This document shows positions 1-64,000 of a stretch of DNA of 64,000 nucleotides, one piece after another. The stretch's first letter is position 1. Every line of letters starts with the position of its first letter. The stretch covers positions 1,190 through 65,189 of the forward strand of contig JBAZSF010000004.1 in NCBI GenBank assembly GCA_041662525.1, in the 5' to 3' direction. Source of the DNA: Minisyncoccota bacterium. GTDB lineage: Bacteria > Patescibacteriota > Minisyncoccia > Phycocordibacterales > UBA9973. The notes under the pieces were generated by a model. That model worked only from the letters and a program-made list of their open reading frames with translations, was not told the origin of the DNA and did not search any database. A program made the position numbers and the translations under genes.

Positions 1-359
1 AAGCATTTCCTCTTTTGGCAGGTTTGTTTGATGGCATTTCAATCCGAGTGCCTGTACCGGCTGGATCAATCGTCGATGTTACTTTTATTGCAAAAAGAGA
101 TACAAGTGTTGAAGAAATAAATGCAATACTGAAAAAAGCATCGAGCTTAGATAGATGGAAAAATATTTTTTCAGTTACAGATGAGCCCCTCGTGTCCTCT
201 GATATTTTAGGAAGCAAATATGCTTCAATAGTTGACCTAGCTATGACACGCGTAGTGGGGGGTAATCTGGTAAAAGTAATGGCTTGGTATGATAATGAAA
301 TGGGGTATACGCATACTTTGGTAGACCATGTTGTTAAAACAGGGAGTACAATATTATAA
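1..359 (+). CDS. gap: Glyceraldehyde-3-phosphate dehydrogenase, C-terminal part; the 5' end lies outside the window
   Basis: The translation has the GAPDH C-terminal signature (…VMAWYDNEMGYTHTLVDHV) and the upstream RVPVP…VDVTF catalytic-domain motifs. The frame is open to position 1. Confidence 0.85.
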   Translation, partial: AFPLLAGLFDGISIRVPVPAGSIVDVTFIAKRDTSVEEINAILKKASSLDRWKNIFSVTDEPLVSSDILGSKYASIVDLAMTRVVGGNLVKVMAWYDNEMGYTHTLVDHVVKTGSTIL

Positions 360-373
360 ATAATAAAAAACAT

Positions 374-862
374 ATGAAAATTTACATTGGGACAGATCAC
401 GCAGGGTATGTATTAAAGGAGGCACTTGTAGTTTTTTTAAAAGGGGAGGGTCATGAAGTAGTAGATGAAGGTGCATATACTTATGATGAAGATGATGATT
501 ATCCAGATTTTATTTCTAAAGTCGCTCGAGCAGTTTCTAGAGATGTGCATGATTCGACAAAAGTGAGAGGTATTATTTTGGGTGGTACCGGACAAGGAGA
601 GGCGATAGTAGCCAATAGATTTCCTCATGTCAGGGCTATAGTTTATTATGGTAAAGCAACTCCCATAGTAGAAGCTGAGTCTGGTATTCTTCATAGATCA
701 AGGGAGCACAATGATGCAAATGTTCTTTCTTTGGGTGCTCGATATTTTACTGAAGCTGATCTGGTGGAAATTGTTAATTTTTGGCTGAATGCTCCTTATA
801 GTGGTGGGGAAAGACATGTTCGTCGTTTGGCAAAAATAGATCAAATAGACATAAATAAATAA
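374..862 (+). CDS. rpiB: Ribose-5-phosphate isomerase B (RpiB/LacAB family)
   Basis: N-terminal MKIYIGTDHAGY…LK motif typical of RpiB. About 160 aa. Sits next to rpe and tkt. Confidence 0.85.
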   Translation: MKIYIGTDHAGYVLKEALVVFLKGEGHEVVDEGAYTYDEDDDYPDFISKVARAVSRDVHDSTKVRGIILGGTGQGEAIVANRFPHVRAIVYYGKATPIVEAESGILHRSREHNDANVLSLGARYFTEADLVEIVNFWLNAPYSGGERHVRRLAKIDQIDINK

Positions 863-870
863 AAAAAATT

Positions 871-1566
871 ATGACTGAAATTATTCCGGCAATTTTGGAA
901 GAAAATTATGAAGATTTGAAGAACAAAATTGCCTTAGTGCGAGGGGTCGTACCTCTCGTGCAAATAGATTTTTGTGATGGAATTTTTGTACCTACTCGTA
1001 CTTGGCCATTTTCTTCTGGAGGAGGGGCAGATGAACATTTCCAGAGAATTCAAAATGAACAAGAAGGAATGCCTTTTTGGGAAGATGTTGATTTTGAACT
1101 TGATCTGATGGTGGCTGATGCCGTAGAGAATTTTGATATTTATACTAAGCTCGGACCGAAAAGAATAATATTTCATATTGAAGCGGTGGGGGAATTTGAA
1201 AATTTTAAGCATTTTTTAGAAGGGATCGATATGTATATCAGAGATAGTATTGAAATAGGGGTGGCTATAAATCCAACCACTTCCCTTGAGCAAATTTTTC
1301 CTTTGATTTCTTGTATAGATTTTGTGCAATGTATGGGAAACGATAAAATTGGGCACAGAGGAATTCTACTCGATGAACAGGTTTATGAAAAAATTAAGGT
1401 TTTGAGAGAAAAATATCCTGATTTTCCGATTGCCGTTGATATAGGTGTTAATAGATCAACAGCACCATTGTTGGTTGAGAGCGGAGCAACAAAACTCGTG
1501 GCTGGTTCAGCTATTTTTAAAACCGATGATATTATTGGAACGATAGAAGATTTTGAGAATTTATAG
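871..1566 (+). CDS. rpe: Ribulose-phosphate 3-epimerase
   Basis: IIPAILE…VQIDFCDG…MGNDKIGHRG…AGSAIF motifs of the Rpe TIM barrel. Confidence 0.88.
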   Translation: MTEIIPAILEENYEDLKNKIALVRGVVPLVQIDFCDGIFVPTRTWPFSSGGGADEHFQRIQNEQEGMPFWEDVDFELDLMVADAVENFDIYTKLGPKRIIFHIEAVGEFENFKHFLEGIDMYIRDSIEIGVAINPTTSLEQIFPLISCIDFVQCMGNDKIGHRGILLDEQVYEKIKVLREKYPDFPIAVDIGVNRSTAPLLVESGATKLVAGSAIFKTDDIIGTIEDFENL

Positions 1567-1589
1567 TTTTTTATGGTTAACTTAATATA

Positions 1590-2201
1590 ATGAAATTTTT
1601 TTTGAATAAAAAAGGTTTTACATTAATCGAACTTTTAGTGGTGGTTGCTATTATCGGGCTTCTTTCTTCGGTGGTTCTAGCTTCTTTGAATTCCAGCAGA
1701 GCAAAAACTCGCGATGCAAAACGATTGTCTGAATTACGACAAATAGTTAATGCGCTTGAATTGTATGCGATCGATAATGGGGGAATTTATCCGAGTACGG
1801 GCAATATGAATAACGTTTATATAGACTTAGGTTGTCCTCAAACAATTACTGCTCTTCCCGACTTAAAAACAGCTGATTGGGTCCCTGGACTTGCCCCTAC
1901 CTATATACCTGCCTTACCCCAAGATCCAAAACCAATAAGTAGTGGCGCTGGTGGTGGTTGCTATATGTATTCAAGTAATGGGAATAAGTATCTTTTAAGT
2001 GCTTATGGTACTGTTGAAGCGAGTTCAAATGGAGGAAAAATGGATTCAAATTTTGGTTATCGCGAGCTTAGTCTTATGAATGCACCATCTTGCTATTACT
2101 CTACTAGTTATCCTTCGATTGACAATGTTAAGAGAAAATCTTTTACTTATACTAATCTAACCACAAATGATTTTACCATATGTCCCAAAATTGGTCCTTA
2201 A
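1590..2201 (+). CDS. Type IV pilin-like / pseudopilin protein with an N-terminal prepilin cleavage-methylation motif
   Basis: KGFTLIELLVVVAIIGLLSSVVLASL is a class III signal peptide (G|FTLIE). The rest is a variable C-terminal domain with Cys residues. Confidence 0.75.
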   Translation: MKFFLNKKGFTLIELLVVVAIIGLLSSVVLASLNSSRAKTRDAKRLSELRQIVNALELYAIDNGGIYPSTGNMNNVYIDLGCPQTITALPDLKTADWVPGLAPTYIPALPQDPKPISSGAGGGCYMYSSNGNKYLLSAYGTVEASSNGGKMDSNFGYRELSLMNAPSCYYSTSYPSIDNVKRKSFTYTNLTTNDFTICPKIGP

Positions 2202-2236
2202 GTAAAGTTATGAAACAAAACCTAACAATTTGTAAT

Positions 2237-2473
2237 TTATAGTTTTTTTACAAGAATTTTTATTTTTAAAAAATTAAATATTTTTTTGCCCAGAACTTCT
2301 TTTAAGAAATATGAAGTTCTTTTTTTTCCTATTAACCAAATACAACCCAAGATAATCAATAGCGTAGATCCTGGTACTGGGGTTAGATAGGTTATTATCC
2401 CAATTAATATAAAAATAATGCCACATATTTTATGAAAATATTCCCACTTTTTCATGATTGTTTTGATACCCAA
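2237..2473 (-). CDS. Small hydrophobic membrane protein (hypothetical)
   Basis: 78-aa ORF with a hydrophobic core and an AT-rich codon style matching its neighbours. No recognised motif. Confidence 0.3.
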   Translation of the reverse strand: MGIKTIMKKWEYFHKICGIIFILIGIITYLTPVPGSTLLIILGCIWLIGKKRTSYFLKEVLGKKIFNFLKIKILVKKL

Positions 2474-3144
2474 TTTTTAAAATTTTTAATAAATATTGCT
2501 TCTTTTATTGCTTCCAATTCATGAGATAGATGTGTCCAAGAAATGTGATCTTTTATATTTTTTTCTTTAAGTAATTTTATTAACTTTTTTCCATTGGCGA
2601 TTGGAATTACTTTGTCATTTTTAGACAAAATGATATTGAATTCTGTATTATAGCTTTTATTTTTGAAATAATGATCAGGAGAAATTATCCTCCAACATTT
2701 TTTTAATTCAGGTAAGGTCGTTTGATGTTTTTTTATCATTTCATTTTTTAATTTTTGAGTATGTTCACCTAACCAAAAAGCTTCAGCTAAATTATAACCT
2801 GGCACAATGAGCATGACTTTTTTTATATCAATTTTATCTGAAACAATCATGCAGAATAATCCACCAAGGCTTTGACCATATAAATAAAAAGAACGATATT
2901 TTTTCTCTTTTAATTTTTTTAAATCCTTTTGGATAGCCGTAATTAAATAAATAAAATTTTCTTTTGTCTTGATTGGATCGGAACATAAAATTTTATTAGG
3001 ATAGGCATATTGTATATAGCCATATTCATTTGGGATAGATTCTCGTATTAAATAATATAGGTTTTCAAACGAAGACCAGCCATCTACTAATATTATAATT
3101 TTTTCTTTATCTAGTCTTTTACTTATTTTGGAAATTTCTATCAT
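2452..3144 (-). CDS. Alpha/beta-hydrolase fold esterase/lipase-like protein
   Basis: GQSLGG nucleophile elbow (GxSxG) within about 230 aa. A downstream His and Asp are plausible catalytic residues. Confidence 0.5.
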   Translation of the reverse strand: MIEISKISKRLDKEKIIILVDGWSSFENLYYLIRESIPNEYGYIQYAYPNKILCSDPIKTKENFIYLITAIQKDLKKLKEKKYRSFYLYGQSLGGLFCMIVSDKIDIKKVMLIVPGYNLAEAFWLGEHTQKLKNEMIKKHQTTLPELKKCWRIISPDHYFKNKSYNTEFNIILSKNDKVIPIANGKKLIKLLKEKNIKDHISWTHLSHELEAIKEAIFIKNFKNWVSKQS

Positions 3145-3205
3145 TTTGTTGAATTATATCTATTTTTAATAGTATTTACAAATTTAGTTTGTTATAATTA
3201 ATCTT

Positions 3206-4051
3206 ATGTCTCACTTAACAGATGAAAAAATTACAGAGTTGGAAAAGAAAGCGAATGATATTCGTATCTCTATTATTGAAATGCTCATAGAAGCAGGAAG
3301 TGGACACACTGCTGGGCCTCTTGGTATGGCAGATATTTTTACTCTTTTTTATTTTCATATTTTAAAACACGATCCGAAAAATCCTTCCTGGGAAGGACGA
3401 GATAGATTTATACTTTCAAATGGTCATATTTGTCCGGTATTGTATTCCACCATGGCACATGCGGGATATTTTCCAGTCGAAGAATTAAAAACTTTAAGAA
3501 AATTTGGTACTAGACTGCAAGGACATCCACATCGAGAATATTTGCCGTATGTGGAAAATTCTTCTGGTCCGCTTGGTTCTGGGCTTTCGCAGGCTGTAGG
3601 GATGGCGCTCGCTGATAAAATAGACAAGAAAGACAAAGATAGATTCATTTATTGTTTTATGTCAGACGGGGAGATGGACGAAGGAAATACTTGGGAAGCT
3701 ATTATGCTGGCTGGAAAACATAAATTAAGAAATTTGATTGCCGTGGTTGATAGAAACAATATTCAAATTGAAGGATTTACGGAAGATGTGATGCCCTTAG
3801 AACCTTTTCATAGTAAATGGAAAAGTTTTAATTGGCATGTGATAGAAGTTTCTGGACACGATTTTAGATCCTTAAACGAGGTTATAGAAGAAGCACAAAC
3901 CATCTATGAAAAACCCACGGTCATTATTGCACATACGATACCGGGCAAAGGAGTAAAAGAATTTGAAAGGAATTATAAATGGCATGGAAAACCGCCTTCC
4001 AAAGAAGAAGGAGAAATGGCGTTAAAAGAATTAAGAAATTTAAGATTTTAA
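3206..4051 (+). CDS. tktA: Transketolase, N-terminal (TPP-binding) subunit of a split enzyme
   Basis: GSGHTAGPLGMADI…GRDRFILSNGH…MSDGEMDEG…VVDRNNIQIEG motifs. Followed 1 bp later by the C-terminal subunit. Confidence 0.9.
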   Translation: MSHLTDEKITELEKKANDIRISIIEMLIEAGSGHTAGPLGMADIFTLFYFHILKHDPKNPSWEGRDRFILSNGHICPVLYSTMAHAGYFPVEELKTLRKFGTRLQGHPHREYLPYVENSSGPLGSGLSQAVGMALADKIDKKDKDRFIYCFMSDGEMDEGNTWEAIMLAGKHKLRNLIAVVDRNNIQIEGFTEDVMPLEPFHSKWKSFNWHVIEVSGHDFRSLNEVIEEAQTIYEKPTVIIAHTIPGKGVKEFERNYKWHGKPPSKEEGEMALKELRNLRF

Positions 4052-4052
4052 T

Positions 4053-5051
4053 ATGCTTAACCCTAAACTAAAACTTAATACCAAGGTGTTTAATGACGAT
4101 GTCGAGCAAGTACCGATTCGTAAAGGTTTTGGGCAGGGGTTATTGCTTGCGGGCGAGGAAAATGAAAACGTAGTGGGACTTTGTGCAGATTTAACAGAAA
4201 GTACTCAGATGCATTTATTTGCCGATAAATTTCCAAATAGATTTATACAAATCGGAGTCGCAGAGCAAAATTTAGTAACAGTGGCTTCTGGTATGGCAAC
4301 TATGGGCAAAATCCCTTTTTGTTCTTCTTATGCGATGTTTTCTCCTGGGAGAAACTGGGAACAAATAAGGACGACGATATCTTACAACGATAGAAAAGTT
4401 ATTATCGTGGGCTCACATTCAGGTATTTCTGTAGGACCTGATGGTGGGACGCATCAAGCACTAGAAGATATTGCTTTGATGCGGGTGATGCCAAATATGG
4501 ACGTTCTTTCTCCTTGTGATGCAATAGAAGCAAAGAAGGCGACAGTAGCGCTTGCAAAAACTAGTAAGCCAGCATACTTGCGTTTAGTTCGTGAAAAAAC
4601 TCCAATCATTACCACAGAGGAAACTCCTATGCAAATAGGCAAAGCAGAAATTTATTGGATGCCGGATTTAGGGCTCGCGCAAGTGGGTATCATCGCTATG
4701 GGTGGACTCGTATATAATGCACTTTTGGCTGCTAAAGAATTAGAGCAAGAGGGAATAAAAACTAAAGTGATGAATTTAGCTACAATAAAACCAATAGATT
4801 CTGAGGCAGTTATAAATTTAGCCAAAGAATGTAAAGCAATAATAACAGTAGAAGAACATCAAATAGCTGGGGGGATGGGTTCGGCTGTGGCAGAAGTCTT
4901 AGCACAGAATTTTCCGGTGCCAATAGAATTTATCGGAGTGCACGACAAATTCGGTCAATCCGGCACACCAAAAGAACTCATAGAACATTATGGTATGGGT
5001 AAAGATTCTATCAAAGAAGCGGTGAGGAAAGTTTTGAAAAGAAAAATTTAG
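4053..5051 (+). CDS. tktB: Transketolase, C-terminal (pyrimidine-binding) subunit
   Basis: Transketolase pyrimidine-binding and C-terminal domain motifs (…GVAEQNLVTVASGMA…GGTHQALEDIALMR…). Confidence 0.9.
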   Translation: MLNPKLKLNTKVFNDDVEQVPIRKGFGQGLLLAGEENENVVGLCADLTESTQMHLFADKFPNRFIQIGVAEQNLVTVASGMATMGKIPFCSSYAMFSPGRNWEQIRTTISYNDRKVIIVGSHSGISVGPDGGTHQALEDIALMRVMPNMDVLSPCDAIEAKKATVALAKTSKPAYLRLVREKTPIITTEETPMQIGKAEIYWMPDLGLAQVGIIAMGGLVYNALLAAKELEQEGIKTKVMNLATIKPIDSEAVINLAKECKAIITVEEHQIAGGMGSAVAEVLAQNFPVPIEFIGVHDKFGQSGTPKELIEHYGMGKDSIKEAVRKVLKRKI

Positions 5052-5085
5052 AAAAGAAATTAGACTTAATTTTAATAAAAACAAA

Positions 5086-5137
5086 ACCCCGTTTAGACGA
5101 GCTTGAGGCTTTGTCTATAACGGGGTTGATTACTGTT
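5086..5137. terminator. Hairpin between convergent genes (candidate bidirectional terminator)
   Basis: aaaaccccgtt…aacggggtt inverted repeat between the tktB stop and the stop of the minus-strand ORF. Confidence 0.4.
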
Positions 5138-5465
5138 TAAGGTATAAGTTGAAACTTCCGCACCATGCCGACGAAGCCTCGGCCTTGAGATTCTTATTAC
5201 TCGAACTTAGAATTCGTTTCAAGATCTCGATTTCTTCTGTCGGTCTTTCAAAAATGCTTTCTCCAGCATAATCACACCCCTTATGTTCAAAGATGATTCT
5301 ATTGCCGTGGAATCTAATATCGGCTTGGCCCTGCATGAGTGCTCGTACAAAACTTGTGCAGTAGATATTAGACTCCGTACTACCATCACCGGAAAGTCCG
5401 GCCCCAATAATCTCTCCCGCGTCGTTTCTTTTGAGATTAAAATTGAGATTTAAAATTGTTTCCAT
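5130..5465 (-). CDS. Hypothetical protein (~111 aa) with locally elevated GC
   Basis: ORF with an aaagga SD-like sequence before METILNL…. No recognisable family. The start is chosen at the internal Met preceded by the SD. Confidence 0.4.
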   Translation of the reverse strand: METILNLNFNLKRNDAGEIIGAGLSGDGSTESNIYCTSFVRALMQGQADIRFHGNRIIFEHKGCDYAGESIFERPTEEIEILKRILSSSNKNLKAEASSAWCGSFNLYLKQ

Positions 5466-5613
5466 GTTTTTCCTTTTGATATGTGTATTTTTGCCGACCA
5501 TCCAAAGAATGGTTTATTACAAAGTTTCAGAGCTTCAAAGTTCAGAAATCTGATATAATAAAAGCACAAAAAATATATTTTGTAAAGGCCAGCGTCTATT
5601 TTCAATACCGCTT

Positions 5614-6615
5614 TTATATTTTTCTAGCTTTGTAACCCTCTCCCGCATTTTTAAGATATTCTTCCAATTTTTCTTTAGTGAGGAGGCCTTTTTGGGCGCC
5701 GACTTCTTGAACTACGGACATGGAGTTTATGCCTGCCCAGGTTAGGGCTTCAGACATAGTTTTACCCAAGATGTTTGCAATTACTATGGTAGCAGAAAAA
5801 GCGTCTCCAGCACCAGTGCGTTCATAAGGCGGTTTGGGGTCAGGATAGGGAGGCATAAATAAATATTCTACCCCGTCATATGTATAAGCACCCTTGGGCC
5901 CATCTGTGATCACTACTGTCTTGGGTCCTAAGCTATGAATTTTTTCCAGCAATTCTTTTATCTCTCCACTATCGAGACCTAATATTTTTCTCGCTTCTTC
6001 AACATTGCAGAAAAACATATCTGTATGTTTATAAAGTCTTTGTAATTTTTCTTTTCCTAACTTTATTTCAAACTTACCAGGTTCGAAAGCGAATTTTGTT
6101 TCTGGATGGGCATCTAGATAGTCCGCGATAGTGTAATGAAAAGGAAAAGCAGTTTCATTTACTGAACTAAAATAAATCCATTTTGGTTCATCAAATTCTG
6201 GTAAACTATATGGGTAAATTTCATGTTTGATTAAAATAGTTCTTTCAGCTTCATACCATAAAACAAAATGCTGATTAGTTTTTATTCCTGTATTTATTCT
6301 TATTAGTTCTGTGCCAACTTCATCTTTTTTAAGTGAATCTAAACAATCTGTGCCTGCTTTATCATCACCAATATTGGAGATGAGTTTTGTCTGGAGTCCG
6401 AGCCGAGCAGCTGCGACAGCAACATTTGGAGCATTACCTACTGCGGGGAGAACGTAAACTTCTTCGTATGGAACTTTGTCGGCAAAAGGCAGGCATATTT
6501 TATAGTCTTTATTGTCTGGAGTACCCTCGATGCTTGCATCTTTTAATTTTATAAAAGTATCTATTACGATATCCCCAATTGCTAAGAAATCTATTTTATT
6601 ATTGTTTTCGCTCAT
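5614..6615 (-). CDS. PfkB-family carbohydrate kinase (ribokinase-like)
   Basis: C-terminal …TGAGDAFSA… anion-hole motif. The N-terminal …LAIGDIVIDT… is typical of ribokinase/PfkB kinases. Confidence 0.8.
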   Translation of the reverse strand: MSENNNKIDFLAIGDIVIDTFIKLKDASIEGTPDNKDYKICLPFADKVPYEEVYVLPAVGNAPNVAVAAARLGLQTKLISNIGDDKAGTDCLDSLKKDEVGTELIRINTGIKTNQHFVLWYEAERTILIKHEIYPYSLPEFDEPKWIYFSSVNETAFPFHYTIADYLDAHPETKFAFEPGKFEIKLGKEKLQRLYKHTDMFFCNVEEARKILGLDSGEIKELLEKIHSLGPKTVVITDGPKGAYTYDGVEYLFMPPYPDPKPPYERTGAGDAFSATIVIANILGKTMSEALTWAGINSMSVVQEVGAQKGLLTKEKLEEYLKNAGEGYKARKI

Positions 6616-6645
6616 GGTACTATTCTAACATATTATAAAAAATTT

Positions 6646-8019
6646 ATGAAAAAATTAATTTTAGTTCTTACAGGTTTTGTTTTTTTCTTTAGTTTTAATT
6701 TGGCGCAAGCAAGTGTTGTTATAAATGAAATAAAAATATCACCAACTGAAGATAGATTTATTAAGCTTTACAATCAAGATAATGCTGAAGTTGATTTAAC
6801 TAATTGGTATATTCAAAGAAAAACACAAACTGGAACTAGTTTCACTTCTTTAGTCACAAAGACTTATTTTGAAAATAAAAAAATTAATGCAAATGGTTAT
6901 TTTTTAATTTCTCGTGCTCAAATGGAAAATTCTGAAATTGTTGTTGATAATTTGACACTTACTGAATCAAATGTAATCCAACTTAAAAACTCAAGCGGGG
7001 AAGTAGTAGATAAGGTTTGTTGGGGAGATGTAGATAGCTGTGGAAACCCTAATCCAGATTTAGGTCAAAGTATTCTTGTAACAGATCATGCTTCATCCAC
7101 CGTACCGGCAACTGAAACTTCTTCTTCGAATTCAGACACTGTAGTATCCAATGATGATTCTTCTACAGTACAAATAAAACCTAAAGTAATTGAAAATCCA
7201 GTTATGAAAGTAAAAATTTTAGTTAATACTTTAGCTTTTGCCGGGGAGCCATTTGAAATAAAAACTAATGTTTTAGGGTTTTCTAATGAAAATGTAGTTC
7301 TTGGTAGAGCTTCTTGGAATTTTGGCGACGGTAGTTCATTTGAACAAATAAATAATTTTGAAAAGTTTTCTCATATTTATTATTATCCGGGAGAGTATGT
7401 TTTATTTTTGGAATATTATCAAAATAGTTTTTCAAAAATTCCAGAGGCGACGAGCAAGATGGTAATTAAAGTTCTCCCCACGACTGTTTCTATTTCTAAA
7501 GTAGGGGACGCAAAAGATTTTTTTATAGAACTTTCAAACAATGCTAGTTCGGACATCGATATCTCAAATTGGGTTATTAATGCCAATGGAAAAACTTTTA
7601 TTTTACCAAAAAATAGTGTGATTATGTCTAAAAAACAAATGACAATTTCTGGTAAACTAACTGGATTTACTCTTGGTGATCAAAACAACTTAAAGCTTTA
7701 TTCTGGAACAGGAGAATTGGTGTTTGATTATTTGTCATCTAAAGTTCCCATTGTCGCTAGGCAAGACCTAATAACGACAGCAACTAAGCCAAAAATTTCT
7801 ACAGCGATTCCTCCAGCGGTGAAACCGCTGGAAAATTTAGGCGCTACTGTTTTACAAAGTGATGTCGTAAACAGTGAAAGTTCAAACAATTCAAATACCC
7901 CCATTGTTCCTATTGCTTCTTTTGCTTTTATTGGAGCTGGTGCCGGTGCAGTTTATTTTATTCGTCGAAAAAAAGTTATTCCAAAAGAAGGAGAAGACTT
8001 CGAGATCCTAGATGCATAA
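6646..8019 (+). CDS. Secreted protein with two lamin-tail-like (LTD) domains and a C-terminal TM anchor
   Basis: Signal peptide. VVINEIKISPT…DLTNWYI and a second …FIELSNNASSDIDISNWVI LTD-type motif. The C-terminal GAGAGAVYFIRRKK is a hydrophobic anchor with a basic tail. Confidence 0.65.
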   Translation: MKKLILVLTGFVFFFSFNLAQASVVINEIKISPTEDRFIKLYNQDNAEVDLTNWYIQRKTQTGTSFTSLVTKTYFENKKINANGYFLISRAQMENSEIVVDNLTLTESNVIQLKNSSGEVVDKVCWGDVDSCGNPNPDLGQSILVTDHASSTVPATETSSSNSDTVVSNDDSSTVQIKPKVIENPVMKVKILVNTLAFAGEPFEIKTNVLGFSNENVVLGRASWNFGDGSSFEQINNFEKFSHIYYYPGEYVLFLEYYQNSFSKIPEATSKMVIKVLPTTVSISKVGDAKDFFIELSNNASSDIDISNWVINANGKTFILPKNSVIMSKKQMTISGKLTGFTLGDQNNLKLYSGTGELVFDYLSSKVPIVARQDLITTATKPKISTAIPPAVKPLENLGATVLQSDVVNSESSNNSNTPIVPIASFAFIGAGAGAVYFIRRKKVIPKEGEDFEILDA

Positions 8020-8078
8020 TCTCTCTTTGAAGCTTTGAAATAAGGGTTTTTTCTGATAGAATAAAAAAAGGGCAAGAA

Positions 8079-9863
8079 TTGTCCTATTTTTATATGGAAA
8101 AAGACTATTCAAATTTGCACATTAGATTGGTGCTTAAATATTATTGGCAGGTAATAAAGAATTATAGAATATCTTTTTTTTGTGTTGTTTTTTTTACAAT
8201 ATTTTTTTCTATTTTAGACATTTATATACCACTTCAGTTTTTAAAACTTTGGGATGTATTAAGCACAAATAACTTTGCAATTATTTCAACTGCTAAATCA
8301 ATAATTATTTTAATTTTGATATTAGGATTAACTCGTTGGTTTTTTAGTAGATCTTCTGGATTTTGTTTATCTTATTTTGAGGCTGGAGTTATGGCAGGTC
8401 TTAGAGAGCAAGCTTTTTCTTATATGATTGGTCATTCTCATTCTTTTTTTGCAAATAATTTTGCAGGATCATTAACTAGAAAAATAAATAAATATGCTGG
8501 TGCTTTTGAGAGATTAACTGACAAAATGGCTGCTGATGGATTACCTCTTTTAGTCCGTGGTATTGGTACATTTTTTGCTATTTATTCTTTAGTTCCGAAA
8601 TATGCTTACATTTTAGGAATATTTTGTTTAATTTTTTTATTAACCGCTTTTATTTATATTCGATTTAAAATTAAATATGATGTGCTTTCTGCTTTGGCTG
8701 ATACAAAAACCACTGGGGTTTTAGCTGATGCCATTGGTAACCATTCTTCAATTCAGATTTTTACGGGTCATCTGTATGAAGAAAATCGTACTAGAGAAAC
8801 GATCCAAAAACAACGCAAAGCAACCGTTTTTAATTGGTATTTATGGGAAGGGCTCAATGCTATCCAAGGATTTTACTCAGTCATTATAGGGTTTATTATT
8901 TTTTGGGTTGCGATTGATGATTGGAGACTTTCTCTAGTTACGCTACCTTTTATAGTATTACTTCAAAGTTATTTAGTACGTTTAATAGATAGTCTATGGA
9001 GTTTTGGGGGGATAGTCCGTACTTTTTATAATAGTTTTGCTGATGCTCAAGAAATGGCTCTTGTTTTAAATACACCATATGAGATTAGCGATAAAGTGGA
9101 AAAAGTGGCTAAAAATATAAAAGGAGAAGTTGTCTTTAATAATGTAACTTATTTTTACAAAAATAATAATAATAAAGTATTAGATAATTTTTCTCTAACC
9201 ATAATGCCTGGACAAAAAATAGCCATTGTTGGTTCTTCTGGCGCTGGTAAGACGACTCTGGTTCGTCTTTTAATGAGATTGTTTAATACAAGTTTGGGTG
9301 AGATTGCTATTGACGGAATTGATATTAGTAAAATTTCTCAAGAAAATCTCCGGGAACAAATAGCTTTTGTTCCGCAAGATCCAGTTCTCTTTCATCGTAC
9401 TTTGATGGAAAATATACGTTATGGTAGAAGAAGTGCTACAGATGAAGAAGTTTTAAAAGCTGCAACGCTTGCGCATTGTGATGAGTTTATTGATTCTTTG
9501 CCATTTCGTTATGAGACATATGTAGGAGAGCGAGGGATAAAGCTCTCAGGTGGAGAACGTCAAAGAGTGGCTATTGCTCGCGCAATAATTAAAAATGCGC
9601 CGATTCTTATTTTAGATGAAGCAACCTCTTCGCTTGATTCCCACTCTGAATCTTTAATTCAAGATGCTCTCGCAAAACTTATTGATGGTAAAACTACTAT
9701 TGTCATCGCCCATCGACTTTCCACCATTAGACAAATGGATAGGATTATCGTTTTAGAGAAGGGGAAAATTGTCGAGGATGGAGTTCACGAAGAACTTATA
9801 AATAAAAAAGATGGATTTTATAAAAAATTATGGGATCTTCAGGCAGGAGGATTTTTAGATTAA
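8079..9863 (+). CDS. ABC exporter, fused permease plus ATP-binding domains (MsbA/lipid-A-exporter-like)
   Basis: Six TM segments at the N-terminus. Walker A GSSGAGKTT, signature LSGGERQRVAIARA, Walker B ILILDEATS. Confidence 0.88.
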   Translation: MSYFYMEKDYSNLHIRLVLKYYWQVIKNYRISFFCVVFFTIFFSILDIYIPLQFLKLWDVLSTNNFAIISTAKSIIILILILGLTRWFFSRSSGFCLSYFEAGVMAGLREQAFSYMIGHSHSFFANNFAGSLTRKINKYAGAFERLTDKMAADGLPLLVRGIGTFFAIYSLVPKYAYILGIFCLIFLLTAFIYIRFKIKYDVLSALADTKTTGVLADAIGNHSSIQIFTGHLYEENRTRETIQKQRKATVFNWYLWEGLNAIQGFYSVIIGFIIFWVAIDDWRLSLVTLPFIVLLQSYLVRLIDSLWSFGGIVRTFYNSFADAQEMALVLNTPYEISDKVEKVAKNIKGEVVFNNVTYFYKNNNNKVLDNFSLTIMPGQKIAIVGSSGAGKTTLVRLLMRLFNTSLGEIAIDGIDISKISQENLREQIAFVPQDPVLFHRTLMENIRYGRRSATDEEVLKAATLAHCDEFIDSLPFRYETYVGERGIKLSGGERQRVAIARAIIKNAPILILDEATSSLDSHSESLIQDALAKLIDGKTTIVIAHRLSTIRQMDRIIVLEKGKIVEDGVHEELINKKDGFYKKLWDLQAGGFLD

Positions 9864-9875
9864 TGAATTTTATTT

Positions 9876-11708
9876 ATGGATTTAAAACACATTAGAAATT
9901 TTAGTATTATCGCTCACATTGACCATGGTAAAAGTACTTTGGCAGACAGAATGCTTGAAATTACACATACTATAGAAACACGCAAAATGCGGGATCAAGT
10001 ATTGGATTCTATGGACCTGGAGCGTGAAAGAGGAATTACTATCAAAATGCAACCAGTTCGAATGGAGTATGTTTTCGAAGGCGAAAATTATATTTTAAAT
10101 CTTATTGATACCCCTGGGCATATAGATTTTTCTTATGAAGTGTCTAGAGCTCTGAAGGCAGTAGAGGGGTCTATTTTACTTGTTGATTCAACTCAAGGAG
10201 TGCAAGCACAAACGCTTACTACTCTTGCTATGGCTCGCGATAGTGGACTCAAGATTATTCCTGTACTTTCTAAAATTGATTCTCCATTATCTAGGGTTGA
10301 TGAGGTTAAAGAGGAAGTGGTGGAACTTTTGAATTGTGATCCAGATGAAATTTTATTAGTTTCTGGGCGTACAGGAGAAGGAGTACCCGAGCTTTTAAAA
10401 GAAGTCATAAAACGAATTTCAGAACCAAAAGAAACTATTTCGGACGTTGGACGTCCGGATTTCCGAGGTCCAACGTCCGAAATATTACGCGCATTAGTTT
10501 TTGATTTTAAATATTCAAATCATAGAGGGGTGATAGTTTTTGTGCGAGTTTTTGATGGAAAAGTTGCTAAGGGTGATAGTTTAAATTTTGCAGTTTCTGG
10601 TGAGAAATTTACCGCTCTCGAAGTTGGGACTTTTTCTCCAGAAGAAACTCCTCGAGATTTTCTTTATCCCGGAGATACGGGTTATATTGTTACTGGTATA
10701 AAGAAACCCGGCATAGCATCTGTCGGAGATACTATTACGATGTCTAAAAATCCATTGGAAGCTTTTGAGGGCTATATGCAACCATTGCCTGTAGTGTGGG
10801 CGAGCGTATTTCCAGAAGACGCAGATGATTTTGCCGAATTAAAACTTGCCTTAGGAAAATTAAAACTATCTGATTCAGCCTTTTCACATGAAGAAGAATC
10901 CTCTGGGTCTTTAGGTAGAGGATTTAGGTGTGGATTTTTAGGAATGCTTCATTTGGAAATTATTACCGAGAGACTAAAAAGAGAATTTAATTTAGAACTT
11001 GTCGTTACTACTCCATCTATAACTTATGAAGTAACAAACAAACATGGTAAAAAAGAAAAAATTTATTCCCCATATTTTTTTCCAGATGATGGAAATATAG
11101 AAGATGTGCATGAGCCTTGGGTGGATGCAAAAATAATTAGCCCGTCTTTTTACCTAGGAGCTATTATGCAACTTCTTTTTGACCATGAGGCAGAAGTAGG
11201 AGAGACGGATAATTTTGGGGACAATAGATCATCAATTAGTGTCAAAATGCCTTTGCGTGAATTGATGCGAAATTTCTTTGATGAATTAAAAAGTGTTTCT
11301 TCAGGTTATGCTTCCATTTCTTATAAATTAAATGAAAATCGTGAAGCGAGTGTGACTAGATTAGACATTTTGGTGGCGGATGAAATAGTGCCAGCTTTTT
11401 CTAGAGTTGTTTCTAAAAAGAGAGCAGAAGTTGAAGCAGAAAATGCAGTTTTAAAATTAGAAGGTTTGCTTCCTAGACAGATGTTTACTTTGAAAATTCA
11501 AGGTCGCGCTTTTGGGCGCATTATTTCTTCTCGTACTCTTTCAGGTATGAAAAAAGATGTGACTCAACATATGTATGGAGGAGATATTACTCGAAAAATG
11601 AAACTTCGAGAGAAACAAAAGAAAGGCAAAAAGAAAATGAAAGAGCGCGGACGCGTTAATATTCCACAAGATGTATTCCTAAAAATGATGCGATCAGGGG
11701 AAAAGTAG
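9876..11708 (+). CDS. lepA: Elongation factor 4 (LepA)
   Basis: NFSIIAHIDHGKSTLADR G1 motif, DTPGHIDF, and the LepA-specific C-terminal domain. Contains an in-frame GC-rich palindromic insert at 10436-10484. Confidence 0.95.
   Translation: MDLKHIRNFSIIAHIDHGKSTLADRMLEITHTIETRKMRDQVLDSMDLERERGITIKMQPVRMEYVFEGENYILNLIDTPGHIDFSYEVSRALKAVEGSILLVDSTQGVQAQTLTTLAMARDSGLKIIPVLSKIDSPLSRVDEVKEEVVELLNCDPDEILLVSGRTGEGVPELLKEVIKRISEPKETISDVGRPDFRGPTSEILRALVFDFKYSNHRGVIVFVRVFDGKVAKGDSLNFAVSGEKFTALEVGTFSPEETPRDFLYPGDTGYIVTGIKKPGIASVGDTITMSKNPLEAFEGYMQPLPVVWASVFPEDADDFAELKLALGKLKLSDSAFSHEEESSGSLGRGFRCGFLGMLHLEIITERLKREFNLELVVTTPSITYEVTNKHGKKEKIYSPYFFPDDGNIEDVHEPWVDAKIISPSFYLGAIMQLLFDHEAEVGETDNFGDNRSSISVKMPLRELMRNFFDELKSVSSGYASISYKLNENREASVTRLDILVADEIVPAFSRVVSKKRAEVEAENAVLKLEGLLPRQMFTLKIQGRAFGRIISSRTLSGMKKDVTQHMYGGDITRKMKLREKQKKGKKKMKERGRVNIPQDVFLKMMRSGEK
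10436..10484. repeat. GC-rich perfect palindrome embedded in-frame in lepA
   Basis: tatttcggacgttggac…gtccaacgtccgaaata: 17-bp arms with a 15-nt spacer. GC-rich against an AT-rich background. Encodes …SDVGRPDFRGPTSE…. Confidence 0.7.
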
Positions 11709-11712
11709 AGAT

Positions 11713-11860
11713 TAAAAAAATCTAAAATAAACTTTTTCCGGTACGGATTTTTCGAAGCTTGAAAAATCTCTTCGAGCCTGAGGCCCTCAGAGCCGAAGGC
11801 CTGAAATTCTCGGCTCGACAGCCTCGAAACCCCTCCAAAAGCTTATTTTAGATTTTTTTA
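11713..11860 (+). mobile_element. MITE-like element, copy 1, with ~25-bp AT-rich terminal inverted repeats and a GC-rich structured core
   Basis: Left TIR taaaaaaatctaaaataaacttttt and right TIR caaaagcttattttagattttttta are near-perfect reverse complements. The core (ggtacggatttttcgaagcttgaaaaatct … ttctcggctcgacagcctcgaaacccct) recurs at 48961-49078. Inserted immediately after the lepA stop. Confidence 0.65.
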
Positions 11861-12030
11861 TCTAAAAATCGGTGAGTAAAGCAATATCATACTGATAATA
11901 ATCAATATGCTAACGATAGCCCAAGCAATTTGTATCTTCTTTTGATGTTTTTTGTTGAAAAGCATATACTAAGTATATCATATTATGACCCGTTCGACAA
12001 ACTCAGGGTCATGGTGAATAAAATTGAACC

Positions 12031-12405
12031 ATGAGAAATTTTCAAGAAAAAAGAGGTTGGAGAAATATAGTTCAATCAAAACCATTTTTAATATTTTTTG
12101 GCATTGTAATATTGTTTTTTTCTTGGAATGTTTTTACTTTCTGGAATAAAATGCAAGAGACGGTAAAAAATAAAAAAATAGTCGAAGATAAAGTTGCTTT
12201 ATTGAAACAACAAAAAGAAAATATTTCTTCTGAAATAAATAGTTTAAATACAGTAGAAGGTAAGGAAAAATTTTTTAGAGAAAATTTGGGCTTAGCAAAA
12301 GAGGGGGAAGATATGACCATAATAGTAGAAGAAAAAAAATTACCCGAAGTTTCCAAACCAGCATCTTCAGGATTTTGGTCTTTTTTTATTAATTTGTTTA
12401 AATAA
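12031..12405 (+). CDS. Septum formation initiator-like protein (FtsB/DivIC family candidate)
   Basis: Single N-terminal TM followed by a coiled-coil-rich segment. Small size. Confidence 0.4.
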   Translation: MRNFQEKRGWRNIVQSKPFLIFFGIVILFFSWNVFTFWNKMQETVKNKKIVEDKVALLKQQKENISSEINSLNTVEGKEKFFRENLGLAKEGEDMTIIVEEKKLPEVSKPASSGFWSFFINLFK

Positions 12406-12426
12406 TATTTATGATACAATAAAACT

Positions 12427-13434
12427 ATGAAAATTATATTTTTTGAGGTACCAAAAGTAGAACAAGCCTCTTTTCCACAATCCATAAATGGAACCGAAGT
12501 TTCTTTTTTTGAGGAAAAATTAAATGAAAATAGTGTTGAAAAAGCAAAAGATGCGGATGTGGTCAGTATTTTTGTTACTTCAACAATAAATAAAAATGTT
12601 ATAGATGCAATACCAAATTTAAAGTTTATCGCTACGCGTTCTACAGGTTTTGATCACATTGATTGTGTTTATGCCTCCACTAAAGGTATAAAAGTTTCGA
12701 ATGTACCTGCTTATGGTTCTCATACCGTAGCTGAGTTTGCCTTTACTTTAATGTTAAGTCTTTCGAGAAATATAATAAAAGCAAATAATTATCTGACAGA
12801 TTCCTTAGATTTTCATTATTTTTCGAATATGGAAGGTTTTGATTTAAACAATAAAACGCTTGGTGTCGTGGGTACAGGAAAAATTGGGAAAAATGTCGTA
12901 AAAATTGCCCAAGGTTTTAATATGAATGTCATTGCTTATGATTTATATCCAGACTTAGTTTTTGCAAAAGAAAATAATTTTACATATAAAAGTTTAGCAG
13001 AAGTTGTGTCTCTGGCTGATATTGTAACTCTCCATACTCCTTATAATAAAGATGATGGTTATTTAATAAATAAAGAAAATATTTCTTTAATGAAAAAAGG
13101 AACTTATTTGATAAATACAGCTAGAGGGGAGCTTGTAGATACTGAGGCACTCGTCTCCGGTTTAAAAGAGGGAATTATCGCTGGTTTTGGAGCAGATGTA
13201 TTAGAAGGTGAGAAACCATTAAAAGAGGGGGCTAGTTTTTTGACTAGTGGTAAAGCAACAGAGGAAGAAAAAAAGATAATAAACTTGAATCTTGAACTTA
13301 TAAAAATGCCTAATGTTATCATAACTCCCCATATTGCTTTTTATACTCGTGAAGCAGTTGCTTCAATATTGAAAACGACGGTTGATAATATTCAAGGTTT
13401 TTTGGCGGGGAGTCCGATAAATTTAATAAAATAA
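12427..13434 (+). CDS. D-isomer-specific 2-hydroxyacid dehydrogenase (NAD-binding)
   Basis: GVVGTGKIGKNV Rossmann motif. Catalytic-domain layout of the D-2-hydroxyacid dehydrogenase family. Confidence 0.85.
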   Translation: MKIIFFEVPKVEQASFPQSINGTEVSFFEEKLNENSVEKAKDADVVSIFVTSTINKNVIDAIPNLKFIATRSTGFDHIDCVYASTKGIKVSNVPAYGSHTVAEFAFTLMLSLSRNIIKANNYLTDSLDFHYFSNMEGFDLNNKTLGVVGTGKIGKNVVKIAQGFNMNVIAYDLYPDLVFAKENNFTYKSLAEVVSLADIVTLHTPYNKDDGYLINKENISLMKKGTYLINTARGELVDTEALVSGLKEGIIAGFGADVLEGEKPLKEGASFLTSGKATEEEKKIINLNLELIKMPNVIITPHIAFYTREAVASILKTTVDNIQGFLAGSPINLIK

Positions 13435-13438
13435 TATT

Positions 13439-14788
13439 ATGACCAAGCATTGGATCAAAAATTTTGATCAGTTGGCTACGACTGAAAATAGGAAAAATGC
13501 GTTAAAAATAGTAGAAGCTGGTTTTGATGCTATAAATACAGAGGAAGTAATAAAAAACAAGATAAAACTTGAAGATAATATTTTATTTATTAATAACGAA
13601 AGTTTCGATTTAAATAAATTCAAAAACATAAAAGTTGTTGGTTTTGGTAAAGATTCCATGGATGGCGCCTTAGCAATTGAGAAAATTTTAGGTTCTAAGA
13701 TAAAGGAAGGTGCTGTCATCGGAATTACTAAAGTAGATTGCACACACATTGAAACTTTTACAGGTACACATCCTAGGCCAAGCGAGGTAAATGTTACTGC
13801 AGGAAAAAAGATATATGAAATGATTAAAGATTCTAATACTGATGATTTGATTATTGTTCTTGTTTCTGGTGGAGGATCATCTCTTTTGTGTTACCCTGAG
13901 AGTGAAAATACAGAAGGTTCAAAACTCTATGATGCATTTTTGGGATCTGGTAAAACAATCATTGAGATGAATACTATTAGAAAACATTTGTCTCTCTTGA
14001 AAGGGGGTGGTTTAGCAAAGTTAGCTTACCCAGCTACCGTTATCGGTCTTATTTTTTCTGATGTTCCCGGAAATGATTTTGAGGATGTTGCCTCTGGGGC
14101 AACTTATAAGGATGAAACCACTATAGATGATGCGAAAAAAATTATTACCGAGAATAATTTAGGAGAATTTGATTTGATTGAAACTCCCAAAGAAGATAAA
14201 TATTTTGAAAAAGTTCATAATTTTGTTTTAGTTTCAAACAAAACTGCAGTGGAAGCAATGGCGAAAAAAGCGGAAGAATTTAATTTAGAAACTAATATTG
14301 TTTCAACTGAATTATATGATGAAATAAAAGAAGCGCTTAAAAAAATATTTTCCAGCAACAAAACCAATGAAGGATTTTCTCAGGTCCTCGGTTCTCCGGG
14401 TCCCTATCCCGGCCAGACCATTCAAAAACCCTTCATTGGTTTTGTTAAACTTGCAGCTGGTGAGCCAAGTATTGAAGTCACCAAAGAAGGAAGCAAGGGG
14501 GGTAGGAATTTACATATGGGATTAGAAGCTATAAAAATGAAATTAGTGGATGATGATTCTGTTTTTATAGCTTTTGCTTCAGATGGTATGGACAATAGCG
14601 ATGTGGCTGGAGCGATAATAGATAAAGATACTTTAGATAAAGTCGAAAAACTTGGTTTGGATGTTGATGATTATATAGAAAGATTTGATTCTTATGATTT
14701 TTTTCAAAAAACTGGGGATGTGATTATTACTGGACCTACTGGCGCGAATGTTTCTGATTTGATGATTCTTTTAACTAAGAAAAATTAA
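13439..14788 (+). CDS. Glycerate 2-kinase (MOFRL/DUF4147 family)
   Basis: …LVSGGGSSLL… and …LKGGGLAKLA… motifs characteristic of MOFRL-family glycerate kinases. Confidence 0.72.
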   Translation: MTKHWIKNFDQLATTENRKNALKIVEAGFDAINTEEVIKNKIKLEDNILFINNESFDLNKFKNIKVVGFGKDSMDGALAIEKILGSKIKEGAVIGITKVDCTHIETFTGTHPRPSEVNVTAGKKIYEMIKDSNTDDLIIVLVSGGGSSLLCYPESENTEGSKLYDAFLGSGKTIIEMNTIRKHLSLLKGGGLAKLAYPATVIGLIFSDVPGNDFEDVASGATYKDETTIDDAKKIITENNLGEFDLIETPKEDKYFEKVHNFVLVSNKTAVEAMAKKAEEFNLETNIVSTELYDEIKEALKKIFSSNKTNEGFSQVLGSPGPYPGQTIQKPFIGFVKLAAGEPSIEVTKEGSKGGRNLHMGLEAIKMKLVDDDSVFIAFASDGMDNSDVAGAIIDKDTLDKVEKLGLDVDDYIERFDSYDFFQKTGDVIITGPTGANVSDLMILLTKKN

Positions 14789-14864
14789 AAAAATGAATCC
14801 CGTTAGAAATTCAATAATGGGAAGTATGATTGATAAAATATTATAAATTAAAATTTCTAACGGG

Positions 14865-16100
14865 ATGAATAAAATTACAAAAATATTAGCAGAAGAAATA
14901 AATGATTCACGGGGGAATCCTACTATTAAGGTGACTGTATGGTGTGGAGAGGATTATGGAAATTTTTCTGTTCCTTCCGGGGCATCTACGGGGGCTCATG
15001 AAGCTCATGAATTGCGGGATGCTGACGGCAAAGGGGTAAAAAATGATCTAGAAAAAGTAAATAAAATTATTGCTCCAGTTTTAATAGGACAAGATATTTT
15101 AAATCAAAAAGAAATAGATAGAATAATGATTGAGTTAGACGGCACTTCTAATAAAGATAATTTAGGCGGTAATTCTATGATCGGTGTTAGTATCGCTTGT
15201 GCAAAAGTAGGGGCAAAAGTTTCTGGCTTAGAAACTTTTGCCTATTTACGAACCCTGGCTGAAATAAAACCATCCCTTCGGTTAGACTCAGGGCAAGCAA
15301 AAAAAGTTCCTTATTTATATATGAATTTAATAAATGGAGGCAAACACGCAAAAAATAATTTGGCTTTTCAGGAATATCATATTGTGCCTGATACGGAAAA
15401 CATAGAAGAAGCTGTGAAAATAGGAATATCTATACAAAATACTTTAAAAGAAATAATCTTGAAAGATTTGCGTGAAGATTCTGTGGTATTGGGAGATGAA
15501 GGAGGATTTGCTCCAAAAATAAGTGATATAAAGCAACCACTTTTTTATCTTCGAGCTGCGATAAAGCAAAATGACTTAGAAGACAAAGTGAGACTTGCTC
15601 TAGATGTAGCTAGTTCTTCGTTTTATAAAAATGGAATATATAAAATTGATGGTAAAGATGTTTCTAAAGAAGAACTATTAGATATTTACGGTTCTCTTAT
15701 TAAAGAATTTAATTTACTTTCGATTGAAGACCCTTTTTATGAAGAAGATTTTGAAAGCTTTAAAAAGTTAAAAGAAAATAATAAAACCATAGTCGTTGGA
15801 GATGATTTGACCGTTACCAATAAAAATCTTTTACAAAAAGCCATAGAAAAGGGGTGCATAAATGCAATGATTATTAAGCCGAACCAAATCGGTACCCTGA
15901 CAGAGACATTGGAAACGATGAAATTAGCCAGAGAAAATAATATTGAGTTGATTGTCAGCCACAGGAGCGGGGAAACAGATGATGATTTTATTGCTGATTT
16001 AGCTTTTGCATTTCATTGTTTTGGTTTAAAAGCTGGTGCTCCCACAAAGCCAGAAAGAATGGTAAAATATGATAGGTTAATAAAGATTATAAATTATTAG
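14865..16100 (+). CDS. eno: Enolase
   Basis: …SRGNPTIKVTVW… N-terminus, …SHRSGETDD… and the IKPNQIGTLTE motif. Confidence 0.95.
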   Translation: MNKITKILAEEINDSRGNPTIKVTVWCGEDYGNFSVPSGASTGAHEAHELRDADGKGVKNDLEKVNKIIAPVLIGQDILNQKEIDRIMIELDGTSNKDNLGGNSMIGVSIACAKVGAKVSGLETFAYLRTLAEIKPSLRLDSGQAKKVPYLYMNLINGGKHAKNNLAFQEYHIVPDTENIEEAVKIGISIQNTLKEIILKDLREDSVVLGDEGGFAPKISDIKQPLFYLRAAIKQNDLEDKVRLALDVASSSFYKNGIYKIDGKDVSKEELLDIYGSLIKEFNLLSIEDPFYEEDFESFKKLKENNKTIVVGDDLTVTNKNLLQKAIEKGCINAMIIKPNQIGTLTETLETMKLARENNIELIVSHRSGETDDDFIADLAFAFHCFGLKAGAPTKPERMVKYDRLIKIINY

Positions 16101-16119
16101 TAATAAGCAAGAATTATTT

Positions 16120-18540
16120 ATGGAAGAAGGGAAAAAAGGAGTTTTTGTAAAGTGGTTCAATGAAGTGAATATCGATGATGTGGGAATTGTGGGAGGGAAG
16201 AATGCAGCTTTGGGAGAAATGTTTTCTAATCTTGTACCACTTGGTATAAATATACCAGATGGTTTTGCTCTTACAGCAGACGCATATAGACATTTTTTTA
16301 AAGATACAGGTTTAGATGAAAAAATAAAAGAAATCCTTGCTGATTTAGATACTAAAGATCTTCGCAATCTTCAAAAAAGAGGAGAAAAGGTCCGCAATGC
16401 TATTTTAAAAGCTAAATTACCACAAGATCTAAATGATGTAATTAAAGAATATTATATAAAGTTGGGGGAAAAATACGGCAAAGATCCGGACGTAGCTGTA
16501 CGTTCTTCGGCTACAGCCGAAGATCTTCCGGGGGCTTCTTTTGCTGGTCAACAAGAAACTTATTTAAATATTCAGGGCATCGACAATGTTTTGGAAGCAA
16601 CAAAAAAATGTATTGCTTCTCTCTTCACAGATAGAGCTATCTCTTATCGAGCTGATAAAGGATTTTCACATTTTGATGTAGCACTTTCTGTAGGTGTTCA
16701 ATGCATGATACGTTCAGATCTTTCTTCCTCAGGTGTGGCTTTTACCATAGACACTGAAACAGGTTTTGATAAAGTCGTGGTGGTTACTAGTATTTATGGT
16801 TTAGGAGAATTTATCGTCCAAGGCAAAGTTATCCCAGATGAATATATAATTTTCAAACCTGCTCTCGATAATGGAAATAAGTATCCTATAATTTCAAAAA
16901 ATATTGGTAAGAAAAATATAAAACTCGTGTATGCCAGAAATGGAACTAAAGAAGAAAAAGTATCAGCAGAGGAGCAACAAAAATTTTCTCTTTCAGATAC
17001 CGAAGTGATAAAGCTCGCAACATGGTGTTATGAGATAGAAAAATATTTCTCGAAAAGACATGGGCATTATCAACCTATGGATATCGAATGGGCAAAGGAC
17101 GGAAAAACAGGAGAGCTTTATATAGTGCAGGCTCGTCCTGAGACTGTTGCTTCAGCCAATGATAGAAACATTTTGAAAGAATATAAACTTGAAAAAACTA
17201 GTAATGTTCGATTAAAAGGTATTGCTGTGGGCTCTAAGATCGGCGCAGGAAAGGTGCGGGTGTTAGATAACGCAAAAGATATTAATGCATTTAAAGAAGG
17301 AGAAGTTTTGGTTACGGAAATTACTGACCCAGATTGGGAACCTATCATGAAGATAGCGAGCGCTATTGTGACGGATAAGGGAGGGCGTACATCACATGCA
17401 GCCATAGTGTCGAGAGAGCTCGGTATTCCTTGCATCGTGGGTTCTAATAATGCTACTAGTTTATTAAAAACAGGGGAAGAAGTGACCGTGGATTGTTCTT
17501 CTGGAAATGTTGGTAATGTCTATGAAGGAATTTTACCATTTAAAATAAATGAACATCACTTAGACAAAATACCTCAAATACAAACAAAGATCATGGTGAA
17601 TATCGGTTCTCCAGATGAAGCTTTTAAGAATTACAATCTTCCAGCGGAGGGTGTGGGCCTCGGAAGACTAGAATTCATAATCGCTTCACATATTGGTGTA
17701 CATCCAAATGTTTTGATTGATTATGATAAATTACAGCAAGAAAAGAAAACTCCTGAAATACAAAAAGTATTAAACAAGATCGATGAGCTTACACCTTTAT
17801 ATAAAGATAAGAAACAATATTATGTAGACAATCTTGCTTTAGGTATCGCAAAGATTGGTGCAACATTTTATCCAAACAAAGTCATTATTCGTTTTTCTGA
17901 TTTCAAGACAAACGAGTACCGCACTTTACTAGGAGGAGAAATGTATGAACCTCATGAAGAGAATCCAATGTTGGGTTGGCGTGGAGCTTCAAGGTATTAC
18001 GATATAAAATTTAAAGAAGCTTTCAGTCTTGAATGTATTGCTATGAAACGTGTAAGAGAAGACATGGGTCTTACAAATGTTCTCCCTATGATTCCATTTT
18101 GTAGAACTCCAGAAGAGGGGAAACAAGTCATCGAAGTGATGAAAGAAAATGGTTTAGACCGCGAAAAAGATGAAACACTCAAAATTTATGTAATGTGTGA
18201 AATCCCTTCGAATATTCTTTTGGCTGATGAATTTCTTGATATTTTTGACGGTATGTCAATTGGATCTAATGATTTGACTCAGCTTACTCTAGGGCTCGAT
18301 CGAGATTCTGGCATAGTCACTCATATTGCAAATGAAAACAACCCTGCAGTAAAAAAACTGGTGGCTCAAATCATTCATAAATGTAAAGAAAAAGGGAAGT
18401 ATATAGGCATCTGTGGCCAAGCCCCATCCGACTATCCAGAGTTTGCTAAATTCCTAGTAGATGAAGGTATAGAAAGTATGTCGCTTAACCCTGATACAGT
18501 AATTAAAATAATCATGGCACTTGGGGAAAAAAATACATAG
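16120..18540 (+). CDS. ppsA: Phosphoenolpyruvate synthase (pyruvate, water dikinase)
   Basis: N-terminal PEP/pyruvate-binding ATP-grasp domain. Mobile domain GGRTSHAAIVSRELGIPCIVG. C-terminal PEP-utilising TIM barrel. 806 aa. Confidence 0.9.
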   Translation: MEEGKKGVFVKWFNEVNIDDVGIVGGKNAALGEMFSNLVPLGINIPDGFALTADAYRHFFKDTGLDEKIKEILADLDTKDLRNLQKRGEKVRNAILKAKLPQDLNDVIKEYYIKLGEKYGKDPDVAVRSSATAEDLPGASFAGQQETYLNIQGIDNVLEATKKCIASLFTDRAISYRADKGFSHFDVALSVGVQCMIRSDLSSSGVAFTIDTETGFDKVVVVTSIYGLGEFIVQGKVIPDEYIIFKPALDNGNKYPIISKNIGKKNIKLVYARNGTKEEKVSAEEQQKFSLSDTEVIKLATWCYEIEKYFSKRHGHYQPMDIEWAKDGKTGELYIVQARPETVASANDRNILKEYKLEKTSNVRLKGIAVGSKIGAGKVRVLDNAKDINAFKEGEVLVTEITDPDWEPIMKIASAIVTDKGGRTSHAAIVSRELGIPCIVGSNNATSLLKTGEEVTVDCSSGNVGNVYEGILPFKINEHHLDKIPQIQTKIMVNIGSPDEAFKNYNLPAEGVGLGRLEFIIASHIGVHPNVLIDYDKLQQEKKTPEIQKVLNKIDELTPLYKDKKQYYVDNLALGIAKIGATFYPNKVIIRFSDFKTNEYRTLLGGEMYEPHEENPMLGWRGASRYYDIKFKEAFSLECIAMKRVREDMGLTNVLPMIPFCRTPEEGKQVIEVMKENGLDREKDETLKIYVMCEIPSNILLADEFLDIFDGMSIGSNDLTQLTLGLDRDSGIVTHIANENNPAVKKLVAQIIHKCKEKGKYIGICGQAPSDYPEFAKFLVDEGIESMSLNPDTVIKIIMALGEKNT

Positions 18541-18559
18541 GAATTTCCTATGTATTGAG

Positions 18560-18630
18560 GCGGGATTGGTTTAGTGGTAGAATGAGTCCTTCCCAAGGAT
18601 TAGACGCGAGTTCGATTCTCGCATCCCGCA
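18560..18630 (+). tRNA. tRNA-Gly (anticodon CCC)
   Basis: Cloverleaf with acceptor GCGGGAT/ATCCCGC, anticodon stem AGTCC/GGATT, loop TTCCCAA, T-arm GCGAG-TTCGATT-CTCGC. No encoded CCA. Confidence 0.8.
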
Positions 18631-18703
18631 CAGAAATATGATAAAATAATGTATTAATATTTAATTTAGAAAAGCGTCGCGTTTTTAATGGACACTACAC
18701 GAC

Positions 18704-18955
18704 GTGATTCTGCAGAATCATATGCAAAAAGTAACAGTTTATTCAACAAATACGTGTCATTTTTGTCACTTGGCAAAAGATTTCTTTATTGAAAAGGGGA
18801 TAGTTTTCACGGAATATAATGTAGGAACTGATATAGAAAAAAGAAAAGAAATGATGGAAAAAAGCGGACAAATGGGTGTGCCTGTCATTATTATTGGCGA
18901 TGAAATTATTGTAGGTTTTGACAAGCAAAAAATAGTTCAACTCCTTGGACTTTAG
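18704..18955 (+). CDS. Glutaredoxin-like (NrdH/Grx family) small redox protein
   Basis: CHFC active-site CxxC near the N-terminus (KVTVYSTNTCHFCH) and …GVPVIIIGDEIIVGFD… glutaredoxin fold motif. The true start is probably the Met at 18722. Confidence 0.7.
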   Translation: MILQNHMQKVTVYSTNTCHFCHLAKDFFIEKGIVFTEYNVGTDIEKRKEMMEKSGQMGVPVIIIGDEIIVGFDKQKIVQLLGL

Positions 18956-18983
18956 TCTATTTCTAATATATTATTGTTCTATT

Positions 18984-19055
18984 GCCCTCGTAGTTCAATG
19001 GATAGAACAGTTCCGTCCTAAGGAATAGATGCACGTTCGATTCGTACCGAGGGCA
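18984..19055 (+). tRNA. tRNA-Arg (anticodon CCT)
   Basis: Acceptor GCCCTCG/CGAGGGC, anticodon stem GTTCC/GGAAT, loop GTCCTAA, T-loop TTCGATT. No encoded CCA. Confidence 0.75.
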
Positions 19056-19109
19056 CAAAAGGGTTCTTTTAGGAGTTGGTTTTTTAGAGAATTGTGTTAA
19101 AATATTAAC

Positions 19110-19817
19110 ATGATGGAAAAAACGTTTCAAAAACAAAAAGATGACCCTCTAGAACCAGAAAATACTTTAGAGGAAGTTAAGGTAGGAATGAGAGAGATGG
19201 TGGAAGAAACAAGAGCAAAAATAGAAAAACTTGAGACTGAAAATGAAGAGCTAAGAAATATTATCGAGAATTTAGATCATAGACTTCATATTGATTCCCT
19301 GACTGGTCTATTAAAAGATGTAGAGCCAAGATTGGGAAGATTAATCAAAAGACTAGAATTTTCCAAAGAATTAAAACCGGAACAATCTGCCTTACGTGCT
19401 ATTGTGATTGTTGCTATAGATTTAAATCGTTTTAAATTTTTAAATGATACTCATGGTCATGCTGCAGGAGATGAGGCATTAGTTCTTTTTGCTGAACGTC
19501 TTCAAGCAGTTTCAAGAGAGGGTAAGAATATTCTATTTAGACCCCATGGTGATGAGTTTGTTATGATACTTCCCATTGAAAATACAGAGGAAGCTATCAC
19601 CCCAGAAATTTATGAAACAATTTTTCAAAGACTTCAAAAAGAAGTGAATGATAATTTATTTGTTAAAGTTCCTGATGGAACTAATTTTCTGTTTTCCGCT
19701 TCAATGGGGTATGCAGTTTTGAAAAGGGGAGAGTCTAAAACTACTACAGAATTACTTCACGAGGCTGATTTGGAAATGTATAAAAATAAAGAAAAAAGAA
19801 AAGAAAAAAACGCATAA
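19110..19817 (+). CDS. GGDEF-domain protein with a variant HGDEF motif and an N-terminal coiled coil
   Basis: …IDLNRFKFLNDTHGHAAGDEALV…RPHGDEFVMIL… matches the GGDEF fold, with the first Gly of the signature replaced by His. Confidence 0.6.
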   Translation: MMEKTFQKQKDDPLEPENTLEEVKVGMREMVEETRAKIEKLETENEELRNIIENLDHRLHIDSLTGLLKDVEPRLGRLIKRLEFSKELKPEQSALRAIVIVAIDLNRFKFLNDTHGHAAGDEALVLFAERLQAVSREGKNILFRPHGDEFVMILPIENTEEAITPEIYETIFQRLQKEVNDNLFVKVPDGTNFLFSASMGYAVLKRGESKTTTELLHEADLEMYKNKEKRKEKNA

Positions 19818-19861
19818 ATTTGTACCTTTTATTTTATTTTAAATTATGCTAAATTATTGTT

Positions 19862-20119
19862 ATGGATCCTGAATCCAAAAAGTTATTAGAAGATACATTT
19901 GCTCTCGCACAGGAAAATAACAAAATGCTTCGTTCTGTATCGAGATCTATACGTATTTCTCGAATAATGAGCATTATATATTGGGCACTTGTTATTGGTT
20001 CTGCGGTTGGTGCTTATTATTTTATCCAGCCCTATATTGATCAATTGATTGGTGTATATAGTGGAGCAAAAAGTAATTTGGATAGTTTTGGTTCTTTACT
20101 TGATAATTTGAATAAATAA
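19862..20119 (+). CDS. Small membrane protein (hypothetical)
   Basis: 85-aa ORF with one strongly hydrophobic segment. No motif. Confidence 0.35.
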   Translation: MDPESKKLLEDTFALAQENNKMLRSVSRSIRISRIMSIIYWALVIGSAVGAYYFIQPYIDQLIGVYSGAKSNLDSFGSLLDNLNK

Positions 20120-20124
20120 ATATT

Positions 20125-20199
20125 GCCTGGGTAGCTCAGTAGTAGAGCGTTCCCCTGAAGAGGGACAGGTCGAGTGTGCGATTCACTCCCCAGGCACCA
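20125..20199 (+). tRNA. tRNA-Phe (anticodon GAA) with encoded CCA
   Basis: Acceptor GCCTGGG/CCCAGGC, D-arm GCTC…GAGC, anticodon loop CTGAAGA, T-stem GAGTG/CACTC, 3' ACCA. The T-loop reads TGCGATT (G at position 55). Confidence 0.75.
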
Positions 20200-20201
20200 C
20201 T

Positions 20202-20237
20202 AAAAACAAAACCCGCTTAAGCGGGTTTTGTTTTTAG
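20202..20237. terminator. Bidirectional Rho-independent terminator
   Basis: aaaacaaaacccgc-ttaa-gcgggttttgtttt is a perfect hairpin with A- and T-tracts, between the + tRNA-Phe and the minus hsp20 stop. Confidence 0.85.
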
Positions 20238-20719
20238 ATTGATTTCACCTTAACGGTATTTTTCTTTTCTCTATCCACCTTTTTTATTTTAACTGTAACG
20301 AGGCCGTGTTTTTCTGTTGCTTCAACTTCTTCTGGTTCTACTTCTACAGAAAGTGATATGGTGCGTGAAAATTTACCCCAATAGAGTTCCTTGGTAAAAT
20401 AATTCTCCTCATCTATGTTTCTATTTTCTTCACGTTTACCAGATATGGTGATAATGTCTCGGGCAATTGATAATTCTAAGTCTTCTGGTCTAACTCCAGC
20501 TATCATCGTTTGAATGACGATATCAGTTGGTGTTTGATAAACATCTACTGATAATTCTGCCTCTTCGTTTTCTTCTTCAATCCAATTGCTGTTTTTTTTA
20601 TCTTCAGTATTTTCTTTTAAATTTTTTCCCAAGTAATTTTTTTTAAACGTTGTTTCTTCATCTTCACTACTAACACTTCCAGTGAGTCTTTCAAAAAAAC
20701 TTCTTTTTTTATTTTCCAT
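20234..20719 (-). CDS. Small heat-shock protein, Hsp20/alpha-crystallin family
   Basis: Alpha-crystallin domain motifs (…VDVYQT…, …GKFSRTISL…, …GLVTVKI…). Confidence 0.85.
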   Translation of the reverse strand: MENKKRSFFERLTGSVSSEDEETTFKKNYLGKNLKENTEDKKNSNWIEEENEEAELSVDVYQTPTDIVIQTMIAGVRPEDLELSIARDIITISGKREENRNIDEENYFTKELYWGKFSRTISLSVEVEPEEVEATEKHGLVTVKIKKVDREKKNTVKVKSI

Positions 20720-20732
20720 ATGATTTTACGAA

Positions 20733-20806
20733 ATCATATCGCGCAATTGATTCTAATGAATCATGTCGCATTCTCCTTTAAAATGCGACCTAAGGCGCGA
20801 TACTTG
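20733..20806 (-). promoter_or_regulatory. Nested palindromes in the hsp20 5' leader (candidate repressor operator or RNA thermometer)
   Basis: Outer pair tatcgcgc…gcgcgata and inner pair tgtcgcat…atgcgac. Direct half-repeats aatcatatcgcgc and aatcatgtcgcat. The inner hairpin loop contains AAAGGAG in the transcript. Confidence 0.45.
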
Positions 20807-20816
20807 ATTTTATTAA

Positions 20817-21515
20817 TTAATAATTTTCACTCATTCTTCTTACTTTTTCAAAAAGTAACATAATTATAATTGTAACGACCCACAAAAATGCTAATACTTT
20901 CAAGAAATCACTTCCATCATTTCTTATTATAAAAAAATTAAAGGCGCTATGCAAGGCAATAGCAATTAAAAATCCAAAAAAAAGGAAACTATTTCTTTCC
21001 CATTTTTTCATAAAAAAAGAAATTCCTATCGAGATACCTATTATTCCACTTGAGATCGTGTGAAGGAGATTGGCCCCCAGAAATCTTAGATTACCAGTAC
21101 TTAGGCTCAAGGTAGTTCCTATTGAAGAAGGAAAAATTTTAAGCAAGAATAACATATTTTCAAGAGCAGCAAATCCTAGAGCTGCAGTAATCATATATAT
21201 CGGCCAATCTATTGGTTTGTCGGCATTTCTTGTTTTACACAAGATCACCAATACCGCAAGATATTTTAATATTTCTTCTGCGCTAGCCCATAATACAAGC
21301 TTACCTTCATAAGAGCTTATTTGATCTTGTATAAATTTTTGAATTGGCAAGACAAATATAACCATTATCATGCCCATTATAAATACTATAGCGACTAATC
21401 CTTTTGGTTCAGGGTGTTCTTCGTCTTCTTTCAACCAAAACCATAGCCATAAAAGAGAAGGGATAATTCCACCCAAAAATGCTACGATTAAAGTTTTTGG
21501 ATCAGTTGTTATCAT
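20817..21515 (-). CDS. PrsW-family intramembrane protease-like protein
   Basis: Multi-TM protein with EExxK (AEEILKY), FAxxEN (GFAALENM) and a downstream HxxxN/S motif typical of PrsW/YpdC. The start is taken at an internal Met to limit overlap with valS; the longest ORF runs to 21557. Confidence 0.55.
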   Translation of the reverse strand: MITTDPKTLIVAFLGGIIPSLLWLWFWLKEDEEHPEPKGLVAIVFIMGMIMVIFVLPIQKFIQDQISSYEGKLVLWASAEEILKYLAVLVILCKTRNADKPIDWPIYMITAALGFAALENMLFLLKIFPSSIGTTLSLSTGNLRFLGANLLHTISSGIIGISIGISFFMKKWERNSFLFFGFLIAIALHSAFNFFIIRNDGSDFLKVLAFLWVVTIIIMLLFEKVRRMSENY

Positions 21516-23715
21516 TATGGCCGTAGGTCCCGAGCGTAGCGAGGGGCCATTGTTCAATCATTAATAGATTTTTGTTTTGTTCTTGGTCTTTCGTGGGCAT
21601 CATCGACCAAATTTCTTCTGTAACGAATGGCATAAAAGGATGTAAGGTTTTAAGTAAGGTAATTAAATGTGTGTAAAGAAGAACTTTAGCTGAATCTGCA
21701 TTTTTATTTTCTAAAATCTTTTTCTTTGAACGTTCGATGATAATATCCGCGAAGGTGTGCCAGAAATAATGATAAAGTTTTTCGGCGACAAGAGAAAATT
21801 TAAATTCACTCATTTCTTTTGATACCTCAGCTATCAAACTTTCTAATTCTTTTTTACTTAGTGCATCTTCTTCATCGAGTTTTGATGTATTGATAATATT
21901 AAAATCTTTTGTTTGCTCTAAGACAAATCTGGAAGCGTTCCAAACTTTGTTAGTAAATTTTCCATAGCCACGAATATCGTTTTCATTTAATTTTAAATCA
22001 TTTCCTGGAGTATTGCCTATGACCATTGCCATCCGTAATGCATCATTGCCATATTTTTCTATTATATCTAATGGGTCGATAGCTTTTTCACCGAGTGATT
22101 TAGACATTTTTTTACCATCGGCTGTACGGACCATGCCATGTAGGTAAACTTTTTCAAACGGTATTTCTCCTAAGAGATACTGAGACATTAGAATCATACG
22201 GGCAATCCAGAAAAAAAGAATATCGTGTCCTGTTTCTAGAATAGTGGTCGGATGATAATCTTCAAGATCCTTTGTTTTTTCAGGCCAGCCCAAAGTAGAA
22301 AAGGTCCAAAGTCCTGAGGAAAACCAAGTATCTAACGTATCTTCATCTTGAATCCATCCTTCTTCTTTTGGTGCTTCAATACCACAATAAATTTCTTTAT
22401 CTTTATACCATACGGGTATTCTGTGCCCATACCAGATTTGTCTACTAATACACCAATCACGCAAGTTTTCAATCCAGTTGAAATACACTTTTTCGAAATG
22501 AGATGGCATTATTTTTATTTTTCCATTCCTTACTGGCTCTAGCATTAATTCTTTGAGGGATTTATTTTCTCTGTTTGGAATTTTTTTATTTACATCCACG
22601 AACCATTGGAGCATTATTTGAGGTTCGATCATTCCTCCAGTTCTCTCTGCGGTAGCCACTCTGTTTACATAATTTTCTTCAAGTTTTACTAGTAATCCTT
22701 TTTCTTTTAATTTTTCTACAATTTTTTCTCTAGCTTCAGTAATTTTCATACCTGCAAAATCTCCTGCAATAGGAAGGAGTTTGCCGTATTTGTCTATGAT
22801 TTGTTCTTTGTCTAATTTGTATTTTTCGGCAATGGCAAAGTCTTCGTGTGAATGCCACGGGGTTATAGTCATGACTCCAGTACCGAATTCCATATCGATT
22901 ATTTCATCTTTTATAACAGTAGCTTCTATTGGTCCATTTATCCACTCGACAGTCAGCTTGTCGCCATGTTTCCACTTTATATATCTTTTATCGTCTGGAT
23001 GCATCACAACGTATTTATCACCAAATTTTGTTTCTGGGCGAGCAGTACCTATTTCAAAAGGTCCATATTTAAAAGTATAAAACTTACCTTTTCTTTCTTC
23101 ATAGACTAATTCATCATCTGAAATGACTGTTTGCCCTTTTGGATCCCAGTTTACTATTCTGTGTCCACGATAAATAAGCCCATCGTCATACATTGTTTTA
23201 AAAGCAGTTTTTACGGCAATATTACGAGTTTCATCTAGGGTAAAAGCTTCGCGAGACCAGTCAAGGGAAGCACCGAGCTTTTTTGCTTGGTTCACTATCG
23301 TGTCGTGTGATTCTTTGGCAAATTTTTCTACTTGTTTTAAAAATTCTTCTCGGCCTAAAATATTTTTTCTAATACCTTCTTTTTCTAGCATTTTTTCTAC
23401 CTTGGATTGGGTGGCTATCGCAGCATGATCAGTACCAGGGAGCCAGAGAGTACGCTTGCCTTGCATACGAGCGTGCCGCACCATGATATCTTGGATTACG
23501 AGCATAAGTGCATGTCCAGTGTGTAAATTGCCAGTGACGTTTGGTGGGGGAAGTACTATGGAGAATTTTTCTGCATCAATTTTTGTTATTCCTTTTTCTA
23601 TACATACATCTGGATTAAAAAAACCAGATTCTTCCCAAAGCTTGTAAATTTTTTCTTCGGTATTTTTAGGGTCGTAGGGTTTGAGCAACTTTTCGTTCAT
23701 GCCTAAATATATCAC
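21502..23715 (-). CDS. valS: Valyl-tRNA synthetase (compact form)
   Basis: PPPNVTGNLHTGHA (HIGH region), KMSKSLGE (KMSKS) and the editing-domain layout of ValRS. 737 aa, so it lacks the long C-terminal coiled coil. Confidence 0.88.
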   Translation of the reverse strand: MIYLGMNEKLLKPYDPKNTEEKIYKLWEESGFFNPDVCIEKGITKIDAEKFSIVLPPPNVTGNLHTGHALMLVIQDIMVRHARMQGKRTLWLPGTDHAAIATQSKVEKMLEKEGIRKNILGREEFLKQVEKFAKESHDTIVNQAKKLGASLDWSREAFTLDETRNIAVKTAFKTMYDDGLIYRGHRIVNWDPKGQTVISDDELVYEERKGKFYTFKYGPFEIGTARPETKFGDKYVVMHPDDKRYIKWKHGDKLTVEWINGPIEATVIKDEIIDMEFGTGVMTITPWHSHEDFAIAEKYKLDKEQIIDKYGKLLPIAGDFAGMKITEAREKIVEKLKEKGLLVKLEENYVNRVATAERTGGMIEPQIMLQWFVDVNKKIPNRENKSLKELMLEPVRNGKIKIMPSHFEKVYFNWIENLRDWCISRQIWYGHRIPVWYKDKEIYCGIEAPKEEGWIQDEDTLDTWFSSGLWTFSTLGWPEKTKDLEDYHPTTILETGHDILFFWIARMILMSQYLLGEIPFEKVYLHGMVRTADGKKMSKSLGEKAIDPLDIIEKYGNDALRMAMVIGNTPGNDLKLNENDIRGYGKFTNKVWNASRFVLEQTKDFNIINTSKLDEEDALSKKELESLIAEVSKEMSEFKFSLVAEKLYHYFWHTFADIIIERSKKKILENKNADSAKVLLYTHLITLLKTLHPFMPFVTEEIWSMMPTKDQEQNKNLLMIEQWPLATLGTYGHNDNN

Positions 23716-23737
23716 ATTTATTCTGACTCGAGAAGGG

Positions 23738-24943
23738 TTAGAGCTTTAGATTACCAGTTGCTTTTACGTCATCTAATTTAGGAACTCTCTTTTTATTTTT
23801 TATATAATTTAAATATCCAGCGATACCGATCATTATAGAATTATCTCCCATAAGTTCTTTTGTGGGAAATAAGATTTTTATTTTTTTTCCGCCAGAGGCG
23901 GATCCGCCTAGGGCGGAGATTTCATTCTGTAAATGTTTATTAGCCACGACTCCTCCAGCAACGATAAGAGTTTTTATATTATATTTTTCTACAGCTTTTT
24001 TTGTTTTGTAAGTTAAACATTCGATAGCGGCGTTTTCAAATTCTAAAGCAATTTGTGCTTTTGTTTTTTGGTTGATTTTTTTGATACCACCTAAATCTCT
24101 TATCAAATACAAAACTGCTGTTTTGAGTCCAGAAAAAGAAAAATTAAAATCTTTAGTATATATCATTGGACGGGGGAGAGCTAAAGAAAAACTAATCTTT
24201 TTGGGGTTGCGTTCACAGGAGAAGCGAGAAACTCGTGCGGACTCAGCGCACATAATTTTCTGTTGAAAATTTGCTATGCTCGGCTCGCCAGCCTGCGCAA
24301 TGCTTCGCTCGCACGAGTTTCTCGCTTCTCCTGCCAATTTTGAAATCTGTGGTCCACCAGGATAAGGTAGATCAAGCATTCTGGCCACTTTATCGAAAGC
24401 TTCACCGACGGCATCGTCGAGTGTTTCCCCGATAATTTCATAATTCATAAATTTGTTAGAAAGTACTAATTGGGTGTGCCCGCCTGATACGAGCAACATC
24501 AGTATAGGTGTTTTTAATTTCTCTATTTTAAAAGTTCCCCTGCCTTTTCCAAAAACAGAAAGGATGTGTCCTTCCATATGGTTGACTGGTACTAAGGGTA
24601 CTTTCCATTTTTGCGAGAGCTCTTTGGCAAAAACGATCCCAGTCCAAAGAGACATTTCAAGTCCTGGACCATGAGTCACCATTATTGCGTCTATTGGTTT
24701 TTTATTTTTACTTAACTTAACTTTTTTCAAGCAGGCTTCTAATAAAATAGGCAGATTTTTTTCATGTTCCAGTTTTGCCAGTTTTGGAAAAACTCCGCCA
24801 TAGGGGATGTGAACATTGATTTGAGAATTTGAGCTGTTGGCTAAAACTTTAAAAGAAGCATTTGTAATGCCTCCTTTAGCTTCCATTATACTTATTGCTG
24901 TATCGTCGCAGGAAGTTTCGATGCTTAAAATTCTTATTGTCAT
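23738..24943 (-). CDS. tsaD: tRNA N6-adenosine threonylcarbamoyltransferase TsaD (Kae1/Gcp family)
   Basis: ILSIETSCDDTAISI N-terminus, …HMEGHIL… metal-binding motif, …FSFSGLKTAV…. Carries a ~40-aa in-frame insertion encoded by a GC-rich palindrome at 24216-24333. Confidence 0.88.
   Translation of the reverse strand: MTIRILSIETSCDDTAISIMEAKGGITNASFKVLANSSNSQINVHIPYGGVFPKLAKLEHEKNLPILLEACLKKVKLSKNKKPIDAIMVTHGPGLEMSLWTGIVFAKELSQKWKVPLVPVNHMEGHILSVFGKGRGTFKIEKLKTPILMLLVSGGHTQLVLSNKFMNYEIIGETLDDAVGEAFDKVARMLDLPYPGGPQISKLAGEARNSCERSIAQAGEPSIANFQQKIMCAESARVSRFSCERNPKKISFSLALPRPMIYTKDFNFSFSGLKTAVLYLIRDLGGIKKINQKTKAQIALEFENAAIECLTYKTKKAVEKYNIKTLIVAGGVVANKHLQNEISALGGSASGGKKIKILFPTKELMGDNSIMIGIAGYLNYIKNKKRVPKLDDVKATGNLKL
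24216..24333. repeat. GC-rich palindromic element inserted in-frame in tsaD
   Basis: Perfect 24-bp inverted repeats caggagaagcgagaaactcgtgcg / cgcacgagtttctcgcttctcctg flank a 70-bp core. The core contains ctcggctcgccagcct, a 15/16 match to the MITE core ctcggctcgacagcct. Confidence 0.7.
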
Positions 24944-24950
24944 ATTTATG

Positions 24951-25022
24951 TGCGCGGTGAGGGGATTGAACCCCCGGCCTACCCCACGTCAAGGGGTCGC
25001 TCTACCACTGAGCTAACCGCGC
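24951..25022 (-). tRNA. tRNA-Val (anticodon GAC)
   Basis: The reverse complement folds as GCGCGGT…ACCGCGC with anticodon stem ACCCC/GGGGT, loop TTGACGT, T-arm CCGGGGGTTCAATCCCC. Confidence 0.8.
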
Positions 25023-25031
25023 ATCTCATTA

Positions 25032-25787
25032 CTATACTATCAATTTCTCTAATGTTTCAAGCTCTTCTTTGGAATTTACTCCTAAAGCTTCATGGGGATC
25101 AATATTTATTGATTGTATTTGATTTTTTTCTTTCATCGCTATTTTTACTAAATCAGTCAAGTAATATTCTTTTTGAGCATTATTTGTGTTTAACGTTTTA
25201 AGGTTTTCCCAGAGCCATTTTGCTTCAAAACAAAAGTAACAAGGATTTAATTCTTTTACCTTTTTTTCTTCTTCGTCAGTATCTTTAAATTGGACGTCTT
25301 TTATAATATCTCCATTGGGATCTCGAATTATGCGAGAAAAATTTTTGTAAAACACAGCTCTCCAATCATCAAAATCTTGGACAGTAAAAGTAGCCATGGT
25401 TATTTTTTTACTGGAAGCCAGATGAGTATCTTTTAATTTTTTTATAGTTTCAGGACTGATAAGTGGATGGTCTCCATAGAGAACCATTATGTGATCCGCA
25501 TTATTTTCAAGCATTTTTTGGGTGATTATTACTGCATGTCCTGTGCCGAGTTGTTCTTCTTGAATCATGTAATCATAATCTTTACCAAGAGCTTCCATTA
25601 CTTTTTCTTTGCCGTAGCCGACGACAATAACAGGCCTGCTGTTTATGCCAGATTTTTCAATAGATTCAAGTAAGTATTTAATTATTGATTTACCTTTTAC
25701 TGTTTCTAAAACTTTAGGTAAATCACTCTGCATTCTTGTGCCTTTTCCAGCAGCCAAAATAATTATTTTTATTTGATTATTGTCCAT
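25032..25787 (-). CDS. Sugar-1-phosphate nucleotidyltransferase, GlmU N-terminal-domain-like (UDP-GlcNAc pyrophosphorylase candidate)
   Basis: IIILAAGKGTRMQSDLPKVL matches the GlmU/NTP-transferase G-loop. 251 aa, with no left-handed beta-helix acetyltransferase domain. Confidence 0.7.
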   Translation of the reverse strand: MDNNQIKIIILAAGKGTRMQSDLPKVLETVKGKSIIKYLLESIEKSGINSRPVIVVGYGKEKVMEALGKDYDYMIQEEQLGTGHAVIITQKMLENNADHIMVLYGDHPLISPETIKKLKDTHLASSKKITMATFTVQDFDDWRAVFYKNFSRIIRDPNGDIIKDVQFKDTDEEEKKVKELNPCYFCFEAKWLWENLKTLNTNNAQKEYYLTDLVKIAMKEKNQIQSINIDPHEALGVNSKEELETLEKLIV

Positions 25788-25835
25788 ATGGTGCTTAATG
25801 ATAGCAGATTAGAGAGTGGTTTTCAAATCATGAAT

Positions 25836-25856
25836 CCACTAGGTCTTTCCTAGCGG
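25836..25856. repeat. Conserved hairpin motif CCRCTAGG-N6-CCTAGYGG (copy 1)
   Basis: ccactaggtctttcctagcgg. A second copy sits at 35765-35785 in the opposite orientation with a compensatory G·U pair. Confidence 0.5.
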
Positions 25857-25971
25857 AAAGGCAATGTTTATGTGGTCCACAATAATTTGCTTTCCGTCGA
25901 AAGCAAATTTTCCAGACCCGGACTCAGCTATCCGCCAGCTGGCGGATTATGCTTCCGTCTTCACAAAGCAC

Positions 25972-26004
25972 AAAAAAAGAGCACAGCAGTGTGCTCTTTT
26001 TTAT
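25972..26004. terminator. Bidirectional Rho-independent terminator
   Basis: aaaaaaagagcacagcagtgtgctctttttt: a GC stem flanked by A- and T-runs. Confidence 0.8.
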
Positions 26005-26016
26005 GTAAGTGCTTTG

Positions 26017-26088
26017 TGACCCCACAGAGAATCGAACTCTGATTACCGGATTGAAAACCCGATGTCCTAACCGTTAGACGATGGGGCC
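26017..26088 (-). tRNA. tRNA-Glu (anticodon TTC)
   Basis: The reverse complement is GGCCCCATCGTCTAACGGTTAGGACA-TCGGG-TTTTCAA-TCCGG-…GTTCGATTC…TGGGGTC, closely resembling bacterial tRNA-Glu. Confidence 0.8.
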
Positions 26089-26161
26089 AATTTCTAAACT
26101 AAACTTAAAGTATCATAACATTTTTTGAAAAAACTGCAAAAAATGTTAGATTATCAAACGA

Positions 26162-26246
26162 GGAGGGTTCGCCTAATGGTATGGCACTGGTTTCGAAAAC
26201 CAGCGGGAGTAATCCCTTACAGGTTCAAGTCCTGTACCCTCCGCCA
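26162..26246 (+). tRNA. tRNA-Ser (anticodon CGA), type II with a long variable arm and encoded CCA
   Basis: Acceptor GGAGGGT/ACCCTCC, anticodon stem CTGGT/ACCAG, loop TTCGAAA, long variable arm CGGGAGTAATCCCTTAC, T-arm CAGG-TTCAAGT-CCTG, GCCA 3' end. Confidence 0.85.
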
Positions 26247-26249
26247 CTA

Positions 26250-26279
26250 TTGACAATTCAGCTTTTTTATGGCTAATAT
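26250..26279 (+). promoter_or_regulatory. Sigma-70-like promoter upstream of the NUDIX-REC gene
   Basis: TTGACA -N18- TAATAT, followed by a short inverted repeat (atgaca…gtcat). Confidence 0.45.
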
Positions 26280-26355
26280 GACATTGGAGGCACTTTGTCA
26301 TCTACAACCCAAAAATATATAAATAAATATGGCCTACACGGCTAAAGGAGGAGTT

Positions 26356-27267
26356 ATGGAATTGCATCATATTGCGTTAGTGCTTTTATTGAACGCAAAA
26401 GAAGAGGTGTTGCTCGCCCGTAGAGTTGACAATTGGGAGCTACCTGGTGGGCACGTTGAACCTGCCGATGGAAGTCGTGAAAAAGCATTCGTACGCGAAA
26501 TAAGAGAAGAAACACAACTGAGAGGGATTTTTAATAAACGCCTTTTGTTCAGTCGTGATGAACACAAGGAGGAAAAGTTGTACATGTTCGATATTTATGT
26601 CGGGCATTGCTACGATGAACGATTTCCTGGTTCACTCGTAGCCGAGGGGATTATCGAGACCAAGTGGTGGTCTCTAGACGAGACTAAAGGATTGACGCTG
26701 ACTCCTATGGCAAGTAAAGCGCTTAATTTTTTAAAGGAGAAGCGCTCGTCTTTTATCTCAGAGTGCCGGCATCACTTTCACGTGGTGTTGAACGAGGCAA
26801 AACTTCAGGGGGCTGGAGTTGAGAACATGGAAAACCTCAAGAAGAAAATGGAAGAATGCATAGAGATGTTGTCGATAATTGGCCAGTTACCGCCTGCTGT
26901 CAAGAGCAAAGCAGTCGGTAAGCAAAAGGTCATCGTTATGGTTGACGATGACGAGTATACTCTGTATACACTCAAAAAATTGTTTTCAGCTGAGAAATAC
27001 CGAGTCTACTCCTTTAGCGATCCAAGGGAAGCCTTGGATTGGTTGAAAGAGTCATCAGTTGAAGTTGACGCGCTTGTTACCGACCAGAGAATGCACTGTA
27101 TATATGGTTCAGAGCTTCTCAGGAAGGTGCGCGAGTTGAAGATACTCGCGTCGGCAAAGTTTGTTCTTATCAGCGGTGAAGAAGTTCCCGCTGATGACAA
27201 AAAAGGGTTTGATAAATTCTTTGTCAGACCAGTATCGCCCGATGAGCTCATTCGGGTAATATCATAG
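26356..27267 (+). CDS. NUDIX hydrolase fused to a C-terminal response-regulator receiver (REC) domain
   Basis: Nudix box GGHVEPADGSREKAFVREIREETQL. C-terminal KVIVMVDDDE…DALVTDQRM…KFVLISG has the REC acidic pocket, phospho-Asp and Lys positions. An aaaggagg SD lies 5 nt before ATG(MELHH); the longest ORF starts at 26329. Confidence 0.7.
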   Translation: MELHHIALVLLLNAKEEVLLARRVDNWELPGGHVEPADGSREKAFVREIREETQLRGIFNKRLLFSRDEHKEEKLYMFDIYVGHCYDERFPGSLVAEGIIETKWWSLDETKGLTLTPMASKALNFLKEKRSSFISECRHHFHVVLNEAKLQGAGVENMENLKKKMEECIEMLSIIGQLPPAVKSKAVGKQKVIVMVDDDEYTLYTLKKLFSAEKYRVYSFSDPREALDWLKESSVEVDALVTDQRMHCIYGSELLRKVRELKILASAKFVLISGEEVPADDKKGFDKFFVRPVSPDELIRVIS

Positions 27268-27280
27268 AATCTTAGATCTA

Positions 27281-27319
27281 AAAATCCCCGTTGCGTGCCA
27301 TAAGCACCAACGGGGATTT
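27281..27319 (+). terminator. Intrinsic-terminator-like hairpin after the NUDIX-REC gene
   Basis: aaaatccccgttg-cgtgccataagcac-caacggggattt: 12-bp GC-rich stem. Confidence 0.6.
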
Positions 27320-27346
27320 GCTATTTATAAAAGATAATTCATAATA

Positions 27347-28912
27347 ATGAGCATGGTTCGCCTATATGAAAAAATGTTCTCGATAATTAGAATGATTCTC
27401 ACCACAATGCGGCAGTACGTCATGGCACTTGAACATGTCCGGATGCATAAATTAGGAATCACCGATAGCGAACAAAAATTTCGCTTGATAGCGGAGTCGG
27501 TCAATAACGCTATCATCACGTTTGACGAAGCCGGATTCGTAGTGTACTGGAACAAGAGTGCTAAACGCATATTTGGTTTTAATGAAAGCGAGGTCCTAGG
27601 AAAACCATTTATTCTTGGTAAGCACGAAAAGAAAAACAACTGGGACATAGGAAAGAATATTTCAGTCGAGATGCAAGGGGTGCGGAAAAACGGCAAAGAA
27701 TTCCCCTTAAAGGTGTCGTATTCATCGTGGAAAATTGGCGAGAAACAATTCCATACAGCAATTGCCCGAGATGTAGGCCCTTATCGAGCAACAGAACAAA
27801 AGCTCCGCGATTATGCTCAAAAGATGAAAGAGGGTAGGGCATTCGACGACGCGCTTCTCTTGAGCATCGCAGACGGCATTCTAGTAACCGATACGGTAGG
27901 TAAAATTACCTATATCAACAAAGCGCTCGAGGAGCTCTGTGGCATGAAGTCCTCCGAGCTTTTGAACCATGATTTAGATGAAAAGATCCCTTTTTTCGAC
28001 GAGCTCGGGAGACGCGTCTCGAAGGAGAAACGGCCGCTCTATATGGCACTCGATACCGATAAAAAAAACAATGAACTCGCGGTTTCAACTGCGACGACTT
28101 TCCATCTCATTCACAAAAAAGACAAACGAATAGTTCCTCTCTCAATCAGTTCTGCGCCTCTCGTGATCAATGGTGATATTAAGGGGGCGGTGGTAGTCTG
28201 GCGCGATATTACTCAAGAAAAGGAGATCGAAAAAGCAAAAAGTGAGTTTATTTCTCTTGCTTCACACCAGCTCCGCACACCACTCACTACTATTTCCCTG
28301 ACAACTGAGATGTTAATGAAGGGTATGGTGGGTGATATGAGTAAGGAAAATAAAAAATATTTAAAAAAGATTTTTAAAGAAGTAAAAAATATGACAGAAG
28401 TGATCCAAACATTTTTGAATATTTCCCGCATCGAAATGGGCAAATTCGAAATAGAGTTGAAACCGGTAAAATTATTCGAAATTATGGAAGAAATAGTCGA
28501 AGAAATACTGCCACAGATTAATAATAAAAAAATATATTTCAAGAAACAATATAACAAAAATCTACCGACTATAAATTTAGACAAAAGAGTTATTAGAATT
28601 ATCTTGGAAAATCTTCTTTCGAATGCTATTAAATATTCAAAACCGGACGGCCAGATAACACTATTAACAAAAAAAACTGGCAATTATGTTATCATAGAGG
28701 TTTCGGACAATGGTATCGGCATTCCGAAAAAAGATCAAGATAAGATATTTACAAAAATGTTTCGGGCTAGAAACGCTTCGGAGCATGCCAATGTGAGTTC
28801 GGGGCTGGGTCTTTACCTAGTAAAAAATTTAGCAGAACAGAGCGGGTATAAAATCTCTGTTAAATCAAAAGAGGATAAGGGCACCACTTTTTCAATTTCA
28901 TTACCACTATAA
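27347..28912 (+). CDS. Sensor histidine kinase with tandem PAS domains (soluble; no obvious TM)
   Basis: PAS-like segments (…IITFDEAGFVVYWN…, …GILVTDTVGKITYIN…). HisKA H-box SHQLRTPL, N-box LLSNAIKYS, G1 DNGIGIP, G2 GLGLYLV. Confidence 0.85.
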   Translation: MSMVRLYEKMFSIIRMILTTMRQYVMALEHVRMHKLGITDSEQKFRLIAESVNNAIITFDEAGFVVYWNKSAKRIFGFNESEVLGKPFILGKHEKKNNWDIGKNISVEMQGVRKNGKEFPLKVSYSSWKIGEKQFHTAIARDVGPYRATEQKLRDYAQKMKEGRAFDDALLLSIADGILVTDTVGKITYINKALEELCGMKSSELLNHDLDEKIPFFDELGRRVSKEKRPLYMALDTDKKNNELAVSTATTFHLIHKKDKRIVPLSISSAPLVINGDIKGAVVVWRDITQEKEIEKAKSEFISLASHQLRTPLTTISLTTEMLMKGMVGDMSKENKKYLKKIFKEVKNMTEVIQTFLNISRIEMGKFEIELKPVKLFEIMEEIVEEILPQINNKKIYFKKQYNKNLPTINLDKRVIRIILENLLSNAIKYSKPDGQITLLTKKTGNYVIIEVSDNGIGIPKKDQDKIFTKMFRARNASEHANVSSGLGLYLVKNLAEQSGYKISVKSKEDKGTTFSISLPL

Positions 28913-28948
28913 TCTTTTATTATATTTCAATATAATATTATTTGCTTT

Positions 28949-29875
28949 TTATTTTGTACGTATCGTTAGATAGATATCTTCCATCGCGCGGACTGCGTCG
29001 CCGGCTGCGATGAGGTTTTGGTGGTAGTGAATATTGGTGCAATCTCCAGCAGCCCAGATGCCGGGGACTTCTGTTTTCTGGGACCAAGCGTCTATTTTTA
29101 CTTTGCCTATTTCATCTAAAGGCACTAAATCTTTTACGAAGTCAGTATTTGGAATTTGTCCGATTTCTACAAAAATGCCTGTTACTTTCAATTCTTTTTT
29201 TTCTCCAGAAGTTTTGTCTTTGTAAATTAATCCTTCCACGAATTTATCACCTTGGATTTCTAAAATTTCCGCATTTTTAATGATTGAAAATTTTGGATCC
29301 TTAGAGACTTTTTCAATGGTAATTTTTTCAGCACGAAAAATGTCGCTTCGGTTTATAAGGGTAACAGATTTACAGTATGCTAGAAGCTGGGAAGCTGATT
29401 CAAAAGCGGCATTGCCTCCACCTATCACAACTACATCCATATCTGCAAAGAGGGGTCCGTCACAGCTGGCACAATAGGTGAGGCCTTTGTGTTCTAATCT
29501 ATCGGCATTTAGAGCGGTGAGTTTCCTGCGACTACTGCCACTTGTTATTAAAATTGTTTTAGTTTCAAATTCTTCATTTTTTTCTGTCTTGACTAAGAAG
29601 TTCTCGTCTTTTTTAAAAATATTATTTACTCTTGAGCCCTCTTTTACTTCAAGACTTTCTCCCACATAAGATAAGACATGTTCTTTGAAATTTTGAGCCA
29701 GTTCTGCTCCAGAGATAGCAGGAGATCCAATCCAATTGTAAATATGTTCTGAAACCATACTTTGTCCACCCCACTCAGAAATAACTAAAAGCGTCTTTAA
29801 CTTTTTGCGAGCCGCGTAAACGGCTGCGGCAGATCCAGCCGGCCCACCTCCAATAATTATTAGGTCATATATCAT
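28949..29875 (-). CDS. trxB: Thioredoxin reductase
   Basis: MIYDLIIIGGGPAGSAAAVYAAR FAD motif, redox-active CASC, second NAD(P)H GGGN motif, …GDCT… C-terminal FAD motif. Confidence 0.9.
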   Translation of the reverse strand: MIYDLIIIGGGPAGSAAAVYAARKKLKTLLVISEWGGQSMVSEHIYNWIGSPAISGAELAQNFKEHVLSYVGESLEVKEGSRVNNIFKKDENFLVKTEKNEEFETKTILITSGSSRRKLTALNADRLEHKGLTYCASCDGPLFADMDVVVIGGGNAAFESASQLLAYCKSVTLINRSDIFRAEKITIEKVSKDPKFSIIKNAEILEIQGDKFVEGLIYKDKTSGEKKELKVTGIFVEIGQIPNTDFVKDLVPLDEIGKVKIDAWSQKTEVPGIWAAGDCTNIHYHQNLIAAGDAVRAMEDIYLTIRTK

Positions 29876-29954
29876 GATTACTATTATACACTAGGTGTCA
29901 AATCTTTTAAAATAAAAAAAAGACGTCGGTATTCCATCCAATGGAATACCGACG

Positions 29955-30170
29955 TTAAAGAGAATGCATTATTACCACAGGTTCATTGCATATAAGGCAA
30001 GTTTTACCCGTTTTTATGAGAGATGTCTCGTAACAATTATGAGGTGGAAATTCCAATTTCCTCATACATGAACAACAGTGAGCGTAAAATCTCTCATTGT
30101 AAGAACGAATTGTTTGAGTGTCTGAACAACGAGCGCACTTGTTTTCCTCGTTCATAACCCCTCCTTTCAA
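29955..30170 (-). CDS. Small Cys-rich (zinc-ribbon-like) protein immediately downstream of ftsZ
   Basis: CxxC…CCxC…C…CxxC pattern in about 66-71 aa. Moderately GC-rich. The start is uncertain (MKGGVMNEEN…). Confidence 0.35.
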   Translation of the reverse strand: MKGGVMNEENKCARCSDTQTIRSYNERFYAHCCSCMRKLEFPPHNCYETSLIKTGKTCLICNEPVVIMHSL

Positions 30171-30218
30171 GTAATAAATTATAACTTTTAAGTAATTTTG
30201 TCAAAAGTATAAAATTAT

Positions 30219-31436
30219 CTATTTCTTATTTCGTCTCAAAAATGCTGGAACAGCGCTCCAGTCATCACCATCATCTTCTATTATTATCTCTTCTTTAGGT
30301 TCTTTCTTTTCTATCTTTTTTATAAAATCATTGTTATGGATATTTGTATTATGTGTATTATGCGTATGATGTAGATTGCTTTGGATACTATTATGTATTT
30401 CTTTTTTTACAACTGCTGGAGTTTCTTCTTTTACAAGTGGGCCTGTCGTTGTTCCGCTAAAAAGACTCTTGCGAGGCGCATCGGCAGGGAAGCTGGTCGC
30501 GATAACAGTGACCTTGAGCTCTCCTTTTTTTAATTTTTCATCACGGATTGTCCCGAAGATTACTTTAGCGTCTTTATCTATTGATTCAGTGATTATTTTT
30601 GCAGCTTCTTGAACTTCGTTAATAGTTAAATCATCTCCGCCAGAGATAGCAAACAACACTCCTTTGGCACCGTGGATAGAAACTTCAAGAAGAGGGGAAT
30701 TGATAGCGGCTAGAGCAGCTTTCTCGGCGCGTTTTTCACCAGAAGCACTCCCAATACCCATCAGAGCTGATCCCGCATTTGCCATTACGGCTTTAATGTC
30801 CGCAAAGTCTACATTTATAATTCCTGGAGTGGTGATAAGATCAGAGATACCTTCTACGGCTTGGCGTAATACATCATCGCATTTTATAAATGCATCTTTG
30901 AAATTAGTATTTTTATCGGCTAATTGAAGTAGCTTGTCGTTTGGAATAATAATGATAGCATCCACTTCTTTAGCTAAGTCCTCGATTCCTTTTTCTGCTA
31001 GTTTCATGCGGTGATTTCCTTCAAAGAAGAAAGGCTTGGTAGTGACCGCTACGGTCAAGATGCCTTGTTCTCGAGCTGCGCGAGCGACGATAGGAGCAGC
31101 TCCTGTGCCGGTACCTCCACCCATTCCACAAGCAAGAAAAATCATGTCTGCTCCTTTGATGACGTCTTGGATTTCAGATTTTGTTTCTTCGGCTGCTTTT
31201 TTCCCGACTTCAGGATCCATGCCAGCACCGAGACCTTTGGTAAGATTTTTCCCAATATGAATTTTTTTCTCAGCGAGAGAGTGATGCAAGTCTTGAGTGT
31301 CGGTATTCATGCAAATAAAGGAAACACCTTTAACCTTAGAATTTATCATATGGTTAACTGCATTTTTCCCTGATCCACCGATTCCGATGACCATAATACG
31401 AGCAAAACTTTGTATTTCTTGATTTATTTTTGGCAT
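30219..31436 (-). CDS. ftsZ: Cell division GTPase FtsZ
   Basis: GIGGSGKNAVNHM and the tubulin signature GGGTGTGAAPIVA. The C-terminal variable tail ends with a basic peptide. Confidence 0.95.
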   Translation of the reverse strand: MPKINQEIQSFARIMVIGIGGSGKNAVNHMINSKVKGVSFICMNTDTQDLHHSLAEKKIHIGKNLTKGLGAGMDPEVGKKAAEETKSEIQDVIKGADMIFLACGMGGGTGTGAAPIVARAAREQGILTVAVTTKPFFFEGNHRMKLAEKGIEDLAKEVDAIIIIPNDKLLQLADKNTNFKDAFIKCDDVLRQAVEGISDLITTPGIINVDFADIKAVMANAGSALMGIGSASGEKRAEKAALAAINSPLLEVSIHGAKGVLFAISGGDDLTINEVQEAAKIITESIDKDAKVIFGTIRDEKLKKGELKVTVIATSFPADAPRKSLFSGTTTGPLVKEETPAVVKKEIHNSIQSNLHHTHNTHNTNIHNNDFIKKIEKKEPKEEIIIEDDGDDWSAVPAFLRRNKK

Positions 31437-31502
31437 AATTTTTACTTTAAAATGATTAGGTTTGTATGAAACTATACTAGCACTAGCCCAAAAAAAAGCA
31501 AA

Positions 31503-32666
31503 TTATGGCATCAATTGTTTTAGGTTTGATTTTAAGATGTTTTTTAAGTCTTTAAAAAGATTTCCTAAAGAACTGTCTCTGTAATTGTCGTTGTCTTTAC
31601 CAGAAGTCAAAAGACCAATCGCAGTAAAATAAGATGGGTCACGAAGTTTTGTTTTAGTATTACCAAAAATTTCCATTGCACCAATATTAGATGGAAGTTT
31701 GAGTATTGATTTTGATAATTCTGTTAAAAGGGAAGTGTTTGCGCCACCACCTACGAAGACTATGCCTGCTGGCAAGAGCTCTGATCTTTTTATTTTTTTT
31801 AAATTATTTTCTATTGATTCAAAAATATCACACAGTCTCGCTTCGATAATCTCGTCTAGTTTTTTCTTTGAGAATTCTCCTATATCATTTCCAAGTTTTA
31901 ATGCTTCTGCTTTTTCTAGTGGGATTTTAAAACCGAGAGCAATGTCATTGGTTATTTTGGTGGAACCTATTAAAAAAGTCGTCAATGATACTAATAATCC
32001 ATTTTCAAAAATAGAAAGGGAAGTTGTTTGATCTCCAATGTCAACCAATGCTACGCCTACGATTTTTTGTCGTTCAGACAAAGCGATACTACTGATAGCA
32101 ACCGGGGAAGCTATTACATCTATTGTTTCTACTCCAGCTTCTGCTATGGCTTTGATTAAATCTTCCAAATATAAAATAGAATAAGTGACAAAGAGGGTTT
32201 TAACTTCAAGTTTTGTTCCATACATTCCTTCTAGTCTTCCTAGTACTTCTTTTCCATCAAGTCGAAAAGTCTGTGGAAATATATGAATAATTTTTTTATT
32301 ATTTATATTTAAGTTGTTTTCGCAATCAGCAATGGCTTTATTGATATCGAGAGCAGTTACTTCACCATTGGCTTTTGAGATTATTGTTTCTCCTGAGCTT
32401 ATTTCACTACGCAAGGTCGCACCAGAAAGTGAAACAAAGCAGCGTTTAATTTTTAAGCCAGAAGTTCTTTCCGCCGCTTTCACTGCAGATTTTATTGAAG
32501 TGGTAACGAGAGATGAGTTTACTACATAGCCATGTCGCATACCAAGCGTCATGCTTTCACCCATACCAATAATCTTAGGATTTTTTTCTCCTTTAATGAA
32601 TTCTCCGACTACGACTCGCGTCATGAAGGACCCTACGTCTATCCCTACTGAAATATTTCTTATCAT
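31503..32666 (-). CDS. ftsA: Cell division protein FtsA (actin-like ATPase)
   Basis: …VGIDVGSFMTRVVVGE… phosphate-1 motif, actin-fold layout, positioned immediately upstream of ftsZ. Confidence 0.88.
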   Translation of the reverse strand: MIRNISVGIDVGSFMTRVVVGEFIKGEKNPKIIGMGESMTLGMRHGYVVNSSLVTTSIKSAVKAAERTSGLKIKRCFVSLSGATLRSEISSGETIISKANGEVTALDINKAIADCENNLNINNKKIIHIFPQTFRLDGKEVLGRLEGMYGTKLEVKTLFVTYSILYLEDLIKAIAEAGVETIDVIASPVAISSIALSERQKIVGVALVDIGDQTTSLSIFENGLLVSLTTFLIGSTKITNDIALGFKIPLEKAEALKLGNDIGEFSKKKLDEIIEARLCDIFESIENNLKKIKRSELLPAGIVFVGGGANTSLLTELSKSILKLPSNIGAMEIFGNTKTKLRDPSYFTAIGLLTSGKDNDNYRDSSLGNLFKDLKNILKSNLKQLMP

Positions 32667-33027
32667 ATTTTTCTTCTAATAATTCCATTGTACTACTATG
32701 TTCGAGACCTTTCAAATGAAGCATTCCGTGGATAACTAAAAAGCCCAAAAATTGGCTGAAAGTCCTCTCAAAATTTTTAGCTTCCTTTTTTATAATATCT
32801 GGACACAATATGATTTCTCCTTCTTTTTTACTCAACAGAAAAGATAATATGTTGGTGGGCTTATTTTTGTTTCTATATTTTTTATTTATTTTTTGAGATT
32901 CCTTTTTACTGACAAAAGCAATAGAAAGGGAATATTTTTTACCCAAGATGTCTTCTTTTAAAAGCACAAAAGGCAAGCGAGGAAGCTTGCCTTTTGTTTT
33001 ATTAATTAAAGAAAATTTTTCCTCCAT
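32593..33027 (-). CDS. ybeY: Endoribonuclease YbeY (rRNA maturation factor)
   Basis: HGMLHLKGLEH zinc-binding H-x3-H-x5-H motif. The ORF overlaps the ftsA start by 74 nt. Confidence 0.8.
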   Translation of the reverse strand: MEEKFSLINKTKGKLPRLPFVLLKEDILGKKYSLSIAFVSKKESQKINKKYRNKNKPTNILSFLLSKKEGEIILCPDIIKKEAKNFERTFSQFLGFLVIHGMLHLKGLEHSSTMELLEEKYDKKYFSRDRRRVLHDASRSRRIH

Positions 33028-33031
33028 GTTT

Positions 33032-33265
33032 TTACTTTGATGCCATTTTACCCAATTTACGAAGTTTTTCTATTTCTTTTCTCCTGCTTATTCTTTTAAG
33101 GGCGCTTCTTTTTAATTTAAGTTTTGATTCTTGTCTTAAATTATAGCGAGAACTTTTAACCTTGCGAACAATGCCTGACTCTTGAATCTTGCGTGAAAAA
33201 CGACGCAAAACACTTGAATTGTTTTCATTTGGGTTTTTCTTTACTTCGATTACTGTTTTTGCCAT
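33032..33265 (-). CDS. rpsU: 30S ribosomal protein S21
   Basis: Small basic protein …VLRRFSRKIQESGIVRKVKSSR…KRSALKR… matching the S21 pattern. Confidence 0.78.
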   Translation of the reverse strand: MAKTVIEVKKNPNENNSSVLRRFSRKIQESGIVRKVKSSRYNLRQESKLKLKRSALKRISRRKEIEKLRKLGKMASK

Positions 33266-33324
33266 ATAGATTACACTATCATATAATTGACTCTTTTGTC
33301 AAAAAAAGATAAGATATTTAAATT

Positions 33325-33792
33325 ATGCAACAAGCAGTGGATTATATAACTGAAGAAAAAAAGCAAATGCTTTTGGCAGAGTTGAAAGATTTAAAGGGTC
33401 CAAAAAGGAAAGAAATTTTGCAAAATTTAGAGTACGCTAAATCATTAGGGGATTTATCAGAAAATGCAGAATATCATCAATCTCGTGAAGATCAAGGTAA
33501 ATTAGAGGCGCGTATCGTAAAGATAGAACAGATTTTGCAGTCCTCGCAAGTTGTGTCGGGTGGAGGAGGTGATGTAGTTGAAATTGGTTCTAATGTCATC
33601 GTACAAAAAATCGGTACAAAAGAGGAAAAAAATTATACCATAGTCGGGTCAGAGGAAGCAGATATGACATCAGGGAAAATTTCTAATCGATCTCCTGTAG
33701 GTGTTGCACTTTTTGGTAAAAAGAAAGGTGATGATATTTCATTTCAAACTCCGAACGGCTTAGTCAATTATAAAATCATAAATGTTAGTTAA
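33325..33792 (+). CDS. greA: Transcription elongation factor GreA
   Basis: N-terminal coiled coil with …GDLSENAEYHQSREDQ… and a C-terminal FKBP-like domain. Confidence 0.9.
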   Translation: MQQAVDYITEEKKQMLLAELKDLKGPKRKEILQNLEYAKSLGDLSENAEYHQSREDQGKLEARIVKIEQILQSSQVVSGGGGDVVEIGSNVIVQKIGTKEEKNYTIVGSEEADMTSGKISNRSPVGVALFGKKKGDDISFQTPNGLVNYKIINVS

Positions 33793-33795
33793 TTT

Positions 33796-33836
33796 TTAGG
33801 TGTTGGACACCGAGATTCCAGGTGTCCAACACCTAA
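33796..33836. terminator. Perfect 16-bp-arm palindrome between greA and lysS (terminator or protein-binding site)
   Basis: ttaggtgttggacacc-gagattcca-ggtgtccaacacctaa. Confidence 0.55.
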
Positions 33837-33853
33837 GAAAATAAATAATTATA

Positions 33854-35752
33854 ATGTCCTCAATTGATGAAATTAGAGACGTCAGAATAAAAAAACTTGA
33901 ACTTCTAAAAAAGAGGGGTCATGAAGCGTATCCAGCAGATTCTAAAAGAGAAATCTCTCTCAAGGACGCCGTTGATGATTTCGAGAATTTAGAAAAGAGC
34001 AGAGAAGAAAAATGGATTGCCGGCAGGGTGATGTCTATCCGTGGACAAGGGGCAATTATTTTCATTACTTTAAATGATGGCACTGGAACTTTTCAAGGAC
34101 TTCTTAAAAAAGATGTTTTGGGTGATGAAAAGTTTGATTTTTGGAATGAGGTGGTAGACATTGGGGATTTTGTAGAAATACAAGGAACTTTTTTTACGAC
34201 CAAAAGAGGAGAGAAAACTTTAGAAGCCAGAGACTGGCGCATGCTTTCAAAAAGTCTGCGTCCGCTTCCAGAAAAATGGCATGGACTAGTGGATGTAGAA
34301 GAAAGATTTCGAAAAAGATATTTGGATATACTTTTTAATCCTGAAGTTAAGGAAATAGTGGAGAAAAAAGCTATTTTTTGGAATGCCGTTAGAGAGTTTC
34401 ATTTGAAGCATGGTTTTTTAGAAGTGGAAACACCTGTTTTAGAAAATACTACCGGAGGTGCTGATGCCACACCATTCAAAACTCATCATAATGCTTTAGA
34501 CTTAGATGTATATCTCAGAATATCAGCTGGAGAACTTTGGCAGAAAAAATTAATGGCGGCTGGAATTCCTAAAACTTTTGAAATAGGGAGAATCTTCCGT
34601 AATGAAGGAATGTCCCCAGAACATTTACAAGATTACACTCAGTGTGAAGCGTATTGGGCTTATGCCAACTATAAAGATATGTATAAGTTTTTACAGGAAT
34701 GCTATCAGTATGTGGCAGAGAAAACTTTTGGCACTTTGAAGTTTAAAATAAATAATTTTGATGTTGATCTTGGTAAAGAATGGCCTCTTATAGATTACAC
34801 TGAGGAAATAGAAAAACAGACCAAGATAAATATAGAGAAGGCGAGTGAAAAAGAAATTGAATCTAAATTGAAAGAATTAGGTGTGGAATATGAGGCAGAC
34901 AATAAGGCGCGCCTTATTGATTCTTTGTGGAAATACTGTCGTAAGAATATTGGTGGACCAGCTATTTTAATAAATGAACCAAAGATTACTTCTCCTTTGT
35001 CAAAATCTTCTCCTCTTAATCCTAATTTTACAGAACGCTTTCATTTCATCATTGCTGGGTCAGAGGTTGGGCAAGGTTATAGTGAGCTAAATGACCCTAT
35101 TGATCAGTATGAAAGATTTGATAGTCAAGAAAAATTGCGTAAAGCGGGGGACACAGAAGCTCAAATGATGGATAATGATTTCGTTGAAATGCTAGAGCAT
35201 GGAATGCCTCCTACTACTGGTCATGGTTTTAGTGAACGACTTTTTAGTTTCTTGATGAATAAACCGATTCGTGATACTCAAATATTTCCTTTTATGAAGC
35301 CGAAAGATGCAGAAAAGAAAACAGAAAATAAAAAAGGTATGATTGTGGTAGCTGTATTAAATAAAGAAGCCAAAATGGAACCATGGCAAGAATTAAACAC
35401 CGTTGCTCATTTGAATGCGGCTTTTGGTGCTAGAGTGGGGAGGGGAGATTTGTTTTATAGAGATACGATAACTTCCAAAGATAATCATAAAATAAAATTA
35501 AATATCAAAAATGCAATAATGATAAAAACTGCGCCATCTGGCAAAGTGTTGCGTGAATTATTAGAGAAGGCAAAAAAAGCAGAACTCGAAGTGGATGAAT
35601 TTATAAGAGAAATGGTAGAAACAACCAGCGATAAAAAAATTATTGAAATAACCGCTTCTAAAAATTTTGATGAAATTGAACATCTCGGTATTTTAATTTA
35701 TGGACCAAAAAATATCGTTGAGGATTTAACTTCGGATTTTAAGTTATACTAA
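33854..35752 (+). CDS. lysS: Lysyl-tRNA synthetase (class II) with a ~130-aa C-terminal extension of unknown function
   Basis: OB-fold anticodon-binding N-terminus. Class II motifs (…FRNEGMSPEHL…, …GHGFSERLF…). The core ends at about 500 aa; an extra domain (…MIVVAVLNKEAKMEPWQELNTVAHLNAAFGARVGRG…) follows. Confidence 0.88.
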   Translation: MSSIDEIRDVRIKKLELLKKRGHEAYPADSKREISLKDAVDDFENLEKSREEKWIAGRVMSIRGQGAIIFITLNDGTGTFQGLLKKDVLGDEKFDFWNEVVDIGDFVEIQGTFFTTKRGEKTLEARDWRMLSKSLRPLPEKWHGLVDVEERFRKRYLDILFNPEVKEIVEKKAIFWNAVREFHLKHGFLEVETPVLENTTGGADATPFKTHHNALDLDVYLRISAGELWQKKLMAAGIPKTFEIGRIFRNEGMSPEHLQDYTQCEAYWAYANYKDMYKFLQECYQYVAEKTFGTLKFKINNFDVDLGKEWPLIDYTEEIEKQTKINIEKASEKEIESKLKELGVEYEADNKARLIDSLWKYCRKNIGGPAILINEPKITSPLSKSSPLNPNFTERFHFIIAGSEVGQGYSELNDPIDQYERFDSQEKLRKAGDTEAQMMDNDFVEMLEHGMPPTTGHGFSERLFSFLMNKPIRDTQIFPFMKPKDAEKKTENKKGMIVVAVLNKEAKMEPWQELNTVAHLNAAFGARVGRGDLFYRDTITSKDNHKIKLNIKNAIMIKTAPSGKVLRELLEKAKKAELEVDEFIREMVETTSDKKIIEITASKNFDEIEHLGILIYGPKNIVEDLTSDFKLY

Positions 35753-35764
35753 TTTTTTATTACT

Positions 35765-35785
35765 CCGCTAGGTCTTTCCTAGTGG
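35765..35785. repeat. Conserved hairpin motif CCRCTAGG-N6-CCTAGYGG (copy 2)
   Basis: ccgctaggtctttcctagtgg, followed by the AT palindrome tagatttataaatcta (35795-35810). Confidence 0.5.
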
Positions 35786-35850
35786 AGAGAGTTTTAGATT
35801 TATAAATCTACCCTTTTTAATGCCATTTTTATAAAACGAAATTAAAAAGA

Positions 35851-35884
35851 GTCTGGTACCGCTGTAAAAAAGTGCGGTACCAGA
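35851..35884 (-). terminator. Terminator hairpin for the minus-strand lipoprotein gene
   Basis: tctggtaccgc-tgtaaaaaagt-gcggtaccaga: 11-bp stem with a T-run on the minus strand. Confidence 0.6.
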
Positions 35885-35890
35885 TGATGA

Positions 35891-36274
35891 TCAAATTTTC
35901 CCTGTTTTACTGGTGTTGATTGAGACCACAACACCATCGGGAGAAAAGGTAATACTTACTTGCCTTACCTCCCTTCCGACCAGGCTATTTTTTCTCATCT
36001 GGTCGGTGCTATCCACTCCTCTTGTGGTCAAGGCTTCCCACAAAATGTCATGCTTTTCCTTGACAGATACCCATGTGCAAACTTGGGTCCCGTTATCAGA
36101 TGTTATCTCTTGATCTGGGGGACCAAAAATATTTACTACATCAGCCTTGGTACTAACCCCCTTGATGATGCTGGAAACAGCATCAAGATTGTTGCTTCCT
36201 CTTGTTTCTGTTGTTGTTATACAACCACAACACATAAAAAAGAGAACCATAACAAAAGCAACCGACTTTTTCAT
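35891..36274 (-). CDS. Putative lipoprotein / secreted protein (hypothetical)
   Basis: MKKSVAFVMVLFFMCCGC signal peptide with a lipobox-like Cys, preceded by a taggagg SD. The start is taken at this Met rather than the longest ORF (36340). Confidence 0.45.
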   Translation of the reverse strand: MKKSVAFVMVLFFMCCGCITTTETRGSNNLDAVSSIIKGVSTKADVVNIFGPPDQEITSDNGTQVCTWVSVKEKHDILWEALTTRGVDSTDQMRKNSLVGREVRQVSITFSPDGVVVSINTSKTGKI

Positions 36275-36325
36275 ACGACCTCCTAAACGTTTAAAGGTTA
36301 ACAGAGAACTTCTTCTCCTCATCCA

Positions 36326-36400
36326 TCTATATATAAACATATAATTTTTACTTTGTCTAGAGGCTTTAAATTAGTATTTAAAGTTATTCACAGGAGAAGT
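36326..36400 (-). promoter_or_regulatory. Promoter/leader module, copy A (duplicated upstream of two adjacent minus-strand genes)
   Basis: ~70-bp segment (…aacatataattttta-ctttgtctagaggc-tttaaattagtatttaaagttattcacagga) homologous to 36706-36775. Contains the conserved CCYCTAGACAWAG box with a TCTAGA core. Confidence 0.5.
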
Positions 36401-36439
36401 TTGCGGAAGTCGGACTTTCGCAAGATGTTAAAACTGAAT

Positions 36440-36470
36440 AAAAAAAAGGAGGGGAAATCCCTCCTTGCCT
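36440..36470 (-). terminator. Rho-independent terminator of the small Cys-peptide gene
   Basis: Minus strand: ggcaaggagggatttcccctcc followed by a T9 run. Confidence 0.7.
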
Positions 36471-36486
36471 GTTTCTAGGACTTAGA

Positions 36487-36663
36487 TTAAAAACCGGTAC
36501 ATTCGAGAGAACTTCCTTCTTCAGTTAGTTCTCTTTCTGAAATATCAACGTCCTCCTTCGTTGGTATTTCTATTACACAGTCGCCGTCACACATACTCGA
36601 GCAGTTGTTTAACCGCCCAAGTTTGTCGAAATCCTCTCTAAAAGAACTACACCAAACTTTCAT
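36487..36663 (-). CDS. Small acidic Cys-containing peptide (58 aa), not in the supplied ORF track
   Basis: Minus-strand ORF MKVWCSSFREDFDKLGRLNNCSSMCDGDCVIEIPTKEDVDISERELTEEGSSLECTGF with an aaaggag SD 7 nt upstream. Preceded by promoter module copy B and followed by its own terminator. Confidence 0.4.
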   Translation of the reverse strand: MKVWCSSFREDFDKLGRLNNCSSMCDGDCVIEIPTKEDVDISERELTEEGSSLECTGF

Positions 36664-36705
36664 AGCTTATCTCCTTTCATTTTAAGTATGGAATTTCTTT
36701 TTTAC

Positions 36706-36775
36706 ATCTAAACATATAATTTTTGCTATGTCTAGGGGCATTTAGTCAATATAAAGAGTTATCCACAGGGGAGGG
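36706..36775 (-). promoter_or_regulatory. Promoter/leader module, copy B
   Basis: Homologous to 36326-36400. In transcript sense it contains a TTGACT -35-like hexamer and the conserved CCCCTAGACATAG box. Confidence 0.5.
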
Positions 36776-36841
36776 CTTGGAGGTATTTTTATAGTGGTTT
36801 ATAATGTTAACTAGGTGGGAAAAAGTGGGAAATATAATTTT

Positions 36842-37276
36842 ATGCTTATCGGCGAATACATACACACAATAGATGAGAAGAACCGAATGTCTTTGCCTGC
36901 AAAGTTTCGCAAGGAGCTAGGTAAGAAAATTATTATCACCCCCGGACTCGGACAATGTTTATTTATTTTTACAAATAAAGAATGGGAAAAGGTGAGTAAG
37001 AAACTTTCTGATTCAGATAATGACCTTTCATTTTTAAAAGCAGATCAAAGAAATTTTAATAGATATATGTTTGGACGAGCAGCAGAGGTAGAGATAGATT
37101 CCATCGGCAGAATTTTAATTCCAGATTTTCTGAAAGAAAGAATCGGACTTAAAAACACAGCAGCCATTGTCGGAGTCAAAGACAGAGTAGAAGTTTGGAA
37201 TGAGAAGAAGTGGTCGGAGGAAAAAGAGTTAGTAGAGAAGCAGGCAGAAGCATTAGCAGAAAAGCTTGCAAAATAG
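36842..37276 (+). CDS. mraZ: Transcriptional regulator MraZ
   Basis: MLIGEYIHTIDEKNRMSLPAKFR… is the MraZ DXXXR motif, with a duplicated SpoVT/AbrB-like half. The longest ORF starts at 36815. Confidence 0.85.
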   Translation: MLIGEYIHTIDEKNRMSLPAKFRKELGKKIIITPGLGQCLFIFTNKEWEKVSKKLSDSDNDLSFLKADQRNFNRYMFGRAAEVEIDSIGRILIPDFLKERIGLKNTAAIVGVKDRVEVWNEKKWSEEKELVEKQAEALAEKLAK

Positions 37277-38191
37277 ATGCAAAGCATACACAAGACAGTT
37301 CTTTTAAATGAAACAATAGATGGTTTGAACTTAAGGTCAGATTCTGTCGTTTTGGATTGCACTTTTGGAGGGGGCGGACATAGTATGGAAGTTTTAAAAA
37401 GATTTCCAAAAGCGAAAATCATTGCGCTTGATCAAGATGCTGCTACTTTTGAAAAAGCGAAAGGAAAGTTCAAAGGATTAGAGAACAGAATTACTTTTGT
37501 AAATGGTAATTTTAGAGATTTAGACAAAGTTTTTTCCCCGAAGCCGGGCTTAGGGGAATCAGGGACGGGAGAGATAGACGGAATTATTTTTGACTTAGGT
37601 TTGAGTTCTGACCAATTAGAAAATTCTGGACGAGGATTTTCCTTCATGAAAGATGAGCCATTACTCATGACCATGAAAGAAAACCCTCGGGTAGAAGACC
37701 TTACTGCACAAGACATCGTAAACACATGGAGTGAAAAAAGTTTAGCTGATATTATCTACGGCTACGGAGAAGAAAGATATAGCCGAAAGATAGCAAAGGT
37801 GATAGTAGAAGCAAGAGAGAAGGGGAAGATAGAGACAACTTTTGATCTAGTAAAGATAATTAGCGGGTCAGTTCCGGCAGGATACAGAAGAGGAAGATTG
37901 CATTTTGCCACTAGAACATTTCAAGCATTACGGATAGCGGTCAATGATGAGTTAGGGGTCTTGAAAGATGGGTTAGAAAAAGGATTTAATCAGTTGAAAA
38001 TTGGGGGCAGGATGTCGGTGATTTCATTTCATAGTTTAGAAGACAGGATAGTAAAAAGATTTTATAAAGAATTAGAAAAAGAGGAAAAAGGAAGATTAAT
38101 AAATAAGAAACCCATTTTAGAAAGTGAAAAAGAATTAAAAGATAATCCTCGGTCGAGAAGCGCAAAATTAAGAATTTTAGAAAAATTATGA
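37277..38191 (+). CDS. rsmH: 16S rRNA (cytosine1402-N4)-methyltransferase RsmH (MraW)
   Basis: HKTVLLNETIDGL…DCTFGGGGHS SAM-binding motif. Position after mraZ. Confidence 0.9.
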   Translation: MQSIHKTVLLNETIDGLNLRSDSVVLDCTFGGGGHSMEVLKRFPKAKIIALDQDAATFEKAKGKFKGLENRITFVNGNFRDLDKVFSPKPGLGESGTGEIDGIIFDLGLSSDQLENSGRGFSFMKDEPLLMTMKENPRVEDLTAQDIVNTWSEKSLADIIYGYGEERYSRKIAKVIVEAREKGKIETTFDLVKIISGSVPAGYRRGRLHFATRTFQALRIAVNDELGVLKDGLEKGFNQLKIGGRMSVISFHSLEDRIVKRFYKELEKEEKGRLINKKPILESEKELKDNPRSRSAKLRILEKL

Positions 38192-38598
38192 AACAAGCAA
38201 CCTTACAATTTAAGACACGCATCCATAACGTAAATATTATGAACAATAATATTGAAATTGAAAAGAATATTTTTTATACAATGGTTTTTATTTTTATAGG
38301 ACTAGCATTTTTTTATGTGTTTATTTTAGGGAACATGGTTTTTAGTATTGTAGCGAGGAGAGCTCTAGAAAAAGAAATGGTTGCTCTTTCTAGTGAAATA
38401 AGTAAATTAGAGGTTTCTTATTTAACTGTTTCTAATAGTATTGATATGAATCTTTCTTCTACTATGGGATTTAAAGAAACCAAAGCAACTTTTGCCACTC
38501 GCAAACCCCTCGGACGTAGTTCTACGGGTGAGACCCTTGGATTTAATGTGAGCGGGGGGCATCTTGGAAATATAAAACTTAATAATAATGAAATCTAG
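38188..38598 (+). CDS. FtsL-like cell division membrane protein (candidate)
   Basis: Single TM plus a coiled coil, located between rsmH and ftsI as in dcw clusters. Confidence 0.45.
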   Translation: MKQATLQFKTRIHNVNIMNNNIEIEKNIFYTMVFIFIGLAFFYVFILGNMVFSIVARRALEKEMVALSSEISKLEVSYLTVSNSIDMNLSSTMGFKETKATFATRKPLGRSSTGETLGFNVSGGHLGNIKLNNNEI

Positions 38599-40303
38599 TT
38601 TTGTTTTTAGATCTAGAATAATTCTTTTTTTCGTTTTAATTTTTGCCGCCGTACTTATGACAAAACTTTTTTTTGTGCAATTTGTGCATGGTGGTACTTA
38701 TTCGCAAGCCGCAGATCGTCAATATTCAACACCTTCATCAAATATTTATGAACGCGGGACTATTTATTTTGAGCGCAAAGATGGAGAGCTTGTTTCTGCC
38801 GCTGTTCAGACCGCTGGTTTTAAAATGGCTATCAATCCTAGTAAAATTACTAATGGAGAATCTGTTTATAAAAAATTGTCAAAAATAATAACTTTTGATC
38901 ATGATGATTTTATATCAAGGGTAGGACAAAAGAATGATCCGTATGAAGAAATAGCAAACCATCTTTCTAAAGAACAAGCTGATGCTATTTCTGCATTAAA
39001 AATAGGAGGAGTAAATATTTTTAAAGAAAAATGGCGTTTTTATCCTGGAGGTAGCTTGGCCGCGCATTCTATTGGTTTCGTGGGTTATAAAGGCAATGAA
39101 TTAGGTGGACGTTATGGACTTGAGAGACAATATGATTCCATTTTGGCTCGCAATGTAAACAACCCTTACATTAATTTTTTTGCTGAAGTTTTCTCTAACA
39201 TAAATGAAACTTTATTTTCCGATAAAATAGCCGAAGGAGATATAGTAACGACGATCGAACCTCAGGTTCAAAGTTTTTTAGAAAAAAAAATAATTGAAGT
39301 AAAGAATAAATATCAAGCTGATTCTGTGGGTGGGATAATTATGAATCCTATAGATGGATCTATTTTTGCCTTAGGGGCTCTTCCTTCTTTTGATCCAAAT
39401 ATTTTTAATCAAAATAAAACAGTTTCAGTATTTTCAAATCCATTAGTAGAAAATGTCTTAGAATTTGGTTCTGTAGTCAAGCCTTTGGTTATGTCCGGTG
39501 CTCTAGATGCAGGAGTGCTGACTGCTGACACGAAATACAACGATACTGGCAAGGTTATTGTCGAAAAACATGAAATATTTAATTTTGACAAAAAAGGCAG
39601 GGGACCAGGGACAAGCATGCAAGAAGTTTTAAATCAATCTCTTAACACGGGTATGGTTTTAGTAGAACAGAGGTTAGGTAAAGTAAAATTGCGGGATTAT
39701 TTATTAGGTTTTGGTATTAAAGAAAAAACAGGAATTGATTTACCGAATGAAACTTCGGGGCTTGTCTCGGGTATTTTAACAAGTCCTCGTGAAATTGAAT
39801 ACGCTAACGCTGCTTTTGGTCAAGGAATTGCTTTTACTCCATTTGAATTAATTCGAGCGTTAGCTTCTCTCAGCAATGGTGGGAATTTAGTTGTCCCGCA
39901 TCTTGTTAAAGAAATAAAATATACTGATGGGACTTCTAAAAAAATTACTTATGGAACGGTTCCTGCAAAAATTACAAAAGCCACCTCTTTAGAAATAACT
40001 AGAATGCTTGTGCAGGTTATGGATAAAGGGATAGCTGGGGATGCAAAAAAACTTGATCATTTTAGCGTGGCAGCAAAAACAGGTACCGCGCAAGTTGCGG
40101 ATAATGTAAATGGAGGATATTATGTAAATAGGCATAACCATTCTTTTGTAGGTTATTTCCCAGCTTATGACCCGAAGTTTATAGTTTTTCTTTATGCTAT
40201 AAATCCTAAAGGAGTGCTTTATTCCGCGACGACTTGGACTGATCCTTTTTTAGAGATTACAAAATTTTTATTAAATTATTACAATGTCCCGCCAGATAGA
40301 TAA
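38588..40303 (+). CDS. ftsI: Peptidoglycan D,D-transpeptidase (PBP2/FtsI class B penicillin-binding protein)
   Basis: N-terminal TM. SxxK (GSVVKP), SxN (NQSLN), KTG(T) (AAKTGTAQV). Confidence 0.85.
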   Translation: MKSSFVFRSRIILFFVLIFAAVLMTKLFFVQFVHGGTYSQAADRQYSTPSSNIYERGTIYFERKDGELVSAAVQTAGFKMAINPSKITNGESVYKKLSKIITFDHDDFISRVGQKNDPYEEIANHLSKEQADAISALKIGGVNIFKEKWRFYPGGSLAAHSIGFVGYKGNELGGRYGLERQYDSILARNVNNPYINFFAEVFSNINETLFSDKIAEGDIVTTIEPQVQSFLEKKIIEVKNKYQADSVGGIIMNPIDGSIFALGALPSFDPNIFNQNKTVSVFSNPLVENVLEFGSVVKPLVMSGALDAGVLTADTKYNDTGKVIVEKHEIFNFDKKGRGPGTSMQEVLNQSLNTGMVLVEQRLGKVKLRDYLLGFGIKEKTGIDLPNETSGLVSGILTSPREIEYANAAFGQGIAFTPFELIRALASLSNGGNLVVPHLVKEIKYTDGTSKKITYGTVPAKITKATSLEITRMLVQVMDKGIAGDAKKLDHFSVAAKTGTAQVADNVNGGYYVNRHNHSFVGYFPAYDPKFIVFLYAINPKGVLYSATTWTDPFLEITKFLLNYYNVPPDR

Positions 40304-40343
40304 CCTCACCCCAGCCCTCTCCTGACAAGAGAGGAAGAAATCA

Positions 40344-41684
40344 ATGAAAACAACTTTTAGAAACGCAATAGTTTATATTTTAAAAATTGAGTCGCAACTC
40401 GTGCTTTTTAGATATAAGCCAAAAATAATAGCAGTTACTGGATCAGTCGGTAAGACTTCTACTAAAGATGCAGTCTATGCTGTGCTTTCAAAGATTTCCC
40501 ATGTTCGTAAAAGTGAAAAAAGTTTTAATAGCGAAATAGGTTTGCCCCTTACTATTTTAGGTATTCCTAATGGATGGAATAATCTTTTCGTTTGGCTCTT
40601 AAATATATTAAAAGGCTTGTGGCTTTTTTTAAATCCTTTTGGGCCTAAATATCCAAAATGGCTCGTACTTGAAGTCGGGATAGGAAAGCCAGGAGACATG
40701 AAAAAAACTGCCTCTTGGATTAAAACTGACGCTGTTATTATGACTGCCATAGGGGATACTCCTTCTCATGTTGAATTCTTTCTCTCCCATAAACATCTCG
40801 TAGAAGAAAAAAGTCAACTTATAAAAACCTTAAAAAAAGACGGAATTTTAGTATTGAATGCAGACGACAAAATGATTCTTAATATGAAAGAAAAAAGCAA
40901 ACACTATACCATCACATATGGATTTAAAGAAGGCGCTGATGTGATAGGCTCTGGTGATACTATTTTTTACAATAAAGACAATGAACCAGAAGGGGTAATC
41001 TTTAGAGTAGACGAAGGGGGCAGCAGTTTACCCGTCGTGATAGAAAAAGTTTTTGGACGAAACCATATTTATGCTGCACTCTCGGCTTTGGCATTATCTT
41101 TTGGTTTAAAGTTCAATATGTTGGCAGCAGTGGATGCGCTTAAAGATTATGATGTGGCACCTGGGCGGATGAGATTACACAAAGGGATAAATGATAGTTT
41201 GATTATTGATGATACATACAATTCTTCGCCTTTTGCTTGTGAGTTTGCATTAAAGACTTTAGGTGAAATGAAAGGGTCAGGAAGAAAAATTGCTATCTTG
41301 GGTGATATGTTAGAACTCGGCAAACATACTATTGAAGCTCATAAAAATATTGGGAAAATTGCTAAAGATAATATAGATATTTTAATTGTGGTTGGACAAA
41401 GGGCAGAAAAAATAAAAGAAGGAGCGATAGAAGCAGGAATGAGAGAAAAAAACCCGCCTCGCGTCGACGAGTCTTCGCGAGTCGAGGCGGGTATTTTTCA
41501 ATTTTTAAATTCTAATGAAGCAGGGGATTTTATAAAAACTTTTGTAGAGAAAAATGATATTGTGCTAGTGAAAGGATCCCAAGGTATGCGAATGGAGCGA
41601 GTAGTAGGAGCGATACTTTTAGATCAAGAAAATAAATATAAGTTGTTAGTGCGCCAAGAGCCAGAGTGGCTAGAGAAAAAATAA
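40344..41684 (+). CDS. murF: Mur ligase, probably UDP-MurNAc-tripeptide--D-Ala-D-Ala ligase MurF
   Basis: IIAVTGSVGKTSTKD P-loop, Mur ligase middle and C-terminal domains, 446 aa. Carries an in-frame GC-rich hairpin at 41446-41498. Confidence 0.65.
   Translation: MKTTFRNAIVYILKIESQLVLFRYKPKIIAVTGSVGKTSTKDAVYAVLSKISHVRKSEKSFNSEIGLPLTILGIPNGWNNLFVWLLNILKGLWLFLNPFGPKYPKWLVLEVGIGKPGDMKKTASWIKTDAVIMTAIGDTPSHVEFFLSHKHLVEEKSQLIKTLKKDGILVLNADDKMILNMKEKSKHYTITYGFKEGADVIGSGDTIFYNKDNEPEGVIFRVDEGGSSLPVVIEKVFGRNHIYAALSALALSFGLKFNMLAAVDALKDYDVAPGRMRLHKGINDSLIIDDTYNSSPFACEFALKTLGEMKGSGRKIAILGDMLELGKHTIEAHKNIGKIAKDNIDILIVVGQRAEKIKEGAIEAGMREKNPPRVDESSRVEAGIFQFLNSNEAGDFIKTFVEKNDIVLVKGSQGMRMERVVGAILLDQENKYKLLVRQEPEWLEKK
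41446..41498. repeat. Terminator-shaped GC-rich palindrome inside the murF coding sequence
   Basis: aaaaaaacccgcctcg-cgtcgacgagtcttcgcgagt-cgaggcgggtattttt encodes …REKNPPRVDESSRVEAGIF… in frame. Confidence 0.65.
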
Positions 41685-41701
41685 ATTTTTATTTTTGAAG
41701 T

Positions 41702-41736
41702 AAAAAAAGGGGATGAGCTCCTAAAAGCTCACCCCT
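41702..41736. terminator. Bidirectional terminator between murF and the DsrC-like gene
   Basis: aaaaaaaggggatgagct-cctaaa-agctcacccct. Confidence 0.6.
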
Positions 41737-41755
41737 AACGACTAAAAGGAAACGA

Positions 41756-42091
41756 TTATATGCAACCTGTTGGTTTGGGAAGTCCTGCATATTTACATGA
41801 CCGTTTTACAGGACTACCCGGATATAATTTGAAAAGGTGTTTTGAGTTGCCTTTTTCTGGTCCCAACACCCTCCCTATCACCCTTATAAGGTTATTAAAA
41901 AAAGGAACAATCTGGTACTGCTTGTAATGGTCTCTGAGTAAATTGATCACCTCCCAGTGTTCTGGTGTCAATTCTGTATTGTCCTGTTTAGCAAGAACTT
42001 CTGCAAGCTCCTTGCTCCAGTCATCGAGGTTCAGAAGATAGCCGTCGTCATCCACCTCAATCTGTCTTCCTTGAAAATCTATTGTTGGCAT
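41756..42091 (-). CDS. DsrC/TusE-family sulfur-relay-like protein
   Basis: The C-terminal …CKYAGLPKPTGCI has the conserved penultimate Cys and a second Cys 10-11 residues upstream, as in DsrC/TusE. Confidence 0.65.
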   Translation of the reverse strand: MPTIDFQGRQIEVDDDGYLLNLDDWSKELAEVLAKQDNTELTPEHWEVINLLRDHYKQYQIVPFFNNLIRVIGRVLGPEKGNSKHLFKLYPGSPVKRSCKYAGLPKPTGCI

Positions 42092-42177
42092 TTTTGCCCT
42101 CCTTTGAACTTTAATTCCCTACAAAGTAGGGAAGTTTCATCTAAGGTGATTCTAGTGAAATAACCAAGAAAGTCAAT

Positions 42178-42426
42178 TTAGATTTTTCCAACAATTTTTG
42201 CGAGCCAATTTTCTATTTTATTTACAAAGGAAAGGGAGTGTTTGTTTTTTTGCGCGTGTTTTTGAATCTGCAGGCGAATTTTTGGGAAATAAAGAGAAAG
42301 AATCATAAATCCAATAATCAAGAAAGGAATCCCCTGCAAAAAAGGTATTATTAAACCAATCAATCCAAATAAGATGAAAATAATCCCAAGAGTTAAAATA
42401 AAAACTTTTTTTATTTTCTTTCGCAT
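42178..42426 (-). CDS. Small two-TM membrane protein (hypothetical)
   Basis: 82 aa with two hydrophobic helices. Confidence 0.3.
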   Translation of the reverse strand: MRKKIKKVFILTLGIIFILFGLIGLIIPFLQGIPFLIIGFMILSLYFPKIRLQIQKHAQKNKHSLSFVNKIENWLAKIVGKI

Positions 42427-42489
42427 CGTGAAAGCATTATAGCATTATTTGATTTTTGTGACGTGTTCTAATTATGGTATCATTATTTT

Positions 42490-43044
42490 ATGAAACTCTT
42501 GATAATTTTTGGCCCTCCGGCGGTAGGGAAAACCACAGTAGGGAAGATAATAGAATCAAAGTCTGATTTTAAACTTTTTCATAACCATATGGCCTTGGAT
42601 GGAATAATGCATTTATTTGGGATTGGAACTCCTTCTGAAGACAAATTGAGTCGTGTTGTTCGAGAAAATATCATCAAAGAAGCTGCAGAGGCCGGTATGA
42701 ATTTAATTTTTACTTACGTGTGGAATTTTGCAAAAGAAAAAGGAAAAACCAACATAGACTCTTATAAAAAAATTTATGAATCAGCTGGCGGTAAAGTAAT
42801 TTTTGTGGAATTAGTTGCTCCGCTTTCTGTCCGAGCCCTACGTGCTGATGACCCTATGCGTAACGTAGAGAAAAAATATGCTCCAAATAAAGAACGTGTA
42901 CTTGCTTTAGAAAATACTATGGATTTTAATAGTCCTGATCCTTTCTTCTATCCAAATTATACAAAAATTGACACAGAAAATAAAACACCGGAAACCATTG
43001 CTGATGAAATTCTCCCATTACTTATGATAGAATTAAAGAAATGA
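42490..43044 (+). CDS. P-loop NTPase / small-molecule kinase-like protein
   Basis: LIIFGPPAVGKTT Walker A at the N-terminus. About 184 aa. Confidence 0.5.
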   Translation: MKLLIIFGPPAVGKTTVGKIIESKSDFKLFHNHMALDGIMHLFGIGTPSEDKLSRVVRENIIKEAAEAGMNLIFTYVWNFAKEKGKTNIDSYKKIYESAGGKVIFVELVAPLSVRALRADDPMRNVEKKYAPNKERVLALENTMDFNSPDPFFYPNYTKIDTENKTPETIADEILPLLMIELKK

Positions 43045-43415
43045 GAAATTATAATGCAAAAGATGTTGATTCTTATATTGCAGGTTCAGAGAAAGAGGCT
43101 CGTCCTCATCTGAAGGAGCTTCGGAAAATAATAAAATCAACTGTTCCAAAAGCAGAAGAGGGAATAAGCTGGGGTGTACCATTCTACAAGTATCACGGCC
43201 TTTTGGGCGGATTTGCAGTATTTAAAAACCATGTTAGCTTTGGTCTGGCTTTTGTGTTTGAAAAGAAAGACCGTGAAATACTTGAAAAAAAAGGTTACAA
43301 AACTGGAAGTAAAACGGTGCAAATTAAATTTGACCAAAAAGTGCCAATCAAAGAGATAAAACAAATTCTAAAAGCGAAAGCAAAAATGAATGAGGTCAAA
43401 AAAGTGATAAAATAA
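43041..43415 (+). CDS. DUF1801 (YdhG/YdeI-like) domain protein
   Basis: Size and …YIAG…PHLKELRKIIKS…GISWGVPFY… pattern. Confidence 0.45.
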   Translation: MRNYNAKDVDSYIAGSEKEARPHLKELRKIIKSTVPKAEEGISWGVPFYKYHGLLGGFAVFKNHVSFGLAFVFEKKDREILEKKGYKTGSKTVQIKFDQKVPIKEIKQILKAKAKMNEVKKVIK

Positions 43416-43427
43416 ATTTTTAGTTTT

Positions 43428-44396
43428 TTATCTTAGGATTAAATTAAAAAGATATCCTGTGAATATAATACCGACTGCTACAATTCCCGCAAATATAAAA
43501 ATTAATTTAATTTTCATCACTCTTTTTAAAATCATAAACTCTGGCAAAGATAAAGCCGTCACAGACATCATAAATGCCAGGGTGGTACCCACAGACACTC
43601 CCTTCTCTGTTAGAGCAGAAACAAGGGGTATAACTCCCGCAGCATTTGAATACAGAGGGATACCGATGATCACAGCCAAAGGCACAGCGTACCATTTATC
43701 ACTTCCCGCATATTGTGCTAGAAAATCAGCAGGAACATAACCATGTATCCAAGCACCAATTCCAATACCAATTAAAATATAAATCCAAACTTTTTTAATA
43801 ATATTTAATGTATAATTTTTAGCATAAATAATTCGCTCTCTTCTTGTCATTGTTGGTAAGTTTGCACTTCCATTTATGGTATTTTGATAAACGAATGGTT
43901 CAACTAAATTTTCTACTTTCATTTTGCCAATAATCATTCCTGAAAGGATAGAAATGATAAGTCCACTCACTATATACATCAGAGCAATTTTCCAACCAAA
44001 CATTCCTAGGAGTAAAATTAAAGCCACTTCGTTTATCATGGGCGAAGCTACAAGAAAAGAAAAAGTGGTTCCGAGTGGAACACCTGCTTGGATAAAACCT
44101 AAAAATAATGGTATGGCAGAACAAGAACAAAAAGGAGTGATGATTCCTAAAAGGGAGGCGAAAATATTCCCAACATATTTATTCTTACGAGATAATATTG
44201 CTCTTATTTTTTCTGGTGGTAAATATGAGCGAATAATTGAAACAAAAAAGATAATCACAAAAAGCAAGAGGAATATCTTTATGGTGTCATAGATAAAGAA
44301 ATTGATTGCGAGAGCTTTAAGAGTTTTTGGGGTAATTGCAAGAACAGAATAAGTAAGCCAATTAGCTAGTATTTGTATTGGATAGAAGATACTCAT
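43428..44396 (-). CDS. Permease of the YraQ/UPF0718 (DUF318) family
   Basis: Polytopic membrane protein with the family's …FCSCSAIPLF… motif. Confidence 0.65.
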   Translation of the reverse strand: MSIFYPIQILANWLTYSVLAITPKTLKALAINFFIYDTIKIFLLLFVIIFFVSIIRSYLPPEKIRAILSRKNKYVGNIFASLLGIITPFCSCSAIPLFLGFIQAGVPLGTTFSFLVASPMINEVALILLLGMFGWKIALMYIVSGLIISILSGMIIGKMKVENLVEPFVYQNTINGSANLPTMTRRERIIYAKNYTLNIIKKVWIYILIGIGIGAWIHGYVPADFLAQYAGSDKWYAVPLAVIIGIPLYSNAAGVIPLVSALTEKGVSVGTTLAFMMSVTALSLPEFMILKRVMKIKLIFIFAGIVAVGIIFTGYLFNLILR

Positions 44397-44404
44397 AACC
44401 TCTC

Positions 44405-44590
44405 TTATTTTCTAAATGAAATAAATCCAATATAAATAGCTAGAATCACCCCTAGCACTATTAATAAAGTTATGTATTGAGAAAAAACTTCATGCCAATA
44501 TGCACCGACAGCAAGCCCAAAAGAAAATAATGCTAATTTTAATAAACCAACCTGCCACCAACTATACGTGTAGTTTTTAAATATGTTCAT
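44405..44590 (-). CDS. Small membrane protein (hypothetical)
   Basis: 61 aa with two hydrophobic segments. Co-oriented directly after the permease. Confidence 0.3.
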   Translation of the reverse strand: MNIFKNYTYSWWQVGLLKLALFSFGLAVGAYWHEVFSQYITLLIVLGVILAIYIGFISFRK

Positions 44591-44646
44591 AGGTATATTG
44601 TACCATCAAAATTATATTAGTTTCAATTAAATAAAAGTTTTTAGTC

Positions 44647-45234
44647 TTACCTTATACCTGTATCGCAAAAAATAGTTGCGGATGTAAAAATATTTGGACT
44701 CACAGTAACCTCTGGATGATCGCACCTTGGTAATTTATTTTCTCCTGCACCTAAAGTATATTTTCCTGGTGGTAGGGAAGCAGAGAAATTTCCATCGGCA
44801 TCACTGGTAGTTATTACAAATGGATGCACTGGATCATTTGCACGGAAGACAACGACTGTGGTTTTGTATGGCTTGTCGGCACAATTTGGGTCTGGTGGGA
44901 TACGCTCTACTGGACATGTTGGTCCTAACATGACTTTTCCTTTTACTCCTGATTGATATGGAAGAATGCTAGGTGTTCCTTTATTGTCCGGTAAAGTAAC
45001 TTCAGGGCAAGCAGTAAATTCACAATTAGGCCCAAAACGTCCTACATAAGAACCATCTGGGCATAATTTTGCTTCCTTTGTGCATGCGACTGGATTATTA
45101 CCAAAATGATTATAGTTATGATTATAGTTTTTGTTGTATTTTTCGTATAAGATGCTACATCCCACAACACATAAAATTACTAATATTAGTAGCGCAATTG
45201 ATATATATAAAAAACGATGTTCACTGTTTTTCAT
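44647..45234 (-). CDS. Secreted/membrane-anchored Cys-rich protein (hypothetical)
   Basis: N-terminal TM/signal, eight-plus Cys residues, an NYNHNYNH low-complexity stretch, …PPGKYTL… beta-sandwich-like segment. Confidence 0.4.
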   Translation of the reverse strand: MKNSEHRFLYISIALLILVILCVVGCSILYEKYNKNYNHNYNHFGNNPVACTKEAKLCPDGSYVGRFGPNCEFTACPEVTLPDNKGTPSILPYQSGVKGKVMLGPTCPVERIPPDPNCADKPYKTTVVVFRANDPVHPFVITTSDADGNFSASLPPGKYTLGAGENKLPRCDHPEVTVSPNIFTSATIFCDTGIR

Positions 45235-45306
45235 GATTAATTATAATGATGACATTAAAGCTAAAAGATTTCAAGCTGAGGGAGATGTTTATGTTATAAT
45301 CATTTT

Positions 45307-46164
45307 ATGAAACTTAGCAAAGGATTCTATTTTACTTTTGGAGCAGCATTTTTCTGGGCATTAGGTATTATTACAACAAAATTTATTTTTCTTAGAGGAG
45401 AAAATGTATTTAACTTTACTTTTTGGGTAATTATTTTTGCTACTCCTTTTTGGATATTTACTCTCTATAAAAAAAGAGATGAATTAAAAAGAATTACTCG
45501 CCAAGATTATCTTTTATTGCTCAGCACAGGCCTAATCAGTATGGTTCTTTTGAATATAGTTGATTTCTTTGCCATAAAATACAGTTATGCTATAAATTAT
45601 TCTTTTTTAATTAGAACTAGTATTATTTTTACTATATTTTTCTCTTTTCTATTTTTAGGAGAAAAAATTACGCTTAAAAAGATTATTTTAGCCACCCTGA
45701 TTTTAATAGGTGCTTTTTTCCTTACAACCAAAGGTCAAAAAATTATTTTATCGAGAGGAGATATATTAACTTTGATAGATGCAGCTTTGGTATCTTTTGG
45801 AAATACAATCTTGGGTAAAATTGCTGTAAAAAGAATGAGTGCTGGGTTAAGCGCTTCAGCTACTTTTTTAGTTGGTGTAATACCAGTAACATTAATTGTT
45901 TTATTTCTTCATAAATTAGAAATACCAAATTCAATATATTTAATTATATTAGCTGCAATTTTTTCTACAGCTGGAGCCCTTTTAAGGTTTAGGGCATATC
46001 AGAATGCCACAGCTTCTTATGTAGCGATGGTTTACTCATTTACACCAGTGATAGTATTTATTTTGGCTGTTATTTTCTTAAAGGAATCTGTTACTTATTT
46101 TCAGCTCATTGGAGGAACTCTAATAGTATTTTCTGGTGTGCTTGTTGAAAAATTAAAGATATAA
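45307..46164 (+). CDS. EamA/DMT-superfamily transporter
   Basis: About 10 TM helices in two repeated halves. Confidence 0.6.
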   Translation: MKLSKGFYFTFGAAFFWALGIITTKFIFLRGENVFNFTFWVIIFATPFWIFTLYKKRDELKRITRQDYLLLLSTGLISMVLLNIVDFFAIKYSYAINYSFLIRTSIIFTIFFSFLFLGEKITLKKIILATLILIGAFFLTTKGQKIILSRGDILTLIDAALVSFGNTILGKIAVKRMSAGLSASATFLVGVIPVTLIVLFLHKLEIPNSIYLIILAAIFSTAGALLRFRAYQNATASYVAMVYSFTPVIVFILAVIFLKESVTYFQLIGGTLIVFSGVLVEKLKI

Positions 46165-46172
46165 ATAATTTG

Positions 46173-46244
46173 TGACCCTACGCGGAATCGAACCGCGATT
46201 CCATCCTTGAGAAGGATGTGTCCTAACCGTTAGACGATAGGGCC
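46173..46244 (-). tRNA. tRNA-Glu (anticodon CTC)
   Basis: The reverse complement is GGCCCTATCGTCTAACGGTTAGGACA-CATCC-TTCTCAA-GGATG-…GTTCGATTC…TAGGGTC. Confidence 0.8.
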
Positions 46245-46401
46245 ATTAAAAATTTTAAAACCTATCGTCTTGAGTAAGCCGTGGGGCGATAGAGCCTTAA
46301 AAATAACAACAAAGAAAATATAGCATTTTTTAGTAAAAAACTAAAGAAAAATTTATACAACTAGCAATAGCTGTTCTTGCTAATTATGTTATAATTATCG
46401 T

Positions 46402-46872
46402 ATGAAAAAATTTATTCCAGCGATAATAATTATTCATGTTATCGTAGTCGTGGTTTTTGTTTGGCGATTTAATATTAAGAAAGAAACGGTTCCGAAGCCG
46501 AGCCCAGTAATTATTGTTGACATAGGAAATGCAGAAGAGAAAAAAGATCTGATTCGAGTAGCTTTACCTAAGCCCAATGATGTGATAAAAAGCCCACTTG
46601 TTATAAAAGGTGAAGCGAGAGGGAATTGGTTTTTTGAAGCGTCATTTCCTATTAAATTAATAAACTCTGAGGGCAAAGAAGTTCCTCTTTCGCAGGGGTA
46701 CATCATGACTGCGGAAAATTGGATGACGACTGATTTTGTTCCCTTTGAGCAAGCCATCACTTTTCCTCTACAAAAAGCTGGGAAGGGAAAATTGATCTTA
46801 ATGAAGGATAATCCGTCTGGACTTCCTCAATTTGAGGATGAGCTCGTGATACCTATTTCGTTTGGACAATAA
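46402..46872 (+). CDS. Membrane-anchored Gmad2-type Ig-like domain protein
   Basis: N-terminal TM. …IKGEARGNWFFEASFPIKLINSEG… resembles the Gmad2 Ig-like domain. Confidence 0.45.
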   Translation: MKKFIPAIIIIHVIVVVVFVWRFNIKKETVPKPSPVIIVDIGNAEEKKDLIRVALPKPNDVIKSPLVIKGEARGNWFFEASFPIKLINSEGKEVPLSQGYIMTAENWMTTDFVPFEQAITFPLQKAGKGKLILMKDNPSGLPQFEDELVIPISFGQ

Positions 46873-46891
46873 AAATTCTTAAATCTAGTTT

Positions 46892-47107
46892 ATGTTTAAC
46901 CCTGAAAGATTTGTAAAACTAAAACCCTTAGTTCCAGGAGATTACAGAAAAGTTCCACCAGATTGTATCTGTGCTTTTGCGGATAGCAAATGTATTAAAA
47001 GAGTACACAACGGTAAATGTCCTACTAATTGTTTAGAAACTGGAGTATGTGGTGGCTGGGGTCCAAGAAAAGGATTACCAGAGAAAAGCAGGGTTGAGAA
47101 AAAGTAG
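46892..47107 (+). CDS. Small Cys-rich protein (hypothetical)
   Basis: 71-aa ORF with seven Cys. Weak support. Confidence 0.25.
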   Translation: MFNPERFVKLKPLVPGDYRKVPPDCICAFADSKCIKRVHNGKCPTNCLETGVCGGWGPRKGLPEKSRVEKK

Positions 47108-47126
47108 CCGTTGTTGGTTCATAAAG

Positions 47127-48179
47127 TTACTCTTCAATTTTTGGTTTTTCCACTTCGAGAAGGGCTAGCTCGGGGGAGGATCCGGCTATGCGGAGGACGT
47201 CTTTGTCTATTTTTTTAAGTTCTTTATTTGAAGCGTTGTAATGATTCACGACTGTCCCTAAGGCATTACCGAGCTTGTTGTGGTATTCGTCATAAGATTT
47301 TAAATGCTTGCCTAGGTCTTCCACTTTTTTAATTATTTCCTTGGCTGATTCTTCTATTTGGAGAGCTTTGAGTCCTTGCAGGACAGTCTGTAAATATGCG
47401 AGGAAGGAAGTGGGACTCGTGATGATGACTTTATATTTTCCAGCGGCGCGTTGGATTAGATTTTCATTTTCACTGTCATTTATGTTTACCGCTCCGACTT
47501 TATTGGTAAGTAAGTCGTAATAAATGGCTTCATGGGGGATAAACATAAAAGCAAAGTCGGTGGTGCCACGGGTGGGCTGGATGTATTTGGCTGTTTCGGT
47601 AATGCGATTTTTTAAATCATTCACAAAAATTGTTTCTAGCTTTTTCTTCTCTGCACCGTCTCGCTCTTCTACCATTTTATTATAATTTTCTAGTGAGAAT
47701 TTTGAATCTATCGGAATGATTTTATCTTTGACAAAGACGACTGCATCCACTATCGTGCCATCAGGAAAAGGGTATTGCATTTGATAGCTTCCAGGAGGAA
47801 GCACATTTTTCAAAACTGTTTCTAAATAATATTCACCTAAAATTCCTCTTTGTTTTGGATTTTTTAAAATATTTTCCAAGCTTTGGAGCTGATCTGCGAA
47901 AGAAATGACTTGTTTATTTGTCTCGTCTAGGCGAGTGAGTCTTTCTGTTACATCACGGATTATTTTATTAGATTCACTTGAGTGAAATTGCAAGCTTTCT
48001 CGTACTTGTTTATGTGATTCACCGATTTTACTATCTACAGTTCTAGAGAGTTCATTTATTTGAGTTAGAATTAGACTTAATCCTGTGTCATCTTTTTTTT
48101 CTTCTTTTTTCCCATTCAAAAGAAAGTAAACAATTAATCCTCCGCCAATTATTCCTAATATAATCCAAAGAATTTCCAT
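47127..48179 (-). CDS. rmuC: DNA recombination protein RmuC
   Basis: N-terminal TM, long coiled coil, C-terminal RmuC nuclease-like domain (…TTDFAFMFIPHEAIYYDLL…). Confidence 0.72.
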   Translation of the reverse strand: MEILWIILGIIGGGLIVYFLLNGKKEEKKDDTGLSLILTQINELSRTVDSKIGESHKQVRESLQFHSSESNKIIRDVTERLTRLDETNKQVISFADQLQSLENILKNPKQRGILGEYYLETVLKNVLPPGSYQMQYPFPDGTIVDAVVFVKDKIIPIDSKFSLENYNKMVEERDGAEKKKLETIFVNDLKNRITETAKYIQPTRGTTDFAFMFIPHEAIYYDLLTNKVGAVNINDSENENLIQRAAGKYKVIITSPTSFLAYLQTVLQGLKALQIEESAKEIIKKVEDLGKHLKSYDEYHNKLGNALGTVVNHYNASNKELKKIDKDVLRIAGSSPELALLEVEKPKIEE

Positions 48180-48194
48180 ATATTTATTTTAAAA

Positions 48195-48926
48195 TTATTT
48201 ATTTAAATAATGTTTCAAAGTATAAATCCAATCTTCGTCTATGCCGTCACCATTTAGCTTTTGATCTAAAAGCCATTGCAAGTAACCCCTGTCTGTCTTT
48301 ACCACTTCTTCGATTCTTTTGCCATTATGTTTACCGAATTTAAAAGTATGTAAAAGTGAAGGATGGGAAGAAATTTCTATCATTTTATTTATTATTTCTT
48401 CTTCAGTAAGTTCTCTTCCTTCCTCTGTCAGGATCTTCGACATTTTATTTTTTAGTCTTTCAAAAAGTTTTTCCAAGACTAAAACATCTCCCATAGCATC
48501 ATGAGCCGTTGCTTCTACTTCTATCTCTAATAGATAACGCAAGTATTGCAGGTTATATTTTTCTATTTTTTCTTCTTTGTCTAAATATCTCACTAGTCGT
48601 AAGGTGCAAATGAAATTGGCAGGGAAAATATCTTCTTTTTTTATGATAGCTAAGTCAAAGGAGGCATTGTGAGCTATGACAACAGAATCTTTAGCTTCAA
48701 AAAGTTTTTTAATTGTTGCTTGGTCAGTGCTTTCTTTGAAGGTAGGCTTTTCAGCCACCATTTTGTTGGTAATGTGGTGCACCGCTGAGGCTTCTGGGGG
48801 GATTTTTATTTCAGGTTTATAAAGACCCATAAAAATTCCGTCATTACTTTTATAAGCAATCTGAACCAAAAAATCTTTCTCTGTATTACCTGTAGTTTCC
48901 GTGTCAAAAAATATTAATTTAGACAT
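48195..48926 (-). CDS. DEDDh 3'-5' exonuclease (DnaQ/epsilon-like) with a C-terminal extension
   Basis: Exo I FFDTETTG, Exo II …AHNASFDL…, Exo III …HDAMGDV…. Confidence 0.8.
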   Translation of the reverse strand: MSKLIFFDTETTGNTEKDFLVQIAYKSNDGIFMGLYKPEIKIPPEASAVHHITNKMVAEKPTFKESTDQATIKKLFEAKDSVVIAHNASFDLAIIKKEDIFPANFICTLRLVRYLDKEEKIEKYNLQYLRYLLEIEVEATAHDAMGDVLVLEKLFERLKNKMSKILTEEGRELTEEEIINKMIEISSHPSLLHTFKFGKHNGKRIEEVVKTDRGYLQWLLDQKLNGDGIDEDWIYTLKHYLNK

Positions 48927-48960
48927 AGTGCTATTTTAGCATATTTTTGATATAATTTAT

Positions 48961-49078
48961 CCAGATTTTTAAAATATCAATTTTTCTTCGGTACAGATTT
49001 TTTGAAGCTTAAAAAATCTTGAAGTTCTCGGCTCGACAGCCTCGAAACCCCTGCAAAAAATTATATTTTTAAAATCTA
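48961..49078 (+). mobile_element. MITE-like element, copy 2
   Basis: TIRs cagatttttaaaatatcaattttt / aaaaaattatatttttaaaatctag. Same core as copy 1 but lacking its 37-bp GC-rich segment. A compensatory C-G to T-A change in the agattttt[c/t]gaagctt[g/a]aaaaatct hairpin. Confidence 0.65.
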
Positions 49079-49082
49079 GATT

Positions 49083-49532
49083 ATGCTACATGAACAAATA
49101 AAAAACGGAATAAAAGAAGCGATGATGGCCAAAGACGCTTTACGCTTAAAAGCTTTTCGCGCAATGTCTTCGGCTTTTACAAATGAGCTTGTAGCCAAGA
49201 ATAAAAAACCACAAGACATGTTAACTGATGAAGAAGCATTAGCTGTCATTACGAGACTTGCAAAACAAAGAAAAGACTCCATAGAACAATTTAAAAAAGG
49301 GAATCGTGAAGATTTGGTAAAAGAAGAACAAGAAGAGCTCGCTATTCTTGAAACTTATTTGCCAAAATTGATGGACAAAAGTGAGGTAGAAAAGATTGCG
49401 CGAATTAAAAAAGAAGAATTAGGCATTGTTGACGCCACTCAAAAAGGGATGTTGATGTCTGCTTTAATGAAAGATTTAAAAGGAAAAGCAGATGGAATGA
49501 TAGTTAAAGAAATTGTAGATAGTTTATTTTAG
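49083..49532 (+). CDS. GatB/YqeY-domain protein
   Basis: MLHEQIKNGIKEAMMAKD…LKAFRAM… pattern typical of YqeY. Confidence 0.78.
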   Translation: MLHEQIKNGIKEAMMAKDALRLKAFRAMSSAFTNELVAKNKKPQDMLTDEEALAVITRLAKQRKDSIEQFKKGNREDLVKEEQEELAILETYLPKLMDKSEVEKIARIKKEELGIVDATQKGMLMSALMKDLKGKADGMIVKEIVDSLF

Positions 49533-49547
49533 CTTTAATTTTATTGT

Positions 49548-50150
49548 ATGCATACAGTAAATCTTTTAACTAGCTTGGTAGAGAATCATCAGACTCTAGC
49601 TTATTTGGTAGTTTTTTTAGGATCAGTTTTTGAAGGAGAATTTCTTTTGATTTCTGCTGGAATTTTAGCGCATCTCGGAGCTTTAAATTTTTGGTTTTCT
49701 CTATCTTTTATTTTATTAGGCGCAATAACTAAAACTTTTATTGGGTATAGATTGGGTGAATTTTTGTTTAAAAAGTTTGAACACCATAAATTTTTTAAAT
49801 ATATTCAAAAAAAAGTATATGGTATTTTGCCTAGATTTAAAGAAAAACCTTTTTGGTCTATTTTTATATCTAAATTTATAATGGGCGCTAATAATTTAGT
49901 TATTATTTTTTCTGGTTATGAAAAAATAAATTATAGAAAATTCTTAATGGCAGAAATTTCTGCTACAATAATTTGGGCTCCAGTTTTATTATCACTTGGA
50001 TTTTTCTTTAGTTATACCGCATTGCATATCAGTAGGGAAATTTGGAAATTCTCGGCAATAATTTTGATTTTGTTTGTTTTATTTATTCTTTTTGATAAAT
50101 TAGTCAGTTGGTTTTATAAGATATTTGAAGAATTTTATGATAAAAAATGA
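49548..50150 (+). CDS. DedA-family (SNARE-associated) membrane protein
   Basis: …VFEGEFLLISAGILA… DedA signature and hydropathy profile. Confidence 0.68.
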   Translation: MHTVNLLTSLVENHQTLAYLVVFLGSVFEGEFLLISAGILAHLGALNFWFSLSFILLGAITKTFIGYRLGEFLFKKFEHHKFFKYIQKKVYGILPRFKEKPFWSIFISKFIMGANNLVIIFSGYEKINYRKFLMAEISATIIWAPVLLSLGFFFSYTALHISREIWKFSAIILILFVLFILFDKLVSWFYKIFEEFYDKK

Positions 50151-51054
50151 AAAATTAAAGTTAAGCAAAAAGTTAGTTACGCACAATGGTTCTTTTCATG
50201 CAGATGATATTTTTTCAGCAGCAATTTTTTTAATTTTGCTTGAAAAAAAAGGAGAGACTTTTGATATAATTCGCACTAGAGACGAAAAGATCATTGAGAC
50301 AGGTGACTATATTTTTGATATTGGAGGAATGTATAATCCTGAAGAAAACAAATTTGATCATCATCAGGTAGGTGGAGCAGGTAAGAGATCAAGCGGTATT
50401 GAGTATGCTGCATGCGGTTTGGTTTGGAAAAAATTCGGGATAGACCTTTGTGGATCTCAAAAAGTGGCTGATTTAGTAGATGGAATTTTAATTGCACCAA
50501 TTGATGCAGGAGATAACGGTTTTGATTTAGTAGAAAATAAATATGAAACTTCACCTTATTTTATTCAACATGCTTTTAATGCGATGCGACCAACTTGGAA
50601 AGAAGTAGATTTAAATGAAGATGAAATGTTTTTGAAATGTGTAGTGATGGCAAAAGAAATTTTAATGCGAGAAATAATTCAAGCACAAGATGCTCTTTTG
50701 GCGGAAGAAATGGTGTTTTCAATTTATGAAAAGACTGAGGATAAGAAAATTATTGTTTTAGATGAAAATTATCCATTTGAGTATACTTTAAATAATTTTC
50801 CTGAACCATTGTATGTGATTTACCCGAGAAAGAGTGATGGATTCTGGGGAATCAGAGCGGTACGGAAAGATCCAAAAACTTTTTTAAACAGGAAAAATTT
50901 CCCCAAACTCTGGGCAGGACTCAGGGATGAAGAGCTTCAGAATGTTACAGGAGTCAGAGATGCAATATTTTGTCATCGTGGATTATTTCTAGCCGTGGCA
51001 AAGTCAAAAGAAGGGGCTATCAAATTGGCGCAAATTGCGGTAGAATCACTATAG
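50125..51054 (+). CDS. UPF0160/MYG1-family metal-dependent hydrolase
   Basis: N-terminal HNGSFHADD motif and about 300 aa. Confidence 0.75.
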   Translation: MKNFMIKNEKLKLSKKLVTHNGSFHADDIFSAAIFLILLEKKGETFDIIRTRDEKIIETGDYIFDIGGMYNPEENKFDHHQVGGAGKRSSGIEYAACGLVWKKFGIDLCGSQKVADLVDGILIAPIDAGDNGFDLVENKYETSPYFIQHAFNAMRPTWKEVDLNEDEMFLKCVVMAKEILMREIIQAQDALLAEEMVFSIYEKTEDKKIIVLDENYPFEYTLNNFPEPLYVIYPRKSDGFWGIRAVRKDPKTFLNRKNFPKLWAGLRDEELQNVTGVRDAIFCHRGLFLAVAKSKEGAIKLAQIAVESL

Positions 51055-51097
51055 GCTCATAAAATATCAATTGATATTTTATGAGCCATATAAATAT

Positions 51098-52111
51098 ATG
51101 GCATTTATTGACGAAATTAAAATAGAGGCATCAGCAGGACGCGGTGGAGACGGTGTCGTGCGTTGGCGTCAAGAGAAATTTATACCAAAAGGTGGGCCTG
51201 CAGGCGGAGATGCCGGACGTGGTGGGGATTTCTATGTTATTGCTGTGCGTGATATCAATATTCTTTCAAAATATAAAGCAAAAAAAAGCTTCAAAGCTTT
51301 CCGTGGAGAGGACGGTGGAAATAAAAGTTTGCATGGCGCAAATGGTAAAGATTTTTATCTTGAATTACCAATTGGCTCTATCGTTACAAATATAGAGACT
51401 GATGAAGTTTGGCAACTCACAGAAGAAGGGCAGAAATTTATGATTTTAAGAGGTGGTTATGGTGGTTTTGGTAATGAACATTTTAAAAGCTCTACTAACA
51501 CAACTCCCCAAGAATCAAAAGAAGGGCAGGAGGGTGAAAAGGGAAATTTTAAAATAGAGCTAGAGATTTTTGCAGATGTAGGATTTGTCGGTCTTCCGAA
51601 TGCAGGGAAAACTTCTTTATTGAATTCCTTAACTAATGCAGAAGCGAGAGTCGGGGATTATGCTTTTACTACTCTCGATCCAAATTTGGGAGAATTTTAC
51701 GGTTATATTATTGCTGATATTCCAGGAATCATAGAAGGAGCATCAGAGGGTAAGGGTCTCGGTGTAAAATTCTTGCGACATATTAAACGTACAAAAATGC
51801 TCGCGCACCTAGTGTCTTTTGAGAATCTATCTAAGGGTTCGACTGGTATGATGAAGGTTTATAAAGAAATTCGCAAAGAGTTAGAAAAATATGATAAAAA
51901 ATTAGGTTTAGGTGAAAACGGATTGTCTTCTAAAAAAGAAATATTAATTTTAACAAAAAGTGATTTTATCGATGATAGTAAAATTATTGAAAGGGAAATA
52001 AAAAAATTCGAAAAACTTGGAAAAAAAGTTTTTGTCCTGTCTTTGTTTGATGATAAAATGGTAAAAAAATTCAGAGATGGGTTGGTAAAAATTTTAAAGT
52101 CTTCATCATAA
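51098..52111 (+). CDS. obg: GTPase Obg
   Basis: Obg fold with Gly-rich repeats (GRGGDGVV…GGPAGGDAGRGGD). G1 GLPNAGKTS, G3 DIPG. The longest ORF starts at 51071. Confidence 0.9.
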   Translation: MAFIDEIKIEASAGRGGDGVVRWRQEKFIPKGGPAGGDAGRGGDFYVIAVRDINILSKYKAKKSFKAFRGEDGGNKSLHGANGKDFYLELPIGSIVTNIETDEVWQLTEEGQKFMILRGGYGGFGNEHFKSSTNTTPQESKEGQEGEKGNFKIELEIFADVGFVGLPNAGKTSLLNSLTNAEARVGDYAFTTLDPNLGEFYGYIIADIPGIIEGASEGKGLGVKFLRHIKRTKMLAHLVSFENLSKGSTGMMKVYKEIRKELEKYDKKLGLGENGLSSKKEILILTKSDFIDDSKIIEREIKKFEKLGKKVFVLSLFDDKMVKKFRDGLVKILKSSS

Positions 52112-52115
52112 TTAT

Positions 52116-52146
52116 AAAAAGCCGGACAATCTGTCCGGCTTTTTAT
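52116..52146. terminator. Bidirectional Rho-independent terminator
   Basis: aaaaagccggacaatctgtccggcttttt. Confidence 0.85.
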
Positions 52147-52157
52147 AATTTGTCTAA

Positions 52158-53948
52158 TTAACAACCTACTCCCACTTTCCAAAATTCTATAGCTTGAAGA
52201 ATTAAGGAATTTAAAACATTGCCGATCTTCCATTGACCTATATAAGATAAAATTTCCGCATTACCAATAACACCATCGAGATTTGTGTCAGCTGTAGTTT
52301 GACAAGCAGGGCCGACCGCTGTCACGGTAACTATTGAAGCATTACTAGTTACTGCGTCTGAAGTCGCAGTGATGTTTGTCGTACCAGCAGCTACTGCTGT
52401 TACGAGACCCGTAGCACTCACTGTAGCTACTGCTGTATCAGAAGAATTCCAAGTCATCGCAGGTTGAGTCGCTAGAGCTACACTATTTTGATCTAAAGCA
52501 GAAGCTGATAGTTGAGAAGTACCTGCGACTACTATACTCGCTGTTGTTGGTGTGACTGAAATTGAAGTGAGGACGGGATTTGGGGTAATAGCCACCACAT
52601 TGACAGTCCTGGTAACCGACGTAGCTGGATTACCAGCGGCGTCAGAAACGTTGTAGGTCAAAATGTAACTCCCCAAAGTGGCTGTATCTACTGTACCGGT
52701 GACAATTATGTTGGCAGTGATATTGCCATCCACATCATCAGAAGCAGTGGCTCCTGGATCAGTGAAGACACTTGCTTGAACCACATCCACTGGGTTAGCT
52801 CCAAGTAATATAATGACTGGGAGAGTGGTGTCAGCAGGTGGTGAAACAGCTGTAATAATTATTGTGACTGGAGATGAAACTGGCGCTGATACCATGTCAT
52901 CAACAATTACATTAAAATTATAAGTTCCTGCTATGCTTGGGGTCCATGAAAATGTTCCCATGGCATTAATTGATGATCCAATAGGCGCATTCGCGTCAAG
53001 CGTATACATTAGCATTCCCTGATTTGGATTAGTGGCAATTACATCAAATGTTACTGCTTGCCCAACTGTTCCATTTTGTTGAGGTATTGGGGTTATGACT
53101 GGAGATGCTGCAAAGCTAGCGCTGATCGTATGAGCAATAGTAACGTTGGTGAAGGTGTAAGTCGCAACTGCGCCAACTGAAACTCCGTCCACCAAAACAT
53201 CCGCTACTACGAAATTAGTATTCGGAGTTATGGTGTAAGCTCTATTTGCTCCATGATTAACCGACGTCACTCCAAGAGGAGAAATTGTTCCGTTGGCGCC
53301 CGTCGAAGATGTAATGTTGTAAGTATTAATCGCGAAACTTGCATTGATCGTGTGAGTAGTTGTTACATTATTAAATGTATAATTTAAAACTGCTCCGACT
53401 GAAGATCCGTCAACTAAAACATTAGCTATATGATAACCGGTGTTTGGTGTAATTGTATAACTTTGACTTGATCCGGAGTTAACAGGGGTTGTTCCAGCTG
53501 GAGTAACTGTCCCTCCCGCGGTACTTGCAACTGAAACTATATTATGAGTTGTTGCTGTAGATGATATTACCAAATTTACGTTTGTTAACGGTTCAACAAC
53601 AAATGATCTGGTTACGTTTGTACTAAATGCTCCAAATGTCGCGTTTAATTGAATTTGATCTCCAGCAACGGTACAGATATTTAGGTTGCTTGTGTCGATC
53701 TGGTAAAATCCTCCCAAAGAGGTTACGACTGATAGTGCGGGGGATCCATTTGTAACGTCAGTAAGCGTGACAGTGGCATTATCAGTCGCTATACCATTAA
53801 ATGTAACTGTCCCATAAAATGTATTTAGCGGACATCCTTGAGCCGCAATAGCCGGGGTAGGCGAGATGAAAGCAAATTGCATTATCGCGGAAGCTACTAT
53901 CAAACTTACTATTTTTTTTATTGTATTTTTTGAGATATTTATGTTCAT
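52158..53948 (-). CDS. Secreted surface protein with Big_2 Ig-like domains and a Cys-flanked dockerin-like C-terminal module
   Basis: Signal peptide. Big_2-type segment (VLTSISVTPTTASIVVAGTSQLSA…). C-terminal CQTTADTNLDGVIGNAEILSYIGQWKIGNVLNSLILQAIEFWKVGVGC, almost identical to the C-terminus of the 60637-62598 protein. Confidence 0.6.
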   Translation of the reverse strand: MNINISKNTIKKIVSLIVASAIMQFAFISPTPAIAAQGCPLNTFYGTVTFNGIATDNATVTLTDVTNGSPALSVVTSLGGFYQIDTSNLNICTVAGDQIQLNATFGAFSTNVTRSFVVEPLTNVNLVISSTATTHNIVSVASTAGGTVTPAGTTPVNSGSSQSYTITPNTGYHIANVLVDGSSVGAVLNYTFNNVTTTHTINASFAINTYNITSSTGANGTISPLGVTSVNHGANRAYTITPNTNFVVADVLVDGVSVGAVATYTFTNVTIAHTISASFAASPVITPIPQQNGTVGQAVTFDVIATNPNQGMLMYTLDANAPIGSSINAMGTFSWTPSIAGTYNFNVIVDDMVSAPVSSPVTIIITAVSPPADTTLPVIILLGANPVDVVQASVFTDPGATASDDVDGNITANIIVTGTVDTATLGSYILTYNVSDAAGNPATSVTRTVNVVAITPNPVLTSISVTPTTASIVVAGTSQLSASALDQNSVALATQPAMTWNSSDTAVATVSATGLVTAVAAGTTNITATSDAVTSNASIVTVTAVGPACQTTADTNLDGVIGNAEILSYIGQWKIGNVLNSLILQAIEFWKVGVGC

Positions 53949-53999
53949 TTTTTTTATTAATTTTTTAATTGGTAAATATTTTTCGACTTTAAAATATTT

Positions 54000-56900
54000 T
54001 TATGGTCGGTGAATGAATATTCCATCACCTTGATTGATAATGAAATCATTCAATGGAAACCCGATTATATGGCTACTATATTGCTGTATTGCCGAGTCCC
54101 ATTTGGTAACAACATCAGTACCGGCAAGTGAAGCGCCAAAAGTTTCTGCCGTGGTTGATATTGCGCTGACCCATCCAAGAAGATTCCAGCCAGTTATGGG
54201 ATTATAAGTGGCTTGAGCTGGAGATCCTTGGAATACAAATGGACTAGCTGCTGGAACATTCACAAAGAAACCATCACCTATAGTAAGATTAAAGTTATTC
54301 AATGGAAATCCAACTATATGACTGCTGTATTTCTGTGTCAGAGAATCCCATTTTACAACGACCGTTGCACCGACTGTTTGTCCAAAGTTTTCCGCTGTTA
54401 ATGTCATAGGAGTCCCCTGAGCATCAAGCGGAGTTGCGGGTAGTGTAACTAAATTCCATCCATCGTTTAGTGAAAGCATATAACTTCCAGGAGGAAGATC
54501 TCCCGCTGTTACATTGGCAGTGTTGGAATATGTTGAATTAGCAGTTGCGGTAGGGAAGCCAATTGAGGGATCCGCGTATATTTGTGTATCGCCAACAACA
54601 TTATTGGCAAAAACTCTATAATAATATGTCTGCCCCGGTTGGATAGAATTATCCAAGTATGCGGTTGCATTAACCGGAGATGTGTAAGTTATCAATCCGC
54701 TCGTAAATCCAGAGTTGGTAGCTTTTTGAATTGTAAATCCAGTTTCACTTAATGAATTATCATTCCAATTTAACTGCACTGCATTAGAAGCAAAATTTGC
54801 TGTTAAATTTGAAGGAGCTTCCGGTGGAGTGGCGAATAAAACTGCATGCATCATATCCATTTCTTCATGCGCTAAGAGATGGCAGTGATAAACATATTCC
54901 CATCCATAGTTTACATAATGATTGTTTACTGTGACATTGTTTCCATTAGGATCTTTGAGTCCGCCAGGTGGTAGCATTAACGGCGCACCCTCAGGCAATG
55001 TGGGATCAATCAAGCGCACACTATTGGGAACTGGGAATGGTTGAGTTGGAGCAAATGCTCTGAAAGCAACTATGGTGTCTTGTAAAGGATTCACTCTAAA
55101 TGTTTCCTTCCACCCGAGTTCGTTGGCATCAGGCGGTCTTATAGCACCATCCCAGGCGACTCTGTTTATAAGCTGAGCATTAAACAGGTGGGTATGGATG
55201 GTATGAGTGTCTACACCATTGTGTGTAATTTTCCAGATTTGGGTGCCGTCATCAAGAGATCCTATCGGTGTTCCGTATACAGAGCCTTTGACGATTTCAA
55301 CTGGCGGAGAGGCAAAACCGGAAAGAATGAGTAATTGTCTGTTAACTTGTGATGCTGGAAGTTCAAGCCCGAGAAATCCACTCATTCTTCCGTATTCCGA
55401 ATCGAATGCTTCGCCCTGCTCATCTTGGATAGCTTTTGTTTGGAAAGGTATAGTGACATTATCACCGGCGAGAGTATTGAATGTTTTTGATGCGTCATGA
55501 ATACTGGCATAATTATCTGTTGTAATATTAGAATTATAAGCTGAATTATATGCAGTTTGCGGTATGATAACTTCATCCTGAGACACTTCGAAAACTCCGC
55601 GTTTTGTACCAGGTCCTTTGGCAAATACCGCTTCTAGTGCGCCTAGATTGTATGCAGTCGCTGGAGTGGTAGGCGCCACTCTGATTTGCATTACAGTTCT
55701 TATATTAGGACCGTAACCGGCTTGGGTTGTCGGAGCTCCGCCTATGTCTGTCAAATCCGGGTCTCCGGTATGATAATCATAACGAGCATCAGCGGCTGGA
55801 AATGCTGCCGGAGCATCGTTGTATAAAATAATTGTTTTGCCCGCGTACTGTGAAAAATCAACAATTACATCCGCTCGTTCAGCCGTACCAAGGATAAGAG
55901 TTCCTTTGTTAACTAATCCCATGTCAAAGTTTGTCGGGTCCATATTCCAGTCAACTGGTTGATTGGGCAATACTACCGGTGCTGGCAAGAATCCTCCTTC
56001 GGTTCCAATTTGAATAAATGTCGGACCTGCGGTTGTCGGATCAGGCACCCCTCCTTCTCGTCCATCTTTTGGCCAATCTTCCGGGAATCCGGGAGTAGAG
56101 ACAGCTGGTACCATTTTTATTTCCGTGTTTGTTCTGCCATCAGGGGTAATAATTGTCGGATCTGCAACATAGAACTGTAAATTAAGGAAACGATCATCTG
56201 CGGCATTTAAAATTCTAAATCTGTACGCTTTTGGGTCTACGTTCATATACGGATACACTGTTCCATTGACAATGGGAGTGTCCATAAAAGCTTCCATCGC
56301 CATAGACTCATTTGGTGTTCCAGGCATTTGAGCTGGTTCCCATGGTGCACCTACTGGATCATAATATGGATTTGGAAGCGGGCCTTGAGTTACCCCAGTT
56401 GTTGGTGGCCAAAACCATGGACCATAGTGCCATCTCCCAAAAGCATTCATTCCGCTGGGATCCGCAGGATTTTGGTTTGGCATATAAACGTGTGGGTACC
56501 AAAGATCGCCATCTTGGGGAACTCCTGGTACTGCTGAATCCCACGTTGGATCTTGCATCGCAAGAGTACTGGTATCAATAAATGTTCTATCTTGAATAAT
56601 TAACGGGATACCAATATCCGGAAGAACTTTCACCAACCCAGGGTTAACTCCGGAATCATTTGTTCCATTAATTAAATCTTGTTCTACTTGGTCGGTAATT
56701 AAATATCCAGCCGCTTCTCCTGCATAAACATTTAAACGGGTAATTCCAAAAGAATGATCATGATAGAACATCAATCTAGCACTTTGTTGGTTGTTATAGT
56801 AAAAAGTAAGTGAACCATCTCCAGGGTTATTTGTTGCTCCTGGGGTTGGCGCTGTAATTTGACCGACTGTGTCTGCGACTACACTGCCATTTACAAACCA

Positions 56901-57923
56901 CATGTCGGGAACATACTCAACACTCACACCTTTCGGATAAGATGTAGTTTCACCCGCCGGAGTAGTCCATTGATGAGGAGTTCCATCACTTATCCATGGA
57001 ACAAATCCTCCATGAAGGTGCAATGTTGCCCTATTTTCTTTGTACTCTTCTTTCATTCCAGGCATTCCCGGCATATCCAATGGACCCATACCGGCACCCA
57101 TTACTGATTTATCAACTGGCAAAAAAAGTTCTCCACCTGCTCCAGTTGGAAGTTTATTTGTAAATTTAATTCTTACAGCACGATCACGATTAGAAAGAAT
57201 TAGCGGACCAAGATAATGAATCGGATCCGGCGCAATCGTATTCTGGCTGTTGCCATCAGTACCTGAATTTACCTGTACATAACCGCGTAATTTTGTTGCC
57301 GGAAGATCGGAATGCATCTTTTCCGTATATTCCCTTAATTCAATTTCATAATAATCAGCTCCCGGATAAGTAATTGTATCCGGATGCGCTACTGGGATAT
57401 ATTGTCCAAGATTGTTGGCATTAGTTGAACCTAATCCTGGCAAAGAATCCACGAATTTTTTTATTCCTCCAGTTAATGTCGAGTATCCACTCCCACCATT
57501 GGTGATTGTAATTTCAGTAATGACACCGGCAGTTGTTGAAGCTGTTGCATTTGCTCCGGTTCCAGTAAGACTTGTGATTGCAACTATTGGAGAAATATAA
57601 TTTGTTCCTCCGTTAATAATTGATATTGCGGTAACAGCCCCATTAGTAATTGTTGCTGTTGCGATAGCTCCTGTAGCTCCGCTTGTTGTGTTTGAGTCTG
57701 TGATTGTTACAACAGTCGGTTCACCGACTGGCATAGGACTATTTGCCCAGTTTGGATAAGGACCAAAATAATGTGGAATCTCTCCGGTGTTGGGAATCGT
57801 CATCGCCATAGCAACTGTCGATTTTGCATATTTGATATTTTCAATCGGCAAAGCAACAAAAGAAAAAATAAAAGACAAAATTATAAAAATATTTCCTAAA
57901 TTTCTTAAATAATTATTTTTCAT
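54000..57923 (-). CDS. Giant secreted multicopper oxidase (laccase/CotA-like, three cupredoxin domains) with FN3 and tandem C-terminal repeat domains
   Basis: Signal peptide. All four MCO copper-ligand motifs are present: HLHGG, YHDHS, HTIHTHLF, HCHLLAHEEMDMM. An FN3-like segment and two about 90-aa C-terminal repeats (…KWDS…QYSSHI(V/I)GFPLN…GDG(F/I)F…). Confidence 0.75.
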   Translation of the reverse strand: MKNNYLRNLGNIFIILSFIFSFVALPIENIKYAKSTVAMAMTIPNTGEIPHYFGPYPNWANSPMPVGEPTVVTITDSNTTSGATGAIATATITNGAVTAISIINGGTNYISPIVAITSLTGTGANATASTTAGVITEITITNGGSGYSTLTGGIKKFVDSLPGLGSTNANNLGQYIPVAHPDTITYPGADYYEIELREYTEKMHSDLPATKLRGYVQVNSGTDGNSQNTIAPDPIHYLGPLILSNRDRAVRIKFTNKLPTGAGGELFLPVDKSVMGAGMGPLDMPGMPGMKEEYKENRATLHLHGGFVPWISDGTPHQWTTPAGETTSYPKGVSVEYVPDMWFVNGSVVADTVGQITAPTPGATNNPGDGSLTFYYNNQQSARLMFYHDHSFGITRLNVYAGEAAGYLITDQVEQDLINGTNDSGVNPGLVKVLPDIGIPLIIQDRTFIDTSTLAMQDPTWDSAVPGVPQDGDLWYPHVYMPNQNPADPSGMNAFGRWHYGPWFWPPTTGVTQGPLPNPYYDPVGAPWEPAQMPGTPNESMAMEAFMDTPIVNGTVYPYMNVDPKAYRFRILNAADDRFLNLQFYVADPTIITPDGRTNTEIKMVPAVSTPGFPEDWPKDGREGGVPDPTTAGPTFIQIGTEGGFLPAPVVLPNQPVDWNMDPTNFDMGLVNKGTLILGTAERADVIVDFSQYAGKTIILYNDAPAAFPAADARYDYHTGDPDLTDIGGAPTTQAGYGPNIRTVMQIRVAPTTPATAYNLGALEAVFAKGPGTKRGVFEVSQDEVIIPQTAYNSAYNSNITTDNYASIHDASKTFNTLAGDNVTIPFQTKAIQDEQGEAFDSEYGRMSGFLGLELPASQVNRQLLILSGFASPPVEIVKGSVYGTPIGSLDDGTQIWKITHNGVDTHTIHTHLFNAQLINRVAWDGAIRPPDANELGWKETFRVNPLQDTIVAFRAFAPTQPFPVPNSVRLIDPTLPEGAPLMLPPGGLKDPNGNNVTVNNHYVNYGWEYVYHCHLLAHEEMDMMHAVLFATPPEAPSNLTANFASNAVQLNWNDNSLSETGFTIQKATNSGFTSGLITYTSPVNATAYLDNSIQPGQTYYYRVFANNVVGDTQIYADPSIGFPTATANSTYSNTANVTAGDLPPGSYMLSLNDGWNLVTLPATPLDAQGTPMTLTAENFGQTVGATVVVKWDSLTQKYSSHIVGFPLNNFNLTIGDGFFVNVPAASPFVFQGSPAQATYNPITGWNLLGWVSAISTTAETFGASLAGTDVVTKWDSAIQQYSSHIIGFPLNDFIINQGDGIFIHRP

Positions 57924-58086
57924 ATATCTCTATATTAATTATTAATAATCGATTACTTTTTAGTATTAAAAAACTTACAAACTTAATAATAGTCAAACGA
58001 TAATAGCTGAAGTTAAATTTGACATTAAAGATTTTAAGGGCATTTTGATTTTTTAAAAAAATATTATTATTTCTGAGCAAAAAAAA

Positions 58087-58095
58087 GGGGGGGGG
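58087..58095. repeat. G9/C9 homopolymer in the MCO promoter region
   Basis: The only long G/C homopolymer seen in this AT-rich window. About 165 bp upstream of the MCO start, just downstream of the terminator of the preceding gene. Confidence 0.6.
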
Positions 58096-58114
58096 AGTCC
58101 TTGCTTAAAATAAC

Positions 58115-58146
58115 AAAAAACCGGAAGACTAGTCCGGTTTTTGTTA
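58115..58146. terminator. Rho-independent terminator after the PG-binding surface protein gene
   Basis: aaaaaaccggaagactagtccggtttttgtt. Confidence 0.8.
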
Positions 58147-58179
58147 TAACGTTTTTTTATAATTAAGACAGTTAATAAT

Positions 58180-60591
58180 TTATCTATTAAGTGCCGCGCG
58201 AGTGAGAGGTCCTACGATCCCATCGCCAATTAATCCATTCACTATTTGGAATTTAATGAGAGCCCCACCGGTTATTCTTCCAAATTTTCCATCAACCACT
58301 AGTGGACCATATTTGGTGTTGTTTAAGAACTTCTGAAGTTCCATAACTTCGTTTCCTATTGAGCCATTCCTAAGGAAAAGAGTAAAGAAGAATCTTTCAT
58401 CTCCGAGCACTTGACTTGTTCCAGTATTTCCAACACAAGATTGACCAGTAGTTACACTAAATCCAGTTGTTCTATTGCCACATCCAGGAATTGGTCCAGT
58501 ATTCCCAACACAAGATTGACCAGTAGTTACACTAAATCCAGTTGTTCTATCGCCACATCCAGGAATTGGTCCTCCTGTTCCAGTATTTCCAACACAAGAT
58601 TGACCAGTAGTTACACTAAATCCAGTTGCCCTATTGTCACATCCTGCAATTGGTCCTGTTGAAGCACCTAATACTTGGCCAATAAGGGGTCTTATAAAAC
58701 TACCGCCACCGCCTCCTCCACTAGATTGAGGCACTGCTGTCACCGTCACCAAAGTCGTTCCAGTCACTGCTCCACTAGTTGCGGTAACTGTGGTAGTTCC
58801 TACTGCGACTGCAGTAAACATTCCAGTGGTAGCATTAATCGTTCCGACTGCTAGATTAGAACTTGTCCAAGTGACAGTCGCTACAAATGGTGCTCCGTTT
58901 TGATCCAAAGTGGTAGCGGTCATTTGCTGAGTGTTTCCTACTACTACGGATGGGTTAGCTGGGTTAACAGTGATAGAAGTTAAAACTGGAACAGCCGTCA
59001 CCGTCACCAAAGTCGTTCCAGTCACTGCTCCACTAGTTGCGGTAACTGTGGTAGTTCCTACTGCGACTGCAGTAAACATTCCAGTGGTAGCATTAATCGT
59101 TCCGACTGCTGGATTGGAGCTTGTCCAAGAAACAGTGGCTGCGATTGGTGCTCCGTTTTGATCTAAAGTAGTTGCTGTCATTTGCTGAGTATTCCCAACC
59201 GTGACAGAAGGAGTAGTGGGGGTGACGTTGATGGTGGTGAGGACGGGGGTTGGGGCTGCCGTTACCGTCACTGACGTACCACCTAAAATTGGTACTTCTG
59301 TTACACCATTAGAATCAAAAGCGAATGTGCCAGAAAATGTACTTACTCCCGAAGCTGTTCCTGGGATAGCAAGTGTGTATTGTCTTGTACCTGAAGCAGC
59401 TCCAGTTAATTCAAGCCATCGAATGTGTCCACCAGCGATGGTTCCTGTACCAGAGAGGTCTGTGGCGACCCAACCAGCAGGGAATATTTCATCGATGAGA
59501 ACAGTTCCGTTTGCATCGGCTGGATCAACAGCAGAAGTCAAAGTTACGGTGATGACTGTTCCGGCAGTTGGAGTAGCATTACTGAAACTGCGGGTGACGG
59601 TGGAATTTACCACCACTGGTGCTGTCACTGTCACCAAAGTAGTCCCTGTCACTGCGCCACTTGTAGCGGTGATAGTCGTGGTTCCTACTGCGACTGCAGT
59701 AAACATTCCAGTGGTAGCATTAATCGTTCCGACTGCTGGATTGGAGCTTGTCCAAGAAACAGTGGCTGCGATTGGTGCTCCGTTTTGATCTAAAGTAGTT
59801 GCGGTCATTTGCTGAGTATTCCCAACCGTGACAGAAGGAGTAGCGGGGGTGACGTTGATGGTGGTGAGGACGGGGGTTGCTGTCACTGTAATTACTGAAA
59901 TATTACTGGTCACTGCCCCTGAGGTCGCTGTAATATTTGTTGTACCAACAGAAACCGCAGTCACTAAACCAGTCGCACTAACTGTGGCTACTGCGGGATT
60001 GGATGAGTTCCAAGTCATCACAGGTTGAGGGGACATTGCTACCGCATTTTGATCTAAAGCAGAAGCACTTAATTGAGAAGTGCCTGCGACTACCAAACTA
60101 GCTGTTGTTGGAGTTAAGTTTATTGAAGTAAGTACTGGCGTAACAATTACTGCTGTCACTGTCACCGATGTATCACCAAGAATTGGTACTTCCGTTGCAC
60201 CATTAGAGTTAAAAGCGAATGTGCCAGAAAATGTACTTACTCCCGAAGCTGTTCCTGGGATAGCAAGTGTGTATTGTCTTGTACCTGAAGCAGCTCCAGT
60301 TAATTCAAGCCATCGAATGTGTCCACCAGCGATGGTTCCTGTACCAGAGAGGTCTGTGGCGACCCAACCAGCAGGGAATATTTCATCGATGAGAACAGTT
60401 CCGTTTGCATCGGCTGGATCAACAGCAGAAGTCAAAGTTACGGTGATGACTGTTCCGGCAGTTGGAGTAGCATTACTGAAACTGCGGGTGACGGTGGAGG
60501 CGTCAGCGGCCTGAGCACCAATTCCCACAAAGAAAGCAATTACTGCCACTACCATTCCTATTTTTTTAATTATTGATTTTAAGTATTTCAT
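58180..60591 (-). CDS. Surface scaffold-like protein: duplicated novel ~110-aa domain, four Big_2 domains, three Cys-repeats and a C-terminal peptidoglycan-binding (PG_binding_1-like) domain
   Basis: Signal peptide. Novel domain (STVTRSFSNATPTAG…GTFAF) present twice. Repeated Big_2 domains. Gly-rich linker. 3x GC(D/G)xR(A/T)TGFSVTTGQSCVGNTG. C-terminal …KFLNN…VDGKFGRITGGALIKFQ…GLIGDGIVGPLT…. Confidence 0.65.
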   Translation of the reverse strand: MKYLKSIIKKIGMVVAVIAFFVGIGAQAADASTVTRSFSNATPTAGTVITVTLTSAVDPADANGTVLIDEIFPAGWVATDLSGTGTIAGGHIRWLELTGAASGTRQYTLAIPGTASGVSTFSGTFAFNSNGATEVPILGDTSVTVTAVIVTPVLTSINLTPTTASLVVAGTSQLSASALDQNAVAMSPQPVMTWNSSNPAVATVSATGLVTAVSVGTTNITATSGAVTSNISVITVTATPVLTTINVTPATPSVTVGNTQQMTATTLDQNGAPIAATVSWTSSNPAVGTINATTGMFTAVAVGTTTITATSGAVTGTTLVTVTAPVVVNSTVTRSFSNATPTAGTVITVTLTSAVDPADANGTVLIDEIFPAGWVATDLSGTGTIAGGHIRWLELTGAASGTRQYTLAIPGTASGVSTFSGTFAFDSNGVTEVPILGGTSVTVTAAPTPVLTTINVTPTTPSVTVGNTQQMTATTLDQNGAPIAATVSWTSSNPAVGTINATTGMFTAVAVGTTTVTATSGAVTGTTLVTVTAVPVLTSITVNPANPSVVVGNTQQMTATTLDQNGAPFVATVTWTSSNLAVGTINATTGMFTAVAVGTTTVTATSGAVTGTTLVTVTAVPQSSGGGGGGSFIRPLIGQVLGASTGPIAGCDNRATGFSVTTGQSCVGNTGTGGPIPGCGDRTTGFSVTTGQSCVGNTGPIPGCGNRTTGFSVTTGQSCVGNTGTSQVLGDERFFFTLFLRNGSIGNEVMELQKFLNNTKYGPLVVDGKFGRITGGALIKFQIVNGLIGDGIVGPLTRAALNR

Positions 60592-60636
60592 ATTTTTTAT
60601 TTTATTATTTTTAATTTTGATAATTTTTCGACACTT

Positions 60637-62598
60637 TTAACACCCTACTCCCACTTTCCAAAATCCTATGGCTTGAAGAATTAAGGAATTTAAAACATTA
60701 CCAAGTTTCCATTGACCTATGTAAGATAAAATTTCTACGTTGCCAATAATTCCATCGAGATTAGTGTCAGCTGCAGTTTGGCAAACTGCAGCAGTGGTAA
60801 CAGTAATTGCTGAAGTTCCCTCGACCGTAATTACTCCATCAATTGCAGTAGCTGTAATCGTGACAGTGCCAGGAGCGATCGCAGTAACTAATCCTGAACC
60901 ATCAACAGTGGCAATAGCATTATCACCTGAAGACCAATTTATTGTTGGTTGAGGAACTAAAGCATTTCCAAATTGATCCAAGGCTGATGCTGAAAGTTGT
61001 TGAGTTAATCCTGTATTTATCGAAGCAGTGGTTGGAGTGACATTTAACCCAGATAAAATAGTGACAGCGAGAGAATGATCGATCGTTGTGGAATTACTTC
61101 CATCAGTAGCTGTAATAGGGATATTAAATAATCCTGCTCTGTCCAAATTTGGTAGAATAAGCGACCAGGTACCGTCTGTTTCAGATCCAGCATTTCTAAT
61201 CATGTTTACTATGTTTGGAGTAGGAATTATTTGCCCACGAATTTCACCGTTTGAAAATAGAGTGGTGTGTATATTTACATAAGTTCTCCCAGCTAAAATT
61301 TCTGCTTCTATTTCTTCAGGATAATTCCAGGTTCCATTTGCTGGAAGTGTAGTTCCTAGATCAAAAGTAATTGCTGAATTTTGACCCAAAGCTCCGTTTG
61401 GAGGAACAACAGATCCATGAATATGCATTCCGGTGATTGATCCACCTTGCAAACCCGAAGCACTAATATTATAAGTTAATGTATTTGCATTTGTATCAAT
61501 AGTAAATGTTCCGGATCCTGTTGCTGTACTAGTGGTTGCAGGAACTTCTTGTGTTTTATTAAGAGTAGCAGTAAAGGTGTTGCTTAGTGCCCCCAAATCA
61601 GCGGTAACTCCAATCACCCTCAGATCATCAGTAACGTTTGCGCTTAAAACAACATTATTAGAACCAAGTGGTACAGAAGCAGGTGCAGTAGAAACTATGG
61701 TTGGAGCGATGGTGTCAACAACCGCGATACGTCCAGTAACAGTAAATAAATTTTCTTGAATGAAACCGGCACCAGCAAAACTTGTTGCGGGGCCCTCAAT
61801 TCTTATAAAGTTTTGTCCAACAGGGCTACCAGTAATAGCGTGCGGTATATTTGGATTACCAATATATCTTTTGGTTGGATTCTGAGCGTTGACCAAGAGA
61901 GGATCCGACAAAGCTGGATTTAGATTGAACGTGTCCCAAGTCAAGAACGGTCCGATACCACTGTTAAGAGTAAGAATAGGATCACAAATGGCTATACCTG
62001 GAACACCAGCACAACCGATATCAGACGAATCATTGATTTCTGGAGCTCCCGGATCTATTACGTCCACGACATAAGTTTTTGTACCGAAAGGATGTCTGAT
62101 GGTGTATGTTCCGGGCACATCTACATCGTATCTGTGTCTGATGCGACCAAAAATAGATTCACTACCCTCAACCGTTCCACCGAGATAAGCAACCTCTAAA
62201 GCTAAAATGGTCTTACTGACAGAGCCGGCAGGATTAACTGGGATAGCGTCAGCCGTCCAGTAGAATCCTTCGCCCGAAAATCCGAGTTCTGCGGAAAAAT
62301 CATTTCCACCCTGAATCGGCCCTGAGATACCGAAACCGTCGATGGCTTCCATGATCTCAATCGCAAGACCGTTCTGGTCCATAAACCATGCAGGTAAACT
62401 CTTACCAATACCTGCAGTTACAATAGGACCAGCCATTCCACCAGGCACGAATGCCGCTTGGGAGACGTTCGCGCTAAACAATAAAGCAAACACAAAAACA
62501 CCAGTCAAAAGAGATGCGCTATATTTATATTTAACCTTTTTATTCATTCTCGCTATTAATAAAACGTATAATAATTTTTGTATGATTGTTTTTTTCAT
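60637..62598 (-). CDS. Secreted surface protein with CHRD-like and Big_2 domains and the shared dockerin-like C-terminal module
   Basis: Signal peptide. CHRD-like segment (…LTYNISASGLQGGSITGMHIHG…). Big_2. C-terminal CQTAADTNLDGIIGNVEILSYIGQWKLGNVLNSLILQAIGFWKVGVGC. Confidence 0.6.
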   Translation of the reverse strand: MKKTIIQKLLYVLLIARMNKKVKYKYSASLLTGVFVFALLFSANVSQAAFVPGGMAGPIVTAGIGKSLPAWFMDQNGLAIEIMEAIDGFGISGPIQGGNDFSAELGFSGEGFYWTADAIPVNPAGSVSKTILALEVAYLGGTVEGSESIFGRIRHRYDVDVPGTYTIRHPFGTKTYVVDVIDPGAPEINDSSDIGCAGVPGIAICDPILTLNSGIGPFLTWDTFNLNPALSDPLLVNAQNPTKRYIGNPNIPHAITGSPVGQNFIRIEGPATSFAGAGFIQENLFTVTGRIAVVDTIAPTIVSTAPASVPLGSNNVVLSANVTDDLRVIGVTADLGALSNTFTATLNKTQEVPATTSTATGSGTFTIDTNANTLTYNISASGLQGGSITGMHIHGSVVPPNGALGQNSAITFDLGTTLPANGTWNYPEEIEAEILAGRTYVNIHTTLFSNGEIRGQIIPTPNIVNMIRNAGSETDGTWSLILPNLDRAGLFNIPITATDGSNSTTIDHSLAVTILSGLNVTPTTASINTGLTQQLSASALDQFGNALVPQPTINWSSGDNAIATVDGSGLVTAIAPGTVTITATAIDGVITVEGTSAITVTTAAVCQTAADTNLDGIIGNVEILSYIGQWKLGNVLNSLILQAIGFWKVGVGC

Positions 62599-62759
62599 AT
62601 TTTATTTAATATTTATAATATTAGTAATAATCAAACAATAATAGATAAAGTTAAATTTAATATTAACAATATAAAGGACATAAAAAACGTCAAGGACATT
62701 TTGATTAATCCTTCCTAAAGTATTACTATGTATAGTACTGATCGGATGTTTTTATTTAT

Positions 62760-64000
62760 ATGAAAAAATTTAACTTTTTTAAGGAATATAATAATATTTT
62801 TCCAATAACCTTGGTAGATTTATTAGTTACGATTATTTTTTTGTTTGTTTTATATTTAACTAGTTTTATTAGTTATGAGGTTTTTCATTCGTTATCAGAA
62901 TTCTTTAGTATAATAATTGCTTTTGGGATTTTTACTGTAGCTTGGAATGCTCGAAATTTTTTTGATAATCATTTTCTTTTCTTTTTGAGTATTGTATATG
63001 TTTTTATATCTTTGATTGATATTGCTCACACTTTGGCTTATAAGGGATTAAATTTATTTTATTCTTTTGATCCTACTTCTAATCTAGCCACTCAGCTTTG
63101 GGTGGCAGCCAGGTATCTACAGGCCTTATCTTTGCTTTTTGCTCCTATTTTTTTAAGTAAAAAAATAAAAAATATCAGTTTAGTTTTTTTAGGTTATTTT
63201 TGGATTATTATTTTCATTTTTATTTTAATTTTTTATCTAAAAATTTTTCCAACTGCTTATGTCGAAGGAACAGGATTAACTTTGTTTAAGATATGGAGCG
63301 AATATATAATATCCTTGATTTTAGTTGCTGCGGGTTTCTTTCTTTATAAAAAAAGAAAAATTCTTGATACTAAAGTCTTTCTCCTCGTGCTATTTTCGAT
63401 TATTTTTACAATTGCTTCGGAATTGTCTTTTACGACGTATTTCGGTGTATATGATTTTTCAAATATGTTGGGGCATCTATTTAAAATAATATCTTTTTTG
63501 TTGTTGTATAAAACAATTATGGAAACCGGATTAAAGAATCCTCTTTCTTATATTTTCAGAAGTATGGAACAAAATGCAGAAATTCTAAGAGCTTCAGAGT
63601 CTAAATATCGCCTACAGGCAAAGATAGCAACAGAGGAATCTTTGGAAAGAAAAAGAATAGATAAAGAGTTGATTAAAAAAAATAAGACACTGGAAAAAGC
63701 GGTTGAAAATCTTAAGATATTTCAACTAGCAATGGATAATGCTTTTTCTCATATCATTATTACTGATGAAAATGGCTCTGTTGTCTATGCCAATAAAGCA
63801 GTGGAAGATATCACTGGTTTTAGCAAAGAAGAAATCATAGGTAAAAATCCATCCATTTGGGGAAAACAAATGCCTACTTCTTTTTACCAGAATTTATGGA
63901 AAACCATAAAAGAAGATAAAAAATCTTTTGTAGGGGAAATACTTAATAAAAGAAAGGACGGTAGTTTGTATCAGGCAGATGTGAGAGTTTCTCCTATATT
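62760..64000 (+). CDS. Membrane sensor protein with an N-terminal multi-TM domain and PAS domain(s); 3' end outside the window
   Basis: ORF open to the window end. Not in the supplied track. About 7 predicted TM helices, then …IIITDENGSVVYANKAVEDITGFSKEEIIGKNPSIWG… PAS motif. Confidence 0.6.
   Translation, partial: MKKFNFFKEYNNIFPITLVDLLVTIIFLFVLYLTSFISYEVFHSLSEFFSIIIAFGIFTVAWNARNFFDNHFLFFLSIVYVFISLIDIAHTLAYKGLNLFYSFDPTSNLATQLWVAARYLQALSLLFAPIFLSKKIKNISLVFLGYFWIIIFIFILIFYLKIFPTAYVEGTGLTLFKIWSEYIISLILVAAGFFLYKKRKILDTKVFLLVLFSIIFTIASELSFTTYFGVYDFSNMLGHLFKIISFLLLYKTIMETGLKNPLSYIFRSMEQNAEILRASESKYRLQAKIATEESLERKRIDKELIKKNKTLEKAVENLKIFQLAMDNAFSHIIITDENGSVVYANKAVEDITGFSKEEIIGKNPSIWGKQMPTSFYQNLWKTIKEDKKSFVGEILNKRKDGSLYQADVRVSPI

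Follow-up and report, generated by a model that had tools for sequence, protein, structure and literature searches.

How does a single sensor kinase gene come to change its base composition partway along its length, and what does such a change reveal about the origin of the gene? The question is raised by a two-component gene pair, a putative NUDIX-REC response regulator followed by a PAS histidine kinase (HK), in 64,000 nucleotides of DNA from a Minisyncoccota bacterium, the whole stretch of which is called the window below. Our analysis suggests, with a probability of about 0.75, that the GC-rich island covering this pair is the compositional trace of an old gene transfer and recombination within Patescibacteria, and that the kinase is a hybrid. 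The features on which the argument is built are as follows.

26016..26088, minus strand: tRNA-Glu(UUC), just upstream of the island (ARAGORN; Rfam tRNA, 59.6 bits)
26162..26246, plus strand: tRNA-Ser(CGA), its 3' end 82 nt before the NUDIX-REC start codon, at the left edge of the GC3-rich segment (ARAGORN, Rfam)
26250..26279, plus strand: promoter-like site TTGACA-18 nt-TAATAT before NUDIX-REC (consensus scan 10/12, a pattern match only)
26329..27267, plus strand: NUDIX-REC, putative response regulator, 312 aa (Pfam NUDIX 2.4e-15, Response_reg 1.8e-11)
27282..27319, no strand: perfect 12-bp inverted repeat in the spacer between NUDIX-REC and HK, where nucleotide identity to the syntenic locus L007 climbs from about 0.6 to about 0.8
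27347..28912, plus strand: hybrid soluble sensor histidine kinase, 521 aa, with PAS1, PAS2, HisKA and HATPase_c (Pfam, motifs, full-length orthologs P0002-P0004)
27347..28288, plus strand: foreign-type HK segment, codons 1-314, with the N-terminus, PAS1, PAS2, linker and the H-box with His307 (GC3 0.50, tree, sliding identity, codon usage)
28265..28267, plus strand: codon of the phospho-accepting His307, inside SHQLRTPLT (motif and alignments)
28289..28912, plus strand: native-type transmitter, codons 315-521, holding the remainder of DHp helix 1 as well as DHp helix 2 and the CA domain (GC3 0.33, tree, identity, Ser codons)
62760..64000, plus strand: resident MASE3-PAS-HisKA-HATPase kinase, which runs past the window end (full sequence P0026, 663 aa)

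The GC island and the step inside the kinase gene

The segment 26300-28300 has 43.8% GC as compared with 36.0% for the whole window, which is +2.2 SD in 2-kb windows. The island reported in a preliminary description is thus real, but its figures of 45-55% against about 30% were overstated, as 200-nt windows inside the island range from 35.5% to 48.5%. The drop inside the kinase gene is real as well, with 48.0% at 28000-28199, 30.0% at 28300-28499 and 26.0% at 28500-28699; GC goes back up to 35.5-39.5% in the windows across 28600-28899, and the C-terminal half of the kinase has 32-33% GC overall. The same step appears in GC3, which is 0.482 in the NUDIX-REC gene, 0.497 in HK codons 1-314 and 0.333 in HK codons 315-521 (Fisher p = 2.9e-4 for the two kinase parts), and the two genes have the top two GC3 values in the window, where the background over 53 ORFs has a mean of 0.276 and an SD of 0.064. 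A change-point scan of GC3 along HK places the switch at codon 286 (nt 28205; support interval 28028-28466) with an LRT of 17.6 that is reached in 0 of 2000 permutations, and a scan of all nucleotides places it at nt 28335. The gene at 60637-62598 has a comparable intragenic LRT of 21, therefore within-gene GC3 heterogeneity in the window is not unique to HK. A GC-rich stretch at 52-62 kb was also considered as a second island and rejected, since its GC2 of 0.46-0.59 reflects the amino acids of large surface proteins and its GC3 of 0.27-0.30 is normal.

The excess in the island sits in synonymous codon choice, and amino-acid composition does not explain it. In fact the GC3 expected from amino-acid composition is 0.276 and the observed value is about 0.49, codons ending in G or C are raised in nearly all codon families, including AAG, GAG, CGG and CTC, and the GC2 of the island genes is ordinary (0.30-0.33). 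Amino acids do contribute to the total GC step, since GC1 (0.50 in the N part versus 0.37 in the C part of HK) and the GARP/FYMINK amino-acid proxy (0.36 versus 0.25) are also higher in the N part. Moreover, codon-usage likelihood assigns NUDIX-REC and HK codons 1-314 to an organism with 52% GC (L016, one of group A below), and HK codons 315-521 together with trxB, ftsZ and a GlmU-like gene to the window background.

Relatives of the two kinase halves

The domain assignments made earlier, NUDIX with REC and PAS-PAS-HisKA-HATPase_c, are reproduced by Pfam. HK carries HisKA (7.9e-16, residues 297-365) and HATPase_c (2.2e-26), with an H-box at 306-314 whose His lies in the DHp, the N box NAIKYS at 426, G1 DNGIGI at 454 and G2 GLGLYL at 486, and it is therefore a sensor histidine kinase of the HisKA class. 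Neither MASE3 nor a transmembrane part is found in HK by Pfam, and its N-terminal 45 residues are charged and not membrane-like. The database copy of this 521-aa kinase is annotated from a later start codon and has 506 aa. Kinases of the MASE3-PAS type (NF047874; PF17159 with PAS, HisKA and HATPase_c) have the architecture of both parental lineages discussed below, and the hybrid aligns to the model MASE3_PAS_HK over residues 150-520; however, it lacks the MASE3 membrane module, covers model positions 250-624 only and scores 190.8 bits where the cut-off is 560, hence it is regarded as a soluble derivative rather than a member of NF047874. No curated NCBIfam family is matched above cut-off by either HK or NUDIX-REC, and PADLOC gives only weak, generic NUDIX and HATPase matches.

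A kinase of the complete type resides in the same genome, 34 kb from the hybrid in the same window. The ORF at 62760..64000 is 100% identical to P0026 over 413 aa, has MASE3 (9e-78) and PAS domains by Pfam, and shows a uniform GC3 of 0.23; the rest of the gene and a convergent OmpR-type regulator are provided by L015, which is the same strain (99.97% identical). The homologs of HK are divided here into group A, the kinases of GC-rich Patescibacteria, and group B, low-GC kinases including the resident paralog, with DNA at hand for three loci in each group and an amino-acid proxy of GC for the remainder. Each of the three group A loci with DNA is rich in GC (57%, 60% and 52% GC; GC3 0.69, 0.84 and 0.58), each of the three in group B is low in GC (35-36%; GC3 0.23-0.25), and GC3 is uniform along the length of each of these genes; the proxy extends the pattern to 116 proteins.

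The two halves of HK have different relatives. In distance-based neighbour-joining trees (short alignments, 200 bootstraps, not maximum likelihood), 192 of 200 bootstraps place PAS2 with the linker (residues 140-300) as sister to group A, and 197 of 200 place the transmitter (residues 315-521) as sister to the paralog pair P0026 and P0030. Along the sensor segment, sliding identity lies at 0.41-0.75 for group A and at 0.06-0.39 for group B, except that PAS1 (residues 40-139) shows no clear affinity to either group in sliding identity or tree, while the transmitter is 64-71% identical to the P0026/P0030 clade (69% to the resident P0026, with dS about 2 and saturated) and 37-42% identical to group A. 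Searching the halves separately by BLAST inverts the rankings, group A hits having 44-60% identity over the N half but 38-48% over the C half, and group B hits 24-32% and 58-70%, respectively; across the 116 homologs, the bit scores of the two halves are negatively correlated (rho = -0.67). The view that the gene is chimeric, with a foreign sensor part and a native transmitter, is borne out by these relatives together with the codon usage, and the possibility that both halves share one lineage and differ in GC only through their amino acids disagrees with the data.

Residue by residue, the best single breakpoint falls after residue 314 (nt 28289), seven residues past His307: group A-type residues extend to 314, and directly past the junction Ser codons change from AGY, as in group A, to TCN, as in group B and HK. 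The breakpoint coincides with the GC switch (change points 28205 and 28335) and is close to the position of about 28300 given before. With differing nearest relatives on each side and an independent compositional signal at the same place, HK qualifies as a mosaic gene. In the most divergent ortholog (L005), the residues D299, L302 and A306 just upstream of His307 are of group B type, so the junction may differ among lineages. As to the donor, no protein more than 60% identical to the sensor part was found, the best being 60% over PAS2 (a protein search with the N half alone gave four proteins and missed known orthologs); the organism with the closest PAS2 is L016 (52% GC), which also gives the best codon-usage fit for the sensor part.

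In our preferred reading, codons 1-314 would derive from a MASE3-PAS-PAS kinase lineage of GC-rich (52-60% GC) Patescibacteria, with loss of the MASE3 membrane part, and codons 315-521 from the low-GC MASE3-PAS kinase of the host lineage itself, the present copy of which lies 34 kb off. The join would have occurred in the most conserved stretch common to both parents, just past the H-box. Two routes are conceivable, neither of which we rank above the other: foreign DNA may have replaced the 5' part of a duplicated resident kinase, or the resident paralog may have overwritten the 3' part of a kinase that had been imported.

The NUDIX-REC gene

The regulator gene has had a history separate from that of the kinase. 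It has a MutT-like NUDIX domain at about 11-137 (Pfam 57.2 bits, cut-off 21.1), a two-helix linker at 142-185 and a C-terminal receiver at 201-311 with the predicted phospho-acceptor Asp252, and its AlphaFold model (pLDDT 85.8) matches NUDIX hydrolases of the MutT/Ndx1 type (TM-score 0.75-0.82), MutT1 among them, as well as REC domains in Foldseek. Compared with the Nudix box GX5EX7REUXEEXGU, the motif here, G-x5-D-x8-RE-x2-EE-x-Q-L, has one extra residue, D in place of E and Q in place of G, and the catalytic RExxEE is kept. The receiver has D206/D207, D252 and S282, which the family conserves, and the Lys position is Arg here and in P0122 but Lys in other members.

Between alleles of NUDIX-REC, identity is no more than 40-54% and synonymous sites are saturated, whereas the adjoining kinases share 83-88% of their residues, which points to allele replacement. 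Homologs in Falkowbacteria (49% GC) have a composition that is at home there and no kinase adjoining, the hybrid ortholog in L005 has no NUDIX-REC beside it, and the closest relatives of the sensor half are kinases partnered by OmpR-type regulators rather than by NUDIX-REC. A locus scan with a six-sequence NUDIX-REC alignment revealed no unrecombined donor operon, only the known Paceibacterota genome and Falkowbacteria-type loci without an adjacent kinase. The earlier proposal that NUDIX-REC and the PAS sensor arrived as a single cassette is therefore unsupported; NUDIX-REC is also compositionally foreign, but with its own history through allele replacement.

As for function, a cytoplasmic signal perceived at the PAS domains would lead to autophosphorylation of His307, and, judging from gene adjacency only, the phosphoryl group might pass to Asp252 of NUDIX-REC and modulate a MutT-like nucleotide-diphosphate hydrolase. 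Past the H-box, every DHp residue is of native type (a hand count gives 77% identity to the resident kinase), which makes cross-talk of the hybrid to the resident OmpR-type regulator possible as far as the sequences go. A bolder proposal can be offered tentatively, as we consider it rather improbable on the whole: NUDIX-REC would represent a class of enzymatic response regulator not described before, namely a MutT-like hydrolase under the control of phosphorylation and with a C-terminal receiver, whose alleles are swapped wholesale, and the hybrid kinase could branch foreign PAS input to both NUDIX-REC and the OmpR-type regulator. Genes under diversifying or conflict-type pressure may show such wholesale swapping beside a conserved kinase more typically than housekeeping signalling genes do. 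The full-length order NUDIX then REC is represented by about a dozen clusters at 50% identity among the best 150 matches from a library of 1.84 billion representative proteins. A comparable arrangement is mycobacterial MutT1, where a MutT-like NUDIX is likewise fused to a second domain linking it to histidine-kinase signalling; there, however, the second domain is a SixA-like histidine phosphatase, which dephosphorylates kinases, instead of a receiver, and the NUDIX fold is the sole sequence relationship (PMC12407098).

Age of the hybrid, alternatives and meaning

The preliminary description had seen here domain shuffling caught in the act. The hybrid was formed long ago, before the split of at least four related lineages: it is found in at least three others (L007, L004 and L005), where amino-acid identity is 76-88% and dS 0.4-2.3, between this genome and the syntenic L007 its dS is similar to the values for the flanking trxB and ftsZ, and its transmitter differs from the resident paralog in 31% of residues. 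Among this genome, L004 and L005, the gene surroundings of the hybrid vary from one to the next. With such a distribution, with no near-identical donor and with dS not near zero, the locus is not a recently acquired island. The orthologs share the gradient of GC3 from high in the N part to low in the C part, and dN/dS is 0.07-0.14 in both halves. Nor does the picture of an integrase-mediated island at a tRNA site apply. As in tRNA-linked islands, the deviant block begins 82 nt past a tRNA 3' end, and the L005 ortholog lies 320 nt past a tRNA; unlike in them, the right edge is inside a gene and the block is a composite of two histories. No integrase is found among the window ORFs beside the island, and direct repeats of the tRNA end resembling att sites are no more frequent than by chance around the island or around the L005 ortholog.

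The foreign part of the kinase is now only partly ameliorated, with N-part GC3 of 0.36-0.51 across the hybrid lineages as against a background of about 0.28. On the L007 branch, polarised synonymous changes in the N part are 28 S>W versus 2 W>S, as amelioration predicts. On the branch of this genome the corresponding counts, which are small, are 14 versus 18 (6 versus 8 with strict polarisation), and 2 versus 8 for the C part with strict polarisation. The split from L005 has dS 1.5-2, and if the fusion is older, the GC3 excess outlasts a simple amelioration forecast; another force besides amelioration may also act on GC3, be it a later re-import, selection or GC-biased gene conversion.

Could such a force account for the island by itself? 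The locus would then be prone to recombination, and its high synonymous GC would stem from, and be sustained by, GC-biased gene conversion or selection instead of being left over from a donor; the protein mosaic may stand all the same. High GC3 kept in four lineages despite dS of 0.8-2.3, the lack of net GC loss on the branch of this genome and the allele replacement at NUDIX-REC, by which recombination does happen at the locus, all speak in its favour. We nevertheless regard it as unlikely, because the excess ends at the protein-level junction without the decay expected around a hotspot, the nearest relatives of the sensor part are in GC-rich genomes and its codon usage best fits the carrier of the closest PAS2, and the GC loss on the L007 branch is strong where the opposing counts are small. 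Still less probable is that the kinase is ancestral and the group B kinases swapped their sensor domains instead. Duplicated histidine kinases commonly acquire a different sensor domain (PMC1630713), and PAS number varies within group B, which has forms of 663 aa and about 770 aa; but the hybrid switches its GC3 and codon usage at the junction where genes of either group are uniform, its transmitter nests with one subclade of group B (P0026/P0030) rather than outside group B, and MASE3, present in both groups, is missing from it. It is highly improbable that no transfer took place and that amino-acid composition or codon selection for expression shaped a vertically inherited pair. The higher GC1 and GARP/FYMINK of the N part would agree with this, yet the observed GC3 far exceeds its expectation, codons ending in G and in C are both raised, unlike under selection for particular tRNAs, the phylogenetic incongruence has more than 95% bootstrap support, and the flanking housekeeping genes fit the background codon usage. 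Finally, a metagenome assembly chimera joined at the tRNA and the conserved H-box is rejected, although the contig is metagenome-derived, tRNA genes and H-boxes are conserved and two Logan contigs start at 26215 inside tRNA-Ser, since three assemblies from different samples, one from ENA and two from Logan, agree 100% with the window over 24135-28405, 26215-28756 and 26215-28441, thereby crossing both edges independently, and the same hybrid gene occurs in NCBI and JGI genomes of relatives on contigs of 378 kb and 672 kb.

An old transfer with recombination being thus preferred, the case can be placed among known systems. Sensor-domain shuffling is thought to be the main source of new histidine kinases, while single events are rarely resolved. 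In engineered chimeras such as Taz, Cph8 and YF1, which we take to resemble the hybrid, a heterologous sensor drives the transmitter of another kinase, and their joins are in the coiled-coil or DHp region with the helical register preserved. The hybrid differs in being natural and old and in having its junction seven residues past the His, so that the H-box travels with the sensor and the partner-specificity surface stays with the native transmitter. Family expansion with shuffling of upstream sensor domains was described by Alm, Huang and Arkin in 2006 (PMC1630713), and the present kinase resembles their cases as a paralog of a resident kinase with a distantly derived N-terminal sensor, no longer beside the parental OmpR-type regulator. 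Differently from those, here each parent can be identified and one of them persists in the genome, the codon-usage scar survives, the host has a reduced Patescibacteria genome, and the crossover is mapped to a few residues inside DHp helix 1 past the His rather than to a domain linker.

Altogether the locus resolves jointly two parental lineages, a surviving resident parent, the crossover point and the codon-usage scar. It leaves the general picture of kinase evolution unchanged and adds to it a clear and well-resolved example of a known route, and it flags a rare and uncharacterised family of NUDIX-REC regulators. Moreover, it offers a natural template for the joining points of functional kinase chimeras, and a case in which pathway rewiring can be put to the test in Patescibacteria, a group with few signalling systems in its small genomes.

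Mosaic ancestry of the histidine kinase

Going by the source names under which identical proteins are recorded, the host is a Paceibacterota (Patescibacteria) MAG. The genes that concern us are the two lying in the GC-richer block at 26300-28300 (the island) and a resident paralog of the kinase:

26329-27267 (+), NUDIX-REC gene: NUDIX domain, then receiver domain
27347-28912 (+), hybrid histidine kinase: PAS-PAS-HisKA-HATPase_c, with the full set of kinase motifs and without a membrane segment
62760-64000 (+), running off the window end: resident MASE3-PAS kinase, 100% identical to P0026 (663 aa)

The homologs of the hybrid fall into MASE3-PAS-PAS kinases of GC-rich Patescibacteria (group A) and low-GC MASE3-PAS kinases, including P0026 (group B). 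The hybrid itself has no MASE3 and scores under the cut-off of the MASE3_PAS_HK family, in which it was therefore not placed. The homolog set comprises 120 proteins, four of them full-length orthologs of the hybrid; for the others the sensor side (N half) and the transmitter (C half) were compared separately. This separate BLAST of the halves, as proposed in the preliminary description, gave inverted rankings: group A (P0005-P0011, P0014, P0015, P0019 and P0022) is better in the N half (39-60% identity; 38-53% in the C half), and group B (about 30 proteins) is better in the C half (58-70%; 24-32% in the N half), and the bit scores of the two halves are anticorrelated over 116 homologs (rho = -0.67). 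By sliding identity, residues ~140-300 are A-like (0.41-0.75 to group A versus 0.06-0.39 to B) and those from ~315 onward B-like (0.5-0.7 to group B versus 0.3-0.5 to A); PAS1 (residues 40-139) is ambiguous by this measure and never clearly B-like in the trees. In these distance-based (NJ) trees 192/200 bootstraps place PAS2 plus linker beside group A as its sister, and 197/200 place the transmitter as sister to P0026 and P0030, which bears out the earlier view of a chimeric kinase. The best single breakpoint falls after residue 314 (nt 28289). In the alignment the kinase follows the group A reading up to '...AKSEFISLASHQLRTPLT' and the group B reading from 'TISLTTEMLM...' on, and at the junction the serine codons change from AGY, as used in group A, to TCN, as used in group B. 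Judged from these comparisons, the kinase gene is shown to be a hybrid with its junction just after the H-box.

Identity of the transmitter (residues 315-521) drops from 64-71% with the P0026/P0030/P0025/P0029 clade to 57-65% with the rest of group B and 37-42% with group A, so the 'native transmitter module' proposed beforehand was right in the phylogenetic sense. The remainder of the resident kinase gene is supplied by L015, a locus of the same strain (99.97% identical), where a lipoprotein gene and, in convergent orientation, an OmpR-type regulator follow it. The regulators paired with group A and group B kinases are of this OmpR type, not NUDIX-REC.

Composition and integrity of the island

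The island has 43.8% GC against 36.0% in the window (+2.2 SD among 2-kb windows); it is GC-rich as described, but the contrast of 45-55% versus about 30% claimed for it was too strong, 200-nt windows spanning 35.5%-48.5%. The reported step within the kinase gene is real, from 48.0% (28000-28199) to 30.0% (28300-28499). The GC signal of the island is a synonymous-site signal. GC3 is 0.482 in the NUDIX-REC ORF; in the kinase it falls from 0.497 (codons 1-314) to 0.333 (codons 315-521; Fisher p = 2.9e-4). The 53 window ORFs have a mean of 0.276 and an SD of 0.064. A likelihood method places the kinase GC3 change point at codon 286 (nt 28205; LRT 17.6, 0/2000 permutations as high; support interval 28028-28466), and on all nucleotides of the gene it lies at 28335. 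The difference goes beyond amino-acid composition, from which, under window codon preferences, a GC3 of 0.276 is predicted for the island versus the observed ~0.49. G- and C-ending codons are elevated across almost all codon families, for example GAG (49% in the island, 21% in the background), AAG (41%, 17%), AAC (60%, 22%) and CTC (32%, 10%). In a likelihood test on synonymous codons, NUDIX-REC and kinase codons 1-314 are assigned to the usage of L016, from a 52% GC organism; kinase codons 315-521, trxB, ftsZ and a GlmU-like gene are assigned to the window background.

Among the six relatives with DNA, GC3 is even along each kinase gene of either group.

Locus GC and kinase GC3 of group A and group B relatives
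L008 (A): 57%; 0.69
L009 (A): 60%; 0.84
L016 (A): 52%; 0.58
L010, L012, L015 (B): 35-36%; 0.23-0.25

The GARP/FYMINK amino-acid proxy, over all matches, is 0.40-0.50 in group A (P0005 0.37) and 0.23-0.29 in group B (a few up to 0.32); in the hybrid it is 0.36 in the N half and 0.25 in the C half.

The other GC-rich region, at 52-62 kb, differs in kind from the island, with GC2 of 0.46-0.59 in large Big_2/CHRD surface proteins and normal GC3. Its four surface-type genes (52158-62598, minus strand; Big_2, CHRD, PG_binding_1; 596-1307 aa; GC3 0.27-0.30) form the most GC-rich stretch of the window and are fast-evolving, with 58-61% identity to the related locus L004, against 84% for the kinase. 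One of them, the CHRD/Big_2 gene at 60637-62598 (-), matches the kinase in the strength of its internal GC3 change point (LRT 21; 0.38, then 0.21 after codon 242). GC3 is also raised in a DsrC/TusE-like gene (41756-42091, minus strand, Pfam 2.6e-39; 0.40) and in two small ORFs without Pfam match (5130-5501 and 35891-36340, both minus strand; 0.39-0.43).

The island is no assembly artefact, since the window sequence recurs at 100% identity in three assemblies of different samples, one in ENA and two in Logan; the matching spans, 24135-28405, 26215-28756 and 26215-28441, contain both edges. Two independent Logan contigs begin at exactly 26215, inside tRNA-Ser (26162-26246), which suggests an assembly-graph branch there, through strain variation or a tRNA sequence common to other organisms. 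This tRNA-Ser and a tRNA-Glu lie immediately upstream of the island genes; no integrase was found among the window ORFs in or beside the island and no att-like repeats around it, and an integrase-type tRNA island was rejected. Elsewhere, the longest ValRS ORF (GTG start 23715) overlaps the next downstream minus-strand gene (ORF 20817-21557) by 56 nt (21502-21557); the TTG listed as the start of the latter (21557) probably lies too far upstream, a later codon likely being the true start.

Age of the hybrid and history of the NUDIX-REC gene

Three other lineages carry orthologs with this domain architecture: L007 (88% kinase identity; syntenic, then trxB and ftsZ), L004/L013 (84%; other gene context, NUDIX-REC upstream) and L005 (GCA_028718635.1; 76%; other gene context, adjoining tRNA-Trp, without NUDIX-REC). 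Both kinase halves are under purifying selection (dN/dS 0.07-0.14, dS 0.4-2.3), and the transmitter has 69% amino-acid and 73% nucleotide identity to the resident paralog, with a saturation-range dS of ~2. Domain shuffling 'caught in the act', that is, a recent acquisition of the hybrid, is not supported by these divergences. Between the window and L007, dS is 0.84 in the N half and 0.42 in the C half, which brackets trxB (0.68) and ftsZ (0.80); the kinase has therefore been inherited vertically since that split. At L005:9610-14010 the ortholog lies 320 nt after tRNA-Trp, and Vut_1, a holin-like gene and a tyrosine recombinase come next; a search of this locus for att repeats gave none. At codons ~299-306 of this ortholog (L005:10001-11566), D, L and A just upstream of His307 are of the group B (resident-paralog) type, a hint of further gene conversion near the junction.

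N-part and C-part GC3 are 0.36/0.31 in L007, 0.46/0.31 in L004/L013 and 0.41/0.24 in L005, over local backgrounds of ~0.27-0.31. GC-biased gene conversion, re-import or selection may contribute to this persisting excess, though as a rival reading this is unlikely. About one synonymous substitution per site would be enough for simple amelioration toward GC3 0.27 to erase most of it, and the window's own branch, with 14 GC-losing to 18 GC-gaining changes (6 to 8 with strict polarisation), does not behave as amelioration predicts, whereas the L007 branch does (28 to 2).

The NUDIX-REC gene has a history separate from that of the kinase, and the island is therefore composite; the single 'NUDIX-REC plus PAS cassette' first supposed is not supported. 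Where the kinases of two genomes share 83-88% identity, their NUDIX-REC alleles share only 40-54%, with saturated pS of 0.74-0.82 (window 26329-27267 versus L007:1-450 and L004:8993-9925), and nucleotide identity climbs to the kinase level within ~100 nt around the spacer between the two genes (~27270-27290 versus L007, from ~27170 versus L004). These alignments indicate a wholesale allele replacement beside a conserved kinase rather than co-divergence. A perfect 12-bp inverted repeat (AAATCCCCGTTG ... CAACGGGGATTT) occupies 27282-27319 in the spacer, where L007 similarity rises. The family is rare, with only 3 proteins in a word-indexed search of 5.8 billion and, in the best 150 matches from 1.84 billion representatives, about a dozen clusters that can be recognised as full-length. 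In Falkowbacteria of 48-49% GC, the homologs have no adjoining kinase, and their GC3 (0.53-0.54) is near that of their neighbours (0.54-0.66). The AlphaFold model (pLDDT 85.8) has a MutT-like fold (11-137), a two-helix linker and REC (201-311). The NUDIX box (26443-26520) reads G-x5-D-x8-RE-x2-EE-x-Q-L, with one residue inserted and the changes E to D and G to Q, and the receiver Lys position (27220-27230) is Arg (FFVRPV) here and in the homolog P0122, Lys in other family members.

Possible origin and function

The crossover probably took place in the one stretch highly conserved in both parents (residues 286-315; 81% identity to A, 76% to B), either in a duplicate of the resident kinase whose 5' part was replaced or in an imported kinase whose 3' part was converted. 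The foreign side would have given the sensor and His307, the rest of DHp helix 1, helix 2 and the CA domain being native-type; by hand count ~40/52 DHp residues are identical to P0026. Loss of the MASE3 membrane module would have left a soluble kinase, whose expected initial partner, from established DHp specificity determinants, is the resident OmpR-type regulator. Today, as adjacency suggests, the hybrid most likely phosphorylates Asp252 of NUDIX-REC, which may tune the MutT-like hydrolase. MutT1 (PMC12407098) is one loose precedent for a NUDIX link to two-component signalling, although both its second domain and its logic differ. As to the kinase, Alm et al. (PMC1630713) described statistically how kinase paralogs gain sensor regions from distant sources and shed the parental partner, and the hybrid is a concrete, finely mapped case of this pattern.

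Follow-up and report, generated by a model that had tools for sequence, protein, structure and literature searches.

A C-terminal 49-residue tail and a 110-residue domain encoded by adjoining genes in CPR bacteria and archaea may form a cousin of the cohesin-dockerin pair

Secreted proteins ending in a conserved 49-residue module are encoded, in CPR bacteria and in archaea, next to surface proteins that begin with a domain of about 110 residues. Among 21 distinct module genes with downstream sequence, 18 have a gene for such a domain as their immediate downstream neighbour, in the same orientation. This tail-and-receptor pair may be a widespread and undescribed cousin of cohesin-dockerin. Both elements are present in a block of surface-protein genes in the window, that is, the whole stretch of 64,000 nucleotides analysed here.

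The block (52158-62598) is made of four consecutive and uninterrupted minus-strand ORFs: p1 (52158-53948, 596 aa), p2 (54000-57923, 1307 aa), p3 (58180-60591, 803 aa) and p4 (60637-62598, 653 aa). All features given below lie on the minus strand, unless stated otherwise. This arrangement is as described in the first-pass annotation, and its attribution to a CPR-like genome agrees with the NCBI protein names ('MAG: ... Candidatus Paceibacterota bacterium'). The proteins had been called giant; at these sizes they are large, not giant. Signal peptides of all four were judged by reading the N-termini. Big_2 domains, said to be common to the four proteins, were found in p1, p3 and p4, but not in p2, which has only a weak fn3 (54585-54818, E 4e-4, under the Pfam threshold).

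A terminator-like hairpin (58116..58142, 10 bp stem and T-run), situated 38 nt past the p3 stop, divides a p4-p3 unit from a p2-p1 unit. The element upstream of p4 (62608..62681) is 77% identical to the one upstream of p2 (57970..58043), the two being copies of repeat D7. As these elements are paralogous, their sequence suggests that the two units are under common regulation. A promoter scan gave two promoter-like matches overlapped by the p4 element, TTGACG-16-TATTGT (62693-62666) partly and a second one (62666-62638) wholly. Divergent from p4, on the plus strand, a gene for a MASE3-PAS sensor histidine kinase (62763..64000, NCBIfam MASE3_PAS_HK E 1.9e-68) runs past the window end, so that only its 5' part is included. 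Next to the module-and-domain cassette of L001, L015, L016, L024, L032 and L033 there is likewise a MASE3-PAS kinase, in some cases accompanied by a response regulator.

Two of the four proteins carry the module. In p4, a putative cargo protein, the signal peptide is followed by an N-terminal domain of ~290 aa, a CHRD domain (61228-61575, Pfam E 2e-22), a Big_2 domain (60817-61047, Pfam E 3e-12) and the module (60640..60786, VCQTAADTNLDGIIGNVEILSYIGQWKLGNVLNSLILQAIGFWKVGVGC), which is Cys-bracketed, with one EF-hand-type calcium loop and two helices. The N-terminal domain is conserved and recurs in other module-bearing proteins (P0027, P0022, P0019, P0036, P0028, P0050 and P0032); a PDB sequence search with it returned no relatives. 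p1, a putative non-enzymatic Ig-rich cargo or adaptor, is composed of a signal peptide, a ~95-aa N-terminal domain, two InlB-B-repeat-like units, Ig-like domains, a Bact_surface_Ig-like domain, a Big_2 domain and the module (52161..52307). The earlier observation that two proteins end in a near-identical Cys-flanked module was right, the two copies being 49 aa long and identical at 44 of these positions. At the DNA level they are 89% identical over 148 nt, with 10 synonymous and 6 non-synonymous codon differences, so that they are conserved rather than freshly copied.

This last point bears on the reading that the shared modules result merely from recombination or gene conversion among fast-evolving mosaic surface genes, without any assembly. 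DNA repetition within the locus is indeed extensive (77-94% identity among Big_2 units, 96% between the 110-aa copies), and the GC content of the block is above that of its surroundings. However, besides the excess of synonymous differences, five residues of the module (D, E, both W and one G) are invariant across ~70 divergent clusters, and the pairing is maintained in two domains of life. This reading, already disfavoured, is highly improbable.

When 1.84 billion representatives were searched exhaustively by phmmer with the module, 79 matched at E<=1e-3, of which some 70 are true members. With few exceptions, the match in these ~70 representatives reaches the last residue, and the host proteins, 56-1231 aa long, have signal peptides. 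The module travels with more than 20 kinds of domain, among them Big_2, CHRD, CBM96, beta-helix/NosD, Laminin_G_3, HYR, S8 peptidase, multicopper oxidase, metallophosphatase and Pfam Cohesin. Terminal placement on diverse secreted proteins is thus shared with dockerins. The family profile matched the EF-hand loops of calmodulin and SCaMC (E ~1e-7 to 1e-5). The 12-residue loop invariably begins with D and ends with E; in a 45-sequence alignment (A2), conservation is 86% for the G of position 6 and 80% for the I of position 8. The two halves of the module align to each other (hhalign, P 1.5e-5, 19 columns), which reveals an internal 19-residue duplication, but the D-x-N-x-D-G-x-I-x-x-x-E loop is retained in the first half alone, acidic ligands being absent from the other. 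The AF2 model (pLDDT 91.6) consists of the loop and two helices. No helix precedes the loop, which is single, so that neither the helix-loop-helix nor the paired arrangement of EF-hands is found.

With its single calcium loop of EF-hand type and its duplicated 19-residue segment, the module looks like a mini-dockerin. Compared with the two tandem ~22-residue loop-and-helix segments of dockerins, the duplication is there but the second calcium loop is not, and having one loop where dockerins have two counts against docking. The module of p1 and p4 was not recognised by Pfam or NCBIfam. Dockerin_1 (PF00404) matched neither p1 nor p4, nor, at E<=10, the isolated module, and was absent among the 25 most often matched of the 58 families hit by 71 members of the module family. 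A word-index homology search with the short module or with a single 110-aa domain missed even the protein of the query, and returned two proteins with the 110-aa domain alignment, being too insensitive for short domains. A contig scan with a narrower module alignment yielded an over-strict pattern, AIGFWKVG, giving two true loci and three false ones in Flexivirga.

The strict last-residue position of the module, with its terminal Cys, recalls C-terminal sorting signals, and in a fold search no solved structure was convincingly similar to it. The module could then be a cap for folding, stability or export quality, disulfide-locked and calcium-stabilised, or a signal for a processing or sorting enzyme, with the 110-aa protein taking part in maturation. 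We hold this to be improbable. The hydrophobic helix or basic tail of known sortase, exosortase and archaeosortase signals is missing from the module, no NCBIfam sorting-signal model matches p1 or p4, and no protease- or sortase-like gene is conserved across the loci. Moreover, the partners are not enzymes but long stalk proteins with an anchor.

In the window, the partner is p3, a putative anchored scaffold. It contains in order a signal peptide, a 110-aa domain, two Big_2, a second 110-aa domain, three Big_2, three Cys repeats and a PG_binding_1 domain (residues 746-801, 58189..58356), a peptidoglycan anchor. Pfam matches were to PG_binding_1 (E 3.8e-11) and to four Big_2. The presence of a peptidoglycan-binding domain and of two copies of a novel domain, as claimed at first, is borne out. 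Copy 1 (residues 31-146, 60154..60501) and copy 2 (residues 329-444, 59260..59607) of this receptor-candidate domain are 96% identical in DNA. Searched against Pfam, this domain of ~110-115 aa gave nothing above threshold (best DUF11, E 0.095) and no match to Cohesin (PF00963). The tandem Cys repeats, of 25-28 aa each (GPIPGCxxRTTGFSVTTGQSCVGNTG; 58417..58659, DNA repeat D4, 93%), lie between the stalk and the peptidoglycan-binding domain and have no Pfam match even at E<=10.

The fold of the 110-aa domain is a beta-sandwich resembling cohesins and pilin domains, matches to pilin/CnaB-type and macroglobulin domains being equal to those with cohesins. Two more precise assignments were rejected. 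A divergent Pfam cohesin is not supported at the sequence level, as hhalign against the Pfam-positive cohesin of P0060 gave a probability of 0.13%. An isopeptide-forming CnaB domain is excluded for p3, because the domain has no lysine and an intramolecular isopeptide bond is therefore impossible.

For the pairing analysis, 22 distinct module genes were found without reference to the 110-aa domain, 21 of which had downstream sequence. L001/L020 differs from the window by 1 nt in p4; it represents the same strain and was left out as an independent case. In the 18 pairs, the distance from the module gene to the start of the partner gene is -38 to +180 nt, and the partner has, behind a signal peptide, the 110-aa domain from residue 21-55 onwards. 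The co-occurrence in other genomes, by whose absence the docking idea was to be refuted, is therefore present. Contigs were recognised as archaeal by RpoK, Rrp42 and archaeal LeuRS, and as bacterial by PBP1A, Kaiserbacteria and Moranbacteria; many of the loci derive from a small number of related metagenomes of groundwater type. Between loci the cargo, the stalk and the anchor vary, and the module-to-domain junction alone is constant. As expected of a cohesin-bearing scaffold, partners are anchored in the envelope, by PG_binding_1 in the window and in L005, and by a C-terminal TM helix in six loci. Adaptor-like proteins carry both the module and the 110-aa domain, and form a chain-like series in L024. 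Module distances correlated with partner-domain distances (r 0.57, 19 pairs), a value confounded by shared ancestry.

No partner gene adjoins those of p1 and of the S8 protease P0009, nor the nine tandem module genes of L030. In L031, the module gene precedes one for a peptidoglycan-binding protein that lacks the 110-aa domain. Related loci also contain canonical matches to Pfam Cohesin and Dockerin_1. Some proteins combine Pfam Cohesin with the module, which sits there at the place of the type II dockerin in CipA. An ORF of L029 (5638-6363), read as a cohesin by eye, was not backed by Pfam.

The orphan module proteins and the nine-gene array indicate that the tail can work away from a partner gene, and p3 has in its architecture, though only there, the features of a fibrillar adhesin: signal peptide, distal domain, repeated Ig-like stalk and cell anchor, a layout that is standard for such adhesins (PMC8286594). 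Distant sequence relatives of the 110-aa domain match NPCBM_assoc and DUF11, found in glycan-facing surface proteins. Proteins of the p3 type might thus act as ordinary fibrillar adhesins, binding a ligand of the host or the environment by their distal domain, and be co-expressed with upstream proteins whose module binds a cell-wall or S-layer glycan, the host surface or mineral-bound calcium; the pairing would reflect a shared task. We consider this unlikely, though the most credible of the alternatives. It leaves unexplained why just the cargo tail and the N-terminal domain of the partner stay constant, in fixed order and at such short distance, in bacteria and archaea alike, and why chain-like proteins with both elements exist.

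The multicopper oxidase proposed at first does exist, and is p2. This secreted protein of the CotA/bilirubin-oxidase type has N-terminal repeats, an oxidase core, the weak fn3 and two C-terminal repeats. It matches Cu-oxidase_2 in Pfam, and CotA laccase and bilirubin oxidase in the PDB (E ~1e-27 to 3e-27). All four copper-ligand motifs are readable in the sequence (HLHG, HDH, HTIHTH and HCHLLAHEEMDMM), and with the cupredoxin domains these His-rich motifs make a three-domain multicopper oxidase. p2 has no C-terminal module. In its place are two uncurated ~85-aa repeats (GWNL...KWDS..QxYSSHIxGFPLNxF..GDG.F; 54003..54509, DNA repeat D6, self-hits E 4e-14), which gave no credible match in Pfam or PDB. 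A similarity of these repeats to the C-terminal domain of the L004 stalk protein was dropped, as phmmer gave no support at E<=1e-2. Over ~1000 aa, p2 is 53-55% identical to oxidases of L010 and L016, which end in fn3 and the module. Since p2 lacks the module, its display by p3 has no direct support, and such support as there is comes through these module-bearing relatives.

We regard it as probable, from sequence, that the block encodes a non-covalent surface display of cohesin-dockerin type, in which the module tail docks onto the 110-aa domain. The idea of a peptidoglycan-anchored scaffold with cargo thus holds in part: the pairing, the anchors, the adaptors, and the calcium loop with its duplication speak for it, and the oxidase of the window, being without module, does not. 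The first element would be the 49-aa C-terminal address tag of secreted proteins, with its Cys-Cys bracket, calcium loop and two helices, the latter representing a duplicated 19-residue unit that ends in W-K-x-G. The second would be the ~110-aa beta-sandwich, placed right after the signal peptide of a stalk protein whose other end is fixed to the envelope. In p3, PG_binding_1 would hold the scaffold on peptidoglycan, the five Big_2 would form the stalk, and the two near-identical 110-aa domains would be the docking sites. The CHRD protein p4 and the Ig-rich p1 would be clients, docking by their tails in a probably calcium-dependent manner; a third client may be an S8 protease, encoded elsewhere in the genome of the window. 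We infer that the pairing reflects direct binding of tail to domain, with calcium dependence and a disulfide. In related genomes the multicopper oxidase would be a regular client. p2 may have swapped its tail for the two other repeats, and would be either attached otherwise, perhaps via p1, or released.

A broader proposal has, in our view, about an even chance of being right. The mini-dockerin tail with its single loop and the receptor sandwich would form an undescribed two-part docking system, passed on and exchanged in the form of one junction cassette that comprises the tail, a short spacer, a signal peptide and the receptor domain, and common to CPR bacteria and DPANN-like archaea. With it, these ultra-small organisms would equip their surfaces with oxidases, proteases, adhesins and modules that bind glycans, and adaptors would allow assemblies of several levels. 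In the window, the C-terminal repeats of p2 and the N-terminal domain of p1 may be a second pair, replaced together, that links the oxidase to the scaffold.

Much of microbial diversity is accounted for by CPR bacteria and DPANN archaea, which are believed to live in attachment to other cells, and little is known of how their surfaces are built. If true, a compact modular docking pair would explain the organisation of many unannotated large surface proteins, point to gene exchange between the two groups, and offer a direct route to enzymes displayed on the surface, for instance the multicopper oxidase. With 49 and 110 aa, the pair could also serve protein engineering as very small orthogonal binders, beside cohesin-dockerin and SpyTag-type tools.

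The first-pass annotation held that nothing of cellulosome type is expected in CPR bacteria, which is too strong: a dockerin-domain protein was reported to be essential in a Saccharibacterium (PMC10633639), and Cohesin and Dockerin_1 occur in the related loci. Dockerin-type domains in CPR were therefore reported before and are not new here. Compared with the CnaB-type/CLIPPER domain of Gram-positive pilins (9ifr), in which the isopeptide bond is typical (10.1101/2025.04.25.650565), the p3 domain differs by having no lysine. Fibrillar adhesins, unlike proteins of the p3 type, are not known to be paired with an upstream gene bearing a matching tail. p2 is like CotA laccase and bilirubin oxidase in its PDB match and copper-ligand motifs, but differs by its length, its long N-terminal repeats, its weak fn3 and its uncurated C-terminal repeats, and its relatives differ by a C-terminus that is the candidate docking module. 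With calmodulin-like EF-hands, the module shares the 12-residue loop and exiting helix, D-x-[ND]-x-[DNS]-G-x-I-x-x-x-E; it differs by lacking, in the model, the entering helix and paired second loop, and by its extracellular, C-terminal and putatively disulfide-bracketed context.

Cohesin-dockerin pairs comprise the cellulosomal types I-III, and non-cellulosomal ones in Clostridium perfringens and Archaeoglobus fulgidus; anchoring scaffoldins fixed to the cell wall include SdbA and OlpB. The likeness lies in a small, calcium-binding, helical and internally duplicated module at the C-terminus of many secreted proteins, in a candidate partner carried by a cell-wall-fixed scaffold, in adaptors with both elements, and in the clustering of cargo and scaffold genes. 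The differences are as many. Neither element matches Pfam Dockerin_1 or Cohesin; the module has 49 aa against ~60-70 for dockerins, and the partner domain ~110 aa against ~140. The module has a single calcium loop instead of two, Glu-ended as in classical EF-hands, two helices, and a Cys-Cys bracket that closes on the terminal residue. Finally, the genes are arranged one-to-one, in cassettes of two with the same orientation; the systems occur in CPR bacteria and small archaea, and their cargo proteins are not cellulolytic.

The four genes at 52158-62598 on the minus strand, as described in the first-pass annotation, are all intact open reading frames; from the upstream-most they encode p4 (653 aa), p3 (803 aa), p2 (1307 aa) and p1 (596 aa). 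Pfam assigns CHRD and Big_2 domains to p4, four Big_2 and a PG_binding_1 to p3, Cu-oxidase_2 and a weak fn3 to p2, and Bact_surface_Ig-like and Big_2 to p1. Big_2 had been attributed to all four proteins, which holds for p1, p3 and p4 and not for p2. An exact look-up matched three of the block proteins to MFA6257886, -887 and -889, which are encoded on an 82.7-kb contig of a MAG labelled "Candidatus Paceibacterota bacterium", so the attribution to a CPR host was right. GC content is 0.40-0.45 in the surface-protein block (window 52000-62000), versus about 0.31-0.37 in most flanking housekeeping genes. This could reflect a Thr/Ala/Gly/Val-rich composition, or acquisition from elsewhere. Three Cys-containing repeats (GPIPGCxxRTTGFSVTTGQSCVGNTG; 58417-58659, minus strand) stand in tandem just N-terminal to the PG_binding_1 domain of p3, without Pfam match even at E<=10; in relatives a poly-Gly tract takes their place.

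The C-terminal module noticed earlier in p1 and p4 is indeed near-identical between the two (44 of 49 residues). Its codons show 10 synonymous and 6 non-synonymous differences, a pattern that speaks for purifying selection and against very recent copying. No match to the module was found in Pfam (even at E<=10) or NCBIfam. At E<=1e-3, an exhaustive phmmer search of 1.84 billion cluster representatives returned 79 proteins, of which about 70 are clear relatives. In nearly all of these the match reaches the last residue, at the end of proteins of 56-1231 aa having signal-peptide-like N-termini. The consensus is C-x-T-x-A-D-T-N-x-D-G-x-I-S-x-x-E-L-L-x-Y-I-x-x-W-K-x-G-x-V-x-x-x-x-L-L-x-A-I-G-F-W-K-x-G-x-G-C, with C, D, E, both W and one G invariant. 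The family profile aligns to calmodulin-type EF-hand calcium loops and their exiting helices (E 1e-7 to 1e-5), and a confident AlphaFold2 model from a 45-sequence alignment shows a loop followed by two helices (pLDDT 91.6). An alignment of one half to the other extends over 19 columns (hhalign P 1.5e-5), so the module is an internal duplication, its calcium loop kept in the first copy only. In the same MAG the module recurs in a third protein, the S8 peptidase MFA6257393, at 82% identity.

The candidate receptor is a 110-aa domain present twice in p3 (residues 31-146 and 329-444, 96% identical in DNA) and nowhere else in the 64-kb window. Pfam gives a sub-threshold DUF11 match and nothing else, while distant relatives match NPCBM_assoc and DUF11. 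AlphaFold2 predicts an all-beta sandwich (pLDDT 92.6, pTM 0.85, 11 homologues), a modelled fold class that would take in cohesin without singling it out; no sequence relation to Pfam-positive cohesin was detectable. An isopeptide-forming CnaB domain was ruled out, because the domain has no lysine.

The module alone served to gather loci, over which local HMMs of the two elements were then run in all six frames. They came from two GTDB genomes, from contigs of individual family members, and from 20 metagenome stretches picked by a degenerate DNA pattern for A-[IV]-x-[FY]-W-K-x-G-x-G-C-stop. Among 22 distinct module genes, 21 had usable downstream sequence. For 18 of these, the next same-strand gene starts -38 to +180 nt past the stop and encodes a signal peptide followed directly (residue 21-55) by a 110-aa domain (E 1e-15 to 1e-41). 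The co-occurrence in other genomes on which the proposed assembly depended was therefore found, as adjacent pairing. In a further case, L004, two genes for module-bearing secreted proteins (cargo) precede a single gene for a 110-aa-domain stalk protein (partner), and in L026 a second partner gene lies directly downstream of the first. Besides the latter, 110-aa domains in the loci are confined to the partner position or to in-cis fusions. Both elements occur in one protein in P0038, P0052, P0063, P0073, P0075 and P0085, L012/L027 and L024, possibly forming adaptor chains.

Cargo varies widely and includes multicopper oxidases (L010, L016, L024), CBM96, HYR, beta-helix/NosD, MopE-like, CHRD and Ig-only proteins. 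Partner stalks consist of Big_2, cadherin-like, PKD or LTD domains, and end in PG_binding_1 (p3 and L005), in a hydrophobic helix with a basic tail (six loci), or in undefined domains. Bacterial loci belong to Paceibacterota, Kaiserbacteria and Moranbacteria, plus a contig with PBP1A; archaeal ones lie on a contig with RpoK, Rrp42 and an archaeal pilin, and on a second with archaeal-type LeuRS and Trm5b. Translational coupling is suggested in archaeal loci L013 (1399-5498) and L021 (2754-8649), whose cargo gene, for a small CBM96 protein, overlaps or abuts the partner gene (gaps of -1 and +1 nt).

The pairing does not hold for p1, for the S8 peptidase, or for the variant families of L030 and L031. 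L030 (1-18320; ENA ERZ25039495) holds nine tandem genes for proteins of about 750-900 aa (beta-helix, Laminin_G_3, CBM9), all ending in a module variant (...WKSGC), with no 110-aa domain within 8 kb; its 1.84-Mb contig exceeds a typical CPR or DPANN genome. In L031 (121-2221), P0060, with two Pfam Cohesin domains and a module, is followed by a PG_binding_1 protein without 110-aa domain, either an exception or a different receptor. Pfam Cohesin domains and module are combined in two family members.

Across loci, modules are 41-61% and partner domains 30-58% identical to the window's copies. Between the two sets of pairwise distances there is a correlation (r 0.57, permutation p<0.0005), for which shared ancestry alone could also account. 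The simplest reading of the anatomy, module family and gene pairing observed is a docking pair, in which a stalk protein anchored in the envelope would hold the cargo tail by its distal domain, and we consider it somewhat more probable than not. The main rival explanation is that the stalk protein is a fibrillar adhesin and that the secreted proteins expressed with it bind another target through their tails. In the docking reading, p3 would offer two sites on a peptidoglycan-bound stalk, with p4 and p1 as clients and the S8 protease perhaps as a further one. We infer direct tail-to-domain binding, calcium dependence and a disulfide.

The multicopper oxidase of the first-pass annotation was confirmed in p2, which is of the CotA/bilirubin-oxidase type (PDB E about 1e-27; PhsA-like in NCBIfam) with all four copper-ligand motifs readable; it shares neither Big_2 nor the module. 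Over about 1000 aa, p2 and the L010 and L016 oxidases share 53-55% identity; the latter two end in fn3 and the module and are followed by genes for 110-aa-domain stalk proteins. In place of the module, p2 ends in two uncurated repeats of about 85 aa (GWNL...KWDS..QxYSSHIxGFPLN; 54003-54509, minus strand), without Pfam or PDB relatives, which may be an alternative attachment tag. The stalk repeats of p1 are 54-67% identical to those in partners of module-type oxidases; p1 begins with a different domain, of about 95 aa, and has the module at its C-terminus. In a relative, L033, the p2-p1 adjacency is retained and p4-p3 is absent from the site. Together these features suggest, speculatively, that the p2 repeats and p1 are a co-replaced second docking pair, p1 acting as adaptor between the oxidase and p3. 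The p1-type N-terminal domain (residues ~36-130; 53664-53843, minus strand; pattern PHxFYG.V..NG..A..G) was also seen by eye in P0053, P0063 and a 432-aa protein of L004; phmmer backed just one weak link, to P0026.

The block seems to be transcribed as two units, p4-p3 and p2-p1, with a terminator-like hairpin 3' of p3. A 74-nt element lies upstream of both p2 (57970-58043) and p4 (62608-62681), the copies being 77% identical, and that of p4 overlaps two promoter-like matches, one just partly. The element may be a regulatory site common to both units, perhaps one on which the two-component system encoded nearby acts. Divergent from p4, a MASE3-PAS sensor histidine kinase gene (62763-64000, plus strand) runs past the window end. 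Such a kinase also flanks the cassette in L001, L015, L016, L024, L032 and L033, in most cases together with an OmpR-type response regulator and in some with small cupredoxin genes.

A full-text literature search combining dockerin or cohesin with CPR and DPANN names gave no account of the module/110-aa pair, only a passing mention of a dockerin-domain protein in a Saccharibacterium (PMC10633639). Neither element belongs to the Pfam dockerin or cohesin families. In L029, a small ORF (6347-6751, minus strand) directly downstream of a 110-aa-domain stalk gene has a Pfam Dockerin_1 match (E 4.6e-5), so canonical dockerin-type sequences coexist with the new pair. Among known systems, cohesin-dockerin with an anchoring scaffoldin comes nearest in function. 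Compared with dockerin, the module has one calcium loop instead of two, is shorter and is bracketed by Cys, and the partner domain is smaller than cohesin.

Follow-up and report, generated by a model that had tools for sequence, protein, structure and literature searches.

A complete multicopper oxidase (MCO) gene lies on the minus strand at 54000..57923 of the window, by which we mean the whole 64-kb stretch of DNA analysed. In the list of open reading frames (ORFs) it has an ATG start, a stop codon at 54000-54002 and a product of 1307 aa. The protein is identical to NCBI MFA6257887.1, whose source is given as 'Candidatus Paceibacterota bacterium', and the window (roughly 50 ORFs scanned) carries fermentative and housekeeping genes of CPR type only, in agreement with the CPR-like organism proposed in the first-pass annotation. 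The neighbours of the MCO gene are genes for Ig-like surface proteins and Obg. Downstream, a 596-aa secreted Ig-like protein (52158..53948, minus strand; Bact_surface_Ig-like and Big_2 in Pfam) begins 51 bp past the MCO stop codon with no terminator between the pair, and the two genes are probably co-transcribed. The same MCO-then-Ig-like pair recurs in an unrelated contig of 52% GC (L087). A terminator-like hairpin with a T-run (58116..58142, minus strand) follows the upstream 803-aa gene and sets that gene apart from the MCO transcription unit.

The MCO gene is native to the Candidatus Paceibacterota MAG. ENA and Logan assemblies, 99.9-100% identical to this stretch, keep the order MCO/Ig-like/Obg/MYG1, and the junctions to Obg and MYG1 are alike in three assemblies. 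Two observations would be expected of a contaminant or chimeric contig, namely the overall GC of the gene (42%, compared with a window average of ~35%) and the lack of any CPR genome among the best 80 GTDB matches. However, the GC excess is confined to codon positions 1 and 2, where it follows amino-acid composition, whereas GC3 is host-like (0.294, compared with 0.265 +/- 0.062 in housekeeping genes). Because the Obg synteny holds in three assemblies and GC3 is host-like, we rule out contamination or chimerism, and the host-like GC3 also rules out a recent horizontal arrival. An older horizontal transfer is likely, with no nameable donor, since the nearest named relatives are scattered across Methanoperedens (66%), Thermoplasmata (65%), Chloroflexota (63%) and Omnitrophota (61%). 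A tblastn search of 72,556 plasmids returned zero matches at E<=1e-20. Phase variation at an upstream C9T8 tract was considered and rejected, as the tract is identical across all three assemblies.

The encoded protein combines a catalytic core with several accessory regions, all on the minus strand. Residues 1-40 (57804..57923) are a putative Sec-type signal peptide or N-terminal anchor. The N-terminus consists of MKNNYLRNLGN, a 16-residue hydrophobic core and AMA, and has neither a twin-arginine (RR) motif nor a lipobox Cys; it reads as a Sec-type signal, and we infer secretion from it, as had been proposed. The long N-terminal region noted earlier corresponds to a conserved family module of about residues 41-170 (57414..57803), beta-rich and with two GGxGY-type repeats. 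This module is common to 137 of the 243 family proteins and is present in the consensus of a 42-sequence alignment (A1). It had no Pfam or PDB sequence match, and it was modelled as beta strands with low to moderate confidence. The three-cupredoxin-domain core (residues 171-1030, 54834..57413) is ~350 aa longer than CotA owing to insertions A-E (residues 328-372, 418-525, 585-673, 707-892 and 944-1003). It is followed by the expected fibronectin type III (FN3) domain (residues 1031-1130, 54534..54833) and a C-terminal tandem module (residues 1131-1307, 54003..54533). As to structure modelling, suggested at first pass, an AF2 model is of low confidence at the core insertions and several ligand loops, and its copper-site and pocket geometry is unreliable there.

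The core contains the full set of MCO copper ligands. The four motifs previously noted do occur in canonical order, and each aligns with its CotA counterpart (HMMER; 1gsk E=2.8e-27, 7z5p E=6.3e-28). Motif 1, H302-L-H304 (57012..57020, minus strand, like all motifs below), with a Gly directly after it, has columns invariant in A1, provides T2 and T3 ligands (H302, H304) and precedes S312-D313-G314 (56982-56990), the counterpart of the CotA D116 position in the alignment. T3 ligands are also found in motif 2, H388-D-H390 (56754..56762). The motif 3 segment, H901-NGV-D905-T-H907-TI-H910-T-H912 (55188..55223), contains T1, T2 and T3 His, and an invariant His and an invariant Asp stand ahead of the motif. 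This Asp, D905, stands at -2 from the T1 His; Asp occupies that position in 240 of the 243 family proteins, and HNGVDTH is present in 207. Locus finding also picked the motif 3 peptide as one of the family's two best-conserved peptides. Motif 4, H1013-C1014-H1015-LLA-H1019-E1020-EMD-M1024-M1025 (54849..54887), comprises a T3 His, the T1 Cys, a T3 His, the T1 His, the equivalent of CotA E498 and the axial Met. Its pattern HCHxxxHExxDMM occurs in 241/243 family proteins, and C1014 is the sole cysteine of the 1307-aa protein.

All 12 ligand positions (10 His, 1 Cys and the axial Met) align to CotA, all four motifs are found by regex in 243/243 family proteins, and the ligand columns are invariant in A1. 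The ligands thus neither fall outside the cupredoxin cores nor are substituted, and the T1/T2/T3 centres predicted at first pass are upheld by the alignment to 1gsk and 7z5p. As judged by alignment, homology spans the three cupredoxin domains, and a chance motif match is excluded. D313 (in WISDG) and E1020 (in HEE) align with CotA D116 and E498 and are both invariant. We take these CotA residues to be the second-sphere carboxylates needed for O2 reduction. Pfam recognized the core incompletely, with Cu-oxidase_2 at 32 bits (cutoff 20.4), Cu-oxidase_3 at 13.1 (cutoff 21) and the central Cu-oxidase domain unreported; the family is divergent from the Pfam seeds. Overall, the protein has the characters of a complete T1/T2/T3 three-domain MCO of the CotA/bilirubin oxidase/PhsA clade and is predicted to be catalytically competent.

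The description as laccase/CotA-type therefore stands as to clade, but the protein is more than a simple CotA or laccase and belongs to a family of large extracellular MCOs. Its closest solved relatives are Bacillus CotA and bilirubin oxidases (1gsk, 7z5p). Compared with CotA, which is part of the spore coat, the CPR protein is predicted to be secreted and adds the N-terminal module, FN3, C-terminal module and insertions A-E. Assignment to the PhsA equivalog was rejected (NCBIfam 113.6, cutoff 950), as was CueO cuprous oxidase (NF008205, 42 bits, cutoff 525). Unlike CueO, the CPR protein lacks both a Tat signal and a conserved Met-rich lid in domain 3; its sole Met-rich loop lies in domain 1, before HLH, and is unconserved, being present in only 78 of the 243 family proteins. 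The copper-less SufI/FtsP type was likewise rejected, with all ligands kept and NF008135 at 16 bits (cutoff 581).

Residues aligned with the CotA substrate pocket suggest a difference in substrate. The putative pocket segment S540-MAM-E544-AFM-D548 (56280..56306, minus strand), whose function we propose from the CotA alignment, has invariant S540, E544 and D548 and a nearly invariant M547. E544 aligns with CotA A227, the position of LPR1 E269. The small or apolar CotA residues A227 and G417 are replaced in the family by an invariant Glu and Asp, so the pocket would suit a metal cation better than bulky phenolics. The acids E544 and D905 lie next to the T1 site and point to Fe(II), Cu(I) or a similar metal cation as substrate.

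The same residues give the protein a partial likeness to the plant ferroxidase LPR1 and its bacterial relatives in the CotA clade, for which three acidic-triad consensus motifs have been defined (bioRxiv 10.1101/2021.03.19.436157). Aligned through CotA, E544 falls at triad position 1 and D905 at position 3, both of them invariant or almost so, and position 2 is that of D712. The two share the Asp at -2 from the T1 His (LPR1 D462, D905 here), an acidic residue at the CotA A227 position and an N-D-A-x-x-x-F-P-x-x-D-like segment before a linker. In the CPR protein this segment is N702-DAPAAFPAA-D712 (55788..55820, minus strand), which resembles the start of LPR1 motif 2. The D712 position is D in 139/243 family proteins and V in 40/243, with other residues or no regex match in the remainder; these counts come from a first-match regex and include ~16 spurious hits. 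In contrast, the linker is ~31 aa here compared with 5-10 in LPR1, and the CPR protein is twice the size, with extra domains. By strict regex, the query matched none of the three published motifs. Across the 243 family proteins, strict motifs 1, 2 and 3 were matched in 16, 0 and 0.

The family to which the protein belongs is large and found mostly in anaerobes. It comprises >6,000 clusters in at least 583 GTDB species, and its members are extracellular MCOs of 1,100-2,100 aa that are 50-69% identical across Archaea and Bacteria. They occur in methanogens, Methanoperedens, Bathyarchaeia, Clostridia, Anaerolineae and Geobacteraceae. The N-terminal module and four insertions are conserved among them, and FN3 is usually present as well. 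The N-terminal module, insertions B-E and FN3 of the CPR protein are probably inherited from this horizontally spread anaerobe family. Some sources annotate members as 'laccase', an automatic rather than experimental annotation. CPR bacteria are regarded as minimal fermenters that possess hardly any redox enzymes, and a literature search for MCOs in CPR, Parcubacteria or Patescibacteria found nothing specific. The earlier remark that such an oxidase is unexpected in this organism holds in that the host is a CPR bacterium. However, because the family is typical of strict anaerobes, including methanogens, the oddity is a trait of the whole family and not of one genome. The CPR enzyme is real and joins an existing, little-studied family common in oxygen-sensitive microbes.

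Among known proteins, the 'manganese-oxidase family' multicopper proteins OmpB/OmpC of Geobacter and MofA of Leptothrix come closest in description, ahead of laccase. OmpB (GSU1394), OmpC (GSU2657) and MofA are very large secreted MCOs with FN3 (PMC5566968, PMC6013743), and the CPR protein, a predicted secreted MCO of >1,000 aa with FN3, is of this type. OmpB and OmpC are also described from the cell surface of an anaerobe (PMC5566968, PMC6013743), the location predicted for the CPR protein. OmpB is required for insoluble Fe(III) oxide reduction (PMC5566968, PMC6013743, PMC3495685). Members of the query family are present in the Geobacteraceae isolates Geomonas paludis, Geobacter sp. DSM 9736, Geomobilimonas luticola and Pelotalea, and three Geobacteraceae members compared directly had HSP identities of 51-58% over 467 to ~1,050 residues. 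These genes adjoin an FKBP prolyl isomerase gene, as mofA does mofB. With a Geomonas homolog as query, G. sulfurreducens was not among the 120 matches listed. The CPR gene differs in having no FKBP (MofB), MofC-type cytochrome or SCO1/SenC neighbour, its host is not expected to have the electron-transfer machinery proposed as the setting of OmpB, and the protein ends in a different C-terminal module.

That C-terminal module is probably a surface-display or anchoring unit separate from the MCO family proper, judging by where else it occurs. Two C-terminal repeats of about 90 aa had been described; the duplication is clear (46% identity, E=2e-20), but the units are ~80 aa long. They are of the type GWNL...TAE.FG...W....Q.Y.SH..G.P.N.F....G.G.F.H. 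In most of the full-length matches checked the module is terminal, and it occurs on unrelated secreted enzymes; the best match is a haem peroxidase, likewise secreted. It was absent from the 87 loci examined and had no solved fold counterpart. The module is widespread and unnamed.

We hold with moderate confidence that the protein is a Sec-exported, surface-displayed and catalytically competent MCO that provides protective O2 removal and metal-cation oxidation for the CPR cell. Electrons would enter singly at the type-1 copper (H907, C1014, H1019 and axial M1024) from a donor held in a pocket of acidic and Met residues (E544, M547, D548, D905 and often D712). They would pass over the Cys-His bridge to the trinuclear T2/T3 cluster (H302, H304, H388, H390, H910, H912, H1013 and H1015). 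There, O2 would be converted to two waters, and D313 and E1020 would relay the protons. We infer Fe(II) or Cu(I) as the most plausible donor, with Mn(II) possible. With the C-terminal tandem module tethering the enzyme to the surface, O2 would be removed and reduced metal cations oxidized there with no release of reactive oxygen species. To our knowledge of CPR bacteria in general, this genome being known from 64 kb only, the host has no respiratory chain, and the reaction would therefore conserve no energy. Within the 64-kb window, we found no other copper or oxygen genes, no respiratory genes or cytochrome c, and no copper chaperone, exporter, FKBP partner or SCO1. At least one CPR lineage would thus spend ~4 kb on extracellular oxygen or metal chemistry.

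In the main competing explanation, which we consider rather unlikely, the enzyme is of laccase type and takes its electrons from organic compounds, for example phenolics, humics, lignin fragments or molecules of the host surface. Its uses might be nutrient release, phenolic detoxification, or cross-linking or modification of the cell or host envelope, and these we regard as equally tentative. The closest solved relatives, CotA and bilirubin oxidases, do act on bulky organic substrates, and the haem peroxidase bearing the same anchor hints at an extracellular oxidative enzyme toolkit. However, the invariant Glu and Asp at the CotA A227 and G417 positions favour cations, and large conserved insertions surround the core, although the model is silent on pocket closure. 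The 'laccase' label of some relatives would also point to organic donors, but carries the weight of an automatic annotation.

An OmpB/OmpC-like mineral role seems improbable here, whether the protein were to attach the cell to Fe(III)/Mn(IV) oxides, to exchange electrons with them or, in line with the proposal for MofA, to oxidize Mn(II). The requirement for OmpB in Fe(III) oxide reduction, the Geobacteraceae family members and their FKBP pairing all speak for it, but a CPR cell is not expected to own an outward cytochrome network, none was found in the window, and FKBP, cytochrome c and SCO1 are absent nearby. An acceptor other than O2 might suit anoxic habitats, and the Pyrobaculum MCO McoP reportedly has N2O reductase activity. 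We consider this very improbable for the CPR enzyme, whose trinuclear cluster and both O2-reduction acids are strictly conserved and which has no sequence feature specific for another acceptor. The assembly artefact discussed above is effectively refuted, as is a copper-less adhesin of the SufI/FtsP type, since every copper ligand is kept, unlike in SufI.

Protective O2 removal could extend beyond this genome. It is conceivable, though doubtful, that the whole family is a dedicated, horizontally traded extracellular O2 shield of strict anaerobes that in a CPR episymbiont, where it now carries the generic display module, is perhaps the main oxygen defence. As a shield, the enzyme would be a low-Km O2-reducing metallo-oxidase that burns Fe(II) or Cu(I) to keep O2 from entering at the cell surface, a proposal we offer just as tentatively, and the episymbiont's attached host cell could then be protected too. 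The gene points to a very large and strongly conserved giant-MCO family, known mainly from sequence and shared by methanogens, ANME archaea, Bathyarchaeia, Clostridia and Geobacter. Small, predicted to be Sec-exported and with a single cysteine, the CPR member could be a convenient representative of this family for biochemistry. A further lead, distinct from the oxidase, is the C-terminal tandem module, a common putative surface-display domain with no name or solved fold.

The multicopper oxidase (MCO) gene occupies positions 54000–57923 on the minus strand and encodes a protein of 1,307 aa. The four copper-site motifs named in the first-pass annotation are all present between H302 and M1025 and follow the canonical order: H302-L-H304-G, H388-D-H390, H907-xx-H910-x-H912, and H1013-C1014-H1015-xxx-H1019-xxxx-M1024-M1025, with C1014 the sole cysteine of the protein. 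In a sequence search of the PDB, the best matches were CotA-type laccases and bilirubin oxidases (7z5p, E = 6e-28; 1gsk, E = 3e-27). The alignment to CotA, which had been proposed as a check, ran in collinear blocks across all three cupredoxin domains and placed each ligand on the matching CotA ligand motif (which we take to be H105, H107, H153, H155, H419, H422, H424, H491, C492, H493, H497, and M502). D313 and E1020 aligned with CotA D116 and E498, presumably the carboxylates that assist O2 reduction. Among domain models, Cu-oxidase_2 scored over threshold and fn3 just under it (Pfam), and PhsA, CueO, and FtsP matched only far below threshold (NCBIfam).

The protein belongs to a large and phylogenetically dispersed family. 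When 5.8 billion proteins were searched, over 6,000 clusters matched. The best share 54%–69% identity with the query over up to ~89% of its length and are themselves 1,160–2,100 aa long; named sources include Methanoperedens, Methanolobus, Methanosphaerula, Methanospirillum, Thermoplasmata, Anaerolineales/Chloroflexi, Aquicultor, Geothermincolia, and Saccharicenans. The family occurred in at least 583 GTDB species when one genome per species was scanned. The best 80 of these added further archaea (Bathyarchaeota, Methanomassiliicoccales, and Methanoregula), Omnitrophota, Planctomycetota, Clostridium malenominatum, Pelotomaculum, Peptococcaceae, Coriobacteriia, Syntrophobacteraceae, Desulfobulbus, and Geomonas paludis, as well as a few likely aerobes (Neobacillus, Ectobacillus, and Nakamurella), and included no CPR genomes. 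A search of the literature brought up no work on MCOs in the genomes of Parcubacteria or Patescibacteria. An oxidase of this type had been flagged as unexpected for a CPR organism, and it is a modest surprise, the kind of protein being already known but poorly characterized. The paradox is not specific to the CPR host, however, since an oxidase in an anaerobe is a puzzle that the whole family shares and that OmpB and OmpC of Geobacter already embody. As a by-product of interest, this enormous family, 50%–69% identical across domains of life, has no specific curated model in Pfam or NCBIfam, and its only label in the sources was the COG-style "FtsP/CotA-like multicopper oxidase".

Conservation within the family extended beyond the copper sites. 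All four copper motifs were found in each of the 243 family proteins retrieved, and every copper ligand, together with D313 and E1020, was invariant in an alignment of 42 sequences. The core (residues ~171–1030) has ~350 residues beyond CotA, distributed over five insertions. Insertions B–E (residues 418–525, 585–673, 707–892, and 944–1003) were present in every aligned member with gaps of at most 1%, at 59%–71% identity versus 66%–87% in the cupredoxin blocks. They are family-defining structures, within which the predicted model is unreliable. The long N-terminal region noted earlier corresponds to a module of two GGxGY-type repeats (residues 41–170) that is common to 137 of the 243 proteins and had no relative in Pfam or the PDB. 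Alignments to named homologues spanned query residues ~40 to ~1140 and thereby took in the FN3 domain, which is likewise common in the family.

The MCO gene is resident and codon-adapted, neither a contaminant nor a recent arrival. Its GC content is 42%, compared with ~35% for the window, but the excess sits in codon positions 1 and 2, and its GC3 (0.294) lies within one standard deviation of that of housekeeping genes (0.265 ± 0.062). An identical protein is on record as a hypothetical protein (MFA6257887.1, WC671_02665) from a Candidatus Paceibacterota bacterium MAG. The order MCO, 596-aa Ig-like protein, Obg, and MYG1 was the same in two other assemblies, one from ENA (99.93% identical, 6 mismatches) and one from Logan (100% identical). 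The remaining content of the window is typical of a fermentative CPR genome: it encodes RpiB, Rpe, and a split transketolase; enolase, PPDK, a 2-hydroxyacid dehydrogenase, and glycerate kinase; FtsA/FtsZ together with MraZ/MraW/PBP/Mur; and aminoacyl-tRNA synthetases as well as seven tRNAs. Respiratory, copper-handling, and oxygen-defence genes were not found among these neighbors, with the exception of a thioredoxin-reductase-like flavoprotein.

Four genes for secreted Ig-like proteins follow one another on the minus strand, and the MCO gene is the third of them. The first (60637–62598) encodes a 653-aa secreted protein with CHRD and Big_2 domains, and the second (58180–60591) an 803-aa secreted protein in which four Big_2 domains are combined with PG_binding_1 at the C-terminus, making it a peptidoglycan-anchored surface protein. 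In the 803-aa protein, an N-terminal unit of ~130 aa also forms a long, near-identical internal duplication, and there are three Cys-containing repeats (GCGxRTTGFSVTTGQSCVGNTG). The fourth gene (52158–53948) encodes a 596-aa protein with Bact_surface_Ig-like and Big_2 domains, the last ~50 aa of which include an EF-hand/dockerin-like calcium loop, DTNLDGVIGNAE, between two cysteines. A terminator-like hairpin (58142–58116) follows the 803-aa gene, and the MCO start is preceded by a 256-bp AT-rich gap. Only 51 terminator-free bp separate the MCO gene from the 596-aa gene, and the two probably form one transcription unit, consistent with a homologous pair on a second contig (L087, JGI 3300037810). 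A C9T8 homopolymer tract (~58086–58102) is located after the upstream hairpin and ahead of the MCO start; its length was the same in the window and two other assemblies, so there was no sign of phase variation.

Residues 1131–1307, a tandem of two units, were absent from all other family members retrieved. A word-indexed search found one relative of this C-terminal module, the tail of another MCO gene, on L087, which is followed by a homologous Ig-like gene as in the window; the MCO and Ig-like genes may travel together. L087 is a 6.1-kb contig of 52% GC from a second, GC-rich organism, and its MCO is 46% identical in the last domain and apparently frameshifted or miscalled ahead of the C-terminal repeats. 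Searched exhaustively with HMMER, a set of 1.84 billion representatives yielded 1,056 proteins with the module at E ≤ 1e-3. The full tandem was covered in 138 of the top 149 matches, and in 83% of these 138 it ended no more than 15 residues from the C-terminus. The N-terminal sequences inspected among carriers look like signal peptides, and the passenger domains of nine sampled carriers were unrelated: animal-type haem peroxidase with RTX repeats, polysaccharide deacetylases, Big_2 arrays, beta-helix/NosD-like proteins, and M28 peptidase. The best match (P0245, 1,587 aa, 54% identity) was a secreted haem peroxidase of the animal type that also has RTX repeats and bears the same anchor, a hint that some organism may use the module to display several oxidative enzymes outside the cell. 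A second by-product of interest is the module itself, a widespread unnamed domain whose fold is confidently predicted and has no solved counterpart.

Geobacteraceae members link the family to described proteins. In published accounts, an FN3 domain sets OmpB (GSU1394), an extracellular MCO of Geobacter, apart from other MCOs. OmpB is needed, like OmpC, for insoluble Fe(III) oxide reduction, and its homologue MofA is a putative Mn oxidase; mofB, an FKBP-type isomerase gene, comes after mofA (PMC5566968, PMC3495685, PMC6013743). Among Geobacteraceae isolates, family members occurred in Geomonas paludis and Geomobilimonas luticola (51% and 53% identity to the query), in Geobacter sp. DSM 9736 (58%, along a partial HSP of 467 residues), and in Pelotalea. 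In all three Geobacteraceae loci inspected, an FKBP-family gene lay directly upstream of the family gene; the one in Geobacter sp. DSM 9736 had the FKBP_N domain alone recorded, and G. luticola had two tandem FKBP–MCO pairs. From the Geobacteraceae members, their neighbors, and the published descriptions, OmpB/OmpC/MofA would be the closest described kind. The G. luticola pairs also adjoin polysaccharide export genes and a multihaem cytochrome, and additional small MCO genes lie near the family gene in Geobacter sp. DSM 9736.

Two of the family's most conserved peptides, H901-N-G-V-D905-T-H907 and S540-MAM-E544-AFM-D548, flank the T1 copper, the electron-accepting site. The former was chosen automatically as one of the top conserved patterns, and its Asp two residues before the T1 His was present in 240 of 243 proteins; in the latter, S, E, and D were invariant and M547 nearly so. 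E544 aligned with CotA A227 and D905 with CotA G417, positions that we take to be part of the substrate pocket in CotA. The Fe(II) site of LPR1-type ferroxidases, which belong to the same clade, consists of an acidic triad (E269/D370/D462); D462 precedes the T1 His464 by two residues, and published motif 1 puts E269 at the CotA "PAF" position (bioRxiv 10.1101/2021.03.19.436157). The query segment N702-DAPAAFPAA-D712 resembles the beginning of LPR1 motif 2. However, the strict published motifs had no match in the query, its linker is ~31 aa versus 5–10 in the LPR1 type, and the D712 position was V in 40 of 243 proteins, so we did not assign the protein as an LPR1-type ferroxidase. Given conserved acids at LPR1-like positions, we infer a pocket that favors a metal cation (Fe(II), Cu(I), or possibly Mn(II)) over bulky phenolics. 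A CueO-like lid was rejected, as the Met-rich loop before HLH, VMGAGMGPLDMPGMPGM, sits in domain 1 and only 78 of 243 proteins have such a loop.

Judged from its sequence, the protein is very probably an O2-reducing MCO, and an artefact or a copper-less adhesin is effectively excluded by the invariant ligands and the matching assemblies. We lean slightly towards an active, surface-tethered enzyme in which an external reductant would give electrons at T1, the trinuclear cluster would reduce O2 to water, and a host without a respiratory chain, as is the general view of CPR, would be protected as O2 and reactive reduced metals are cleared at the cell surface. The donor is possibly a metal cation. 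A laccase with phenolics or humics as substrates would fit the CotA-type matches, but the acidic pocket makes it unlikely. An OmpB-like role at mineral surfaces, suggested by the closest described kind, is more doubtful still: none of the OmpB/MofA partner genes lies beside the CPR gene. Least probable among the catalytic readings is another acceptor such as N2O, as reported for the MCO McoP; the carboxylates aligned with those of CotA instead point to O2.

The clearest compositional outliers of the window lay elsewhere. A NUDIX-response-regulator fusion (26329–27267, plus strand) and a PAS histidine kinase (27347–28912, plus strand) had GC3 of 0.48 and 0.43, respectively, versus 0.265 ± 0.06 in other genes, and were possibly acquired recently. 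Another fusion (33854–35752, plus strand) has DUF2000 at the C-terminal end of a class II lysyl/aspartyl-type tRNA synthetase. A lamin-tail-domain protein (6646–8019, plus strand) and a type IV pilin-like protein with an N_methyl motif (1590–2201, plus strand) belong, in addition, to the surface or attachment components that CPR episymbionts typically have.
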